NCBI GenBank assembly: GCA_016748015.1
Contig: JAAOMT010000420.1
Location: 226,602-290,601, forward strand
Origin: Geosiphon pyriformis uo1
Taxonomy: Eukaryota > Fungi > Glomeromycota
Reading direction: 5' to 3'
Length of the DNA: 64,000 nt
The notes under the pieces were generated by a model. That model searched no databases. It saw only the letters and a program-made list of their open reading frames with translations, and was not told the origin of the DNA. This document shows, in pieces, positions 1 through 64,000 of the stretch (positions are counted from its first letter, which is position 1; each line of letters starts with the position of its first letter). Made by a program: the position numbers and the translations under genes.

Positions 1-572
1 TCTATCCAGGCCTAAAGTCACTAACAGTTTACTGAAATTGGTAGCTAATCAATTTTAAAACGTTAGTTAAATTTTTGGAGATTTTCCAAGTGCAATATTT
101 AAAGAAATTGGTTTTTTGAATTATTTGATATTTTATTTCTTTTTGTGTGTGTAAGAATGGTTCTAAGTGATAAATCTAAAGTAAGATACATTTTCTTGAA
201 GAGAGAAGCTCTTCTTTTATACAACTTGTCATAACACTATTCTATGAACTCGAACTTTGCTATTTTCTACAATTTTGTTGAACTAAAGATACATTTTGGC
301 AAACTACAAGTTATTTCTGCAAACTATTAGATATTTTGGTGAACTATCAATTATTTCAGCAAATTTTTACAAATTTTGACAAACTTTTTGAATGTTATAT
401 AGTTTGGGGTATTGTATGATTGATCATTGCAATTAGGTTATTAGTTAAATGATAATTTTGGACATTTTGCTAATGTAATAAGTGATAATTTGAAACGATA
501 ATATATGCTAATTAATAATAGGAATAAAGATAATGTTATGCTAAATAATATCTCTAATTTCGTCTGGTAACA
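1..572 (-). repeat. 3' LTR of E1 (partial)
   Basis: Matches 8823-9420; minus strand starts TGTTACCAGACG right after the PPT. Confidence 0.95.
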
Positions 573-1260
573 TAACCTCCTCTTCAAGACTGAGCTCCAT
601 CAAAATCCAAGTACTGTCTGTAATTTCCAGATAATAATCCAAAATTATTGAAGAAATTTGGTCTGAAAATTGTTGAAATTTCAGTTCTATGAGCTTTTCA
701 ATGTATTGAATCTTCAAAGGTTGTAAAATTAGGTTTTGTAGGACATTTTCACAGGTGTGGAATAGATCATAAAGTCTAAGAGCAGCTCTAAGCTTGTAGT
801 GACTGTTTGTTGGTCCAGCTGTTGTCTTGAATTTGTTGTGGAGTTGTTTCTGAATAGCTTCTTTTGTGAGATTTGCTGTTGTAAGTTCCAGTTTTCATTT
901 GTAGAGTGTTTTTCCAATGTGGAAATATCTATAGATTGGAGGGTATTCAGTGCTTTTCTTATTGAGACACAGTTGAAGTCTTTATTGAATTGTAACATTT
1001 AGTGGAATACTAATTGAAGTGAGTATTAAGTTTTCTCTTAAAGCAAGCTTTAAAAGTTCTGGCAGATGAATTCCAGAATAATTTTTTGTGTTCTTCTTAT
1101 ACGAGTGATATTTTCATGCATTTGGGGCTAAATTTGTAACTACTTCTGTTTGGGTATAATTAATGTGGTTTCCAGTAACAGTAATGGATAATTCGGGTAT
1201 TGTTTTTAAAGCTAACTTTAATTTTTGGAATAATTGTTGAATGTTTTGAGGAATAATCAT
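541..1260 (-). pseudogene. Accessory ORF3 of E1 (post-integrase, stop codon inside 3' LTR)
   Basis: 720 nt, homologous to E3 31191-31910 (MIIPQNIQQL...EEEVMLPDEIRDII*). Confidence 0.85.
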
Positions 1261-1382
1261 TATAAGAGATTTAAAAATAAAAGAAAATTATTTTTGGTGT
1301 ATGAGTTTTTATATTATTTTTGTTTTGTTTTTGTGAGATTGTTTCTAAATTATAAGGAGATAACTATAATAATAAATTTAAA

Positions 1383-2766
1383 TTAAGTGTTCAAGTTGGA
1401 GGGTTGTTCAATAACAACTATTGGTTCTAAATTTCAGAGAATATCTTTGGGATTGATTAAAAGGGAATGTGTACCAATTTGTAAAATTAATGATTCAAGA
1501 TTGTTTCTAGAATTATAGTGTTTCAAACAATCTCTATGTACAACTTTTGCTAGGATTTTGTCATCAAGTCTTAGCTTGTATAATTCATTGCCTAGAATTT
1601 CATGGATAAAAATGGTCTATCCTATTTATTTTTAAATTTTCCACTTCATTGTTTTTCAGCTTTAGTTCTGTGTAAGAGAACTTTGTTTCCAATTTAAATT
1701 TATTGGTAACTGGAGGCAATTTGTTGTCATGCTGTTCTTTTTGTTGAGCTTGGAAGTGTCTAATATGGGTGGCTGCTATTTGTTGTTTTCCTTCCAACGT
1801 GCTAAGCAGAGTGTAGGCTCTTCATTGTAGTGTTTTCTGAAAGTTGTCTTTATTAATTGGTTGTACTGAGTATGTTTCTATTGTGAAACTAATTGGTAAT
1901 ATTGTTGTCTTTCTGTAGGTTAAATCAAATAATGTGTGTTTTGTGGTATCTTGTTTTAGTGTTTTATATGCTAGTAACACTAATGGAATAAAGAGATCTC
2001 ATTCTTGCTCAAAATTGGTTGAGACTTTGGCTAATGATTTACACAATGTTTTGTTGAAACATTCTACAAGTCCATTTGTTTGTGGATGGTAGGGCGAAGA
2101 TAATGGTCTCTTAACATTAAATCATTCACAAATTTCCTGGATTAAATTGTTCACAAAATGTGTTCTTTGATCAGATAAAAGTTTTATTAGGCATTTATGT
2201 CTACAAATAATGTCTTTGTAGATGAAATTTGCTACTGATTTTGCATCTGCTCGTTGAATGGTTCTGGCTTCGGGCCATTTGGTAAGATAGTCTACAGCTA
2301 CTGCAATATAACAGTTTCTTTGGTTTGTGATAAGTAGTGGTCTGACTAAATTGATACCAACTCGGTCAAAAGACTGTGCAATTTTGATTGGATTTAAAAG
2401 TTCTGTAGGACAAGTTCCTCCTCTTCTTTAACAACTATCATAAGACTTAATGTATTCATGAATGTCTTTTCTCATTTGAAGCCAAAAATAATATTCTAGT
2501 GTTTTCTGGGTGGTGCTGTCTTTTCCTAGGTGTGCTAATAAAGGGTCTGAGTACATGTTATATAAAATGGTTTCTTTTTTATGTTCTTGTATTAATCTGA
2601 GTGGATTGTCTGGGTTTCTGAAGTTTTGATAATAAATCATGTTGTTGTGTAAGAGGTATTGTTTGGCTTGTTGTTGTAACTAATGTTTTTTATCTGGAGA
2701 CCAATCTGTTGGGATTGTTAATGTCTCCAAATATTGTTTAAGATTGTTGTAGTTTTCAGGATTCAT
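1383..2766 (-). pseudogene. Integrase ORF of E1
   Basis: Starts MNPENYNNLKQYLETL; HHCC and DDE core remnants (GINLVRP, YHPQTNGLVECFN); internal stops. Confidence 0.92.
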
Positions 2767-2812
2767 TGTTTGTTGTTTTGTTATTAATTCAAATGGGTGT
2801 TGGTTTTGTATT

Positions 2813-5800
2813 TTAATCTTGTCTTATTCTTAAGTGACAATCAACATTGGTGTGGAGTTTTCCTGGTTTGTGGTGTATAATGTATTGGTAGTTGGTTAAA
2901 AATTCTGTCCATCAGGTTTGTTTTGCATTTAGCTGAGTGTTTTTGTTCTGAAGCCATTTGAGTTCAATATTATCAGTGATAATATCGAATTTTTTGGGTC
3001 TGAGGTAAAAGTTGAAGTGATATAGGGCCCAGATTACTGCTGCAGTTTCTAATTCTGTTGTAGGGTAGTTCTTTTTGGCTGGTTTCAATGTCCTGCTAGC
3101 ATAAGCAATTACTTACTCATTTCCATTGTCATTTAACTGTGATAAGATGGCACCAAAAACAGTATAAAAGGCATCTGTTGTTAACTGGAATTGGTTGCTA
3201 AAATCTGGGTAGACAAGAATTGGAGCTGTCATTAATTTTTCTTTGAGGATTTCAAATGCGTTTTGGTGTCCAGCAGTCTATTTGTATTCGACATTTTTGG
3301 TGGTAAGCTGGTTGAGAGATTTTGCAATTTCTGAGAATCTTTTGATAAATTTCCAATAGTAGGAGGCTAACTCTATGAATCCTCTTAGTTCTGTAGTGTT
3401 TTGAAGAGTTTTGAAGTTTTTGACAATGCTGATTTTTCCAGGATCTGGTTTGATTCCATTTTTACTAACGATATAACCAAGGAAGGCCAAGCTTGTTTTT
3501 CCAAAGTAGCATTTTTTGATGTTGAGTTTCAGTTCTGCTTTTCGTAATTGTTGAAAAACTTCTCGTAGGTGTTTTAAGTGTAATTCGAACAATGGAAAAT
3601 AAACATCAGTATCGTCAAGATAAATGACTACTGACTTTTAAAGGAGTTTTTTGTACACAATATCTATTAATCTCTGAAATGTTGCTGGTGTATTGCATAA
3701 TCTGAAAGGCATTATATTGAATTCATAATTTTCTCTTTGAGTGGTGAATGTTGTTTTGGAGCAATCTTTGAGATCTATGGCAACTTGTTAGTATCTACTC
3801 TCTAAATCTAATGTCGAAAAGTATTTGGCCTTTTCAAGGGCATCCAACATATTATCAATTTGGGGAAAAGGATAGGCATCTCCAATGGTAACACCATTGA
3901 GTTGTCAATAATCAACACAAAATCGTATCTTTCCATTTTTCTTTTTAACTAGGACCACAGGTGAGGCCCATGGATTCATTGATGGCTGAATAAGCCTATT
4001 GTTAAGCATCCGTTGTATTTTATTTCAGATAAATTGGTGACTTTCTGGAGTGACTCAGTAGGCTTGTTGTCGCCTTAGTTTGGCATTTCCAGTATAAATT
4101 TGGTGTTGTACCAAATCAGTTCTTCCTAGGTTATTGTTGTTCTCAGTGAAAATATCGGCAAATTCTGCTATTAGCTCTTTAAGCTGTTTTTGCTGGTATG
4201 GTTCTAGTTGTCTCATGTTGATTCGAGATAGTTTTTCCATAACAACATGGTAGATTTTGGAGCTTGGTCTAGGACTAATTTTTGGTAAAAAGTGTTTGAT
4301 GATTTCTGAGAAATTTAAAACTATTTGGGATTGTTCTCACTGAAAAATGTTGCTGTGAATAACTCTTATTTCTAACTTGTTCAACAAAATAATGGGTTGA
4401 TGGTTGAGATTGTAAAAAGTAACTTGGACTTTCTTTGCTCCTCTTGGAACATAGATGTTTGGAATTGAAATGTTGTGTTTTAAGCAAATTTGTTCATTGG
4501 ATTTGAAGATTTGTTGGGTAGTCATAGAGTTTTCACATGTGTAAACTTTGTGATGTTCTTCAAAGGGTGGAATGGTAATTGGTTGTAGAAGTTGTAGAAG
4601 CTGGTGAAATTCTTTCTGTTCATTGAGAGCTATGTTTACTGGAACTGTGAATCATCCAGTTGAACCAAAACCTTGTGTTCCTCTTTCGCTTTTTCCCAAT
4701 TGTTCTCTTTGATTGACTAACTGTAAACCCGAAATGTTGATTAAGAGTAAATAGATAACTTGAGCAATTTTTTTGGCATGTTCAATTTTGAAAGATTTAT
4801 CAGTTTCATTTTGGAGTATTATTGTTATGTTACCAATATATCCAGCATCAATTATTTCTCCTCTGACATTAATTCCTTTACTTGCCAAAGAGGACTGGGA
4901 GACAATTTGAATCATTGCTCCTGGCAGGATTTTGAGGGCAATTTTGAGGTTGATTTTTGTGAGAGATTTGGGTTTGAGAACAAAAGTATCCTTGTTTGGA
5001 TATCTTAGGTCATATCCAGCATCAATTTCATATGCTTTTTTGGATTTTATTCCTTGTCTGTTGTTGTTGAAGTATTTGAGTTGTAAGGCAGGCTGATTTT
5101 CGATGAGATAGATGGGTGTTGCTTCAATTTCTTCTGTTGCTTCAGGTTCTCCAAATTCAATTTCGTTTTCATCATTTTCACTGGGTAGGGGAATGCTAAG
5201 AGCATAGCATTCAGGGCACTATTGCTCATCGCAAGGCATTATGCATTCTTCACACAATTTAATGTTTATTTGCTCTAGCCATTAAGCTTGAGCTTCTTTG
5301 GTTGGATAAGTGTGACTGGCAATTTGGTGATATACTTTTACTTCATTTTCATAGTTGTATCCAGCGATTTCAAAGGTGTATGCAATGTATTCTGATTCTT
5401 TCATTTGACGAACATTTTCTTGAGTGGCTCCATTGATTAAAGCTATTGCTAGATTGAAAATCATTTTGGCATCATAAGGGTAATAGTACAATTTGTTAAG
5501 AGCGCTGTTGTAAGCAGCATTGAAAGGGGTTCCTTTTGTTACTTTTTCTGAGATTAAAAGAGCATATTGGCATGTTTGATCGCAGACTCCTCCTCTGAAT
5601 GCAACATTAATCCAGTTACATTCATCAGGTAATTGTTCTCCACAAGTCAAACAGGGTGTTTCGTCCCATTTTTCACTTCTTTTAACTAGGTGTTCTCATA
5701 GTTCTCAGTGACAGGATTTGCAATAGTAACAGATATAGTTTCCATATTCTTCCTCGGGTGAAATACAAGCTCTCATTGATGAGAGTTTCTTGTGGCAATC

Positions 5801-8398
5801 TTTGTATTTGAATGGAATGTAAGGATGTTGTTTTCATGGTTCTGGTTTTAAATAGAGGACATTCCATCTGGATGTCACTGGTTCTTTTGTTTCAAGAGAA
5901 TCGTTTGTTGAAAAATACTGTTGTTCAGTTTCATCAGCCCAATTGGAGGTTGATCCAAGTGCCATAAATGTTTTAATGATGGGTTTTTCTTCTTCCAGTT
6001 CGAATTCAAAAGCTGGGGCTTTTTCAGAGCATTTGTTGAATGTACCACAAGTGGCAGGTATCTGGGCGTGTTGTTCTTGATAAGAGATTGTTAACTCTTG
6101 TGTCTCCCAATTCAAATTAGCATTGGCTTTTTGGAGCCAATTGTTTCCAATGAGAGCTTGGTATTGGAGAGCATCCATGACCAGAACTTTGACTGGAATG
6201 GTGATTCTGTTAATTGTGAATGGGAAGTTGTCAATTTCTCCTACTGGAGTCTTTTTCATGCCATCAGCAGTGACAATGATTGTCTAAGCTGGTCAGTCAA
6301 TGTTTCTTTTTAGCTGCTGCATCAATTGATATGTAATGATGCTTCTAGCAGATCCACTGTTTAGGATCAAGTGAATTGGCTTTTTTTCTGCTTCAGCTTC
6401 TGTGTATATTGCAGTGATGGCTTTTTGCTCGTTAGCTGCTGCATTGCTAAGCAAGAATGGTGATTTATTTGCTTCAAATTCAAAAGGGAATATATCTGAA
6501 AGATTGGTATTTTCAGCAATTCTGGCTGGTGGGATTGTGGTAGAAGTATAGGAAGGGTTTTGTTGTTGTGCTGCAGCTCTACCTTCTGAGAGTGCAGTAT
6601 GGCGAAAATCCTGTTCTTCTGGCATCATAAGATAACTAGGTTGAGTATAATAGTAGTTGGGTTTTGGTTGAGCTGAATTTTGGGGAACTAATTGGTTGTT
6701 CGAATTGATTCTATTGTTGTTTACTTGGTATTGGTTTTGTGGTGTGAACTGATTTTGTGGAATCAATCTTCAAGCAGGAACTTGATAATGTTGTATGAGT
6801 GGTTGTTGGTATTGCTGTTGGATTGGCTGTGGGGTGGGCTGATAATAGTTACTTTGGTATTGGGGTCTTGGTAGATAATAAGCTGGTGGTGGTGGTTGAT
6901 AATAAAATTGCTGTAATGGAGGGTAATGTTGATTACTCCTATTTTGTTGGTCTCATTGTAGCTTTCTGCAATTTTTTTTCCAGTGGCCAGGAATTCTACA
7001 GTAATGGCAATTTTGAGGCTGGTTATTAGAAAGTGGTGCAAAGTTATTTTAATTTTGTCTTTGGGGTGGTTGATATCTTTGGAGTTGTTGTTGTTGTTAT
7101 TGGTTGGTGAAGTAGTTTTCAACTTTCTTGGTTAATTGGTCAATTTTTTTTTCAGCTGCTGAGCTGGTTTCTCCAATAGCCAGGTTAACAAGTTTGGTAC
7201 AGTTGGCTTTTTCCATGGCCATTTCATAGTTTTTCGCCTGTTGAATAGCAGTGGCTAAATCTTCTGGTGCATGTGGGTGAACTTTTTTAATAAGTTTGTC
7301 TTTTAGTCCAGCAATGAATTGATCCAAGATTTGTGTATTGGAGTAGTATTTATTGGTTTTTAATTGCCGAATCCTTCTAAGCAGTTTGTTGAATTTCCCA
7401 AGATAGGTCATAACTGATTCACTTGGTTCTTGCTTGATATTTCGGAACCAATTTCAAATGGTAATGGAAGTGTTATTGTCAGTGAACTGTTCTAGAAAAG
7501 CAGTTTTGAATGCTTCTCAATATTCTGGTGGGGCTTCCAAGTTTTCAAACCATTCACCAGCTGTTCTTTATAAGAAGTATGAAATTGTTTTTAACATTCT
7601 AGCAGTGTTCCAATCATTTGCATCTCCTGCTTTTGAGACTTTGTCAAGCCATTCTTGAAGACTGGTTTCACTGTCTTCTCTTGTGAATTCAGGGATTTTT
7701 GCAATATATGTGGAGGTCATTTCTTCTTTATTTTCTGAGTCTTCTATTTCTTGTTCTGATTCAGTCTCTTCACTTCAATTTTCTGCTAAGTAGTCAATAA
7801 GGTTTGTGTTAATTAATATTGGTTTCTGTTGTTGAATAGGGCTTTTGGGTAACTGAAAATCTTCTATTCTTGAAAACTGAATAAGTGGTGAGCTTGGTGT
7901 TTACAGTTGAGCAAATGAAGCTGGAAATGGTGTGATTGAGAGTGGTAATTTAAAGCTGGCTCCTTGTTCTGGAGTTTGTAAATGTTTGGCAATAGTTTTA
8001 AGTGTATTGGGAATAGTTCTGAGTTTTTGTTTTCTTTTTCCTTTTCCTTCTTCTGTTTCCAATTCAAAACTAAGAGAAAATTTCTGTTCTACTGAATAAT
8101 TCTCTTTACAATACTGAATGATATTGAAGTTGAGTTCTTGGAAGTATGTTTCAAGTGTTTGACTGTTAAAATCCTGAGTGTTTAGACAAGAGTGATGTAC
8201 TAAGCTTTCATATAAGTTGTGTCTAACTTCTGAAATATTGTAGTCTCCAAAAAGATAATTGTTGATGTGATTTTCAATGTACTGGTAAAGTGTTTTCTTG
8301 AATGTTTCAATTCCATCTAGAATGTTAAATCTCTGTTTGCAGTGGGTGTAGATTGACTGATAATACTCTAGAGTTCTTGAATCTGTTTGAGTTGCCAC
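2813..8398 (-). pseudogene. Gag-PR-Cys-rich-dUTPase-RT-RNaseH polyprotein of E1
   Basis: Capsid, zinc knuckle, protease LILNSGS, dUTPase IIDAGYIG...RGTQGFGSTG, RT YLDD and RNase H fragments; many stops. Confidence 0.93.
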
Positions 8399-8444
8399 TT
8401 TTGAAGTTGTTGTCACTGTGTTATTTCCGTGGAAAAGTACCAAA

Positions 8445-9420
8445 TATTACTGGAGGTTTTTGGTCTCTTTTTAGCTCTTGTATGTTTGTTGTAATGCTAT
8501 TAATTCACAACTATGGGAAGTGTTTGAACCTTCGATAACTGAATTTATCCTCAAATTATCTCCTATAATTTGAATTGCTGGATTTATAGTAGAATAGCCA
8601 ATTCCATGCCAGTTACTTTATGTAGTTATGTTGTAGTAAATGTCAACTCTTTCCCAGGAATTGCTTGTCTGGAAGCTCACTAAAATGTGTAGTTACTTTG
8701 CTGTAAAAGTCAACTCTTCTACAAAAATCTTGTCTGTAGGCTACCTTAATGATTGTAATAAGAAAATACAAGAAAATAAAAGAAATGTAAAAGAAATAGA
8801 ATTCTGTCAAAGGAAACATTTTCTATCCAGGCCTGGAGTTACTAACAGTTTACTGAAATTGGTAGCTAATTAATTTCAAAACATTAGTTGGGTTTTTGGA
8901 GATTTTCCAAGTGCAATATTTAAAGAAATTGGTTTTTTGAATTATTTGATATTTTATTTCTTTTTGTGTGTGTAGAAATGGTTCTAAGTGATAAATTTAA
9001 AGTAAGATACATTTTCTCAAAAAGAGAAGCTCTTTTTTTATACAACTTGTCATAACACTATTCTATAAACTTGAACTTTGCTATTTTCTACAATTTTGCT
9101 GAACTAAAGATACATTTTGACAAACTACAAGTTATTTCTGCAAACTATTAGATATTTCAGTAAACTATTAATTATTTCGGCGAATTTCTACAAATTTTGG
9201 CGAACTTTTTGAATGTTACATAGTTTGGGGTATTGTATGATTGATCATCACAATTAGGTTACATTTGTGTTATGTACAAATTGGGTTATTAGTTAAATAA
9301 TAATTTTGGACATTTTGCTAATGTAATAAGTGATAATTTGAAATGATAATATATGCTAATTAATAATAGGAATAAAGATAATGTCATGCTTAATAATATC
9401 TCTAATTTTGTCTGATAACA
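8445..9420 (-). repeat. 5' LTR of E1
   Basis: 976 bp, homologous to LTRs of E2 and E3; termini TGTTATCAGA...CCAGTAATA (decayed from TGTTACCAGA...TCTGGTAACA). Confidence 0.95.
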
Positions 9421-10661
9421 TTGTATTAGAGTCAGCCCTTTAAACAACTTTTTGGCAGGTGTGGTTTGTATTTTTTCTGGGTGTGATTTGTCTTTGGGTG
9501 GCTTTCTGGCTGGTGTTTTTTGTCTTTGAAGTGGTACTCCTATGTCTCTAGTTCTCGGTGAGATGATTTTCTTCAAATGTGTCTCTTCTCTCAGGCATTA
9601 TGATATTGCCTTCATAGAACAGCTTTGTGACTGGAATGGCATTGTTTTTGATTGGGCAATTTTCAGGCATTGAAAAAGACTGGATTCCCCTGGCCCAGTC
9701 TTCTCCTGGTTTGATCTCTCTGTTCGTTTTATTGGTGGTATAGCTTTTCTTTCTGGTTGTTCTTCTCATGAAGGTGGTTGTGGCTCTTCTGACATTTGTT
9801 AGTCTCTTGGTTTTGGTGTTATTTGTAATGATTTGTTGAATGTTGGTGCCACCCACCTCTCTGTTTACACAGATGGATCACTAAGTAACTTGGACATTGT
9901 TGACATGTTGGCTTATGCTGCAGTTTTCTTTGAGGACATTAATTTGGGTCTGGGTGTGGGAGTTTCTGGTTTGGTTTCTTCTACTTTGATGGAGTTGCAG
10001 GCCATTGCTTTAGCTCTTGAGTGTGTTCCTTCTTTTTGTTTGGTTGACTTGTTCTTGGACAGCCGGCAGCTATAGATGCTTGCAGATTGGAGTCTTTATC
10101 AGTTGGCCCTGATTTCAGGAATTGTTGTTGGATTGAGCATCGTCACATCACCAATGTCATTTGTCGCAAAAATTTGGATGTTAATTGGATTAAGGTTGAG
10201 AGCCATTCAGGTGTTTTAGACAACAAATGTGCTGATGTGCTGGCTAAAGATGCTGCCCTTTCTGCCTGACACCTGCCCCACTTGGTCAGTGAGAGGTTTT
10301 TGAAGGCTGGTATTGATACGGTTTCTGGTAATTCAAGACATTTTGTTTGTGACGTATTCAGATCAATCTATTACACGTGTTGGAAGGTTGGTTCTGGTTC
10401 CCGGGTTGTTCTAGGTTGTTTGTGTGCTGATATTGACTGGCTGAAGTCTTTTTTGGTGTGACACCCGAATTCTCACATAGCAATTGGTTTTACTAGTATT
10501 TGGATAGCTGGCTTTCATACATATTTCATGAAAGCCCTTCATCATCATCTTTCTGTAGCTGTGCAAAAGTGTCTGTATGATAGAGGTTATCCCAATGTAG
10601 TTTGTTTGTTCTGTGGTGAGGTTGAAGTCTCAGATCATGTCTTTTCTTGCTCTTCTGACAC

Positions 10662-11734
10662 TGTTATGGGTAAACTTGGTGGGTATGGGAAATAGTAATG
10701 TTTGGTGCTCTCAATTATTGATGATGTGTTTTCTGTATAATTTTGTTGGCTATAGTCTTGATTATCAGTCTCTGAAAATCTATTCCTGGATGTGAATTTA
10801 TCTGTTGAGTTTTTTGGTTATAAGACACAGAGTTTGTCTTTTGTCAATTACAATATTTTTCGTAAATGTGAGCTTTCTTCTCCGAGTTAACGAGTGCAGT
10901 TGTTAGGGTCTGGCATTGTCTTTTTGCCCTTCTGGTAAGCTAACAAGATAATGTTAATATCCAAAACTTAAGGGGAGCTTCTCTTTTTTACCAGGCTATC
11001 ACGAAGTCTATTCTCAGACAGTTGATTTTACTATGTTGCTGCTCCACCAAAATAGACAGAAAAAGAAAAAAAAAGAAAAAAGAAAAGAAAAAGAAAGAGA
11101 GAAAAGATAAATTAGTATCGTCAATTGCCGTGATCAAGAGTGATTGGTCCAAATTGTTAATAGATTTGAGGCGGTTATGCTAAAAGCATCTGTCCTAGAA
11201 TGGAGGGACGAGACAAGAGTTAATTTATGTAAATTCCATGAAGTTCGAGAACATGAATTCATGATTCTGATTTCTTTTAATAATTGGTTTATTTCAGAAG
11301 ATGAAATAGAGAAGATAATAAAGGATGAAGGGGTATGGATATTTAATTCTTGTCTAGAGGTTTGTATCTATCTGTCTGTCTTTTCTCACTTCTACAACTA
11401 CTTGCTTTTATACATTCTTTTGGTTTTACAGGATTGCTTTCAATTGTCTTGCTATTACTAGCTATTGCTTTGTTGTTTCTGTTATTGTTTCATTTTTCTA
11501 TATTATCGCTAGTTATCCTATGTTATAACATATTATCTGATGTTATTACATGTTATTCTGTGTTATTCTGCATTATAACACATTATCCTACGTTATTGCG
11601 CACTATTCTGTGTTATAGCACATTATCCTACGTTATAATGTGTTATCCAATATTATTGCACATTATTTTGTGTTATGTTACATTTTGGTCATGTTTTTTC
11701 ATAACTTTGGATTGGTTTTTCAACTCGGGTAACA
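10662..11734. mobile_element. Solo LTR, family B (1073 bp)
   Basis: Termini TGTTA...TAACA; flanks ACAC (10658-61) / ACGC (11735-38) = 4-bp TSD with one CpG transition; removal restores the LINE frame. Confidence 0.85.
11511..11690. repeat. 10-bp-period tandem array (YRTTATNNYR, ~18 units) inside solo LTR B
   Basis: tgttataaca tattatctga tgttattaca tgttattctg tgttattctg cattataaca cattatccta cgttattgcg ... Confidence 0.9.
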
Positions 11735-11866
11735 ACGCTGATATTCGCGCTGATTTGTTGGACACTTATGCAGCTGTCTGAGAGGTGCATTCTGGTCTGT
11801 CTTGCTCTTTTTTGTGTGTATCACAGTTGTTGTTAACTTGCATTTCAGATGTAACTGTCAGTATGA

Positions 11867-12848
11867 TGTTACCAGACAAAATTAGAGATATTGTTTAGCA
11901 TGAAATTACCCTTATAAATCTTATCATTAATTAGCATATATTATCGTTTCAAATTATCACTTATTATATTAGCAAAATGTCTGAAATTATCATTTAATTA
12001 ATAACCCAATTTGTACATAACACAAATATAACCTAAGTGCAATGATCAATCATACAATACTCTGAAATATGTAACATTCAAAAGTTCACCAAAATTTGTA
12101 GAAATTTGCTGAAATAATTGATAGTTTACTGAAATATCTAATAGTTTGTAGAAATAACTTGTAGTTTGCCAAAATGTATCTTTAGTTCAGCAAAATTGTA
12201 GAAAAGAGCAAAGTTCAAGTTCATAGAATAGTATTATGACAAGTTGTATAAAAGAAAAGCTTCTCTCTTCGAGAAAATGTATCTTACTTTAGATTTATTA
12301 CTTAGAACTATTCCTACACACACAAAAAAAAATAAATACCAAATAATTTAAAAAACCAAATTCTTTAATTATTGCACTTGGAAAATCCCCAAAATCCAAC
12401 TAACGTTTTGAAATTGATTAGCTACCAATTTCAGTAAACTGTTAGTGGCTCCAGGCCTGAATAGAAAACGTTTCTCTTAACAGAATTCTATTTCTTTTAC
12501 ATTTCTTTTATTTTCTTTCTTTTATTTTCTTATTCTAATCATTAAGGTAGCCTACAGATGAGATTCTTGTAGAAGAGTTAACTTTCACAGCAAAGTAACT
12601 ACACATTTTTAGTGAGCTTCCAGACAAGCAATTCCTGGGAAAAAGTTGACATTTACTACAACATAATTACACAAAGCAACTGGCACAAAACTGGCCATTC
12701 TACTTATAAGCCCAGCAGTTCAAATTATAGGAGATAATTTGAAGATAAATTCAGTTATCGGAGGTTCAAACACTTCCCATAGTCATAAATTAACAGCATT
12801 ACAATAAACATACAAGAGCTAAGAAGAGACCAAAAACCTCCAGTAACA
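11867..12848 (+). repeat. 5' LTR of E2
   Basis: TGTTACCAGA...CCAGTAACA; direct repeat of 20755-21736. Confidence 0.96.
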
Positions 12849-12893
12849 TTTGGTGTTCTCCCACGGAAATAACACAGCAACAACAAATTCAAA

Positions 12894-15800
12894 GTGGTGA
12901 TTACACCAGACACAACAACTCTAGAGTATTACCAGTCAATTTACATTCACTACAAGCAAAGATTCAACATTCTAGACAGAATTGAAGTTGTCAAAAAATC
13001 AGTATACCAATACATTAAAAACCACATCAACAATTATCTTTTTGAAAACTACAACATTTCAGAAGTTAGAAACAACCTCTACAATAATTTAGTGTACTAT
13101 TCGCAATTGGGAACAGAAAACCTGAACAGTGAAACACTTGCTACCTACTTTCAAGAACTTAATTTTAACATTATTGAATATTGTGAAGAAAAATATCCAG
13201 TACACTCTAAATACTCTTTTGACTTTGAATCAAAGACAAAAACAAGCAACAAAGGCAAACAAAGATTGAAGCAATACTCAAGAACCACTCCAAACACTCC
13301 AACACTACAAAAGACAACTGCCAAACACTTGCAAACACCTGAACAAGGAACCAGTTTAAAACTTCCACTTACTATCACACCTTTTCTAGCTTTACTTGCA
13401 CAAGCACAAACATCTAATTCACCCTTAAATTGATTTACAAAACCAGAAGATTTTACATTACTTAGAAGTCCTATCAGACAGCAAGAATCTCTTCAAACTA
13501 GTTCCAATCTTCTTGACTTTCTAGCTGAAAATCGAAGTAAATACTTTGAGACAGCAGTGAATGAAAAAAATGACTCTAAAATATCTGAAGAAGAATCAAT
13601 AGACAGTGAAAATGAAGAAGATAAAATGACAACATATATCACAAAAATCCCTGAATTTAATGGAGAAAACATTGAGACCAGTCCCCAAGAATGGCTCAAC
13701 CAAGTTACTAAAGCTGGAGATACAAATGGATAGAATGCTGCCAGAATGTTAAGAACAATTCCCTACTTTCTCAAAAAAACAACAGGCAAATGGTTCAAAA
13801 ACTTGACCACCCTTTTTAATGACTGGACAGCTTTCAAAACTGCCTTCTTAGAACAATTCACTGATAACAATACTTCAATCACACTTTGAAATTGTTTTTG
13901 CAATATCAAACAAGAACCCTCCAAATCTGTTATGACTTATATTGGAAAATTCAACAAACTCCTCAGATGAATTTGCCAACTTGAAACTAATGATTATTAT
14001 TCTGATGCTCAAATCTTGGATTAATTTATCGCTGGTTTAAAGGATAAACTGATTAAAAAGGTTTGCCCACATGCTCTAGAAGATTTAAACTCTGCCATTC
14101 AGCATGCAAAAAGATATGAAATGGCCATAGAAGAAGCCAATTGTACAAAACTTGTGAACTTAGCCATTGAAGAAACCAGCTCAGCAGCTGAGGAGAAAAT
14201 TGACCAACTCACAAAAAAAGTCAAAAACTATTTCACCAACCAACAACAACAGCAATCCCAAAGATATCAATCATCCCAAAGACGAAATCAAAACAACTTC
14301 ACATCATCCTCTAATAACCAGCCTCAGAATTGCCATTACTTTAGAATTCCTGGCTACTAGAAAAGAGATTGCAGAAAGCTACAACGAGATCAACAAAACA
14401 GAAGTAATCAATGTTATCCTTCGTCACAACAATCTTATTACCAACCACCACCACCACCAGCTTACTATCCACCAAGACCCCAATATCAAAATAACTATTA
14501 TCAGCCTGCTCCACAGCCAATTCAACAGCAATACCAACAACCACCCACACAACATTATCAAATACCTGCTCAAAGATTGATTACACAAAACCAATTCACA
14601 CCACAAAACTAATACCAAGTAAACAACAATAGAATTAGTTCGAACAACCAATTGGTTCCCTGAAATTCTATTTAACCAAGACCCAACCACTATCACACTC
14701 AATCCAGTTATTTAACAATGCCAGAAGAACAGAATTTTCACCATACTGCACTCTTAGAAGGTAGAGCTGCAGCACAACAACAAAATTCTTCTCATAACCA
14801 CACTACTATTCCACCAGCCAGAATTGCTGAAAACACCAATCTCTCTAATATCTTTCTTTTCGAGTTCGAAACCAATGAATTACCATTTTTATTCAGCAAT
14901 GCAGCCACCAATGAACAAAAAACAATCACTGCTATGTACACTGAAGCAGAAGTTGAAGAAAAGGCAATTCGTTTGATCCTAGACAATAGATCCACCAGAA
15001 GCATCATTACCTATCAGTTGATGCAACAGTTAAAGAGAAATGTTGACCGACCAGCTCAGACAGTAATCATCACTGCTAATGGCATGAAAAAGACTTCAGT
15101 AGGAGAAATTGACAATTTTCCATTTACTCTTGATGGAATTACTATTCCAGTCAAAGTTCTTGTAATGAACGCTCTTCAGTATCAAGCCCTTGTCAGAAAT
15201 GACTGGCTTCAAAAAGCCAATGCAAAATTAGACTGGGAAACCCAATAACTACAAATCTCTTACCAAGGACAACATGCCCGAGTATCTGCCACTTGTGGTA
15301 CATTCAACAAATACTCCAAAAAAGCCCTGGCTTTTGAATTTGAGCCAGAAGAAGAAAAACCAATAATCAAAACATTCATGGCTCTTGAGTCAACGTCCAA
15401 TTGGGCCGATGAAACTGAACAAGAACATTTTATCCCACACTCTGAACCCAAAACCCCTGAATGAAATATCCCCTACTCAAAGACTGAGCCAAGAAAACAA
15501 CGCCCCTATATTCCCCTTAAATGTAAAGACTGTCACAAGAAACTATCGTCAATGGGAGCTTGTATTTTACCTGAGGAAAAATATGAAAGTCACACCTGCT
15601 ACTATTGCAAGGCCTGCCATCGAGAATAATGAGGCCACTTGATCAAAAGAAGTGGAAAATAGGATGGAACACTCTGTTTTACTTGTGGAAAACAGCTTCT
15701 TGATGAATGTAACTGGATTGATGTTGCATTTAGAGGAGGAGTCTGTGATCAAACTTGTCAATATGCTCTTTCTATTGCAGAAAAAGTAAAATGTGGAACA

Positions 15801-18514
15801 TCTTTCAATGCTGCATACAACAGCGCTCTCAGCAAACTCTATTACTACTCCCATGACGCCGAAATGATCTATGAACTTGCCATGGTTTTAATTAATGGAG
15901 AAACCAAAGAAAATGTCCTTCAAATGAAGGAAACTGAATACATTGAATATATCTTGGAATTAGCTGGATTCAATTATGAAGATGAAGTAGAAGTGTACCA
16001 CCAAATCGCAAGTCACACCTACCTGACCCAAGAAGCTCAAATTCAATAATTAGAACAAATAAACATTAAATTATGTGAGGAATGTATAATGCCGTGTGAC
16101 AAACAATGATGTTCTGAATGCTATGCTCTTAGCATTCCATTACCCAGCAAAAGTAACAAATACAAAATTGAGTTTGGAGAACCTGAAGCAACAGAAAAAA
16201 TTGAAGTAACACCTATTTATCTCATCAAAAATCAGTCTGCCTTACAACTCAAATACTTCAACAACAACGGACAAGGAATAAAACCTGAAAAAACACATGA
16301 AATTGATGCTGAATATGACCTAAGATATCCAGACAAAGATACTCTTGTTCTCAAACCCAAATCTCTCACAAAAATCAACCTCAAAATTCTCTCGAAATCC
16401 TGTCAGGAGCAATGGTTCAAATTGCCTCCCAGTTCTCTCTGGCAAGCAAAGGAATCAATATCAGAGGAGGAATAATTAATGCTGAATATACTGGTGACAT
16501 AACAGTAATACTCCAAAATGAAACCGATAAACCTTTCAAAATTGAACATTCTGAAAAAATTGCCCAAGCTATCTATTTACCCTTAATTAATATTTCGGGC
16601 TTACAGTTAGTCAATCAAAGAGAACAATTGGAAAAAAGCAAAAGAGGAACACAAGATTTTGGTTCAACTGGACAATTCACAGTTCCAGTAAACATAGCTC
16701 TTAATGAACAAAGTGAATCTTACCAGATTCTACAACTTCCACAACCAATTACTATTTCATCTTTTGGAGAACACCCCAAAATTTACACTTGTGAAAAGCT
16801 AACAACCACCCAACAAATTTTTAAGTCCAATGAATAAATCTGCTTGAAACATAATATCTCAATTCCAAATATCTACATCCCAAAAAGAACAAAGAAAGTC
16901 CGAGTTACTTTTTACAACTCCAATAATTACCCCATAGTTTTATTAAATAACTTAGAAATTGGAGTTATTCACAGTAATATCTTTCAACAAAAATTACCCC
17001 AAACAATTCCTGATTTCTCTGAAATTATTGGACATTCACTACCAAAAATCAATCCAAACCTCAGCTCTAAAAACTACCATGTTGTCATGGAAAAACTATC
17101 TCAAATCAACATGGGACAACTTGAACCATAACAACAGAGCCAGCTCAAAGAGCTAATTGCAGAATTTGCCGATATCTTTGCCAAAAACAACAATGACATA
17201 GGAAGAACCGATTTGGTTCAACACCAAATCTATATAGGAGATGCCAAACCAAGGCAACAGCAAGCCTACCAAGTTGCTTCAGAAAGTCACCAATTTATCC
17301 ACAAAGAAGTGCAACGGATGCTCAACAATGGGCTTATTCAACCATCAATAAGTCTATGGGCTTCACCTGTGGTCTTAGTTAAAAAGAAAAATGGAAAAAT
17401 ACAATTTTGTGTTGATTATTGACAACTCAACAGTGTTACCATTGGAGATGCCTACTCTTTTCCCCAAATTGATGACATGCTAGATGCTTTTGGGAAGTCC
17501 AAATACTTTTCGACATTAGATTTAGAGAGTAGATACTAGCAAGTTGCCATGAATTCCAAAGATCGCTCTAAAACAGCATTCACCACTCAAAGAGAAAATT
17601 ATGAATTCAATATAATGCCTTTCGGATTATGCAATGCACCAGCAACATTTCAAAGACTTATGAACATTGTTTACAAAGGCCTCCTTTGAAAGTTAGTAGT
17701 TGTTTATCTTGACAATACTGATGTTTATTTTCCATCATTCGAATTACACTTAAAACACCTGCGAGAAGTTTTTCAATAATTATGAAAAGCAGAACTGAAA
17801 CTCAACATTGAAAAATACTACTTTGGAAAAACAAGCTTGGTCTTTCTTGGTCATATCATTAGTAAAGATGGAATCAAACCAGACCCTGGAAAAATCAGCA
17901 CTGTCAAAAACTTCAAAACTTCTCAAAACACTACAGAACTAAGAGGATTCATAGAGTTAGCCTTCTACTATCAGAAGTTTATCAAAAAATTCTTAGAAAT
18001 CGCAAAACCTCTCAACCAGCTTACCACCAAAAATGTTAAATACAAATAGACTGCTGAACACCAAAATGCATTTGAAATCCTCAAAGAAAAACTAATGACA
18101 GCTCCAATTCTTGCCTACCCAGATTTCAGCAACCAATTTTGGTTAGCAACAAATGCCTCTTATACTGTCTTTGGTGCTATCCTATCACAGTTAGATGACA
18201 ATAGAAATAAGCGAGTAATTGTTTATGCTAGCAGAACATTGAAACCAGCTGAAAAAAACTACTCTGCAATAGAATTAGAAACTGCAGCAGTAATCTGGGC
18301 CCTACATCACTTCAACCTTTACCTCAGACCCAAAAAATTTAATATTATCACTGATAATATTGGACTCAAATGGCTTCAGAACAAAAACACTCAGCTGAAT
18401 ACAAAACAAACCTGATAGACAGGATTTTTAGCCAACTACTGATATATTGTACACCACAAACCAGGAAAACTCCATACCAATATTAATTGTCTCTCAAGAA
18501 TGAGGCAAGATTAG
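12894..18514 (+). pseudogene. Gag-PR-Cys-rich-dUTPase-RT-RNaseH polyprotein of E2
   Basis: ORF pieces 12894, 14121, 14718 and 15864 share one frame, so Gag runs into PR without a frameshift; copy-specific 1-bp deletion near 16390; ends SRMRQD*. Confidence 0.93.
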
Positions 18515-18560
18515 AATACAAAACCAACACCCATTTAAATTAATAACAAAACAACAAACA

Positions 18561-19942
18561 ATGAACCCCGAAAACTACAACAATCTTAAACAATATTTGG
18601 AGACATTAACAATCCCAACAGATTGGTCCTCAGATAAAAAACATCAGTTACAACAACAAGCCAAATAATACTTCTTACACAATAACATAATTTATTATCG
18701 AAACTTCAGAAACCCAAACAATCCACTCAAATTAATACAAGAACATGAAAAAAAAACCATTTTATATAACATGCACTCAGACTTTTCATCAGCACACCTA
18801 GGAAAAGACAGCACCACCCAGAGAACACTAGAATATTACTTTTGGCCTCAAATGAGAAAAGACATTCATGAATACATTAAGTCTTATGATAGTTGTTAAA
18901 GAAGAGGAGGAACTCGCCCTACAGAACTTTTAAACCCAATCAAAGTTGAACAGTCTTTTGACCAAGTTGGTATCGATTTAGTCGGACCACTACCTATCAC
19001 AAACCAAGGAAACCATTATATTGCAGTAGCTGTAGACTATCTCACCAAATGGCCTGAAACCAGAGCCATTTAACAAGCAGATGCGAAATCAGTAGCAAAC
19101 TTCATCTATGAAGACATTATTTGTAGACATGGATGCCCAATAAAACTTTTATTTAATCAAGGAACACATTTCGTGAACAATTTAATCCAGGAAATTTGTG
19201 GACGATTTAATGTCAAGAGACCATTATCTTTGCCCTATCATCCACAAACAAATAGACTTGTAAAATGTTTCAACAGAACATTGTGTGAATCATTAGCCAA
19301 AGTCTCAACTGATTTTGAGCAAGAATGAGATCTCTTTATTCCATCAGTGTTACTAGCATATAGAACACTAAAACAAGATACCACAAAACACACACTATTT
19401 GATTTAATCTATGAAAGAACAGCAACGTTACCAATTAGTTTCACAATGGAAACATATCCAGTACAACCAATTAATAAAGACAACTTTTAGAAAACACTAC
19501 AATAAAGAGCCTATACTCTGCTTAGCACGTTGGAAAGAAAACAATAAATAGCAGTCATATTAAACACTCCCAAGCTCAACAAAAAGAATGGCATGACAAC
19601 AAATTGCCTTCAGTTACCAATGAATTTAAAATCAGAAACAAAGTTCTCTTACACAGAACTAAAGCTGAAAAACAATGGAATGGAAAATTTGAAAATAAAT
19701 AGGATAGACCATTCTTTATCCATGAAGTCCTAGGCAACAGGTCATACAAGCTAAGACTTGATAACAAAATCCTAGCAAAAGTTGCACATAGAGATCGTTT
19801 GAAACACTATAATTCCAGACACAATCCTGAACTATTAATTTCACAAATTAGTACACATTTCTCTTTAATCAATCCTGAAGATATTTCCTGAAATCTAGAA
19901 CCAATAGTTGTCATTGAACAATCTCTCAACTTGAACACTTAA
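18561..19942 (+). pseudogene. Integrase ORF of E2
   Basis: ATG at 18561 (MNPENYNNLKQYLETL), HSD..AHLG, GIDLVGP and YHPQTN motifs. Confidence 0.92.
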
Positions 19943-20064
19943 TTTAAATTTATTATTATAGTTATCTCCTTATAATTTAGAAACAATCTCACAAAAACAA
20001 AGCAAAAATAACATAAAAACCTATACACCAAAAATAATTTTCTTTTATTTTCAAATCTCTTATA

Positions 20065-20786
20065 ATGACTATTTCTTAAAACATTCAACAATTATCCCAA
20101 AAACTAATGTTAGCTTTAAAAACAATACCCAAATTATCTATTACTGTTACTGGAAACCACATTAATTATACCCAAACAGAAGTAGTTACAAATTTAGCCC
20201 CAAATTTACGAAAATATCACCCATATAAAAAGAACACAAGAAGTTATTCTGGAATTTACTTGCCAGAACTTTTAAAGCTTGCTTTAAGAGAAAACTTAAT
20301 ACTCACTCCTATTAGTATTTCACTAAATGCTACTATTCAACAAAAAACTTCAACTGTGTCTTAATGAAGAAAACTATGACTATACTCCAATATATAGATA
20401 TTTCTACATTAAAAAAACACTTCACAAACAAAAACAGAAGCTTATAGCAGCAAACCTCACAAAAAAAACTATTTGGAAACAACTCCACAACGAATTCAAG
20501 ACAACAGCTGGACCCTACAAACAGTCGTTATAAACTAAGAGCTGCTCTTAGACTTTATGACCTATTCCACATCTGTAAAAACGTACTACAAAACCCAATT
20601 TTTCAACCTTTGAAGATTCAATACATTGGAAAGCTCACAGAACTGAAATTTCAACAATTTTCAGACCAAATTTCTTTAATAATTTTGGATTATTATCTGG
20701 AAATAACAGACAGTACTTGGATTTCAATGGAGCTTAGTCTTGAGGAGAAAGTTATGTTACCAGATGAAATTAGAGATATTGTTTAG
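20065..20786 (+). pseudogene. Accessory ORF3 of E2
   Basis: Homologous to E3 ORF3, frameshifted; ends inside the 3' LTR. Confidence 0.85.
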
Positions 20787-21736
20787 CATAAAATTACCCT
20801 TATAAATCTTATCATTAATTAGCATATATTATTATTTCAAATTATTACTTATTACATTAGCAAAATGTCCGAAATTATCATTTAATTAATAACCCAATTT
20901 GTACATAACACAAATATAACCTAAGTGCAATGATCAATCATGCAATACCCCGAAATATGTAACATTCAAAAGTTTACCGAAATTTGTAGAAATTTGCCGA
21001 AATAATTAATAGTTCACTGAAATATCTAATAGTTCACAAAAATAACTTGTAGTTTGCTGAAATGTATCTTTAGTTCAGCAAAATTGTAGAAAAGAGCAAA
21101 GTTCAAGTTCATAGAATAATGTTACAATAAGTTGTATAAAAGAAGAGCTTCTCTTTTCAAGAAAATGTATCTTATTTTAGATTTATCACTTAGAACTATT
21201 CCTACACACACAAAAAGAAATAAATACCAAATAATTTGAAAAACCAAATTCTTTAATTATTGCACTTGGAAAATTCCCAAAACCCAACTAACATTTTGAA
21301 ATTGATTAGTTACCAATTTCAGTAAACTGTTAGTGACTCCAGGCCTGGATAGAAAACATTTCCCTTGACAGAATTCTATTTCTTTTACATTTCTTTTATT
21401 TTCTTTCTTTTATTTTCTTATTCTAATCATTAAAGTAGCCTACAGACAAGATTCTTGTAGAAGAGTTGACTTTCACAGCAAAGTAACTACACATTTTTAG
21501 TAAGCTTCCAGATGAGCAATTCTTGGGAAAGAGTTGACGTTTACTACAACATAACTACACAAAGCAACTGGTATGAAACTGGCTATTTCACTTATAAGCC
21601 CAGCAGTTCAAATTATAGGAGATAATTTGAAGATAAATTCAGTTATCGGAGGTTTAAACACTTCCCATAGTTGTGAATTAACAGCATTACAATAAACATA
21701 CAAGAGCTAAGAAGAGACCAAAAACTTCTGGTAACA
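20755..21736 (+). repeat. 3' LTR of E2
   Basis: TGTTACCAGA...TCTGGTAACA. Confidence 0.96.
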
Positions 21737-23210
21737 ACGGCCCTGTGTAAAGGCTTTGTTTTTGGCGATTGGTATCACGAGTCTGTTTCTGTTTACAAAG
21801 ATTCTAAGGTGGCAGTGGTTAATGTTGTGAATTTTGTATGTGAGTTTTGTTTTGCATTTTGTGATAATATCTGGCTGGTCCGTGTAAAACACTGGGCTAT
21901 TATGAAGAAGAATAAGCTAATTCCACGTGATGGTTCCATTTCTGTCACTGTTTCTGGTTTTTCTACATGGCTTTCAGCTGGAGTGATTAGGTTGTTGGGT
22001 ATTGCTGATGCACTTGGCATCAGTTTTGGATATTGTAAGCATTATTTGTTTTATGCAGGTGTTGGTGACATAGCTTCTGTTTATATAAGTGCATAGTATT
22101 GTTCTGACTAGTCTGAGTGTTTGGTTATGTGTAGCAAAGACATGATTTGCACCTAATTTAGATCATTTGTATAATGTATAGCACTAGGTGGTGTTTGGAC
22201 TTCACTCATAAAACTTTAAAAAAAAATAAAAAAAAAATGTCTTACTTAAAAAATTATAGAACAATCTAGCTTTTAACTTAAAACTCTTCTTAATTAAGAG
22301 ATCTTATTAATGACAAACCTTAAAAGAAATAAAATTAAACTGTAAATAATAGTTAAAAATAGATTGCAAAATAGCTGAAACTAAATATAAAAACTATTTA
22401 TTCATGATAATTTTTTTTAAAATCATATTTGAAAAAAACTTGATGTCAAATCAAGTCTTGGCTAAACTAGACTTAGACATTTCATCAGTAAATAAAAAGA
22501 TTTTTAAATATATGTGCAGTATACCATTTTTGGCAATTAAAATAAGTAATTCACTAATGTTTAAAAAAACATTTTTAATTTTTTGGTTAATAAAAATAGC
22601 CACTGTTTTGTTATTGTTAATTAAAATATTATTAATCAAAAAAATTTACTGACAATATCTAATATATATTGTGTAAAAATCTAACTATTCTTAATTTAGA
22701 TAATATTATCAATAAAGACATCAGCTATAAAAAAAAAAGTCACTTTTTTTTTGGTTTTTACTTTTTCTGTTTTAGCCATAAATTTGGTATTAATTTGGTA
22801 TTTATATAAATGTTGTTGTCTTTTAATCTTATATAAAAAAAAGTCATAGAAGATTCTCCAAAGAAAAGAAGAGAATATCTTATAATAATCTAGTCTATTA
22901 TGTATTTAATATTTATTTATAAGACTAAAATCTATCATAATTCTATTTAATCTATTTTTATAAATACTGCTAAAAAAGCCAATAAATTTTTTACACATTG
23001 TTACCAGACAAATTTAGAGATATTATTTAGCATGAAATTATCTTATAATTTCTATCATTAATTAGCATATATTATCATTTCAAATGATCACTTATTACAT
23101 TAGCAAAAATGTCTGAAATTATCATTTAATTAATAACCCAAATTGTACACAACACAAATATAACCTAATTGCGATGATCAATCATGCAATACCCCGAACT
23201 ATGTAACATT

Positions 23211-23335
23211 CAAAAAGTTTGCCGAAATTTGTAGAAATTTGCCGAAATAATTGATAGTTCACTGAAATATCTAATAGTTCGCCGAAATAACTTATAGTTT
23301 GCCGAAATGTATCTTTAGTTTAGTGAAATTTTAGA
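23211..23335 (+). repeat. 20-bp-period array of palindromic TTCGCCGAAAT-type motifs in LTR U3 (~6 units; present in all family A LTRs)
   Basis: agttt gccgaaattt gtagaaattt gccgaaataa ttgatagttc actgaaatat ctaatagttc gccgaaataa cttatagttt gccgaaatgt. Confidence 0.85.
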
Positions 23336-23379
23336 AAATAGCAAAGTTCAAGTTCATAGAATAGTGTTATGACAAGTTG

Positions 23380-23386
23380 TATAAAA
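23380..23386 (+). promoter_or_regulatory. Putative LTR TATA box (TATAAAA); candidate poly(A) signal AATAAA at 23463-23468
   Basis: Conserved in most LTR copies (one transition in the E1 5' LTR), ~45 bp downstream of the U3 array. Confidence 0.55.
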
Positions 23387-23676
23387 GAAAAGCTTCTCTC
23401 TTTGAGAAAATGTATCTACTTTAGATTTATCTCTTAAAACCGTTCATATATACACAAAAAGAAATAAATATCAAATAATTCGAAAAACCAAATTCTTTAA
23501 TTATTGTACTTGGAAAATTCCCAAAACCCAACTAACATTTCGAAATTGATTAGCTACCAATTTCAGTAAACTGTTAGTGACTCCAGGCCTGGATAGAAAA
23601 TGTTCCCTTGATAAGATCCTATTTCTTTTACACTTCTGTTATTTTTCTTTCTTTTCTTATTACAATCATTAGGGTA

Positions 23677-23800
23677 GCCTACAGACGAGATTCCTGTAGA
23701 AGAGTTGACTTTCACAGCAAAGTAACTACACATTTTTAGTGAGCTTCCAGACGAGCAATTTCTGGAAAAGAGTTGACGTTTACTACAATGTAACTACATA
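23677..23800 (+). other. Tandemly duplicated two-hairpin RNA motif in LTR U5/leader
   Basis: Unit 1: CTACAG-acgagattc-CTGTAG aag AGTT-g-ACTTT-cacagc-AAAGT-AACT. Unit 2 consensus: TTCCAG-acgagcaattc-CTGG(G/A)A aag AGTT-g-ACGTT-tactac-AACGT-AACT. Compensatory stem changes between units. Confidence 0.7.
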
Positions 23801-23976
23801 AAGTAACTAGCAAGAAATTGGCCATTCTACTCATAAGCCCAGCAAATTCAAATTATAGGAGATAATTTGAAGATAAATTCAGTTACTGGAGGTTCAACCA
23901 CATCCAGAAAACGTGAATTCACAGCAAATAAGTATCAACAACATTACAGAAAAGAGACCAAAAACCTCCGGTAACA

Positions 23977-23994
23977 TTTGGTGCTCTCCCACGG
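23977..23994 (+). promoter_or_regulatory. Primer binding site (TT-TGGTGCTCTCCCACGG)
   Basis: TGG two nt after the LTR end, complementary to a tRNA ending ...GAGAGCACCA; tRNA identity not determined. Confidence 0.8.
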
Positions 23995-24021
23995 AAACAA
24001 CACAGCAAAAACAAATTCAAA

Positions 24022-27000
24022 GTGGCAACCACACCAGACGCAACAACTCTAGAGTATTACCAATCAATTTACACCCACTGCAAGCAAAGATTCAACATTC
24101 CAGACGGAATTGAAATTGTCAAGAAATCAGTATACCAATGCATTGAAAACCGCATCAACAATTATTTTTTTGGAAATTACAATATCTCAGAAGTTAGAAG
24201 CAACCTTTACAATAATTTAGCACACTATTCACAGTTGGGAACTGAAGACCTTAATAGTGAAACACTTGCCACTTACTTTCACGAAATTAATTATAACATT
24301 ATTAAATACTGTGAAGAAACATATCCAGTGCAGTCTCAATACACTATTGATTTTGAATCGGAAACAGAAACAAGCAACAAAGGCAAAAACAAATTAAAGC
24401 AATATTCAAGAACCACCCCAAATACTCCAACACTACCGAAAACAACTGCTAAACATTTACAAACACCTGAACAAGAAACCAGTTCAAAACTTCTACTTAC
24501 TATCACACCTTTTCCAGCCTCACTTGTATAAGCACAAACACCTAATTCACCCTTGAATCGATTTGCAAGACCAGAAGATTTTACATCACTCAGAAGTCTC
24601 ACCAGACAACAAGAACCCCCTCAAACTAGTTCTAATCTCCTTGATTTTCTAGCTGAAAATCAAAGTGAACACTCTGAGACAGCAGCAAACGAAGAAAACA
24701 ACTCTGAAATAACCGAAGAAGAATCAATAGACAGTGAAAACGAAGAAAACAAAATGACAACATACATCACAAAAATCCCTGAATTCAATGGAGAAGATAT
24801 TGAGACCAGTCCCCAAGAATGGCTTGACCAAGTTACTAAAGCTGGAGATGTAAATGGATGGAATGCTGCCAGAATGTTAAGAACAATTCTCTACTTTCTC
24901 AAAGGCATAGCAGAAGAATGGTTTGAAAACCTTGCCGCCCCATTCAATGATTGGAATGCTTTTAAAGCAGCCTTCCTTGAACAGTTCACCGACAATAATA
25001 CCTTTATTGCTCTTCACAATTGTTTTCGAAATATCAAACAAGAACCCTCCAAATCCATTATGACTTATATTGGAAAATTCAACAAACTTCTCAGACGGAT
25101 TTGCCAACTCGAGACAAATGATTATTATTCTGATGCTTAAATCTTGGATCAATTTATTGCTGGTCTGAAAGATAAACTAATTAAAAAGGTTCGCCCACAC
25201 ACGCCAGAAGATTTAAACTCTGCCATCCAGTATGCGAAAAGATACGAAATGGCCATGGAAGAGGCCAATTGTACAAAACTTGTAAATTTGGCAATTGGAG
25301 AAACCAGCTCAGCAGCTGAGGAAAAAATTGACCAACTCACAAAGAAGGTCGAAAACTATTTTACCAACCAACAACAACAACAACAATCCCAAAGATATCA
25401 ACCACTCCAAAAACGAAATCAAAATAATTTTGCACCACTTTCAAATAACCAGCCCCAGAATTACCATTACTGTGAAATCTCTGGCCACTGGAAAAGAGAT
25501 TGCAGAAAGCTACAGCGAGACCAACAAAACAGGGATAATCAACGTTACTCTCCACTACAGCAATCTTATTATCAACCATTACCACCAGCTTACTATCCAC
25601 CAAGACCCCAATACCAAAATAACTATTATCAGCCCGCCCCACAACCAATCCAACAGCAATACCAACAACCACCCACACAACATTATCAAGTACCTGCTCG
25701 AAGACTGATTACACAAAATCAATTCACACCACAAAACCGATACCAAGTAAACAACAATAGAATCAGTTCAAACAACCAATTAGTTCCCCAAAATACCACT
25801 CAACCAAGATCCAACCCTTATCACACTCAACCCAGTTATTTAACAATGCCAGAAGAACAGAATTTTCACCATACTGCACCCTTAGAAGGTAGAGCTGCAG
25901 CCCAACAACAATGAAACCCTTCTCATAACCACACCATTATTCCACCAGCCCAAATTGTTGAAAATGCCAATCTCTCTGATATCTTTCTTTTTGAATTTGA
26001 AGCAAATGAATCACCATTCTTACTTAGCAATACAGTGCTAATGAGCAAAAAGCCATCACTGCAATGTATGCAGAAGCTGAAGTAGAAGGAAAGCCAATTT
26101 GTTTGATCCTAAACAGTGGATCCGCCGGAAGCATTATTACCTACCAGTTAATGTAACAGTTGAAAAGAAATATCAACCGACCAGCTCAAACAGTAATTAT
26201 CACTGCCGATGGTATGAAAAAGACTCCAGTAGGAGAAATTGACAATTTTCCATTCACTCTTGATGGAATCACTATTCCAGTCAAAGTTCTTGTAATGGAT
26301 GCACTCCAGTACCAAGCCCTCATCAGAAATGATTGGCTTCAAAAAGCCAATGCTAATCTGAACTGGGAGACACAAGAGTTAACAATCTCTTACCAAGGAC
26401 AACACGCCTGGGTACTTGCCATTTGTGGTACATTCAACAAACGCTCTGAAAAAGCCCTGGCTTTTGAATTTGAACCAGAAGAAAAAAAACCAATAATTGA
26501 AACATTCATGGCTCTTGGATCAACGTTCAATTGGGCCGATGAAACAAAACAAGAACATTTTACACCACACACTAAACCCGAAACCTCTGGATGGAATATA
26601 TCTTACTCAAAACCTGAACCAAGAAAACAACGCCCCTATATTCCCCTTAAATGTAAGGACTGCCACAAGAAACTATCATCAATAGGAGCCTGCATTTCAC
26701 CTGAAGAAGAATATGAGAATCATACTTGTTATTACTGCAAGGCTTGTCACAGAGAGCAATGGGGCCATCTAATAAAAAGGAGCGGAAAATGGGACAACAC
26801 CTCTTGTTTGACTTGTGGAGATATGCTACCAGAAGAATGCAATTAGATTGATGTAGCAATGAGAGGAGGTGTCTGTGATCAAACCTGCCAATATGCTTTA
26901 TCAATTTCAGAAAAAGTAAAAAGAGGAACACCCTTTAATGCAGCATACAACAGTGCTCTCAACAAACTTTATCACTACTTTCATGATGCCGAGATGATTT

Positions 27001-29645
27001 TCGACTTAGCAATGGCTTTAATTAATGGAGCTACCAAAGAAGATGTTCGTCAAATAAAGGAAGTAGAATACATTAAATACACTATGGAATTAGCTGGATT
27101 TGATTACAAAGATGAAGTAGAAGTCTATCACCAAATTGCAAGTCACACCTACCCAACTCAAGAAGCTCAAATTCAACGATTAGAGCAAATGAACATTAGG
27201 CTATGTGAAGAATGCATTATGCCTTGTAATGAACAATGGTGTCCCAAATGCTATGCTCTTAGTATTCCCTTGCCCAGCGAAAATGATGAGAATGAAATTG
27301 AATTTGGAGAACCTGAAGAAATGGAAGAAATTGAAACAACACCCATCTACCTTATCAAAAATCAGCCTGCCTTACAACTTAAATACTTCAACAACAACAA
27401 ACAAGGAATAAAATCTGAAAAAGCACATGAAATTGATGTTGGATATGACTTAAGATATCCAGGCAAGAATACTCTTGTTCTCAAACCCAAATCTCTCACA
27501 AAAATCAACCTCAAAATTGCACTTGAAATCCCGCCAGAAGCAATGGTTCAAATCACCTCTCGGTCCTCTCTGGCAAGCAAAAGAATCAATGTCAGAGGAG
27601 GAATAATCGATGCTGGATATACTGGAGACATAACAGTGATGCTTCAAAATGAGACTGACAAACCATTCAAGATCGAACATGCTGAAAAAATTGCCCAAGC
27701 TATTTACCTACCCTTAATCAACATTTCGGGTTTGCAACTAGTCAATCAAAGAGAACATTTAGGAAAAAGTGATAGAGGAACTCAAGGTTTTGGTTCAACT
27801 GAATGATTCACAGTTCCAGTTAATATAGCTCTTAACACACAGAACAAATCCTACCAGATTCTCAGACTTCCACAACCGATTACCATCTCACTTTTTGGAG
27901 AACATCCAGAAATTTACACTTGTACAAAGCCAACAACCACACAACAAATTTTTGAGTCCAATGAACAAGTCTGCTTGGAACATAATATTTTGATCCCAAA
28001 CATTTATATTCCAGAAGGAACAAAGAAAGTCCGAGTTACTTTTTACAACCCCAATAATTACCCCATAATTTTATTAAATAATTTAGAAATTGGAGTTATT
28101 CACAGTAATATATTTCAACAAAAATTACCCCAAACAGTCCCCGATTTCCCTGAAATTATTGGACATTCACTACTGAAAATCAACCCAAACTCTAGCTCTG
28201 AAAACTACCATGTTGTTATGGAAAAACTATCTCAAATCAACATGGGACAACTTGAACTACAACAATAGACGCAGCTCAAAGAACTAATTGCAGAATTTGC
28301 TGATATCTTCGCCGAAAACAACAATGACTTAGGAAGAACTGATTTGGTTCAACACCAAATCTATACAGGAGATGCCAAACCCAGGTAACAACAAGCCTAC
28401 CAAGTTGCTCCAGAAAGTCACCAATTTATCCGAGAAGAAGTACAACGGATGCTTAACAATGGGCTTATTCAACCATCAATAAGCCCATGGGCCTCACCTG
28501 TGGTTCTAGTTAAAAAGAAAAATGGAAAGATACGATTTTGTGTTGATTACCGACAACTTAACAGTATCACCATTGGGGATGCCTACCCTCTTCCCCGAAT
28601 TGATAACATGTTGGATGCCCTTGGAAAGTCCAAATACTTTTCAACATTAGATTTAGAAAGTAGATACTGGCAAGTTGCTATGGATCCCAAAGACCGCTCC
28701 AAAACAGCATTCATCACTCAAGAAAGAAATTACGAGTTCAATGTAATGCCTTTTGGATTATGCAATGCACCAGCAACATTCCAAAGACTCATGGATGTTG
28801 TTTACAAAGGCCTCCTTTGGAAATCAGTAGTAGTTTATCTTGATGACACTGATGTTTATTCATCATCTTTTGAGCTACATTTAATTCACCTGCGAGAAGT
28901 TTTTCAATGATTACGGAAAGCAGGATTGAAATTGAACATTGAAAAATGCTACTTCGGAAAGACAAGTTTAGCTTTTCTTGGTCACATTGTTAGCAAAGAT
29001 GGAATTAAACCAGACCCCGGAAAAATCAGTACTGTCAAAAACTTCAAGACTCCATGAAATACCACAGAATTAAGAGGATTTATTGGATTAGCATTCTATT
29101 ACCGAAAATTCATCAAAGGATTCTCAGAAATTGCAAAACCTCTCAACCAGCTCACTATGAAAAATGTCGAATACAAATAGACAAAAGAACACCAAAATGC
29201 CTTCGAGATACTCAAGGAAAAACTCACAACAGTCCCAATCCTCGCCTACTCAGACTTCAGCAACCAATTCCGGTTAGCAACTGATGCTTCTTATACTGCC
29301 TTTGGTGTTATTCTATCACAGTTAGATAACAATGGAAATGAGCAAGTAATTGCTTATGCTAGTAGAACATTAAAACCAGCCGAAAAGAACTATTCTGCAA
29401 CAGAATTAGAAACTGCAGCAGTAATCTGGGCCCTACATCACTTCAACCTTTACCTCAGACCCAAAGAATTCGATATTATCACTGATAATATTGGACTTAA
29501 ATGGCTTCAAAACAAAAACATCCAGCTGAACGCAAAACAAACCCGATGGACAAGATTTTTAGCTAATTATCAATACATCGTACACCACAAACTAGGAAAA
29601 CTCCACACCAACGTTGATTGTCTCTCAAGGATGAGGCAAGATTAG
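24022..29645 (+). pseudogene. Gag-PR-Cys-rich-dUTPase-RT-RNaseH polyprotein of E3
   Basis: N-extension 24022-24753; capsid from MTTYITKIPEF; knuckle (C)HYCEISGHWKRDC; PR ILNSGSAG ~26100; Cys-rich ~26650-27270; dUTPase ~27370-27803; RT PWASPVVLV, MPFGLCNAPATFQ, YLDD; RNase H TDAS, YSATELE; few stops and frameshifts. Confidence 0.95.
27370..27803 (+). other. dUTPase domain within E3 polyprotein (also E2 ~16245-16675, E1 ~4655-5085)
   Basis: All five trimeric dUTPase motifs: D(A/V)GYDL, RSSLA, GIIDAGYTG, KIAQAI, RGTQGFGST(G). Confidence 0.95.
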
Positions 29646-29693
29646 AAACAAAACCAACACTCATTTGAATTAACAGCATCAAAACAACAAACA

Positions 29694-31079
29694 ATGAACC
29701 CTGAAAACTACAACAATCTCAAACAATATTTGGAGACATTAACAATCCCAACAGATTGGTTTTTAGACAAAAAACATTGATTACAATAACAAGCCAAACA
29801 ATATTTTCTACACAACAACATTATCTATCATCGAAATTTCAAAAACCCAACCAAATCACTCAGATTAATACAAGAACAGAAAAAAGAGACCATTTTATAC
29901 AACATGCACTCGGATCCTTTATCAGCACACTTCGGAAAAGATAGCACCACCCAAAGAACACTAGAATATTACTTTTGGCCTTGAATGAAAAAAAACATTC
30001 ATGAATATGTCGAATCTTGTGATAGTTGTCAAAGAAGAGGAAGAACTTGCCCTACAGAATCTTTAAATCCACTCAAAGTTGGACAGCCTTTTGACAGAGT
30101 TGGTATCGATTTAGTTGGACCACTATCTATCACCACTCAAGGAAACCATTATATTGCAGTAGCTGTAGACTATCTTACTAAATGGCCTGAAGCCAGAGCC
30201 ATTCAACGAGCAGATGCAAAATCAGTAGCAAATTTTATCTACGAAGACATCATTTGTAGACATGGATGTCCAATTGAACTTTTATCCGATCAGAGAACAC
30301 ACTTTGTGAACAACCTGATACAAGAAATTTGTGAACGATTCAATGTCAAAAAACCTCTGTCTTTGCCCTACCATCCACAAACAAACGGACTTGTGGAATG
30401 TTTTAACAGAACATTGTGTGAGTCATTAGCCAAAGTCTCAACTGATTTTGAGCAAGAATGGGATCTCTTTATTCTATCAGTGTTACTAGCATATAGGACA
30501 TTAAAACAAGATACCATAAAAAACACACCATTTGATTTAACTTATGGAAGGACGGCAACGTTACCAATTAGTTTTACAGTGGAAACATACCCAGTACAAC
30601 TGATCAATGAAAACAATTTCTAAGAAACACTTCAGTGAAGAGCCTACACTCTGCTTAGTACATTGGAAGGAAAACGACAAATAACAGCCACCCATATTGA
30701 ACACTCCCAAGCTCAACAAAAAGAACAGCATGATGACAAATTGCCTTCAGTCACCAATAAATTCAAAATTGGAAACAAAGTTCTCTTACACAGAACTAAA
30801 GCTGAAAAACAATGGAGTGGAAAATTTGAAAATAAATGAGATAAACCATTCTTTATCCATGAAGTCCTAGACAATGGATCATACAAGCTAAGACTTGATG
30901 ACAAAATCCTAGCAAAAGTTGCACATGGAGATCATTTGAAACACTATCATTCCAGAAACAATCCTGAACCATTAATTCCACAAATTGGTATACATTCTCC
31001 TTTGGTCAGTCCCGAAGATATTCCCTGAAACTTAGAACCAATAGTTGTTATTGAACAACCTTCCAACCTGAACACTTAA
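29694..31079 (+). pseudogene. Integrase ORF of E3 (separate from pol)
   Basis: HSDPLSAH...CDSCQ zinc finger, GIDLVGP, SDQ(G)THF, YHPQTNGLVE, GPF-like C-terminal module; no chromodomain seen. Confidence 0.94.
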
Positions 31080-31190
31080 TTTAATTTTACTAGTCATTCT
31101 CTTATAATTTAGAAACAATCTCACAAAAACAAAAACAACATAAAAACCCATACACCAAAAATAATTTTTATTTTTTTTCAATTGCTTATA

Positions 31191-31910
31191 ATGACTATTC
31201 CTCAAAACATTCAACAATTATCCCAAAAACTAATGTTAGCTTTAAAAACAATACCCAAATTATCTATTACTGTTACTGGAAACCACATTAATTATATCCA
31301 AACAGAAGTAGTTACAAATTTAGCCCCAAACTCACGAAAATAACACTCATATAAAAAGAACACAAGAAGTTATACTGGAATTCACCTGCCAGAACTTTTA
31401 AAGCTTGCTTTAAGAGAAAACCTAATGCTCACTCCAATTAGTATTCCACCAAATGCTACAATTCAACAAAAACTTCAACTGTGTCTTAATGAGAAAAACA
31501 CTGAATATCCTCCAATCTATAGATATTTTCACATTGGAAAAACACTCTACAAACAGAAACTGGAACTTACAACAGCAAACCTCACAAAAGAAGCTATTCA
31601 GAAACAACTCCACAATGAATTCAAGACAACAGCTGGATCAACAAACAGTCGCTACAGGCTTAGAGCCGCCCTTAAACTTTATGACCTATTCCACACCTGT
31701 GAAAACGTACTACAAAACCCAATTTTTCAACCTTTGAAGATTCAATACATTGGAAAGCTCACAGAACTGAAATTTCAACAATTTTCAGACCAAATTTCTT
31801 CAATAATTTTGGATTATTATCTGGAAATAACAGACAGTACTTGGACTTTGACGGAGCTCAGTCTTGAGGAGGAGGTTATGTTACCAGACGAATTTAGAGA
31901 TATTATTTAG
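31191..31910 (+). pseudogene. Accessory ORF3 of E3, 239 aa, unknown function
   Basis: ATG at 31191, one premature TAA (TAT in E1 and E2), frame runs across the PPT and ends 32 nt into the 3' LTR. Confidence 0.88.
31866..31875 (+). promoter_or_regulatory. Polypurine tract of E3
   Basis: GAGGAGGAGG, 3 nt before the 3' LTR. Confidence 0.8.
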
Positions 31911-32856
31911 CATGAAATTATCTTATAATTCCTATCATTAATTAGCATATATTATCATTTCAAATGATCACTTATTACATTAGCAAAAATGTCCGAAATT
32001 ATCATTTAATTAATAACCCAAATTGTACACAACACAAATGTAATCTAATTGTGATGATCAATCATGCAATACCCCAAACTATGTAACATTCAAAAAGTTT
32101 GCCAAAATTTGTAGAAATTTGCCAAAATAATTGATAGTTCACCAAAATATCTAATAGTTCGCTGAAATAACTTATAGTTTGCTGAAATGTATCTTTAGTT
32201 CAGCGAAATTTTAGAAAATAGCAAAGTTCAAGTTTATAGAATAGTGTTACGACAAGTTGTATAAAAGAAAAGCTTTTCTCTTCAAGAAAATGTATTTACT
32301 TTAGATTTATTTCTTAAAACCATTTATATACACACAAAAAGAAATAAATATCAAATAATTCGAAAAACCAAATTCTTTAATTATTGTACTTGGAAAATCC
32401 CCAAAACCCAATTAACATTTCGAAATTGATTAGCTACCAATTTCAGTAAACTGTTAGTGACTCCAAGCCTGGATAGAAAACGTTCCCTTGATAAGATCCT
32501 ATTTCTTTTACACTTCTGTTATTTTTCTTTCTTTTCTTATTACAATCATTAGGGTAGCCTACAGACGAGATTCCTGTAGAAGAGTTGACTTTCACAGCAA
32601 AATAACTACACATTTATAGTAAGCTTCCAGACAAGCAATTCCTGGGAAAGAGTTGACGTTTACTACAACATAACTACATAAAGTAACTGGCAAGGAATTG
32701 GCCATTCCACTCATAAGCCCAGCAAATTCAAATTATAGGAGATAATTTGAAGATAAATTCAGTTACTGGAGGTTCAACCACATCCAGAAAACGTGAATTC
32801 ACAGCAAATAAGTATCAACAACATTACAGAAAAGAAACCAAAAACCTCTGGTAACA
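31879..32856 (+). repeat. 3' LTR of E3
   Basis: TGTTACCAGA...TCTGGTAACA followed by TSD ACAT. Confidence 0.97.
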
Positions 32857-35518
32857 ACATTTTAATATATTGCAAACTAGCTTTTAAATAATGCCAACTA
32901 ATTAAGTTATATGTTTTACACATGTCTTATAAAACCAACCAAATTTTTTTGTTCTTTTCAAGACATTTTCAACCATTGAACTAATAGCAAAAATAGAAAA
33001 CTGTATTGAAATGTCTTTTAAAACAGAAAAGTTGTTTTCATAAAAAACACCAAATTTACTACAAACAAGAAAAATTTGATCTAAGAGAATCTTAAAAAAA
33101 ATTTTCTTAGTTATTTCAATCAAAGTAATAGGTTAAATATTTATTAAAATTTTATTCTATTTATAAAATTTAAGTATTATTAAAACCTATGCTCTTCTTT
33201 ACAAAGTTAAAATCATATTCAAGATTAAACATGAATTTAAAAAATCCAAAAAACACTTAACAATATTATTGTTACAATGTTTTCACAATTTATTAGAGAT
33301 ATTACACAAACCAGCAGCTTTTCCATTCAACAAATTTTTGACTACTTAAACCAATTTTTCAAAACCAATAACATTTATAACATTTAAAAATACACTATTA
33401 TTTACATAGTTTAAAAAAACATATTAACTAGTTCAGAATTCAGATAAAAGTCTGAAAATTACTTATTTTTTGGTTCAATTTTTTATAATTATATTAATTT
33501 TAGATTTAACATTATCAAATTCCAAAAATATTTTATTATTAATAATTAAATAATTTAATACTATTGTTATAAGTTGGAATAACAAACTAACGGATAGCAA
33601 GAGAGAACAGGATTGTAGGATGATGGAAATAATCAAAAAGAATTCAACTTCAAAGAGCAAATTGAATGAATATGAATTTAATGTGCAAGATCAGTCTCAT
33701 AAAATATCTTAGTCACTATTCTTTTTAAAGGTAACTAGTGTTACCAAGTAAAAGCTATGGATTTGTAACTTCTTAGCAATGACAATAGCTTTCACCTAGA
33801 ACACACACATTACCATGATTATGCTACTGACTATAGCATATCATGGGTGTATGGACTATTTCAGTGAATAGGAGAGCAGAAAGGAGTACGTGATAAGGTC
33901 ATTAAAAGTGAAAGAAAGTATTGTTATTATTATTTGTTTTTGGGCAAGAACCAGTCTTAGATATTTTAAAGGGAAAAGAGAAATCACATTTCTTTATATG
34001 TATCAGAAGTGCAACCAGCAACAAGGAATAAAACCAACTACTCAAAGAAATACATAACCAAAATTCTTTTAATTAGTTGTCGAAAGGGTGTGGTGTTCAA
34101 ATGCCCACTTTGAAAACAAAGTTATAGGAATTATAAAAGAAATTATAAAAGTCAAACATAACTGAAATAGATTTTGCTTAAACTTTTTATTGTTGAGACC
34201 ACTCTTTAACAATGTGATACTTTATTATTTATTTTTATATTTAACAACTTGTTTGGTAAAACAAGACTTAATATGAAATGGTGATAACACATGATTTAAA
34301 AGATTGGAAGTAATAGAACAACTTGAAATGGTGATAACAAGTAAGTAAAAGATTATAAACAACATGATTCTAAATGGTGATAAGGAATATGGGAAGACAT
34401 ACTTGAGATTGTGATAACAAGTATTTAGAGCATAGAAAGGGGAAAAAGAATGTAAAGAGTAGAAGAGAGGACTAACTGCTCACTATAAAACTATAGCAAA
34501 GAGTTGGCTCAGTATTGAACTGATACTTTTCTGAGCTGACAGAGGGGCTGTATATATAACTAAATTACATCAAATTTACATACTATATTATAACTATTTA
34601 AAATACATCAATTATTTATATATATTTAATTAATCAATTTATGATGAGCTTACTTAGCCTGTTATTTATCCAAGAGCTAGTAATTTAGATAATCAGATTT
34701 TAGATGGCTGGATCTAGAACATTGATTGTAAATCAATGATATCAATTGTGATTATGATCAACATAATCAGAAGTAGATCAATTAATTACATTTTTTGATA
34801 ACTACTTTTAACCATTGATCGCAAATCTGAAATGTTAGATTGTTCTAATAAGGGCGTATGAGAATTTTGGAGCATAACAAAACCTGTTGTTATCTGATTA
34901 CATGCATCAATCATTTATTTCCATTGGTGTTTCTTAGTTTGTCAAGATTTCTTTATATCCAACTTAGTTAAACTGTTGGATTGTGCCATATTTCTTTGTT
35001 GTAATTAGATTGATTACTGATCATTTATTTCCAGATTGCCAGCTGATTTTGTTAATTAAGTGTGATGATATAGATCTTTTTCGCATGATTTTGATGTTAA
35101 TTTTCATTGTATGTGTTGTAATTTTTGCATTGAAAAGTGTGAAAATCTTCTGGTAATACTGGAGAATCTGAAGGTAGAGGGATAGTCCATATTGTCAACA
35201 ATTGATCACCACTGGTATAATTCTATGCCTCATGTCAGTGCTCTTAGAATTCAATATCAGGTATCAACTTGTGCTTTTCAGTTATGTTTATTCAAATAAT
35301 CTTCAAATGCTACAATTATATACATCAGGAAAAGACCAACAAGTAATCTTTTATCTTTAAGATGTTCAAATACTTAAAAGTAGGGAAAAAGAATTTTAGC
35401 AATCAGAGAAAAATTGAGATGAAAGTTGTTATTTTATTTATTCTTGATTAATCAGATGCTTGTTATTACATACTTTTTTACAGCTAAGAGACTCATCACT
35501 TATATAGCTATTGAAAGT

Positions 35519-36615
35519 GGTCAATGATCAGGTCAATAATTAGGTCAATGATCAGGTCAATGGTCAGGTCATTGATCAGATCAATGATCAGGTTAACGGT
35601 GTTACCAGACGAAATTAGAGATATCATTTAGCATAAAACTATCTTATAATTCCTATCATTAATTAGCATATATTATCGTTTCAAATTATCACTTATTATA
35701 TTAGCAAAGAATGTTCGAAATTATCATTTAATTAATAACTCAAATTGTACACAACACAAATGTAACCTAATTGCAATGATCAATTATGCAATACCCCGAA
35801 CTATGTAACATTCAAAAGTTTGCCGAAATTTATAGAAATTTGCCAAAATAATTGATAGTTCACCGAAATATCTAATAGTTCACAGAAATAACTTGTAGTT
35901 TGCTGAAATGTATCTTTAGTTCAGCGAAATTGTAGAAAATAGCAAAGTTCAAGTTCATAGAATAGTGTTATGACAAGTTGTATAAAAGAAGAGCTTCTCT
36001 CTTCGAGAAAATGTATCTTACTTTAGATTTATCTCTTAAAACCGTTCCTATACACACAAAAAGAAATAAATATCAAATAATTCAAAAAACCAAATTCTTT
36101 AATTATTGTACTTGGAAAAACCCCCAAAAACCCAACTAACATTTCGAAATTGATTAGCTACCAATTTCAGTAAACTGTTAGTGACTCCAGGTCTGGATAG
36201 AAAAACGTTCTCTTGATAAAAATCTTATTTCTTTTATATTTCTTTTATTTTCTTTTCTTTTCTTATTACAATCATTAGGGTAGCCTACAGACGAGATTTT
36301 TGTAGAAGAGTTGACTTTCACAGCAAAGTAACTACACATTTTTAGTGAGCTTCCAAACGAGCAATTCCTGGAAAAGAGTTAATATTTACTACAACGTAAC
36401 TACATAAAGCAACTGGCACAGAATTGGCCATTCTACTCATAAGCCCAGCAAGTTCAAATTATAGGAGATAATTTGAAGTTAAAAATTCAGTTACTGGAGG
36501 TTCAACCACATCCAGAAAACGTGAATTCACAGCAAATAAATATCAACAACATTACAGAAAAGAAACCAAAAACTTCTGGTAACAACGGTCAGGTTATTGA
36601 TCAGATTAATGATCA
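35519..36615. repeat. 12-bp tandem array (GGTCAATGATCA) split by the solo LTR
   Basis: About 7 units at 35519-35599, continuing at 36585-36615. Confidence 0.85.
35600..36584 (+). mobile_element. Solo LTR, family A
   Basis: 985 bp, TGTTACCAGA...TCTGGTAACA, perfect TSD ACGG, no PBS or PPT. Confidence 0.97.
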
Positions 36616-39600
36616 CTATCTATAAATAGAATGGCTAATTTATATGACATCAGTGGCTAATACATGTAATAACTAATAAAAACTATGAGTTTTAACCATA
36701 ACACTATTTTAAAAAATGACTTTTTTAATATACACTTGATTATGCAGTTTTTATCCAGCAAAAATTTTCTATTTTTTTTTTAATTACATACCTTATAACA
36801 ATTATTTTAACAGTCTTGAATTTGTAATAACTTTTTCTAATTCTAAACAAATAATTAAAAATATCTATTGACTTAACACTATTTTGAATAATAATTTGTA
36901 CTTTAAAAGCCTTATTTTTATTAACAACTAACCAAATGTAAAGCAAAAAGTTAGTCTTAAATATATTATTAAACCTAAAAGATTTCACTACTTTGGTAAC
37001 CAGCAGTTTTAATTTGAAAAATCTTAATGACAGTTTATTAAAGAAATATTTGGTTTTATTATACCAATATTTAAAAAATATCTTGTCTGTTAATTCTATA
37101 ATTACATTTTTTAAGAATTCTATATTGTATTCAGATTACTCTTTACACTTGTTTTATTAAACTCATTTATTACTAAAAAAAGTTTAGTTGAAAAAAAATC
37201 ACAAAATTTACTTTATTTAATATTATTAACACTTTTAATTTTGAATTTTTATTAATCTTTGTTTGCTTATTTATAAATACTATTTAAATAAACATCCAAA
37301 AAACTTTTCAATCTAATTAAAATTTTAACTGCTTTATAATCTGTATCAAAAAAGTCAAATACAGAGTTAATTTTATAATCTGTACTAGCTAATAACAAAT
37401 TTTATTAACAAAAATATAATTAATAACTTTCTTTGCTTCTCTAAAATTGTTTTAAGTAGAAAATTTAGCCAAAAAATATTCATAAAATACATTAACCAAA
37501 TTTATATCTGAATATTTTTTGAAGCTTGTACTTTTTTTAAAACCATTTTTATTGAAATTACCATTTAAAATTACAAAAAAACTAGAACTAATTGTCTTAA
37601 AAATAACAAAGTTGATATTAAAAGCTTGATCAAATCTTATTCTAGCTAATGTACCAATATATAAACTCAGAATTGTAACTGAAAGCTTGTTTTTAAACAA
37701 CAAATAAACTGAAATGATTTTGTTAAAAACTTTTACAACTTTTAATACATGTTGAGTCAAAGAATAGTTCATAATTACAGCCATATCAGTATCACAAAAA
37801 TTTTTATTCAAACCTAATATAAAGATACAAACATTGTTAAATTTATTCTTAATTTATGACTTAATAGTGTATCTTAATTTAGTTTTAGTAAAAATAGAAA
37901 TTATGTTGCCAAATTTCAAATATTAATAAACAATGTTTTTTTGTTTAGCCAAATTGTTTATATTCTTAATATTGTACATGTCAATTTTTCAAAACAAATT
38001 ACTCATTTTGACAAAGAAAATACTAAAAAACTTAAATTAAAACACAGCTGATCTAATTTTTTTAGAACAGATTTGATAAATACTTTAAGAGCAAACATCT
38101 TAGATTCTAAGTTTCTTACTTTGAAGATTAAAATCTTAGAACTGCTTGTGCTTAAACTTAAAGTTATGTTTGTTGTTAAAGAAAAAGAGAAAGATGATAC
38201 TAACAAAACATCCAAAACTATATTTGAATTTAAAACTGAATTAGAAATTACTGAATTATATAACATAAAAGAAAAAAAGACAAGAGTAAAAAGAACCAAA
38301 CTCAAGTCACTTAGTCTTTGCATAATATTTGATATCTAATTAATTAGCAGCTTCAAAAAATATTTCAAAAAAGTTAGCCTATTACCAATTGCAGTTATAT
38401 TTAAAAAACCAAAGAAGTTTTTATTATAGTGTAAAATACTAATATAAAAAGATTCTAAGATAGAATTAGTATAAACAACAATAGAAATAACAATTAATAA
38501 TATTATTTGTGCTTAAAATTTATTACCAAAAGCAGCAAATTGGACAATGTAAACATTTTTTTTTGCATAAAAATAAACCAACTAAAGGCAATTTTTATCT
38601 AAAATATTCTTTTTATAATTTTTTTTGAGATAAGAGCAAATGAATTTAAAGAAATACATTTAAAAAATAAATGCCCAAAATGTTTACATTTTTCAGAATG
38701 AACCAAATTTATTCTAGCCCAAAAAAGCTTAATGTTATTTAGAATAAATTTTATGCAAAAAGCCAATTTTAATTTTTTCTCTAATTCAAAAACAATTATT
38801 ATATAACAAACTTTATTGCCAATTTTAAATAATCAGTTAATAATTCAAGTTTTTTTACCAGTTTTTTCTAACAGATTACCAAAATTATAAACAATTGTTC
38901 TTACAGACAGAGTAAACAAAAGTGTTTTACATTGAATTTTTATAGTTTTTTCTACATATACTGAATTTTTTCCAATTAAGAATAACAATTTTGTTGTCAA
39001 AAAATCAGTCTGATTTGAATTAGCAAATTTTACCACAACTTTTTGTCATAGTCTAATCAGTTATAAATAGATCAACACAATTTAACTAAATACAAAAATT
39101 ATAACAATAATTATTTTTTTAAGCATATTTATGAGAATTTTTTTGATTATTACAGCCTAATTTGAATACATTTCTTGTTTTTTAAGATTGTTGTTTATAA
39201 TAATTTTTTTTTTGGCCAATGATATAGCTTTCTTTATGTTTTTTTTTAAAATAAATATAGATTTTATAATTTCTTCAAATTTTGAAGAAGTAATAGTCTT
39301 CCTAAAATTATTAATTAATAAAAAAAATTTTTTAATTGTCTGAGTTTTTGTAGTTGCCAATTTATTTTTTATAGTTAAAAGATTAATGTCCAAAGCAAAA
39401 AATTTTCTAACAGATATTTTTATCTGAATTTTAATAATCTTTGAGTCAATCTATTTCTTATCTAAAAACATTAAAAAATAAGAAAAAAGCAAAACTTTAT
39501 TATTATCTAAATTGTATTTTAATATTTTAATAAAAAGCCAATTATCTTACCAGTATTAATTTTTTTGGCTTTAAGAATATTTATGTTTGAATTAAAGTAA

Positions 39601-40825
39601 TTTTTACTCTTGTTGTTAGCTTTATATTTAACATCATTATTAATAAAAAATACTATTAACATCTTTTTATTAATATTCATTCTATTGAACTGTCTAACTA
39701 CCTATTTAACTCTTTCAAATTTCATATTTGCTTTATTTTCTGAATGTTTAATATTTCCCAAAAGTGCTTTTTATTATTGAACAAAACTTTTATTAACTGA
39801 ATTTGATACCAAAACTCTTGCTAACTTTTTCTTAAGTACAGAATTACTCATAGTAGCAGCCAATTTGACAACAGAAGAGTTTGTTTCTTAAAAAATAGTA
39901 AGAAAGATTGCAGTAAAAACAGAAAAAAAAAACTTCTTTTAAAATTGTTAACTCTTTTAAAAATTTGAGATAAATAAAAAGAAAGAAGTTTTTTTAAATT
40001 TTTTTATGAATTTTTTTAATAATTATTAAAAAATTAATATTTAATACAAAAACTTTACAAAATTAAATAATTTTTTCTTTATTAAAAGCCAAAATAAAAA
40101 ATTTCAATTTTTCAAACACAAAAAAAATGGTTAATAATTTTATTATTACTTAAAACACCAAAATCAGATTGTTTTACAAGTTTTTTTAATTTGTAAAACT
40201 AAATATAAATTTTTTAAAAATTTGTATTGTTTTTTATTTCAATAGTCTTTTTAATTTTTTATTAACAAAGCTAAATTTTTTTAATAATCCATTTTTTATG
40301 TTTTTAATATTCAAATTTTTATTAATATTATTATTATAAGTGCTAATTTTACTTTTTTAAAACACAAATTTGGAATTTTTACCAAACTTAACCATAGTTA
40401 TATTCGAAAAACCAGCAGAAAAATTTATTATCAATACTTTAATACTCGGTTTTTTAGGCTTTTTTGTCTACTTTACCAAAATTATGTATAAAAATATCTT
40501 TTTTTATATCTAAGTAAATTCTTATTTTGTCTTTATTTTTAATTATACCAACAGCAAAAGTGCTTACTATGTTTAGTTTCAAAAACAAAGATATATTAAA
40601 AAAATAACTTAAGATGAAAACAGAAAAAAAAAGTAATAAAATATTTTTTTAATAACTCTTTATTTTCTTTATGATTAAAGAATTAATAAGAGAAAAAGTT
40701 TTTTAATACTTATTATTTTAACATTAAAAACATTATTTTATAATAAATAAATAAATAAATAAAATTTAAAATATAACATGAATAATTTTTTTGTAATAGC
40801 TAGAAAAAAAAAACATTTAAAAACA

Positions 40826-40860
<35 letters not shown>

Positions 40861-40993
40861 AATCTAAATTAACATAAAATGTTTTTAGTTATATTAAGAT
40901 GCCCAAAAATCTTATTTAGTTAATAACAAAAAAAGTCAGATAATCAATAACATGAAGTTATAAAATTAAAATTTCCGTTGTTGTATCCTCAAA

Positions 40994-42289
40994 ATGGCTT
41001 TATTCATACTCGGCCAACTCCCAAAACCTTTCGCTCGTTCTTTTTCAATATCTGCGACTAAATTTGTGGATCTCCATAAACCTCCTTATTCTAATCATAT
41101 AACTCAAGCTATCCTAAATGGAAAACACACTTCCCTAACCTCAAATTTGTCACCCGACGAAAACACCTCAACAAAACCACTCCCACCTGCTCCAAATTGT
41201 GTTTACGGTGTCGATGAGCCTCCCAGCGCTTTTAAGAAAAACTCCTTTTCCGAAAAGATAAAGAATTGGTTCAATAAGGAAAAGAGGAAAGAGCGCTGGG
41301 CAAGCTTGTATGTTTCATCTGTATCATCCTTTAGATCCTATAGTCGTGGTTATTGTTAACCTTTATCATCGCCGATATGAACACAGAATGCAAGATTACA
41401 AAACATCTTATTTTCAGGATCACTATGATCTAAGGAAAACAGGGGTAAAGCTTTGGGAGGCCAGTACCGAATTGATTAAAGCTGATGTATGCGTTAATGC
41501 AAATTTGTTCAATGAGCACAAGTTCCAAGGTGTTTTAATTCAAAAGTTCTGTTGCAAATGTTGTATTAATGAAAATTTTTAAATGAAAGAAAGCAAAATT
41601 CATGCCGAACATCAACGGTCGTTCGCTTGTTGAAGATAATGTAAATACCACGAATCTTTTACGAGGAAAAACATCGGTAGTGACAATCTGTTGTAACGCA
41701 TTTGGAGAGGTTTGGGAATTACGCTGTTTCTTTTGCTCAAAAATCCCTAATTATCGGAAAAGATGCTCAATCTTTGAACTTAGGGGCAAATTCGAAATTT
41801 TGTCGATTCATTTCTTGAAACATTTCATCAGCATCCGAGAATACAATTGATGCAGGTATTGATCAATAGTTTAAACATTAAAAGACATCAAATAATCCTA
41901 ATTTTATTCCTGGATTTTAAAAGTTGAATCTTCAGGGAGGTTACCTCAAGTCTTTGATTCTACTTCTGATGATACCTCATATTCGAAAGAGAGTGGACCC
42001 TTCTCTCCACGTATGTTTTTTTTTAATTTGTCGAGGTTAACTGAATATGCTATCTATTACTAATCTTGGAATCTTCGACAATCAGTCTACATATATTATC
42101 AAATTAAATAAAATTAAGCACATATGCAACGCATTGACATTGAATACCACTCGTGGTTATGTCTTCATAGTTGATGAGCAATGTAAAATACGATGGGCGG
42201 CTCATGGTCATGCAACTCGGAGAGAATTGGAAACTTTACGAAAGTTATTGGAAAAGTTGGATGAAAGGAATCAGACAAAGAATAGATAA
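40994..42289 (+). CDS. ATP10: Mitochondrial ATPase assembly factor ATP10 (multi-exon)
   Basis: Presequence-like N-terminus; SYFQD..DLRKTG.KLWEA...LIKAD, MPNI.G.SL, GYVFIVDEQCKIRWAAHG.AT motifs. Confidence 0.88.
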
Positions 42290-42477
42290 ATACAGCAATA
42301 TTTGAGACCAACTTGGAATTCCCTGGGGCAACTTTTCATTGATCTTTTTGAAAATCATTTTCTTGGGACTGGTTAAAGCTTCGGCAAAGATTTCTCTTGA
42401 GAGAATACCATGAAATTGTTTCATAAACAAAATAATGAGTGAATCGTCGCTCAGATACTTAAATTTGAGGAATACAC

Positions 42478-43575
42478 TTACACGATTTTATACGCGAAAA
42501 ATGAAAATTCTGAATACCTACTCAGCAGCATCCTATCAACAAAAATTCTAAGCATGATGGATCTATCTTCCCTCCTCTTTTTCGGGCTCTTTTTTGTGAA
42601 TTCCTTTCGCCATTCGATCTTTTTCAGCCTGACGCAGCTTCATTAAAGTAATGGCTTCGTAATCAAAATTTGAGTCATGATTACTGAAAGTCTGTTTGAA
42701 GAGAAGTATTTAATGGTTAACTACATTGTCATTTATTTAAAAAATACTCAATGCTCATAGGTGAATAAAAAAATTTGATACTTTTGGGGAATAATTGAGG
42801 GTGTCAAATCTTGGAGATGATCCCGAATATCGTCCATCTGAATTTGGGCCAAATGAATTAGACGATATTGATGATTTTTTTGAAGCTTTTAAATCTGCTG
42901 CACGCTGTCTCAATTTTTCTTCCTTTTCTTGTCGTCGGCGTGCTGTATCGGCTTTTAACCGTTCAATCTAGGGGGTGATCATAGTTGAGGTGAGCTTTAA
43001 AATATACGTCAAATATTATTTCATCTTAAATTTACCTTGGCTCCCGCCGTTTCTACAGAATAAGTCTTTGTCTGCATTTTTTTTTTAGCTGCTCTCTCCG
43101 CTTCTTCCAAATCTACGTAATTTAAAATTGTAAACAACGATCAAAAATAAGAAAAGTCGGGTCTATAATTGCTATTATTTATTCACCTTCTTTCATGACT
43201 TTTCTTTTAGCGTCCAACGCATTATAGCGTTCCTTGTTAGCAATACGTGCTTTACGTAAATTATCATATTCACGCTTTTTAATGGGGTCCGAAAGTAGTT
43301 CAAACGCTTTCGATACTTGATGGAAGATTTTTATCGCTGTAAAGAAAATAGTGGTGTTTATTAGCCTTTTCAACTAAATGCGCGCGAGGGGGGAGGGAGG
43401 GTAAAAACGGTATTTTTAAAGTATGAAACGAACCTGCTTCCGGGTTTTTACGGTTTTTGTCAGGATGATATTTCCGTGCTTTCTGGCGATAGGCTTTCTC
43501 AATTTCTTCAACAGTACTGTTATAATTTACCTCGAGAAGATCGTAGTAGTCAAGTTCAAGATTTTCTGCACTCAT
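42478..43575 (-). CDS. DnaJ-domain protein, Cwf23/DNAJC17-like (multi-exon)
   Basis: J domain DYYDLL...[15 protein letters not shown]...KAFELLSDP; C-terminal [14 protein letters not shown] motif; 3' end approximate. Confidence 0.8.
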
Positions 43576-43816
43576 TAGAAAAAACTTAATTTCAAGCAAA
43601 GTAATATATTAGAAGTACGAAGACTAGAATAAAAACTTGATAAGTTGATAGTTTAAATCACCCCGTAATTTATATCTACTAATTTAGACTACAATGGTGG
43701 CCACTTTTGGCTATTTCCCGCGTGATTCAAACAATGAGCAATATCCTATTTAAAAAGCAACACTTATTTCAATTCACGTAATGTAGGTTTTTTTGTTCTC
43801 AATTTCAAAAATTAAA

Positions 43817-45976
43817 ATGTCGAACGGAGTTGTCGCTACCGCTCTTCATAAATGCACCCCTGAAAGCGATAGCAAAGCACCTTTTCGTACCACCCTTCTT
43901 TTCAGCGTTTCAGACCATGTAGGCATTTTGGACGAATGTTTAGCGGCCATCAAATCCTTGCATGTCTCTTTAAAGAGAATTGAAAGGTAAATTAACCCTT
44001 ACTTTAACTGGTTTTATTATCTAATATCATACTGCTTAAACCTACTTTTAATTTAAAAGTCGTCCAAGCAAGACTCCTGGTTGGGACTATGATTTCTTTG
44101 TCGACTTTGACGCTGAAAGCAAACAACAGTTGGAGAACGTTGTTGGAACCTTGCAAAATGTTACCAAAAAAGTTCATATTGTTAGTGCAGATACCAACGA
44201 GGCTACCGAAAGTGAGTTTTTTCCGCCAATTAGAGGATTTTTAGTAATCTTTATATAATGGTGTGCATTCTTTTCTAATTTAGCACACGTCCCATGGTTT
44301 CCCCGCAAGAAATCGGACTTAGATTCATTTACGGAAAAAGTTTTGGAAATGGGAGAAGATCTCTGTAGGATAATTTATTATTCCTCTTACTTTCTCAAGT
44401 CCATTCGGATCAAGTTAAAATATAAATAATATTTTTTATGAATTATAAGCCTCCGATCACCCTGGTGCGCATGATCCAATATATCGCGCCCGACGTGCTG
44501 AAATTACTCGGGTGGCTAAAACTCATCGTCATGGTCAACCTATTCCTAAGGTTGATTACACGTCCAAAGAAATTGAGACTTGGGGCACTGTTTTTCGAAA
44601 TCTTGTAAAGCTTTTCTCGACTCATGCATGCCGTGAACATCAATATGTTTTTCCGCTGCTTGTTCAGAATTGTGGTTATAGAGAGGATAATATTCCACAA
44701 TTGGAGGAAGTTTCAAAATTCTTGAAAGGTATAATATTTGCAATGCATTAAGAAATGAAATACTAAATACATTTTCTTCTAAAATTTTTAATTAAATATT
44801 CTACCAGATTGTACCGGCTTCACTCTACGACCAGTGATGGGACTTCTCACCTCGAGAGATTTTCTTAACGGCCTTGCTTTTCGTGTTTTTCATTCCACTC
44901 AATACATTCGTCATCACTCTAAACCATTATTTACCCCTGAGCCGTAATTATGGTTTTTTTTGATTCCTAAATGATACCATTGGAAACATATTGACCACTC
45001 ACGAATTTTAAAAAAATCCACAGAGATATCTGTCATGAGCTTTTAGGCCATGTAAGTTTGATCGGTTAAAGTTTACTGATTAATATTTATACTTTATCTG
45101 CTCAAGTGTGTTCTCTCTTTCAGGTACCTCTGTTTTGTGATCCGGACTTTGCCGATTTCTCACAGGTAATATTTTATTGTAGATAATTAAAAATAATTTT
45201 TTGCCATAGTGTTTAAAATTCACTTCGTTCATTAGGAAATTGGCCTCGCATCTCTTGGTGCTAGCGACAACGATGTGCAAAAGCTTGCAACAGTGAGTAT
45301 TTATTTTTACCCTAGTAATTTTTTCAATAAGCTTCTGATTCCGCGATCGAATCCTTTCAATTGCAGATCTATTGGTTCACAGTTGAATTCGGTTTATGTA
45401 GACAAGATAACGAGTTACGTGCCTATGGTGCTGGGCTGCTATCTTCCTTTGGCGAATTGGAGGTAGAGGCCGTATTGTAAATTTGGAATATTTGCTTACT
45501 AAACTAACCCTCCTAAAACGTTATTACAGTATGCGCTTTCTGATGAAAATGAGAAACGACCATTTGAACCGACCAAAACAGCTGTTCAGGAATACATTGT
45601 GACCGATTATCAACCTGTAAGTTTGAAAATGGTTTTTAATCAGAGCCTTTCCTAACCCTCCTAAATCTTTCAATTGATTTCCGGAATCAAGATATATTTC
45701 GTTGCGGACTCTTTTAAAGATGCTCAGTTAAAGGTCCGAGAATATGCCAAGACCTTAAGCCGTCCATTTTCCATACGCTATAACCCTTATACTGAAAGTA
45801 TAGAAGTCCTTGATAATAAGGTTTATATATTCATTGACAGACTGACATTATATTTACATTTATAAATTATTTATCAAGTCATTAATTCGGAATTATAGGA
45901 AAAAATACTAAGGTTGGGGCAAAATCTTAAAAACGATCTATCAACACTTGTAGACGCATTAGAAGGCTTGCATTGA
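43817..45976 (+). CDS. PAH: Phenylalanine-4-hydroxylase (biopterin-dependent aromatic amino acid hydroxylase with ACT domain), multi-exon
   Basis: [82 protein letters not shown]. Confidence 0.93.
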
Positions 45977-46166
45977 GTGATCTTGGTCTGCTTCACTTTT
46001 TTTCGCACGTTGTAAGATAGCTTTGCTGAGGTTCGAAAGTGGGGAGACTTTTCTTATTTCATAGGTGACAGAGGGTTCTTTGATTGATTGTAAGATGAAT
46101 GTAATACCATTGAAATTTATAACAAAGATAATTAAAGGAAATCAGAATGTCAAACCATTGCATAAT

Positions 46167-46885
46167 AGAGAGTTTGGGCTACAATGATTTTCTTTGTAAA
46201 TTTACCTGTAGCCACAAATTTGTGGCTTGTACAAAGAAATTTAAAATCGGAATTCTTTGTAGATCTCCTCTACAAGTAAGAGATTTTTGTTATCTAATTT
46301 TTTGCAATCTGTAGCCCAAAAGCTGACAAGGTATGTCTTACAATATGTCCAAACCTAAGAGAGATATTCTCGAATCTATTTTAAGACTGTGGACCATTTT
46401 TATTGTTAGTGAATAAGCATTCACTATACTATCTACTACCTGTCACGTCGCAAATAACTTGTTGGCAGAAACGAGAAATTTCATCAGTTGGTCGACCAAA
46501 AAGGTGAATAGTATCAACATGTCGGTTTGGATGCATAATGAATCAACTCCAGTTGCCCGCAAACGATTTTCTGTAATGATACTGATGGAATTCGGAAGTG
46601 TTCAACAAGTTGTTCTATCTGTGTTTTGTTGAATCTATAAGCCGTTGTCTTCAATATACTTTTCAAAACATTATTGTCACATTAATCATATAAAACTTTA
46701 ATCTTCATACCGGAAAAATGCTACACACGTTCCCTCATCAAGTGCATTTAGATCAAGTCTCGTATTGGGAATCAATGGACGTTCAGGTTCAAATATTGTC
46801 TTCATTGTTATGGCCAGTTGCTGTTGACGCTTAGCCAATTGCAGAAATAAATTTACAAGGAAAATCATTGTAGCACAAACTCTCT
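46167..46885 (-). mobile_element. Internally deleted PIF/Harbinger-superfamily DNA transposon
   Basis: ~38-bp TIRs AGAGAGTTTG(G/T)GCTACAATGATTTTC(T/C)TTGTAAATTTA; TSD AAT; minus-strand remnant LDEGTCVAFFR/FNKTQIEQLVEHFRIP...ENR...LFGRPTDEISRF resembling the Harbinger transposase N-terminus. Confidence 0.8.
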
Positions 46886-46921
46886 AATATTAGTTTAAGC
46901 GTGATAAAATATCTTGCTAAA

Positions 46922-48250
46922 ATGATTGCTTGCATAAAATTTCGAAAACCGAGTTTAAAAGCCAAGGTACCAATCTTGGTTCCCTTTAGAAAATACTCGT
47001 CGAAAGTATACCCAAAGGAAGCTATAAAACTAGCTTTTCTCGAGTATCAACCACCGAGCCCCCAGCAGCCCTCTGAAATCCCTCCGCTTGTAATTCTTCA
47101 TGGACTCTTTGGGTCAAAACAGAATTGGAAATCTCTTGCAAGAGCCTTTTCACAACGACTCAACACACGAGTTTTAACTTTGGCAAGCTTGGGTTTTCTT
47201 GTAAAAGATTTATTATTTTGAATCATGCGTTATTAACGAATTCATCTCATTTTTTATAGGATTTGAGAAATCATGGCGAAAGCCCACATTCACCTGTCCA
47301 TAATTATGAAGGAATGGCCAACGACGTTGCTAGTTTTTTAAGTGATCACAAGCTTCATAAAATCATATTAATAGGACATTCGATGTACGATAACCAGTTT
47401 CCTTAAATTTTGATTATATCACAAAATCCAAGCATAAGTCTTTTCCCTTCTGACATTGGTAGGGGCGGCAAAGTTGCTATGTACATGGCTCTTCAACACG
47501 TCCCATACATCGAAAAATTGGTGGTAGTTGATAACGCGCCCTTGAAGATTCGCTTGTCGACGGACTTTGCAAAATATATTGAGGGGATGAAAAAGATTGA
47601 AGAAACTAAATTGACAAAGCAAAGTATCGCAGATGAAATATTGCAAGAATTTGAGTCGGTATATAATTCTTGGTTTATTATTTTTACGTATGTCGAAATC
47701 TAGGTCAATTTTTGACCATATTTAATATTCCTTGATTCGGTCAGGACATTTCAATTAGGCAATTTCTCTTAACCAATTTGAAGAAAGACCCAAAGTCAGG
47801 TGTCTACAAATTTCGTATTCCCCTTGAAATATTAGGCGAAAGTCTGGAGAAATTGGGCGATTTCCCATTCGAATCGGCTCATCACACTTATCATAAACCG
47901 ACTTTATTTATAGCTGGCACAAGGTCCAACTATGTACCGCTAAAGGTTTGCACTCGGCAATTTTTATTGTTAGCGAGAGTTGTCGCGTTTGGATTTGAAG
48001 AACCATTCATCATTCTCAATTAATGTTAAAATTAGGCTCATCAAACCATAAAGACCTTTTTCCCTGAATCCGTAATTGTGAACGTGAACGCTGGACATTG
48101 GGGTAACCATTTATAATTCAATACTAGCATTTGAAATATAGATCTTATCCATGAAATAACATATCATCTTTTAAAGTCCATGCAGAGAAGCCGCAAGAAT
48201 TTTTAATGATCGTTTCTGACTTTATTAAAAGTGGTCAAGTTGTTTCATAG
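46922..48250 (+). CDS. Mitochondrial alpha/beta hydrolase, ABHD11/Imo32-like (multi-exon; first intron GC-AG)
   Basis: ILHGLFGSKQNW, DLRNHGESPH, GHSM/GGK nucleophile split by an intron, PTLFIAG..SNY, AGHWVHAEKP. Confidence 0.92.
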
Positions 48251-48420
48251 ATGAGTTTTTTCTCAGGTAGACATAGGAACTTAAAGGGTATTGATTGAAA
48301 CCCCATTGCGTAAACTGGAATGATCAATTTTTGATAGGGCTATAAATATAATTTAAATAACCCATTGTAAAACATCCTTCTATTCAAAACTTGGGAAGAC
48401 AATTTTCTATGTCAATCTTC

Positions 48421-49351
48421 TCAAGATTTAGGTTGGCTTGCATCTTTACATGGTTCTGGAATTGGGGAATTTGGATCAATAGGCGTGAGCATAACACGTC
48501 CCACCTTATGATATGTGTGATGATTACGATAAAAATCAGCCCATCCTTCCAAATCCTAAAATATGAATCACCCAAATAACATTAAATCCCTGTACATATA
48601 GAAATTCAAAGAGCTTTCCTAAATTACCTTAATCTGTTCTTTTGTCAAACCGCGTAAATCATGCGTTAAATGGGTCTGAAAACACCCAGTCACATATGCT
48701 CTTGACGCGTCTTTCCCTGAGAAGAATCCATATGAACCACCCTAAGCCAAAAAAAATTTAATCTAAATATTGATTATAATTAAGACCCCAGCACTCAAAA
48801 ACTGAAATCACCTTTCCATAATGTGATCCTCCGGCAGTTACGTCAAAAACCTCGCCGCTGCAAGGGACCGCCAATAAGTAATCAGTTATAATTAGCAAAT
48901 GGAGAAGACAAAGAGATTTAGATTTAAAAAGGAATAAAGCTTACTTGATAGCAAGATAGATGGGTAAATGGGGATCGGTGCCATCATGTTTTGCTAACTC
49001 TTCTAGTGTAAATATTTTTTCTTGACGCTATATTAAATAAGGAAAAAATCTTTAGGACAGGAATTGGGCAGAATATATTAATATGAATCTCACAACCCGC
49101 TTACTTACCGGAACCCAATTACGCCAGTTCGTATACTGGTTTTTATATCCCCAAGTCCATGTCTCTGTAAGGAAATATGACCCCAAAAGGTTCACGAATA
49201 GTAAGACCACTATAGATTTGAATATTTTCCCAATCAGCCCCTTCGACGAACTCGAACGTTTTGTCACGTACACGTTTTTGGAATCGGTTTTTCCATCAGA
49301 ATCTAGGGCAGGATCAAACGAAATCTTCTTACGAAGTGTTGGAGTAGACAT
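48421..49351 (-). CDS. Membrane-anchored cytochrome b5-like heme/steroid-binding protein (MAPR/neuferricin-like), multi-exon
   Basis: N-terminal TM; FTLEELAKHDGTDPHLPIYLAI.GEVFDVT, YGFFSGKDASRAYVTGCF, THDLRGL. Confidence 0.88.
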
Positions 49352-49627
49352 AATCCTTGTGAGAGCGTCTGTATGCGGCCAAGAAAATCATCGGGGCATC
49401 AAGTCCCTACTTGGAATATGTGAACCCTGCAGATCAAGATCGCCATAAATATTTTAGCTTATCTATGATAAATGGTCTTACAAATTAGATTAACATTGGG
49501 TAACCTGTCACAGACGACGGTTTCATTTCGCGAGTTTAAATTCTCGAAATCCCTAGGCGCTTGAGTTTCGAAATCTTTATTAACCTCTAGTCTCGTATTG
49601 AATGTAATAAATTATTAAATTATTAAG

Positions 49628-50276
49628 ATGGAGGCAGGTGAACTATGAAGGAATTTTAGATGCCAAAGATTACTTTTGCCTTGTTTTAATTATCTAAATA
49701 TAAAAATGCTAATAGTGTCCACTAAGGAAAGTCAGGAAGAGATTAGCGAATCAGCTACCGTGATTGGGCTCAAATGTAAAAAATGCAGGTAAGGTAAGAA
49801 TATTTCGAAACTGAATAAAAAGCTCTCTACGAAAATTAATCAGTATCTTATTAATTCTCTTTAAAAGACGCATCTTTATATCACCTGAAAGCTTTGTGTC
49901 ACATTCACCAGGTAAAGGTCAGGTGGCGTTCTCTTGTAAAAAACGCGATTTTTCAGGGCATGGCAGCCAGAATTGTTCAGCTTACTTTATCGAACCTATG
50001 GAATGGATAAGTGGTGCCCATCAAGGCGAGTTGAATGGAAAAATATTATGTCCGAATTGTCAAGCGAAATTGGGTAACTACAGTTGGGCAGGTAAGGAGC
50101 TTTACTTTATCTCGTTACAATGGCTGGTTTAATGATGATTTTAGTTTGCTAATCGAATACAACAATCTTGTTGAAAAGGAATGCAATGTTCTTGTGGTGC
50201 TTGGATTACTCCTTCATTCTCAATACACCGCGACCGTGTTGATGAGGTTATTTCTGGCTCAATAATAGAATATTAA
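49628..50276 (+). CDS. Stand-alone Yvh1/DUSP12-type zinc-binding domain protein (4 exons, ~135 aa)
   Basis: CKKCRR, H.PG.G, C..YFIEPMEW, GKILCPNCQAKLGNYSWAGMQCSCGAWITP; no phosphatase domain or room for one. Confidence 0.82.
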
Positions 50277-50440
50277 CTAATGTTCTACACATAGAATATC
50301 ATACCTTATTTTTACGCCTTGCAAAATATTTTCATAATATAAATTTAAATCTTTGAAAATATACGACATTTTTTTACTATAAGATCCACCATGTGGTCAT
50401 TAATTCATTCGGGAAGAAACTTGTTATGTGATTTAATAGA

Positions 50441-52161
50441 TCATGAGGCCCATAAAGTGGTTATAAACCAATCAGCAACCATATCTGTCCGGGATAGCTG
50501 TTTGCTACTTTGCTCTAATACTGTTTCAGAGGTAGTAGGAGGCGAGTTTTCTTTTTCAATATCCACAGGTTCTTCACTAGGTAGTGAAGCATCAAATCCG
50601 ATAATCCCTCGACTATCAATAAAGTAATAACACGTTGCGTTCGGTGCTATCGGAGATTTGGCAATTCGTATTTTTCGAATATTATGAGGAATTGTCATCG
50701 GCATTCTCATTAAAGCCTGATCGTTTTGACAAAATTCAAAGATAAGCCGTGTGGTAACAGAATGCGCCCAAGTGTTTCCTAAAGCAGCTGTAACCAATAC
50801 AGCTGAAGTGTCTGGATCTAAAGATTAATTAAATGATTAATAATCAATAATAGAGTGAACTCATCAAAAAAGCAAATGACAAAACCATATATCCGGGTTC
50901 TCTTGAATGGAGGCAATATAGGATTGGTTAGGAAAGTCTCTGTATACTTGTAAACCAATTGGTTTGTAACGATGACAGGCAAATGGAAAGATTCGGCCAA
51001 GAACCTGAAAAGAATGAAAACTTTATGAGATATTTAGGTGGATCAATATACAGGCTCAACATGATACCGAAATATAAATACTTTAGCAAAGCAGCCTCCT
51101 TTACTAAAAGATTATTCCTCTCAACGAGAATATCGCTTTGAGTCTGATTTTTTCGCTCTTCGAACATGTTATTATATTCTTTTCTTACCAATGATCCGAT
51201 CGAGTCCACAATTATTAAGCGTATTTTATTCATGATAATAAACTCTTGAAGATTTTTTAACCTAATAAAACATTTAAGCTCTATGTTTAAAATCCAGATT
51301 TATGTCCAATCAAGTAAAATGAAAGAACGATCGAATACCTTTCGAGCACATCCTTTGAAGATTTTATCTCCATGATATGAATAGATTTTGTAGTGTTCTC
51401 CAAATTAGCTCGGCCTTTAGCATTTTTGGGGCTAAAGTATTGTGGAAATCGACTTTCCGCAATTTCCACTAATCTACCAATCAAAAATAATCCATGCAAG
51501 TAAAATTAATGTGTCTGAATCCAAAATCCAAAAATAACTACCTATTGGCGCTTAGACTGCCTTCAGTGTCAATAAAACATACGCCACCAGCTAACCCACC
51601 CATTTCAACAGGCAGGGTAGCTTGCACAGACAATGTTAAACAAAACTGTGTTTTCCCACATCGTGGGGCCCCAACAATTTCGGTGACTGAGGAACATGGG
51701 ATCCCACCACCCAACGCATAATCTAGGTCCTCGAGCGTTGTTGTAAAGAAATGAGGCGTACCATTTTTGGTTTGGTCAAATACTGAGAGCTGAGGGTCAC
51801 CTAACAAGTCGAGGACCTGTTATATACTATACGTAAAAAACTTATTCGTATACGTTTGGGCGGATATCTTGAAAAAAAGGAAAGAGACTGGAGATTGAGG
51901 CTCAAAAGAAACAAATAAAAGGATAAATTAGAAAATTACCGAAACACTTTTTGGTGCTATCCAGCGCGCGCATTTCTTCTGCACTTCACGAACAGTTTCA
52001 AAGTCCCAATCACAGCATTCGACCAATTCGAGTTCAGTCTTACTTAAAAGATCTTGACTTGTGCAAATTGGGTGTCGCGGATAGAAACTTAATTCAGTAA
52101 GCTGTTTTGATGTCAACGCAAGTCGGGCTGGAAGTCTGCCGAGATTACGATTGGAAGACAT
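50441..52161 (-). CDS. RAD51B: RAD51 paralogue, RAD51B-like (multi-exon)
   Basis: LDYALGGGIP...TEIVGAPRCGKTQ (Walker A), FIDTEG, LIIVDSI (Walker B), VIVTNQ, TAALGNTWAHSVTTRL. Confidence 0.85.
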
Positions 52162-52401
52162 GGTTTGGCCGAGAACGAGTCAAACTACCATCTAAATGAT
52201 TGCTTACATCAGTTCATCGATTACAATACGACACGCGCCTATGATCACGCGATGATCTGCCTTAAATTTTTATTCATTAATAATTCCATTATTGTAATAA
52301 TATGGTACTCAAAATAAAAAAATTGGATTCGAAGAGATGCCATGGAAACTATTAAAGCATATTTCTAAAATACCTATTTATTATGTATCTAAATAAAAAA
52401 G

Positions 52402-53983
52402 TTACATATCAAACAAAGGCACATGTTTGGAAGGTTTCTTTTTTCTGTGTGGCCATTGAAGAACAGGTATCGCTGCGGTTGATTGACAAGCTTGCCACGC
52501 ATCGTAGAATTTGAGTTTACTAAATGCTGCGTCATCATAAAGATGACGATTGATACCTCGAATACTGAGCTTACGAAGCCGTGGATGTTTATTATGTAGG
52601 ATTTCAAAAAATTCAGGGTCAATTTTTCTTCCATCATCGATTGAAAGTCTATCCCATGAAGGACATCCAATAGGTCTTTTAACTAAAGCGAGCCATCCTT
52701 CTCGTGTGACATTTTGCAATCTATCGCATATGTTAAATTTTACGAGAGTTTCCATGGAACCAAGCATCCCAAGACCTTTATCGGTAATTGTGGGTGTTTT
52801 CACAAGCTCAATGTGTTTAATACGTGAGTTATTTACGATATTGCAAACAGCCTCATCGTTGAATTCGCCATATTCTCCAATTTGAAGATACTAAAATTTT
52901 TTAAGCCCTTTTTGATGAGTACTAATTAACTTTAGTTCTAAAATGAAAAATCATATGAATACAAACCTCAAGATTTGGCAGCATATTCAAGAATTTGAAA
53001 TCACAGATGCCATCAATCTTTAATATTGAGAGGTTTTTTAGACTATCCATCCTTTGAAAGTGTTTCAAATCCTCACCATTGATAGTGGAGGACAGGTAAA
53101 CTCGGTTTAAGGAAGTGGATAATGGAAGAGCACAGGCCGCATCACTTGCTACCGGTAGATCCAAATGAGTCAGCTTGGAAGCAGCTTGAATGAGTTCTTC
53201 CAAAGCCAATTTAGATACCGGGGTACAGTTGAATGCAGCCATATCGAATGATCGTAGATTGGTGCAGTGTTTGGCAAATGATCTTGCAATAAGGGAGGGG
53301 TTGAGATCTGCACAAAGACTTCCATTGATTGTAATCCGAATCCCTTCTAGAGAAGTGCCGGCACTTGAGGCTAGAGTTTCCCATAAAGGATTAGGAATTT
53401 TGGGATAGTAGAGCATTATGTTTCGAAGTTTATTCTCTTGAGCAATTTTACAAAAAGCGTCTTCATTATCATCACAAACTTCCTCATCTAACCATTGATT
53501 CATCAATTGACGCAAACCAGTAGCAGCGGGTTGCACATTGGGATGCTCATAAAACACGGTGTATAAATCTTTTAGTCTATCTGCAAGCAATGTCAAGGGC
53601 AATTTCCATATTTTCCTAGGGTGCGGCTTGGAGGAAAATCTCAGGGTAAGTTCATGAAGATTTGGACACGATTCTGCTAGAAATCTGATCATTGCAGAGT
53701 CGATGCAGATTGCAGGATCATTATCAAGTTCGTTGAGTTGCAAGATTCTAACATATTCACCATATGGATGCAAAGCTTTTGCAGTAGTCGAACGTTGTAT
53801 AGTAGTTTTGAACTGATTATATTCGACTCCTTTAAAAAGACGACGAACTCTCCACAAATTGGGTAAAGCTAAAGATCCCCATCGACGGCAAGTTAAAGCT
53901 AAGTTTAAAAGGTCTTTATTTCCGAAGCCGGCGACCTCCAAGATATACAACAAGAGCTCCCGTGGAAGTTCCAATAGGAACAT
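52402..53983 (-). CDS. F-box / leucine-rich-repeat protein (2 exons)
   Basis: LLELPRELLLYILE...LALTCRRW...ALPNLW F-box; CPNLHELTL and CTNLRSFDM LRRs; intron ~52891-52963. Confidence 0.85.
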
Positions 53984-54373
53984 ACTAGAATTTAATTGAA
54001 TGCTAGTTCAAATGAAAAAATATTCGGTTAGGATCAAGTTACGCTGTCAGCCTCCTTTCTGATTAAGGTAGTAACAGTATGCTTTGAAATAATCAATTCT
54101 CAAAACCAGAATTTTTTCTGACTAGGGATAATAATTACAAAGTATAAAAACAAAGAAAAATAGTTTAGATACACCCAATTGAATGTATTATTCAAAAAAA
54201 AAAGACTGGCAAATGGTAAAACTTGGGGCTACCGGAATCCAAGGTAAATATCGCGTAACTTTCATACTGCATGCAGGTCATATGTCGTAAGACTGTATTA
54301 TGTGGCTCGTTACAGTTGCATCGCACCCATAGAAAATGACGGAAATTTTTTATGTGAAAAAAAACCAAGTAGG

Positions 54374-55477
54374 ATGTATGACTTCAAATCTGTCAAAGGG
54401 TCTAGTCAAAAAATCTCTAAGAGTGACATAAATGATCTTGGTACTCCGACTAGTAAAAGCAATCAAGCTCTTGATAATATCAAGTCCCTTGCGGTTTCTG
54501 TATTAGGTGATGCTTTACCTACTAGTGCTTTTGCAATTACTAGAAGTCTAGCCTCTTTGATTCAGGACCCAAACCAGAAACTTGAGCCAGGTGCTTCTTC
54601 CCAAAGAGCATTTTTGAGGTATCCAGAGTTGGACATCGATAAACAGCCTGCGAATTTAAGAATGCTAGCTCACACCCAAAACAATGAGGATGGGCCCTTT
54701 CAGTTCCGTGAGCTTAATTTAAATAGCATTAATATCAACAAAATGTGGGATAATTGGGCTTCAACGACACCAGATTTCGATTCTTCAGGCTATAATTTTT
54801 CAAGTGATGAATCCGATCATATTCACAAGTTTTCGTTATCATCCCCTGTTGAATTCAGCCAATTGACTTCTACCAATAAAACTCAACGTAACGTAGATTA
54901 TGTGGAAGACGGTACAGAAGTTTTAAGTTTTCTCAATTCCGGAGAATACACGCATGAAGTTTATAAGCCCTTTGATATGGATCTCTTTGAGTTAATGGAA
55001 GGTCATTCACGTCATTTTTCTTCAAATCTAAATCACCTTCCGAATGCTGCACTTAGCTATTTAGACGGCTTATTAGAAACTGAAGATATTATGGGGTACT
55101 TGTCAGAGATTAGATACTCAGATGACATTTACGGATTACCCGAGTTTTTTACACACCTGATACATGAAGCAAAAAATGAGATATCTAAAAACAAGGGAAA
55201 AGAAGTCGATCAGGGGAACACTGATGAAATCCATCAAACGGCCATAGAGCGATTGAGAATGCTACGAAATCATTTGGTCGAAACGAGGAACAAAAATAAA
55301 AACAGTGGAATTAAAAAGTTTAGGGAAGTAAATGGAGCGGCCAAGGGAGAAACTGGGTCTGATATTAAGACTATAACGTTGAAGGATAAGAGGCTAGAGA
55401 GATTTAAAGCAAAGGAGGGGGCTAAGGAATGTTCTGAAGATGAAAATGAACTCATTTGGGAAAATAGAAGAGAGTAA
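54374..55477 (+). CDS. Hypothetical protein (single exon)
   Basis: Long open frame; first ATG at 54374; blocks EDGTEVLSFL, YSDDIYG and AIERLRML..HL look conserved among fungal unknowns (from memory). Confidence 0.75.
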   Translation: MYDFKSVKGSSQKISKSDINDLGTPTSKSNQALDNIKSLAVSVLGDALPTSAFAITRSLASLIQDPNQKLEPGASSQRAFLRYPELDIDKQPANLRMLAHTQNNEDGPFQFRELNLNSININKMWDNWASTTPDFDSSGYNFSSDESDHIHKFSLSSPVEFSQLTSTNKTQRNVDYVEDGTEVLSFLNSGEYTHEVYKPFDMDLFELMEGHSRHFSSNLNHLPNAALSYLDGLLETEDIMGYLSEIRYSDDIYGLPEFFTHLIHEAKNEISKNKGKEVDQGNTDEIHQTAIERLRMLRNHLVETRNKNKNSGIKKFREVNGAAKGETGSDIKTITLKDKRLERFKAKEGAKECSEDENELIWENRRE

Positions 55478-56331
55478 GTAAACTGAGTTTATAGGTGAGG
55501 ACACCTTTTGCTCAAGCAATCAATTCTGAATATGGACTTAAATTGATTTTTGCAGCATTTTGAGATCTTAGATTCTCTTTATTCGACTTGCTCTTACGTT
55601 TTTTCTTTGTTGATACCAATCTAGGTTGGTATTTCCAAGCCCTTGTCTATCTCCGGTAAGGTGATAAGAATTAGGTTTTCTCAATTCTCATTCTATAAGC
55701 AAAAACAGTCTAGATTTTCAAGATCTAGGGACAGAGCGTTTACCGTAAGCAACTTCTTTTAATTTAAAATCTTCTTCTTTTGCCACGAGACAGTTTTCGT
55801 TTGCTTACCGTTGTCGAGTGCGCAAAACTCAAAATGATCATAGCATATTAAATGGTAGCTTTGGATTAAGTCGAAATTTTAGGAATCCGAGTTTTGAAAT
55901 CTGAAATACCGCTAAGATTGCTACAAATCGGAGCGCGTGACGTAATGACTGCGATTTAAAGGATGAGATGAACAATAGAATAAAAAAACATCAATTATTT
56001 TATTTTCAGATAGAAGTTTAATTTTGTATTAATTTTTAAAAGCACAAAATTGTCATGTGAACAAAAAAATGCAATTTATTTTATTCTAGATTGCAATTAA
56101 AAGTTTTAAAATTTAAACCAATCAAAAAAGATACACCTTAGAAACTGAGTATTCCAGAGAACCCTGTCACATAAAATCTGTAAGACCTCAGAATCTCGGA
56201 TAGTTATTATAGTGGTGCCCCAATGTGACCTTGGGTTAAACTTCAAGAAACACTCCAACACTGACAAAGAATTCCTGTGCGAAACTGGCTTTTAATTTAG
56301 TCTCCTTTTTCCTAAACTCTCTTACAATTCA

Positions 56332-58138
56332 ATGAGTTTGAATTTTCGGTGCAAGAAAAATAATACCATAGCACCCGCTAATCTCCCACCCCTGAAACGT
56401 AGATTTTTCTGTCACAAGCAAACAGATAAAAACTCCAAACAGAGCATTGAGGACGTTTTAAATACTACTCATAGGACCGAACGAGAGGTTAAAGCCTCAT
56501 TAAAAAAGCTGCGTCAGTTGATTTTGGATGAAGGGCTACCTGACGAAGTATGTTGATTTAATTTCTACTCGTGGGTTTTATTGGAGAGAAAGGTTAATTT
56601 GCTCTTTCAAGACGGTAGATTAGTGATATAATGGCAGTTGAATGAAATGAAATGAGATGTTTATTATTAATGACATATTTAGAAATTTCGTTCTTTTTAG
56701 TGGATAGTTACGAGGATTTAATGAAAGCTAAATTAATTAAGTTCAGCAATCGGCTCTATTTCCTTGTATATAAATGAATATTTCAAATCAAATTATGAGA
56801 AATCCCCAGAAAATTGATTCGGCAAGAAAATTACGATTGCAAATGTTTAAAATTCAAAACCTCCCCCCCCCAAAGTCATTATTCCCTATTTTACGTAAAT
56901 TTGGTTTTAATATAATTTCCACTTCACATTATTTCTGCACGAAATGAATTCCAGCAGAACCTTTCAAAAATAGATAACTCAATTCGAGTCCGGGTCTGGA
57001 AACATTTTCTTGGTGTTTATCATGTATCTGCTGACGAATACGTCCGCCTAATAAAAAAAGGTCGCTCGATCGTCTACGACAAAGTTAGAAATGATACATT
57101 TAGGACGATGGCTACAGATCAACGATTTTTGCAAAAAGTTAATGAGGATATGCTAATTCGTGTGCTTAACGCCTTCGCTTGGAAAATGAAATGTAAGATC
57201 CAAAATTTCAATTCCAACAAAAAAAACACCATTTGGCCATATCCTTCGCTTGAAAGTTGTTGACTCTCTTGTGAATTTAGTATCGGGGAGCACAAGTATC
57301 TCATATGTTCAAGGGATGAATGTTTTAGCTGCACCTTTTCTATATACGATGTGTGAACTCGACGCATTCTTCTCCTTTGCTGTCTTTATTCGATCGTGTT
57401 GTCCGTTATATGTTACACCCACTTTACAAGGCGTCCATTGTGGTTTAAAGGTAGAAAATTCTTGGCGAGGATTCATTTAGAGAGATCTGATTTACCTAGT
57501 TTCTAATTTGATTTTATATCACCTCAAAATATTTAGCTTGTTGATGAAATACTTCGTGTGGTAGATTTAAAACTTTACGAATATCTCAAATCCAAAAACC
57601 TTTCGGCTGAGATTTACGCTTTTCCATGTGAGTATCTGCTTTCATAGTATTTCCATTTTAGAGATAAAACATTATGCTTAATCTCTTTATATTATCTTTA
57701 GTGGTGCTTACCTTCTGTGCTTGTATTCCTCCCCTCGATCAAGTTTTAAAACTGTGGGATTTCTTGTTTGCATATGGTGTTCATCTGAATATTTTATGTG
57801 TTGTGGCCCATTTAACCTTAATGCGAAATCAATTGTTAGAATCCTCAAGGTAAAGTTGGTTAATTTTCGTAATCACTATTCGCTCAAAAATTGCATTGTT
57901 CTAAATCCTTTTTTCCAATCTGTTAAATACATCGAGTAGCCCAATGCAGCTCTTGAATATACGAACAATGCCCGAACTAAACACAAAATTACTTATCGAC
58001 ACCGTGCTCATCCATGTACAATTAATTCCAGAAAAGCTTTATGATCAATTGGTTCGACATCCCTTTGACCCTTCGATCAGTAATGCTCTATTAAAAGAAG
58101 AGAATTTACCCAATAGCTTTGTGATAAAAAACCTTTAA
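56332..58138 (+). CDS. BUB2: TBC-domain GAP Bub2/Cdc16 (multi-exon)
   Basis: LRQLIL.EGLP, R.RVWK.FL, VRNDTFRT, YVQGMNVLAAPFLY, YAFPSVLT.CAC.PPL.QVL.LWDFLFAYGVHLN. Confidence 0.9.
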
Positions 58139-58692
58139 GCAAAAACACAAAAACCTTGTAAAAAAGTAAAACCTTTCAAAAATAGACTCGAACCTTTTCA
58201 CTCCTTTAAACACTATTTATGTAGAACTATAATATTACGATACGTGCTCCCTTTAAAATATAGGTTTGGTAGCTTTTCGATATTATATGCTCAAACTGTA
58301 AAAATTTTAGAGTTTTTTTTATATCACGTTGAAAGCTTTTTACCTCTCAATTTTAACAAAAAAAAAAAACAACTCCCCTCTTTATTTTTGAATTAAAACA
58401 AGCCACAATATGTGGATATGCAATTTTAATTTAATTTTATAAAAAGTGATTTAAAAAGTAATAATTTGTATTTATACATAGTATTTATTATATAAATCTT
58501 TTTTTTAATTATGTCCCAAAAAAAATTTACCGAATTTGGGTTAATTGTTAGTTATGTGAAAAGTAATTATAAAATACAATGTAAATTTTTTTAAAATAGC
58601 ACGTATTTTTTAATACAAAATTTATAAAAGAGTAGTGAGATTATTGGTGATATTAGAGATAAATATTTTTTGCTTACCATTCAATCCTCGTA

Positions 58693-61325
58693 ATGCCAAA
58701 CAAAAAGAATAAATTTCACAAGTTACCACCTACCCAAACCGAGTTTGATGAGAAGGGTGGAAAAATAAAACGTATCAAAACATGGGCAGACATTGAACAT
58801 GACTCAGAAGACGAGTGTAAGAAATATGCATGATTAAAATTTTATGATATGAATGAGTTTTAACCAAAGTCCTATTGATAATTTAAATTCGGTTTTTTGT
58901 TAGTTCATGATGGCAGAGAAAAAATCTTCTTTGACGCCCATAAAAAGAATCAAATTTATGGTAACTTTCTATAATTAAGTCACCAAAGATATCTCCCGCC
59001 ATTTGGTATTCAAAAATTTTGTTTTTAGATCATGAACTTGAATTATCCGAAGAGGAAGTGCTCCCCTTTAAAACAGATGAAAGCTCTGTTGAAGAACTAG
59101 AAGAGGGTGAATCTGAAGAACTAGAAGAGGATGAGCCAAGTAGAAAGATTACATTATCTGACAGTGATCAAGAAATGGATAATAATTCAGAGGAGGAATT
59201 CGACTCGCAAACATGGGGACACTCTAAATCCGCTTATTATAACGCTGATGATTTGTCAGATTTGGATGAGGCCAAAGAAGAGGAGGCGGAGGCTTTGAGG
59301 TTGCGGAAGAAAAGAATTAGCAAGATGGCAGAGGAAGATTTTTTGGAAAATCATGATGGAGCTCAATGGAAATTTGGAGCATTAGAAAAAGTATTTTACT
59401 ATTTTATTTATGAGAAAATTCAAAGTTATAAATAATTCTTGTCATTTTTTAGGATGAACAAAATGACCGACAACTGATTGAAAGTGTCAATCAAGATTTA
59501 TCAAAAATTTCTATGGAAAAGTAAGCTATTTTTTAATTGTACTGCTTCATATAGTTTCCCTCAAAATTATAATAGCTTTTTAAATATTCAATTCCATTTA
59601 GTAATTCAGAAGAAGTATTACACCTTCAAAAGCGCGTTAATCTGCCGCGTGATGAGCTTCTCAAAATCCTTCAAAATAATTCACCCGAATTGATTGAATT
59701 GGCAAACGAATTTCGGGAAAAATTATCCTTGGCCAAAAGTCTCTCATCCATCTTGGAAAAGTTCGGTCATGTTTTTTTAAAGTTCTATTATTTGAATTTG
59801 AATGTCTTGATATCTAACACTCGAACATTTTTATAAAATTAGAGCAAACCAAAATATCAAACCTAATGAACAAGCACACACCATCATCAAACTAAAATAC
59901 CAAACCTTGATCAATTATTTGACAAACATTTCCTTCTATTTTGTGCTAAAATCAACTTCAACTCCTAGACTGCAGGAACATCCGATTTTCGATGCATTAG
60001 TGGATTTCAAAAAAACTTTGAATAAAATTGAGTCATTGGAAAATATGATGAAAGACTCCATCAAGGAGTTCACTGATAAAGTTGAACGTTCAGAGAAAGA
60101 TGGTGCGTTGATTCCTTTTTGTTTTCAGTCCACTGAATAGTATTTTATGTTAGTAAGTTTGTAATCTGACTACTTCGACTTTATAATTCAATATTAGATC
60201 TTTCAAGGACTACTGATTCCACTCAAGCTCCACCTCGAGTTAATCCCAAATCAGTACTTAAGACCAGTAAAAATTTAAAAAATGCCCCTACAACTAAAAA
60301 AGTAACAATTATCACCCCTGACCATTCCGATGATGATTATAAGGATTATTATAGAGAAACTGAAAAAAATTTAGCGAATTCAAATTCATATTGGCTTATG
60401 TCGATTATGGGAGAAGAGTTTAGGAGTTTGAAAAATAAAAATAAATTCAAGCGAAAAAGGGTGTGTTACATATTGATGACCGATATTGCAAATATAAAAA
60501 TCATTTATTAAATTCTCTGCTTTCTAATTGAAATAGAACTCAACAGATCTTGGGGATCTTGATGTTTTGGACGAAATTGACGCCGAGGAAAAGGCTCAAA
60601 AGAAGAATTCATTACGCCATTACACAGCACGAGTTAACCAGGTTATAAAATTTTGTTAGATATTTATCCTCATTTAAGGAAGAACGAGAAAATTTAAAGT
60701 TGACATTTATATATTTTGTATAGAATTTGGTTAAAAGAACTAAATTCCAGCGCTATAGTGGGGATGCTGATATTCCTTACAAAGATCAAAAGATCACAGA
60801 GGTTAAGGAGCCCGGGAATCTTTCAGGAAGTGCCGATCTAGACGATCAAGATTGGGACGACGATGATAAACGAGTTTCTTTAGAAATGGATCAGCAAGAT
60901 CCTAATGATTATTATGACCAAATGAAAGAGGTCAAAAAGGCACAAAAATTACAGAAGAAGATACAATATGAGGCTCAAGTTGAGGCGAAGAGGTATTAAC
61001 TATTGCAATTGTGATCTTTCCTTGGAAAGACTTTGGATTAGTGGTAACAAATTTAAATAACAATAGGCGTATACACGAGGATTCCAATAATCTGTTGGAG
61101 GGTGCCAAACGGCAGATTAACTATCAGATTCTCAAAAATAAGGGCTTAACACCTCATCGTAAGAAAGAACAACGAAATCCTAGAGTAAAACATCGTCAGA
61201 AATACGAGAAGGCGAAAAAGAAGATTAAGAGCGTCAGGCATGTTGTGACACCACAAGAAGGCTCATACGGCGGAGAAAAGACTGGAATAAAGATAGGACT
61301 ATCGAGAAGTATAAAATTGGGATAA
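58693..61325 (+). CDS. SAS10: SSU processome subunit Sas10/Utp3 (multi-exon)
   Basis: Acidic N-terminus with WG.SK..YY, Sas10/C1D region NYLTNISFY...HP, C-terminal KRQINYQILKNKGLTPHRKKEQRNPRVK...YGGEKTGIK. Confidence 0.93.
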
Positions 61326-64000
61326 GAACAGAACAAAGATCGGGAAGGCAGAATTGATAACAAATCATTATTCGTAGACTCTTTTTCATGCAAAAGAGAT
61401 TCGCGATTAAAAATTACGTTGCAAAAACAAGATTTGCCAAATAGCTTGTTCCAGTACTGCTGATCTAATATTTCTTGACGATGAAATAAAATTTACAACC
61501 CATCCTTATTTTCTAAAATTGCAAGGCTACAAGAGTCAAATTGATATGTAAATTTGCATTGAAAGCAATTTACAAACTTATTTTTAAATTCTTTATTTCA
61601 TTTTTTTTTTAATGAGTGTAGCCCTCCCACTGTCTACGCATATAGAGTCTATCATAAACGTGAGTCGCACATTTTTTCACAAGTGACTATGTTTAATAAA
61701 TTAATTTGATATATTAAAAATTATTATTTTAAATACCAATTTATCTTATTTTAATAATATTCAATTAAATATATTTTTAAAATTATTATTTAATTTCATT
61801 AAAAAATAATTTTATTTATTTATTTTATATTAATTAATTTCCAAAAAACTTTTTTAATTTTATACATTTTTATAAATACAATTAATTTTATAAGCTTTTT
61901 TTTCTTGTTGATTTTTTGACCACCCAAAGTTAATAAGCTATATATCATATTTTTTGTTTTACATATGGGACAGACTGCAACAAAACCAGACAAAGTAAAA
62001 CTGCTGACCACCACAGATTTATCTGGTCTCTGTTCTTCTTTTAAGGGCACATTTAGTTTGTTAATATTATTATTATTATTAATTTTGGCACTTTATTAAA
62101 AGCGAGACAACAATTACTATTAAATTGTTTTGAACTTGACTAATTCGAAACGTGACTTTTGTTTTCAATTTGTACACAACTCATTATTTGATTTGACAAA
62201 TGTTTCAAGTCCATAGTGAATGTTCATAATTCTGATTGGCATTTAATAAACTGGAAGATTGGTTATAAAACCAGCTAAAAAAAACAAACTACAATCAATC
62301 GAATTACAATTGCATTATAAAAAGCATTAATTTATTCTACAAAAATCAAATAACAAAATGCTCACATTCATTATTGAAATCTTCTGCTACTTTTGATCAT
62401 GTTTATCGCTGGTACTTCGCTATATTATAAACTCACACATTATAATTTAAACACTTTTCTAAGTGATAAAATCAAGAACAACTGAATCAAAATACCAGCT
62501 GTTCATTGAGCAAAAATACTTATAAAGTATAATATGTTTATGGATAAAACTTCTGAGTTGAACTAAGTCTTATTCAACAAAGTGGTTACAAAATTTTATA
62601 AACTATGTGAAAGAAAAAGCATTATTGCCTTCATTCTAAAAGGCCAATTTTCGAGAAAAAATAGTCGAACTCTAAATAAAAAATAAAACTCGCAAATTGT
62701 TTCAACTTAATAAAAATGTGGTCTTTTAGTTAATCCATACACATATAGAAAATAAAATAACATGACATTATCTCTTTGAGTTTATTGCGATTGGTCAGAA
62801 CATTAAAATTGCTATTATAGTAACTTTTAAATCATCCAATTTTATTAGATTCACTATGAAACCTAAAAATTACAGTATAATTAAAAGTATTTTAAAGAAA
62901 GAACAGAGTAAAAAAAATCTCATTATAAATTTTTAAAAATAAATAATATTCAAACACTTAAAACTTATTTCAGAAAAAAAATTACTTATGAAATTTATCA
63001 AGAAAAAAAAAATTATAATTAACAAAAGAAATTTAATTTCAAGTTATAAAAAACCAAGAAAAAACTAAAAACTAAAAGAAAATTAAACTTTTTTAATTAT
63101 TTGTGTAATTAATGTTATACAAAAAAACAATTTTACTTAATTTTATTAAAAATCTTTTGTTATTATTTTTTTTAAAATATAAGATACATAATTATTTAGA
63201 TTAATTAATAATAATTGTTTTTTTTTAATAATTATTTGGTTAAGTTTAAACTAAGATAAAGATAATTATTATTGCTTTTTAAATAATTAAAAACTTTTTG
63301 TAATTTAGCTTTATTATTATTATTATTATTAACTTTTATGTATATATAAATTATAAATTATGTAAATTAAAAAATACAAATTTTTAAACAATTTTTAAAG
63401 TTTATAACAAAAACTAATTTTACTTTAAAAATTAAAAACTAATTTTTAATTAATATTTATAACAAATAATTAATTAATAATTTATGATACAAAACTTATA
63501 AACCTTGTTTATTAATTTTTAATAAACTAAATAAATATAATATCTAATGATTAACAATAATCGAACTGTTAAATTATTTAATCATATTATTTTCCAGTTA
63601 ATTATTCTTTAGTTAATCATTTTTAATAACTTTTAATAACATTAGAAAAATCAGTAAGTTAAAATATAAAATTCTTCATTTTTTATATGATGTAAACGAT
63701 GATGACGACACATCTAATATTTAGGTGCTCTATGAGAGAAATGAATCGTCGAATTCTTCATCTATTTCAAACCATTTTAAAGTTAAATATCAATAAAAAT
63801 AATTAACATCATTATTAAAACAAATTTAAAGTGCTTACCGATTTTGTCAAATTTATTAGAGCTTGAGAAGTCAAATAGATAACTTGAGCTATTGGGATAT
63901 TCCAGATCTGAAAAAAAGACGTTTAAATCAAAAAAGTTATTTACCTAGTAAAAAAAATACCAAATAAAAGGCTTACCATATATAGGGTTTGACATTAATT

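Follow-up and report, generated by a model that had tools for sequence, protein, structure and literature searches.

A fungal Ty3/Gypsy lineage with integrase in an open reading frame of its own

The element and its modules

The window, a stretch of 64,000 nucleotides of Geosiphon pyriformis DNA, contains at 22999-32856 (+) a full-length Ty3/Gypsy LTR element, hereafter E3, which has been inactivated by mutations and whose proteins find their closest named matches in Geosiphon pyriformis. Its two LTRs of 978 bp each (TGTTAC...GTAACA) share 95.7% identity and are flanked by a 4-bp target duplication (ACAT/ACAT). LTRs with TG...CA ends, target-site duplication (TSD), primer-binding site (PBS) and polypurine tract (PPT) are all present, as expected of Ty3/Gypsy elements. 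In a quick tree confined to window and metagenome loci E3 lies on a long branch, its position being unsure. Two further copies and a solo LTR share the window, whose features are:

1..9420 (-): E1, third copy, truncated by the window start, 83% to E3
11867..21736 (+): E2, second copy, 86% to E3
22999..23976 (+): 5' LTR, 978 bp, with TATA-like box at 23380 and AATAAA at 23463
23213..23330 (+): U3 array of a 10-bp motif, TTYRCCGAAA, with 20-bp period and 5-6 units per LTR
23670..23805 (+): duplicated 66-nt unit, putative U5/leader; hairpin plausible, folding not significant
23977..23994 (+): putative PBS, TGG after a 2-nt gap
24022..24753 (+): N-terminal Gag extension, 244 codons, in frame, from a putative GUG start; no AUG common to the three copies in any frame
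24754..26034 (+): Gag from the first shared AUG, with capsid, CCHC knuckle and Q/P-rich spacer
26037..26450 (+): aspartic protease; E1 and E2 keep it in the Gag frame, E3 has lost 1 nt
26550..27359 (+): Cys-rich insert, under purifying selection as judged from third-position bias
27360..27803 (+): trimeric-type dUTPase (Pfam E 2e-20)
28260..29645 (+): reverse transcriptase (RT) and RNase H, stop at 29643-29645
29646..29693 (+): spacer from Pol stop to integrase AUG, 48 nt, A/C-rich, AUG-free, unstructured (z -0.35)
29694..31079 (+): free-standing integrase ORF with YPYY-like N-terminus, H2C2, DDE core and GPY/F module; true end may be 31028
31191..31910 (+): ORF3, 239 aa, helical; extends over the PPT and 10 codons into the 3' LTR; E3 carries a single private stop here
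31864..31878 (+): PPT
31879..32856 (+): 3' LTR, TSD ACAT directly after
35600..36584 (+): solo LTR, TSD ACGG/ACGG

No tRNA gene was found within the window. The U3 motif array claimed in the preliminary description is borne out by its periodic 10-bp units and by an excess over shuffled sequence (58 window matches, LTR copies being counted repeatedly, vs 20.5 +/- 4.3). The RNA motifs that it placed in U5 fared less well: they correspond to a duplicated 66-nt unit, and the hairpins of its two units differ by compensating changes, but the fold z-scores (-0.5 and -1.1) are not significant and an Rfam scan of the unit gave no match.

With stops read as X, Pfam returns Retrotrans_gag/Ty3_capsid, aspartic protease, dUTPase, RVT_1, RT_RNaseH, Integrase_H2C2 and rve in this order, in agreement with the domain order first proposed (Gag, protease, dUTPase, RT and RNase H, then a separate integrase). 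The matches of the Gag zinc knuckle (E 0.04) and of the C-terminal SH3/GPY part of integrase are weak, and Pfam gave no chromodomain match either in the window up to E 0.1 or in four intact relatives at E 0.01. Gag and Pol share one frame in E1 and E2; E3 carries a private 1-nt deletion at ~26037. Retroviral dUTPases have an established role in limiting uracil in cDNA, and the enzyme would here curb uracil incorporation in the same way. The dUTPase, the Cys-rich insert and the N-terminal extension have no match among 80 relatives, and the extension none among the extensions of relatives, which marks all three as local additions; the insert and the dUTPase appear to be add-ons of Geosiphon-type families. 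The insert gave no match in Pfam, Atlas or Foldseek, its structure model, built from three sequences, is poor (pLDDT 52), and its equation with the Cys/His tail of relatives was rejected at only 2.8% in the comparison.

ORF3 overlaps PPT and LTR as had been described. The label 'nef-like', however, does not hold, since only its position is shared with nef. ORF3 is a member of a conserved helical family without known fold, found downstream of integrase in relatives, the link being a profile-profile match alone (HHalign 90.7%, E 1.3e-6); a Geosiphon-only profile matched none of 214 ORFs in the relatives' loci. Pfam gave no match, the PDB sequence search returned weak Mdm2 rows only, the ESM Atlas result stayed below recognition level, and fold searches found nothing with Foldseek in PDB and viral sets and nothing VIA-wide (best Z 5.1). 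A hint of DUF1016_N (E 0.058) was dropped, as HHalign gave it only ~1%. ORF3 is best read as a conserved accessory protein; its likeliest role, put tentatively, would be to regulate the element through nucleic-acid binding. One clade that lacks ORF3 keeps the split integrase.

Integrase is separate in every relative examined

The Pol stop at 29643, after RNase H, is common to E1, E2 and E3 and precedes the integrase AUG at 29694, which in E1 and E2 is out of the Pol frame. Four other stops (29178, 30636, 30837 and 31026) are also common to all three copies and probably arose by parallel decay. Hence, the split is unprovable from three copies, and proof comes from the relatives. Contigs of DNA run X1 are deep over the whole element, with no substitution listed at the Pol stop, but they break there and carry little weight; no RNA run was listed as containing the element.

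Among the best 80 of 355 relatives fetched, 52 metagenome loci span both RNase H and integrase, and in all 52 integrase occupies an ORF separate from RNase H, mostly as long open frames. The junction could be called in 51: integrase overlaps the stop in 16, begins 1-100 nt behind it in 23 and further away in 12, with gaps from -145 to +1026 nt and with 10/22/19 loci over the three frames relative to Pol. The use of all three frames at varied spacing rules out a single fixed frameshift or readthrough. Pol ends anywhere from 0 to 360 aa past RNase H, and the start Met of integrase is homologous across 25 aligned integrases. The best 120 database homologues, with named Rhizophagus irregularis and R. 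clarus proteins among them, are all 390-449 aa long, and 109 begin with the same pattern; no integrase relatives were found in viral contigs. Several loci are near-duplicates, which lowers the independent counts, and the relatives were retrieved with the split integrase as query, more distant fused relatives lying outside this sample. The integrase split is a lineage trait, shared by every relative examined. The proposal of a three-ORF fungal Ty3/Gypsy lineage with its own expression strategy is thereby upheld; collapse to an ordinary gag-pol element, set beforehand as the observation that would overturn it, was seen neither in the copies nor in the relatives.

Routes to integrase and Gag-Pol translation

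LTR retroelements are generally thought to carry integrase within the Gag-Pol polyprotein. The split lineage thus raises the questions of how integrase arises after an ORF of 1,200-1,900 codons and of how it finds the cDNA. The leader of the window element (779 nt) has no AUG common to the copies, with 3, 3 and 1 per copy vs 9-10 expected. In six of seven relatives tested, the first AUG has T at -3 and is followed by 483-552 AUG-free nt, which end at an AUG of the same frame that has a purine in position -3. The pattern is not universal among the loci, with numerous leader AUGs in L008 and L039 and an out-of-frame arrangement in L035. Such an AUG-free leader behind a weak start points to leaky scanning, and a comparable layout is described for RTBV in the part of the source seen (PMC5902531).

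We consider the chances slightly better than even that this dead Ty3/Gypsy copy represents elements whose separate integrase gene is translated from Gag-Pol RNA, by ribosomes that stop behind RNase H and resume at the AUG of integrase. Scanning ribosomes would mostly skip the weak first start, which is a GUG here and an AUG in poor context in relatives. They would then pass over 480-730 bases devoid of AUG and initiate at the capsid AUG, which would yield a long and a short Gag-Pol. Some ribosomes finishing Pol would begin anew on integrase, at an AUG that overlaps the stop or lies close to it, and the free protein would reach the cDNA by binding RNA or LTR ends, without carriage by Gag. In 22 loci with spacers up to 100 nt, selected by this length, AUGs between -300 and -50 in Pol number 58/56.7, 56/53.5 and 42/32.1 (observed/expected), while 6 occur vs 12.8 expected in the last 50 nt of Pol and 4 vs 21.5 in the spacer. 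As judged from sequence, this depletion from the stop onward would favour stop-restart translation. In 19/23 cases an A stands at -3 of the integrase AUG, and the overlaps seen in relatives (TAATG, ATGA, ATGnnTAA) are of types that occur in known termination-reinitiation, as far as the source was seen (PMC3542737). Against reinitiation count the 7-10 AUGs in the 365-506 nt spacers of one clade, which simple rescanning could not cross. Altogether, 12/51 loci have spacers >100 nt with 1-33 AUGs, some of which resemble broken Pol tails. Reinitiation past a long ORF is moreover described as normally requiring a helper RNA element or protein in the parts seen of PMC5902531 and PMC3542737, and none was found in the window. 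Between integrase and ORF3 AUGs are not depleted (8 vs 9.4 expected, 14 loci, only 3 overlapping as ATGA), so that ORF3 may take a different route.

These long spacers and the undepleted integrase-ORF3 spacers would both be accounted for if integrase, and with it ORF3, came from a subgenomic mRNA of its own, spliced or from an internal promoter, as for foamy-virus pol and the ORF3s of LTR retrotransposons, for which spliced messages are typical according to the part seen of PMC5408684. A subgenomic 5' end close to the Pol stop would likewise yield the AUG depletion there. We regard this as possible, though rather unlikely: depletion begins at the stop despite widely varying Pol ends, 16/51 junctions overlap although such an mRNA needs no overlap, and 7/22 spacers lack a YAG acceptor for splicing. 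Still less probable is a structured RNA that brings ribosomes or initiator tRNA to the integrase AUG independently of Pol termination. It draws on a sister clade with a stem-bulge-stem-loop directly upstream of this AUG (19 strong and 2 weak matches in 80 loci), in which 94% of alignment cells are paired and 8/10 pairs show two-sided changes, a level reached by 0/500 shuffles. The element is, however, missing from 59/80 loci and gave no match in the window, where the spacer is unstructured, and it could equally serve as a reinitiation helper or packaging signal. That the split is mere decay or recoding, the stop being a mutation or else passed over by readthrough or frameshifting so that a normal Pol-integrase fusion results, is highly improbable. 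The copies are heavily mutated and share the four other stops, and the lineage has a TGA-CTA readthrough site between protease and RT (10/10 loci among those listed), but separation in 52/52 relatives over three frames and such varied gaps, with a conserved Met, refutes this explanation for the lineage.

The UGNAA bulge and UGNGA loop end of the clade-specific RNA resemble the T-loop pentamer consensus UGxRA, given for the T-box Stem I double T-loop in the part seen of PMC7583486. A T-box-like nature found no direct support: the clade model matched 0/16 T-boxes, an Rfam search gave nothing, and an exact-pattern search of prokaryote genomes gave 37 matches vs ~35 estimated by chance.

Significance and comparison with known systems

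What is new throughout the lineage is the free integrase. We found no description of a split-integrase Gypsy lineage in the literature searched, Repbase lying outside the search; Wang et al. 2021 (New Phytol 232:11) reportedly derive a group of plant retrotransposons from fungi and may cover it. Mycorrhizal fungi carry the lineage in abundance, and its integrases are annotated in Rhizophagus as stand-alone 'DDE integrase/transposase' genes, so that counts of DNA transposons or of host genes may wrongly include them. LTRs of all families together make up 41% of the Geosiphon genome, as stated in the part seen of PMC11952901. The lineage offers natural test cases for fungal reinitiation following long ORFs and a tangible way in which Ginger1 transposons might have come from Gypsy elements, a matter still under debate.

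With yeast Ty3 the element shares LTRs, PBS, PPT, Gag and the order protease-RT-RNase H-integrase, and in the PDB both RT-RNase H and integrase match Ty3 best (168 bits for the latter, a measure of similarity, not a tree). It differs in the integrase ORF with its own AUG, the weak upstream start ahead of a leader devoid of AUGs, the ORF3 over the PPT and the lack of a chromodomain; the canonical layout with integrase within the Pol polyprotein, which is usual but not a taxonomic criterion, is absent. The designation 'complex-retrovirus-like' is not supported, as RT-RNase H is far nearer Ty3 (327 bits) than foamy virus (136), MLV (~100) or HIV (~40), with CaMV at 220, and nothing env-like was matched in the element: ORF3 went unmatched in Pfam, in the PDB and among viral folds, and there is no other candidate ORF. 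The dUTPase and the accessory ORF, held to be unusual, are both already described in other Gypsy elements. A dUTPase between protease and RT is known from Tmt1 (Tuber), PosPlaTy3 (Postia), Phanerochaete elements and rotifer Juno/Vesta/TelKA, all of which, in the parts seen of these sources, have integrase inside pol (PMC2864245, PMC6431247, PMC5408684). The rotifer elements share an extra ORF3, and such ORFs are frequent (PMC5408684, seen in part); those of dUTPase-bearing elements belong to the env, esterase and exonuclease types, and no match to any of these came up here.

Integrases with a YPYY motif (Athila/Tat, Gypsy-1-I_RO of Rhizopus, DGLT-A) and Ginger1 resemble ours, by eye, in a ~420-aa YPYY-like/H2C2/DDE/GPY layout, and these groups also share TGTNR ends and 4-bp TSDs (PMC2836005, seen in part). 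The Ginger1 TSDs given there are CCGG or CCGT/ACGG (Bao 2010, PMC2836005). Our five flanks (ACGG/ACGG, ATGA/ACGG, ACAT/ACAT, ACAA, and CCGT in L008) fit in length, and in sequence only if CpG decay is allowed. Ginger1 is bounded by TIRs and lacks RT, whereas here LTRs and RT are present and OTU or Ulp1 domains absent, and kinship with these groups is putative. It is doubtful, in our view, that a large lineage with polycistronic expression of caulimovirus style has freed a transposase akin to that of Ginger1 and sharing its target preference, as a living LTR-Ginger1 intermediate, with a T-box-like double T-loop in one clade that restarts translation by gripping the tRNA elbow by the integrase AUG and with ORF3 as a regulator of new fold.

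The UAAUG, AUGA and AUGnnUAA junctions are shared with victoriviruses, hypoviruses, caliciviruses and non-LTR retrotransposons, as described in the parts seen of PMC3542737 and PMC5902531; unlike in those systems, many spacers here measure 25-100 nt and the upstream ORF spans 1,200-1,900 codons. Caulimoviridae (CaMV, RTBV) differ in that our element has LTRs, integrase and an RT nearer Ty3, and ORF3 did not match the CaMV transactivator. In operation they are alike, with consecutive long ORFs that are fused or have close stop and start codons, and with a first start other than AUG ahead of a long stretch devoid of AUGs (PMC5902531, seen in part); a weak start and long AUG-free ORF are found as a sequence signature here and in 6/7 relatives. 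By this analogy, the closest working counterpart of the lineage would be the polycistronic translation of caulimoviruses, and not the complex retroviruses.

Decayed copies and a separate integrase ORF

The window carries three related elements, E1, E2 and E3, and one solo LTR; all three elements are dead copies.

9420 to window start, - strand: E1
11867-21736, + strand: E2
22999-32856, + strand: E3, the element under study, with LTRs of 978 bp and a 4-bp target duplication
29643-29645, + strand: Pol stop of E3
29694, + strand: integrase AUG of E3
31191-31910, + strand: ORF3, 239 aa, running across the PPT into the 3' LTR

With stops read as X, E3 encodes Gag, protease, dUTPase, RT, RNase H and integrase in this order. 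Its Gag frame holds three stops, and Pol, integrase and ORF3 hold nine, eight and two, these latter three counts including the natural terminator. Gag and Pol share a frame in E1 and E2, and one base is missing at the junction in E3. The E3 LTR pair shows 42 differences (41 transitions; 20 at CpG), a pattern that would fit methylation-driven decay. Between E1 and E2, the stretch 9421-11866 is possibly another element: it holds two short ORFs and, at 11728, the LTR-end-like sequence GGTAACA. The non-repeat part contains an F-box-like ORF (52922-54007, - strand, E 1e-8) and, at 54248-55477 (+ strand), an ORF of 409 aa to which no Pfam family matched.

Since four stops besides the Pol stop are common to E1, E2 and E3, three decayed copies are insufficient as proof of a split integrase. 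We thus rely on relatives: an integrase search of metagenome contigs returned 355 loci, the best 80 of which were kept, with no protein-length restriction but retrieved with the split integrase and including near-duplicates. They are elements of the LTR type and show PPT-TGTTA starts as well as LTR-PBS junctions. Among them, all 52 loci spanning both RNase H and integrase encode them in separate ORFs, and the start Met is aligned throughout the 25 integrases aligned, which bears out the separate integrase ORF of the preliminary description. A protein profile search, restricted to 216-767 aa and hence uninformative on fused forms, yielded 2,181 proteins; the best 120 measure 390-449 aa, 109 of them begin with the same N-terminal pattern, and the 120 include three named proteins of Rhizophagus. 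Altogether, the split-integrase architecture is very well supported, and the E3 lineage is a real, lineage-wide variant of Ty3/Gypsy.

Translation of integrase and Gag

In 51 callable loci, the integrase AUG overlaps the Pol stop (16), follows within 100 nt (23) or lies further away (12). As spacings vary and all three frames relative to Pol occur, one fixed frameshift or readthrough into the integrase is excluded. With moderate confidence, we consider the likeliest mechanism to be stop-restart translation, in which ribosomes would terminate at the Pol stop and restart at the integrase AUG. In 22 short-spacer loci (L031 kept, its duplicate L038 left out), AUGs occur at normal density across Pol up to 50 nt before the stop, falling to 6 observed versus 12.8 expected in the last 50 nt and to 4 versus 21.5 in the Pol-integrase spacer. 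Position -3 of the integrase AUG is an A in 19 of 23 cases, and the 48-nt spacer of the window is AUG-free and unstructured; judged from sequence, these features are what termination-reinitiation would predict. Against it count the AUGs in long spacers (one clade has 7-10 in spacers of 365-506 nt) and the finding of no reinitiation helper element in the window. Alternatively, the integrase may come from a subgenomic RNA starting near the Pol stop, for which a similar AUG-depletion signature is expected.

In some relatives a stem-bulge-stem-loop directly precedes the integrase AUG (19 loci strongly and 2 weakly, of 80).

L027:5184-5239 and about 20 other loci: covarying RNA element, ~40 nt

Covariation is strong; the structure was read from the sequences used in the covariation test, so that the slide control is favoured. 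The element has no occurrence in the window and no Rfam family. It shows that at least one clade has RNA-level control at its Pol-integrase junction. The same clade carries a conserved Cys/His domain at the Pol end after RNase H (33 invariant columns), without Pfam match in the L027 clade.

L027:4762-5163; also L022, L028, L032, L033, L036, L064, L072, L078: Cys/His domain

As to Gag, the 779 nt from PBS to capsid AUG contain no AUG common to E1, E2 and E3, and 1-3 per copy versus 9-10 expected; at most of these sites the other copies read ACG or ACA. A GUG in good context, the putative Gag start of the window element, begins the open extension frame, in which transitions show third-position bias. 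Twelve relatives' leaders were inspected (three incomplete) and seven tested further. In six of these seven, the first AUG carries T at -3 and is followed by 483-552 nt without AUG (4.5-8.5 expected) and then by an in-frame AUG with purine at -3; in the seventh the start is out of frame, and AUGs are numerous in the leaders of two inspected loci from the ORF3-less clade. By leaky scanning, the weak first start would be passed and Gag begun at the capsid AUG. The six N-terminal extensions are mutually homologous (15/15 pairs), and no homology of the window extension to them was detectable. They measure 160-185 aa with conserved His and CxxC, and would be produced only from the weak upstream AUG.

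L001:3226-3727; also L026, L027, L033, L034, L072: conserved Gag extension

ORF3, U3 array and further features

Among 209 ORF3 homologues, the best 120 all come from Geosiphon pyriformis (67-95% identity), so that the host is this species or one closely related to it. Intact forms in this set most often measure 221 aa (25) or 239 aa (23); two more distant matches, at 33% and 28%, are metagenome proteins. Relatives have a family of 130-180-aa ORFs downstream of the integrase; 13 of these were aligned, and comparing profiles gave a match to the Geosiphon family (90.7%, E 1.3e-6), and hmmsearch gave none between the two. The predicted ORF3 model is mainly helical (pLDDT 78), and structure searches found no fold match. 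Integrase-ORF3 spacers show no AUG depletion (8 versus 9.4 expected). As 12 loci, all in one 30-row clade, run from integrase directly into the PPT, the split integrase does not require ORF3. An additional ~120-aa ORF lies between integrase and ORF3 at L057:2786-3205 and L048:1623-2021. The U3 motif array previously described in the window LTRs is real; by eye, relatives' LTRs have arrays of other sequence, one in a relative without ORF3. That ORF3 binds the array is a guess.

Third-position bias is seen in the Cys-rich insert as well as in the dUTPase, and both are present in diverged Geosiphon subfamilies; neither has a match in the 80 relative loci. Protease and RT lie 64-222 aa apart in the 14 loci spanning both, versus ~600 aa in the window element. 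In 10/10 loci listed of the ORF3-less clade, Gag-protease is separated from RT by an in-frame TGA with CTA directly after it, a classic readthrough context. Shared U5 blocks resembling conserved structure precede a common PBS in L026, L049 and L072 (by eye).

L012:5332-5337; also L002, L007, L008, L009, L010, L015, L016, L017, L056: TGA-CTA
L049:4370-4453: LTR end with shared U5 blocks

Comparison with known systems

Because RT-RNase H and integrase both match Ty3 best, the window element is Ty3/Gypsy, as proposed earlier, and not a retrovirus; the retrovirus-like reading did not hold. That reading, the dUTPase and the ORF3 position add little novelty. A dUTPase between protease and RT is already known from passages in PMC2864245, PMC6431247 and PMC5408684. 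Full-text searches returned no paper on a Gypsy lineage whose integrase forms an ORF of its own, although Repbase or Wang et al. 2021 may record the layout, and this state is absent from the list of integrase positions in the available part of a review (PMC2774666). Passages of PMC3248453, PMC11952901, PMC13468544 and PMC10508981 were also consulted.

The integrase shares its YPYY-like start and GPY module with the Ginger1 transposases and Athila/Tat-related Gypsy elements, one of the latter from Rhizopus, in which Bao et al. found them (PMC2836005). Allowing for CpG decay, the five flanks seen here agree with ACGG/CCGT, the Ginger1 target. In the RNA element a 6-bp stem lies between two UGNRA pentamers, an arrangement similar to the T-box double T-loop with its UGNRA-like pentamers (sections of PMC7583486, PMC4810234). 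The RNA element model matched 0/16 T-boxes; its best bacterial match (27 bits, L118:1179-1232, - strand) keeps both loops and not the stem, seems to lie within coding sequence in a genome brought in by that same pattern match, and is probably chance. The T-box-like RNA element is a lead. The Gag leader pattern matches the leaky-scanning signature described for RTBV in parts of PMC5902531, and the relatives' overlap-type Pol stop/integrase AUG junctions match the termination-reinitiation junctions known in victoriviruses, caliciviruses and non-LTR elements (passages in PMC3542737, PMC5902531).

Follow-up and report, generated by a model that had tools for sequence, protein, structure and literature searches.

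A candidate GUG start codon for an N-terminally extended Gag in Ty3/gypsy elements of Geosiphon pyriformis

In a family of Ty3/gypsy elements of the fungus Geosiphon pyriformis, an open frame of more than 200 codons precedes the ATG at which the capsid domain of Gag begins. Does this frame encode part of Gag, and if so, where do ribosomes enter it? The window analysed here, a 64-kb stretch of DNA, contains three decayed elements of one such family, E1 to E3 (Table 1). A sequence-only reading of the window had proposed that two Gag isoforms are made, a long one from a GUG and a short one from the capsid AUG.

The elements have paired LTRs with TG..CA ends, a target duplication, a PBS and a PPT. 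Gag is followed by PR-RT-RNase H-integrase, and Pfam matches to Retrotrans_gag, dUTPase, RT, RNase H and integrase lie in the order of Ty3/gypsy elements. The dUTPase precedes the RT (27420-27800, + strand), an observation in its own right for a fungal Ty3/gypsy element. Between protease and dUTPase lies a Cys-rich insert of about 250-300 residues with several CxxC pairs (26640-27400, + strand), for which Pfam gives a sub-threshold match only. An extra frame of about 240 codons follows the integrase and runs through the PPT into the 3' LTR (31200-31910 in E3, + strand); it is present at matching places in E1 and E2 and thus in all three elements, and the part of it that was scanned has no Pfam family. 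The copies (window positions 1-36600) have decayed mainly by C>T/G>A changes, which account for 95 and 68 of the roughly 245 variable positions, and CpG is almost wholly lost in E1 and E2. Elsewhere in the window, an F-box-like frame of 361 codons (52922-54007, - strand) is probably a host gene; a 409-codon frame on the opposite strand (54248-55477, +) has no Pfam family.

Table 1. Positions of the elements and of the features discussed, in window coordinates
Feature	Position	Strand	Remarks
E1	1-9421	-	LTR element; subfamily B extension
E2	11866-21736	+	LTR element; subfamily A extension
E3	22999-32856	+	LTR element
Solo LTR	35600-36584		
E1 extension	7718..8398	-	GTG 8398 to capsid ATG 7720; subfamily B; 226 codons
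E2 extension	12894..13628	+	GTG 12894 to capsid ATG 13626; subfamily A; 244 codons
E3 5' LTR	22999..23976	+	978 bp; TGTTACC...GGTAACA; 5-bp target duplication
TATAAAA, probable TATA box	23380..23386	+	in 7/7 LTRs; function inferred
Last LTR-common ATG	23410..23412	+	7/7 LTRs; 30 nt past TATA
ATG-depleted zone	23413..24753	+	1,340 nt: 3' part of LTR, PBS and extension
E3 PBS	23979..23995	+	starts with TGG, 2 nt past LTR end (23976)
AAA-GTG-G, predicted non-AUG start of long Gag isoform	24019..24025	+	
E3 extension	24022..24753	+	GTG 24022 to capsid ATG 24754; 244 codons
N-terminal domain	24022..24333	+	about 104 aa; aromatic, net acidic; four predicted helices
Basic patch (KGK..K), then Thr/Ser-Pro sites	24376..24453	+	common to subfamily C and family D
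Linker, S/T/P-rich then acidic	24454..24753	+	E3-private stop at 24529-24531
Capsid-domain ATG, predicted start of short, main isoform	24754..24756	+	
Capsid-first Gag	24754..25911	+	Retrotrans_gag; Arc-like capsid; CCHC knuckle region
E3 decayed pol	25915..30620	+	protease, Cys-rich insert, dUTPase, RT, RNase H, integrase
E3 3' LTR	31879..32856	+	

Coding capacity and candidate start codon of the extension

The extension opens with AAA-GTG-G in all three copies (24022 and 12894 on the + strand, 8398 on the - strand) and stays in frame with the capsid ATG over 244, 244 and 226 codons in E3, E2 and E1, broken only by 1, 1 and 2 copy-specific stops at different codons. The stop at 24529 in E3 is private, and 98% of the contig depth in run X1 carries a C there; the GTG site is not among the best 40 supported variants listed for the contigs of that run. 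Upstream of the GTG the frame is lost: an additional base separates PBS and GTG in E1, and all three frames of the PBS stretch are used by gene models (in 20, 9 and 3 of them). The GTG sites, the codon counts, the copy-specific stops and the loss of frame further upstream are as the sequence-only reading had them. Comparison of E1 with E2/E3 yielded dN/dS values of 0.14 for codons 1-110, 0.20 for the linker and 0.12-0.13 for the capsid. Synonymous sites are close to saturation in this comparison (pS 0.64), and transitions pull the estimates of the simple method down, as pN/pS values of 0.34-1.15 in LTR controls show. The uncorrected pN/pS of the N-terminal domain was 0.28-0.29 in frame versus 0.8-1.5 in both shifted frames. 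Between E3 and E2 alone the selection signal is weak (0.32). The frame is preserved across linker indels. Judged by these comparisons, the extension is under purifying selection at the protein level, i.e. it is coding.

Of 198 related proteins that were fetched, 144 span the whole domain (127 from subfamily A, 4 from B and 13 from C); all counts for the family refer to gene models that were predicted by machine, introns included, from decayed copies, and that favour open frames. Among models that are contiguous with the upstream DNA or start at the site, 106 have Val at position 1, 9 have Met and 1 has Ile, while the other 28 of the 144 are spliced or start later. Over 135 models, position 1 shows Met 15 times and Ile once, and six internal Val columns show Ile 30 times and Met once. 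Since G>A decay converts GTG to a Met codon and other Val codons to Ile codons, the codon at position 1 is GTG. The rate of Met or Ile at this position (13/121, 10.7%) is ordinary for G>A decay, which ranges from 0.8 to 22.8% at 23 other G-first sites, and the ATG copies are therefore decay products. A majority of copies with ATG at this site had been named as the finding that would speak against the proposal; instead, Val prevails and Met occurs at the background rate of decay. Among in-frame near-cognate codons with a purine at -3 and G at +4, this GTG is the only one at which all three copies have the same codon. A stable hairpin about 14 nt 3' of the GUG, which would be an enhancer and is not required, was not found (fold z -0.14, -0.44 and 0.10).

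A search from a chimeric model led to a sister family, D, with 54 matches including the query. By hhalign (84%, E 7.7e-6), the N-terminal domain of this family is a homologue, with 20% identity over 91 columns. In family D, 35 of 53 models could be anchored at the start site and 18 could not; position 1 of the anchored models is Val in 29, Met in 5, Leu in 1 and Ile in none, and the combination of Val and Met without Ile indicates that here, too, the codon is GTG. In 32 of the 35 models the residue before position 1 is one of four (Lys, Thr, Asn, Ile) whose codons all begin with A, so that position -3 is A; the G at +4 is partly circular, because the anchor pattern demanded Ala or Thr at +2. 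In the 29 models that extend as far as the capsid, the extension measures 209-325 residues; the upstream frames vary. A GTG with A at -3 is thus kept among the copies and down to 20% identity in the sister family. One internal column of family D also decays to Met, so this test marks GTG codons rather than starts; that the GTG serves as a start is suggested by its position and context. The chimeric models P0074 and P0186 contain another Geosiphon Gag type, MAYWDIAKLEKF...

The residues after the capsid ATG carry the Gag and Ty3-capsid Pfam families and align weakly to Arc capsids (E 0.06-0.15). The capsid Met is kept in 121 of 134 models of subfamilies A, B and C and in 29 of 39 models of family D, although its distance to the YIAKI motif shifts among subfamilies. 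In A, B and C it is preceded by Glu or Lys (160/161), which places a purine at -3. In family D it mostly follows Pro or Gln (27/32); the resulting C at -3 is a weaker context and a point against strong use of the capsid ATG there. Gag is in frame into the protease in E1 and E2, and one gene model reads through the dUTPase into the next region. Gag and pol thus probably form one frame, in which case both starts would also give Gag-Pol.

ATG depletion from the LTR to the capsid

The leader had also been described as almost free of ATGs. The extensions of E3, E2 and E1 contain 1, 3 and 2 ATGs, every one out of frame, against an expectation of 8.7-9.3 from base composition or 5.4-8.2 from dinucleotides. 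Four of these six lie at columns with ACG or ACA in another copy, so that the earlier reading of most as products of ACG>ATG decay is right; of the remaining two, one is ambiguous and one (in E3) is due to an A>G change.

The depletion starts about 610 nt further upstream than first noted, within the LTR, and covers about 1.3 kb in total. In a comparison of seven LTRs, one of them partial, the first 413 nt contain 9 ATG sites common to at least four LTRs, and the last 565 nt contain none; for the control trimer CAT, these counts are 8 and 6. Sporadic ATGs in the last 565 nt occur at ACG/ACA columns. Over the whole zone, the ATG counts of the copies are 3, 4 and 5 for 1,340, 1,345 and 1,286 nt, versus 24-28 expected from the downstream rate or 11.5-14.1 from dinucleotides; the three copies are related, and this depletion amounts to about one or two observations. 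In E3, 3 ATGs stand against 17 CATs. ATG is the trimer with the lowest observed/expected ratio in the zone in all three copies, and its density is back to normal directly 3' of the capsid ATG.

The same picture emerges at the protein level. Met accounts for 6 of 30,361 extension residues in 134 gene models versus 249 of 17,493 in the core, and for 23 of 7,557 extension residues in family D. In the window, the extension has 0 Met codons in 711 versus 50 in 3,100 (P=6e-5), and xAY|G codon pairs have T in 5 of 10 cases in the extension versus 95 of 105 downstream (P 0.003); due to the relatedness of the three copies, these P values do not count as independent. When synonymous codons of the extension were shuffled, no added ATG avoidance emerged (P 0.08, 1.0 and 0.76). 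Shuffling of codon order gave mixed results (P 0.005, 0.30 and 0.036), and the E1 gag control was low as well (P 0.02).

The last ATG common to the LTRs, at 23410, lies exactly 30 nt after the TATA motif and, instead of being a start codon, may mark the initiator. The ORF that it opens has 4-42 codons, in a frame that varies among copies. With this one TATA motif as a guide, transcription probably starts near 23410. Provided that it starts at or after approximately this position, the stretch from the cap to the main AUG would lack any conserved AUG.

Properties of the N-terminal domain

Structure prediction of the first 100 residues had been suggested. AlphaFold was run on a 59-sequence alignment. 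The best model (pLDDT 83, pTM 0.74; only 2 of the 5 models exceeded pLDDT 78) has four helices, at residues 6-22, 30-49, 54-68 and 78-99; an earlier run on 3 sequences gave a poor model, with a pLDDT of 49. Net acidic in charge, the domain has 7-9 K/R versus 13 D/E, and the basic patch comes after it. This patch has 5.6-7.2 K/R per 26-30 residues in A, C and D, and Ser/Thr-Pro sites are present in 96 of 98 matches. The extension had been called matrix-like, a description that is supported by its position and predicted helicity but not beyond these: a Gly2 myristoylation site was not found (residue 2 is Ala, Val or Thr), and the charge is acidic. Nor does the extension contain a hydrophobic signal or anchor (maximum 19-residue hydropathy 0.76-1.16). 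The parallel to the glyco-Gag of MLV, which had also been drawn, is for this reason limited to the translation mechanism, where it stands.

In fold searches, the four-helix model gave a best E of 1.1 against the PDB (Foldseek), a best E of 0.84 against viral structures and a best Z of 7.5 with VIA (a designed protein; rmsd 3.0, 98 aligned). Retroviral matrix proteins are absent from the matches listed, and as Z values below about 13 are common for bundles, no fold was assigned. Pfam has no family for the extension, a PDB sequence search with A4 returned nothing relevant, and the Atlas contained no usable match to the domain and, for the core, nothing but generic Gag clusters. Among 447 homologues of the extension, the best 120 are all gene models of Geosiphon pyriformis; gene model P0170 agrees by eye with the translation of E2. 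Of 10 matches looked up among the weakest of 70 representative ones, 9 are from Geosiphon. The tenth, a repetitive Halomonas protein (E 2.7e-4), was rejected as a homologue from outside Geosiphon. Viral and metagenome scans for the domain or the capsid yielded 0 loci, and 58 RT-related loci contained no convincing match to the domain (best E 0.044), the closest being too short to reach gag.

Two proposed Gag isoforms, alternatives and known systems

Non-AUG starts normally need A or G at -3 and G at +4, initiate at about 2-30%, and are usually part of leaky scanning, e.g. in MLV glyco-Gag and the coat extensions of furoviruses (PMC3542737); GUG ranks second to CUG among them (PMC5666671). With selection on the extension, the depletion of ATG and the conservation of the GTG all in its favour, we regard the proposed pair of isoforms, from GUG initiation followed by leaky scanning, as well supported by indirect evidence, with a probability of roughly 0.78. 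Ribosomes would start at the GUG, in its optimal context, a minority of times and produce long Gag; those that pass it would scan the ATG-depleted leader to the capsid AUG and produce the main, short Gag. Both forms would come from one RNA, in a ratio for which the 2-30% initiation at non-AUG starts serves as a guide.

An improbable alternative retains the GUG for the long form and assigns the capsid-first form to a separate, shorter RNA made from an internal promoter or by splicing. It has a precedent in Ty1, where p22 is translated from the Ty1i RNA (PMC5408680), and 730 nt is a long way to scan, but it leaves unexplained why ATGs, absent all along the stretch between LTR and capsid ATG, reappear directly 3' of it. 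We give slightly less credence to the GUG as the sole real start, an inefficient one that would limit Gag output and leave the capsid Met as a protease site or a structural residue. Ty3/gypsy Gags are indeed processed by the protease, and in family D the capsid Met has a weak -3 context. However, with no AUG upstream, ribosomes passing the GUG would meet the capsid AUG first, the depletion stops exactly there, and both the retention of this Met despite shifting spacing and the purine at -3 in A, B and C argue for its use.

The remaining alternatives concern how ribosomes reach the GUG, or whether it is a GUG in the mRNA at all. Very improbably, scanning is not involved, and ribosomes arrive by internal entry, by a shunt or by reinitiation after the ORF at 23410, possibly with pairing between PBS and GUG as a gate. 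The ATG at 23410 is kept in 7/7 LTRs and may lie inside the transcript, which counts against the two-isoform reading, and the minimum-energy folds of E3 and E2 allow a pairing of GUGG with CCAC of the PBS. Yet these folds are no better than those of shuffled sequences (z -0.05 and -1.26), the length of the short ORF varies, and an ATG depletion over 1.3 kb is the signature of linear scanning. Within the region of this pairing (23979-24040, + strand), the outer stem is not kept in E1. Least probable of all is an AG/TG splice acceptor that joins an LTR exon ending in A to the TG, creating an AUG and removing the PBS from the mRNA. A/GTAACT donors one mismatch off the consensus exist at 23722 (in 3/3 copies) and 23803, and some machine gene models use the acceptor. 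Still, AAG is a poor splice acceptor, a pyrimidine tract is lacking here, an intron would have no need to be free of ATGs, and the likely leader has no ATG common to the copies. Six family D models with Asn before position 1 (AAY-GTG), and hence no AG, also argue against an ATG made by splicing.

If the two isoforms are made, the long form could co-assemble as a minor subunit and show the four-helix domain and the basic, Thr-Pro-rich patch on the particle, where they would act as a module for targeting, with nuclear entry as the likeliest function. This role is tentative, and we propose it by analogy, because Tf1 and Ty3 Gag engage nuclear pore proteins: nuclear entry of Tf1 Gag requires Nup124, and Ty3 Gag docks on GLFG nucleoporins (PMC5909446). 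It is likewise conceivable, if short of probable, that an entire Geosiphon clade of autonomous LTR elements, with proteins as little as 20% identical, uses the GUG for dosage, so that a fixed minority of the capsid subunits carries the uncharacterised four-helix domain. If true, the result would be a two-subunit retrotransposon particle set by a start codon, with the targeting module on the minor subunit. With the GUG start as such, start-codon choice would join frameshift, readthrough and splicing as a means of controlling protein ratios in retrotransposons. LTR elements are reported to make up 41.2% of the G. pyriformis genome (PMC11952901), and the design would thus belong to a very successful lineage. 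For annotation, AUG-based models trim a conserved domain off Gag and invent introns to supply a Met.

Non-AUG starts of Gag are already known from MLV and the domesticated PEG10; here, they are proposed for families of fungal elements. Judged by titles and the beginnings of abstracts, searches of the open-access literature yielded no report of such a start, either in Geosiphon or in an autonomous LTR retrotransposon of fungi. As proposed for the Geosiphon elements, MLV combines a non-AUG start, which lies upstream and in frame, with an AUG-initiated Gag on one RNA (PMC3542737). It uses CUG, whereas the Geosiphon elements are fungal Ty3/gypsy elements with a GUG and an extension of 226-325 aa that contains a predicted folded domain, has no signal or membrane segment and precedes an AUG form predicted to start at the capsid, without a matrix. 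PEG10 shares the Ty3/gypsy gag and the kind of non-AUG start proposed here, upstream of an in-frame AUG, and use of both its CUG and its AUG was demonstrated by mutation (PMC2800197). It is, however, a domesticated host gene with only 34 extra residues, while the Geosiphon families multiply and would add a whole domain. In Ty1, another LTR retrotransposon, the shorter Gag p22/p18 also begins at an internal AUG, but p22 comes from a separate internal transcript and is a C-terminal fragment that restricts transposition (PMC5408680), whereas the Geosiphon AUG form would contain the whole capsid. In filamentous fungi, cpc-1 has non-AUG N-terminal extensions, with conserved near-cognate starts that have A at -3 and G at +4 and with a dN/dS below 1; it encodes a cellular transcription factor, has uORFs and uses CUG, AUU and ACG instead of GUG (PMC5487733). 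Furoviruses make a minor N-extended coat protein from a CUG, much as proposed here for Gag, and in rice tungro bacilliform virus an AUG-poor stretch of about 895 nt is scanned, comparable to the Geosiphon leader (PMC3542737); both are plant viruses whose proteins are unrelated to Geosiphon Gag. The feature itself is real, and the proposed GUG-initiated Gag, backed by deep sequence conservation, would be a variant of a known mechanism.

Follow-up and report, generated by a model that had tools for sequence, protein, structure and literature searches.

Organization of the retrotransposon copies

The window, which is the whole stretch of 64,000 nucleotides of Geosiphon pyriformis DNA that was analysed, contains three decayed copies of one Ty3/gypsy LTR retrotransposon and one solo LTR (Table 1). 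The assignment to Ty3/gypsy is based on a gag gene followed by the order PR-RT-RNase H-integrase, with integrase as an ORF of its own, and on the TG...CA LTRs, the PBS, the PPT and the target duplication (ACAT in copy 3). Neither a tRNA gene within the window nor an Rfam match across 22900-33000 was found.

Table 1. Features of the retrotransposon copies in the window (positions refer to the window)
Feature	Position	Strand	Remarks
Element copy 3	22999-32856	+	LTR pair and 4-bp target duplication ACAT on both sides
5' LTR, copy 3	22999..23976	+	978 bp, TGTTACC...GGTAACA; 95.7% identity to 3' LTR
Primer-binding site	23977..23994	+	TGG... immediately 3' of LTR
gag, capsid and nucleocapsid region	24754..25914	+	one internal stop; Pfam Retrotrans_gag E 6.6e-12
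pol frame	26039..29645	+	protease-like region, Cys-rich module, dUTPase, RT, RNase H; start approximate
Integrase, separate ORF with own ATG	29694..31029	+	Pfam rve E 2.2e-11; end approximate
ORF3, copy 3	31191..31910	+	239 codons, TAA at codon 51
ORF3 basic linker, position of R/K/H-x2-5-PY	31335..31358	+	PY in copy 2; SY in copies 1 and 3
ORF3 helical core (predicted)	31518..31800	+	YxYFxIG helix, helix-GxTN-helix (invariant Asn, Arg), G-K-L/I-T segment; end approximate
Cis motif GGAGCTCARTCTT, polypurine tract and LTR start	31853..31885	+	translated as ELSLEEEVMLP
3' LTR, copy 3	31879..32856	+	paired with 5' LTR at 22999..23976
U3 array of six TTCG-N-CGAA palindrome sites	32098..32207	+	20-bp period
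ORF3, copy 1	541..1260	-	three internal stops
ORF3, copy 2	20065..20786	+	one stop and two 1-nt insertions
Solo LTR, same family	35600..36584	+	target duplication ACGG on both sides

The gag frame of copy 3 reaches back to the PBS and is interrupted by one stop. This N-terminal extension (23980-24753) comprises about 258 gag-frame codons upstream of the capsid Met, begins at the PBS without an ATG, and contains one stop each in copy 3 and copy 2. The pol frame, in which dUTPase (Pfam E 2.2e-21) and RVT_1 (E 2.4e-27) are clearly recognized, has several decay stops and ends with TAG at 29643-29645. Between protease and dUTPase it encodes a Cys-rich module with CxxC repeats (26630-27260), for which Pfam revealed nothing above the cut-off. 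Pol is split at 29643-29696, where the RNase H stop is followed by an A/C-rich spacer and the integrase ATG. The spacer measures 48 nt in copy 3; in copies 1 and 2 its length is 46 nt, out of frame.

The flanks of copy 2 differ from each other (ATGA at 11863-11866 versus ACGG at 21737-21740), which suggests recombination between copies. Between copy 3 and copies 1/2 the pS is 0.41 in RT (28449-29645) versus 0.13-0.15 in ORF3 (31191-31910), which suggests that 3' ends were exchanged between subfamilies. Just 5' of copy 2 lies an AT-rich tandem array with periods of 10, 20 and 40 bp (11498-11676), and a decayed fragment with a YTDGS motif (9803-10072) resembles what we take to be the RNase H of another retroelement. 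A host F-box protein is encoded at 52922-53983 on the minus strand (Pfam F-box-like E 1.2e-8).

The differences within the LTR pairs are nearly all transitions (41 of 42 in copy 3, 67 of 67 and 37 of 38 in the other pairs), and the observed/expected ratio of CpG is 0.41 in the element versus 0.92 in the host DNA. Both observations point to decay driven by methylation. For AM fungi it is described that small RNAs and DNA methylation act on transposons (PMC8647823).

The ORF3 frame in the window

A first reading of this DNA, made from the sequence only, had described an ORF of 239 codons for each of the three copies. The frame is indeed present, with its ATG at 31191 and a TAG at 31908-31910 in copy 3, and the same frame is found at 541-1260 (-) and 20065-20786 (+), but no copy is intact and stops or frameshifts occur in every one of them. 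Because of the TAA at codon 51, the longest open ATG frame of copy 3 is only 31425-31910 (161 aa).

The breaks are located at different codons in the three copies. A database search revealed 205 ORF3 matches among 512 candidates. All 120 matches listed are named Geosiphon pyriformis, the best one with about 90% identity, and among these 120 are 23 unbroken proteins of 239 aa. The differing positions of the breaks together with the 23 unbroken proteins among the matches listed indicate that the ancestral frame was open. A few hundred gene models for a 'hypothetical protein' are hereby explained as one transposon gene.

The raw dN/dS between the window copies (0.38-0.42) was rejected as evidence for selection because the values of wrong-frame controls (0.34-0.82) overlap it. 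In a spectrum-aware test 35 synonymous differences were counted for the ORF3 copies of the window versus 28.2 expected (z 0.4-1.1 per copy), which is compatible with neutral decay. The same test indicates strong selection on the copy 3 branch in RT (z 8.5) and neutral decay for RT-RH of copies 1 and 2 (z 0.8-1.2). The selection test within the window is without power for ORF3, and the evidence for a gene is provided by the distant relatives.

Distant relatives of ORF3

A profile search of 1.84 billion proteins for distant relatives resulted in 35 matches, which include two metagenome proteins and two more Geosiphon families. The ORF3 relatives fall into six lineages with pairwise identities of 19-34%, except for one pair with 69%; the ORF3 tree, whose branches are long, served solely to confirm these groups. 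The metagenome contig L001 exhibits the same order of RT-RNaseH, separate integrase, ORF3, PPT and LTR, and its pol is likewise split (L001 772-801), with a spacer of about 24 nt. The L001 ORF3 is intact, comprises 230 codons and is 30% identical to the window protein. A frame of this length is more than expected by chance, as none of 2000 base shuffles was open.

In the body of ORF3 the identity between window and L001 is 0.39, 0.59 and 0.38 at codon positions 1, 2 and 3, and of 61 identical residues, 36 are encoded by another codon, a pattern of second positions and recoding which is favoured by the protein-guided alignment that was used. Gene models in which ORF3 is fused with an integrase C-terminus are known from three lineages, and in 22 of 23 of them the integrase piece lies upstream of ORF3. 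The earlier proposal of a third, accessory gene which takes the place of env without being Env is supported, and almost certainly ORF3 was a functional gene in the ancestral element.

The sequence-only reading had also pointed to a large family of Glomeromycota hypothetical proteins. A wider Mucoromycota family is indeed suggested by an Atlas search with the L001 core, in which two Mucoromycota hypothetical clusters rank on top (feature score 0.94; 177 and 175 of 256 features), a lead without an alignment. The full-length genome protein remained under the recognition mark of Atlas. The viral contigs contained neither ORF3 nor the junction motif nor a close integrase relative, the PHROGs gave no named family better than E 0.028, and the search of sequencing runs gave no RNA run among those listed. 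A published description of ORF3 was not found in the literature covered, which lies mostly outside subscription papers, supplements and Repbase/Dfam entries.

Predicted structure and comparison with protein families

The earlier observation that ORF3 is devoid of a transmembrane segment was confirmed. For the window protein the highest Kyte-Doolittle average over 19 residues is 0.85, and representatives of the six lineages reach 0.44-1.29; ORF3 is therefore not an Env protein. Its pI varies from 6.6 to 9.8 across the lineages, and the protein is not uniformly basic.

For the L001 homolog AlphaFold, based on an alignment of 31 sequences, gave a model with a mean pLDDT of 78 and a pTM of 0.64. 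The predicted architecture consists of an N-terminal alpha-beta-beta module, a flexible linker (residues 40-51, pLDDT under 50) and a compact helical core (pLDDT 85-95). The model of the window family, which is built on a shallow alignment, is poor (pLDDT 42), and a homodimer prediction in which the alignment was not used scored 0.01. With the L001-homolog model no Foldseek match in PDB or BFVD reached E <= 0.001, and VIA-align revealed no Z >= 5 among 48,161 chains nor among 992 re-aligned chains; these fold searches barely probed the N-terminal module, and the lack of a match is no proof of a new fold. In a sequence search of the PDB the best E was 0.55.

A relationship to DUF1016_N, suspected on the basis of the helical pattern, was not borne out. 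Pfam leaves a faint trace (E 0.03-0.06), for which 13.9 bits at E 0.058 compare with a gathering cut-off of 32.8 bits (PF17761), and at the family level 1 of 31 members is assigned at E 0.12. The profile-profile comparison resulted in a probability of 0.5% and a score of 15.0, while the reversed control scored 15.1 and 60 block shuffles up to 18.3. The template consisted of 71 YhcG N-termini (Neff 3.7), remaining from 81 loci of which 5 were partial and 5 were filtered out by length. For the equally suspected DUF3102 none of the 31 members is listed by Pfam at E <= 1. By the same approach no profile similarity to the HTH of ParB/KorB was found either (score 14.0 at a probability of 0.4%, with up to 16.6 in the shuffles; template of 26 rows, 2 of them mistranslated). 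As a positive control, DUF1016_N versus ParB was detected with the same set-up (42%, E 2.6e-4).

In the structural comparison Spo0J (Z 4.0, rmsd 5.4, 92 aligned), KorB (Z 3.3, rmsd 5.2, 96 aligned) and ParB (Z 3.0, rmsd 3.1, 59 aligned) recur together with Raf1 at Z 3.0-4.0, tied with unrelated helical chains; the rows of Spo0J, KorB and Raf1 span the whole ORF3 core. In these weak rows the helices of the ORF3 core follow a similar order (Spo0J 104-201, KorB 139-236; model 78-207), and a look-alike G-x-T/S-helix-R-L pattern resembles that of the ParB, KorB and Spo0J HTH and of DUF1016_N. In contrast, the Z scores reach only 3.0-4.0 at an rmsd of 3-5, and the profile scores are at the level of shuffles.

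Conserved residues

In each of the six lineages the basic linker carries an R/K/H-x2-5-PY motif. Among the sequences covering the site, PY is present in 51 of 75, 25 of 47, 7 of 15, 2 of 2, 1 of 1 and 2 of 2 per lineage, and the strict R/K/H-x2-5-PY form in 50, 16, 7, 2, 1 and 2. Nearly all losses of PY lead to S, L or F, which is what C-to-T changes of the Pro codon would give, and PY is missing from two of the three window copies.

The PY-NLS of karyopherin-beta2/Kap104 cargo is described as a basic, disordered stretch of at least 30 residues with R/K/H-x2-5-PY, and the signal of yeast Hrp1 ends with RNNGYHPY (PMC2408616). The site of the window family reads RKYHPY. With a net charge of +3 to +6 the ORF3 linker has the basic character of such signals; its low-confidence part comprises 12 residues (40-51 in P0148) versus the 30 of a PY-NLS, and other lineages have a longer linker. 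The conserved motif of the PY-NLS type lends support to the suspected nuclear role, and judged by this motif the ORF3 protein is probably imported into the nucleus.

In the helical core N145 and R155 (P0148 numbering) are identical in all six lineages. K131, G142 and T144 are found in five of six, and position 149 is basic in all six. The conserved Lys, Asn and Arg residues around the Gly turn suggest that the helix-GxTN-helix is a candidate nucleic-acid-binding face.

The 3' end of ORF3 and the U3 repeats

As stated in the earlier reading, ORF3 codes through the PPT GAGGAGGAG (EEE) and the LTR start TGTTACC at 31879, and stops 32 nt inside the LTR. This stop lies in U3, because it is well upstream of TATAAA (LTR position 382) and AATAAA (465). 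The only ORF3 DNA which can be aligned between window and L001 is a stretch of 39 nt at this junction with 87% identity, and the GGAGCTCARTYTT motif just 5' of the PPT is kept as DNA in distant elements (window 31853-31885; L001 3091-3123). In the junction tail the third-position identity is 0.83, as high as that of first positions, and 2 of 9 identical residues are recoded. Since third positions are conserved like first ones, the shared ELSLEEExMLP is what results when a cis motif is translated together with the PPT and the end of the LTR.

In lineage 3, 18 of 48 models end with ...FAGAQF, and the remaining 30 end differently or are chimeric there. The L001 junction reads FAGAQS-stop in another frame, which makes a stop ahead of the PPT most likely for lineage 3.

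Lentiviral nef is the last ORF of its genome and passes through the PPT into U3. ORF3 is likewise the last ORF and crosses the PPT into U3. Unlike nef, its overlap comprises about 5-15 codons, whose conservation at the protein level does not go beyond the DNA motif, and its N-terminus is not Met-Gly. The description of ORF3 as nef-like is not supported, because the overlap reflects a constraint at the DNA level and appears to be absent in one lineage. The run of ORF3 into U3 is incidental, and the comparison with nef is one of position only.

The U3 region contains an array of six sites with a 20-bp period upstream of TATAAA, which is seen in all LTRs (23218-23327 and 32098-32207 in copy 3). 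The variants of these sites can all be derived from TTCG-N-CGAA by CpG decay and differ between the LTRs. Each of six LTRs has 4-6 palindrome sites versus a null mean of 0.36, and at least 4 sites were reached in 1 of 2000 null cases, a null which was applied to a motif picked after inspection. The L001 LTR carries other repeats, the best 9-mer occurring 7 times versus 2-3 times for the best in the null (15 resamples). A shared TTYGCC core is not significant in L001, where its 5 matches were reached by 12 of 200 shuffles. The targets of VANC are described as repeated motifs which differ between related elements (PMC5735166). Non-coding repeats differing between relatives are also found here, as judged from the two lineages compared. 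Repeats in U3 are common in LTRs and could equally serve host transcription factors.

Possible functions of ORF3

We consider ORF3 to be a putative nuclear LTR-binding activator or anti-silencing factor and assign a probability of roughly 40% to this reading. ORF3 would be expressed from a subgenomic RNA whose end lies in the 3' LTR, and its protein would be imported by Kap104/transportin through the PY motif and bind nucleic acid via the helix-GxTN-helix face. The repeated U3 motifs of the element's own LTR are the candidate target, and bound ORF3 would keep the element on, or switch it on, in spite of host methylation. Against this reading, ORF3 is without homology to any known DNA-binding family, and the nuclear signal suits the rival roles equally. 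A more far-reaching version, which we regard as rather speculative, would be an env-less retrotransposon lineage of early-diverging fungi resembling complex retroviruses, with four separately started genes of which the last encodes a nuclear protein of an undescribed helical fold that recognises the CpG palindromes of its own LTR, co-evolves with them and counters host DNA methylation in a sequence-specific way.

The split of pol makes two other roles plausible, both of which we judge to be unlikely. ORF3 could be a nuclear-import or targeting cofactor for integration, which carries integrase or cDNA into nuclei or tethers them to chromatin. Such a role would suit the split integrase in the three window copies and L001, the conserved motif of the PY-NLS type, and the position of ORF3 behind integrase in every lineage for which the context was seen. 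However, the C-terminal integrase pieces are about 50-65% identical where the ORF3 proteins are about 25% identical, which means that ORF3 evolves far more rapidly than the partner proposed for it.

The other role, of about the same low probability, would be exerted on the RNA of the element, by export or protection, by suppression of RNAi, or by re-initiation at integrase like caulimovirus TAV/P6. It is favoured by the arrangement of several cistrons with a short A/C-rich spacer ahead of integrase, by the analogy to TAV, for which re-initiation is described to be joined with silencing suppression (PMC5902531), and by the small RNAs reported to act on transposons in AM fungi (PMC8647823). The look-alikes listed by Atlas also include the coat protein of a closterovirus (0.93) and a translation repressor of a phage (0.91), but these rows share 158 and 124 of 256 features, which is in the range of chance. 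Furthermore, Foldseek on viral structures found nothing at E <= 0.001, and Pfam detected no RNA-binding domain.

That ORF3 is a captured fragment of a host or foreign gene which hardly serves the element, if at all, would agree with its broken state and the neutral differences in the window; it is nevertheless very improbable, since pol of copies 1 and 2 shows the same neutral decay, frame, length, motif, fold and position are kept at 19-34% identity, and no host-type family is among the matches. Multinucleate hyphae in the host group and the env position of ORF3 might speak for an Env substitute or a movement protein between nuclei or cells, which is likewise very improbable, since no lineage has a hydrophobic segment and a motif of the nuclear-import type is found instead.

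Comparison with known systems

The functions of the extra ORFs of LTR retrotransposons are mostly unknown. Among Ty3/gypsy elements such ORFs are described for fungi, where an 'add. ORF' and dUTPase-bearing elements occur (PMC2864245), for the aORFs of plant Athila and Tekay elements, which have a predicted NLS (PMC11728184), and for rotifers with their ORF3 types (PMC5408684). Both the extra ORFs and a dUTPase between PR and RT in fungi are known (also PMC6431247). The element analysed here agrees with these in a sense ORF3 outside of gag-pol, between pol and the 3' LTR, and in a dUTPase between PR and RT, and the predicted nuclear signal is shared with some of the plant aORFs. In contrast, ORF3 has no match in Pfam, PHROG or PDB, integrase is a separate ORF, and a signal of the PY type is conserved at about 25% identity.

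VANC of the Arabidopsis VANDAL elements (PMC5735166) is comparable as an accessory protein encoded by the element, in combination with short non-coding repeats specific for relatives and a methylating host. VANDALs are, however, plant DNA transposons, no sequence link was found, and binding and demethylation by ORF3 are only putative. With Tas of foamy viruses (PMC7828637) and other retroviral 3' transactivators, ORF3 shares the small gene before the 3' LTR and a possible action on U3, whereas its element lacks env and resides in a fungal host, and no homology to them was found.

LTR elements are reported to make up 41.2% of the G. pyriformis genome (PMC11952901). New in this analysis are the PY motif of six lineages, the conserved helix-GxTN-helix residues and the array of CpG palindromes in U3. 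ORF3 offers a defined family, a confident model, an import motif that can be mutated, a set of named conserved positions and a DNA sequence as candidate target, which makes the question of a self-encoded activator or anti-silencing factor directly testable.
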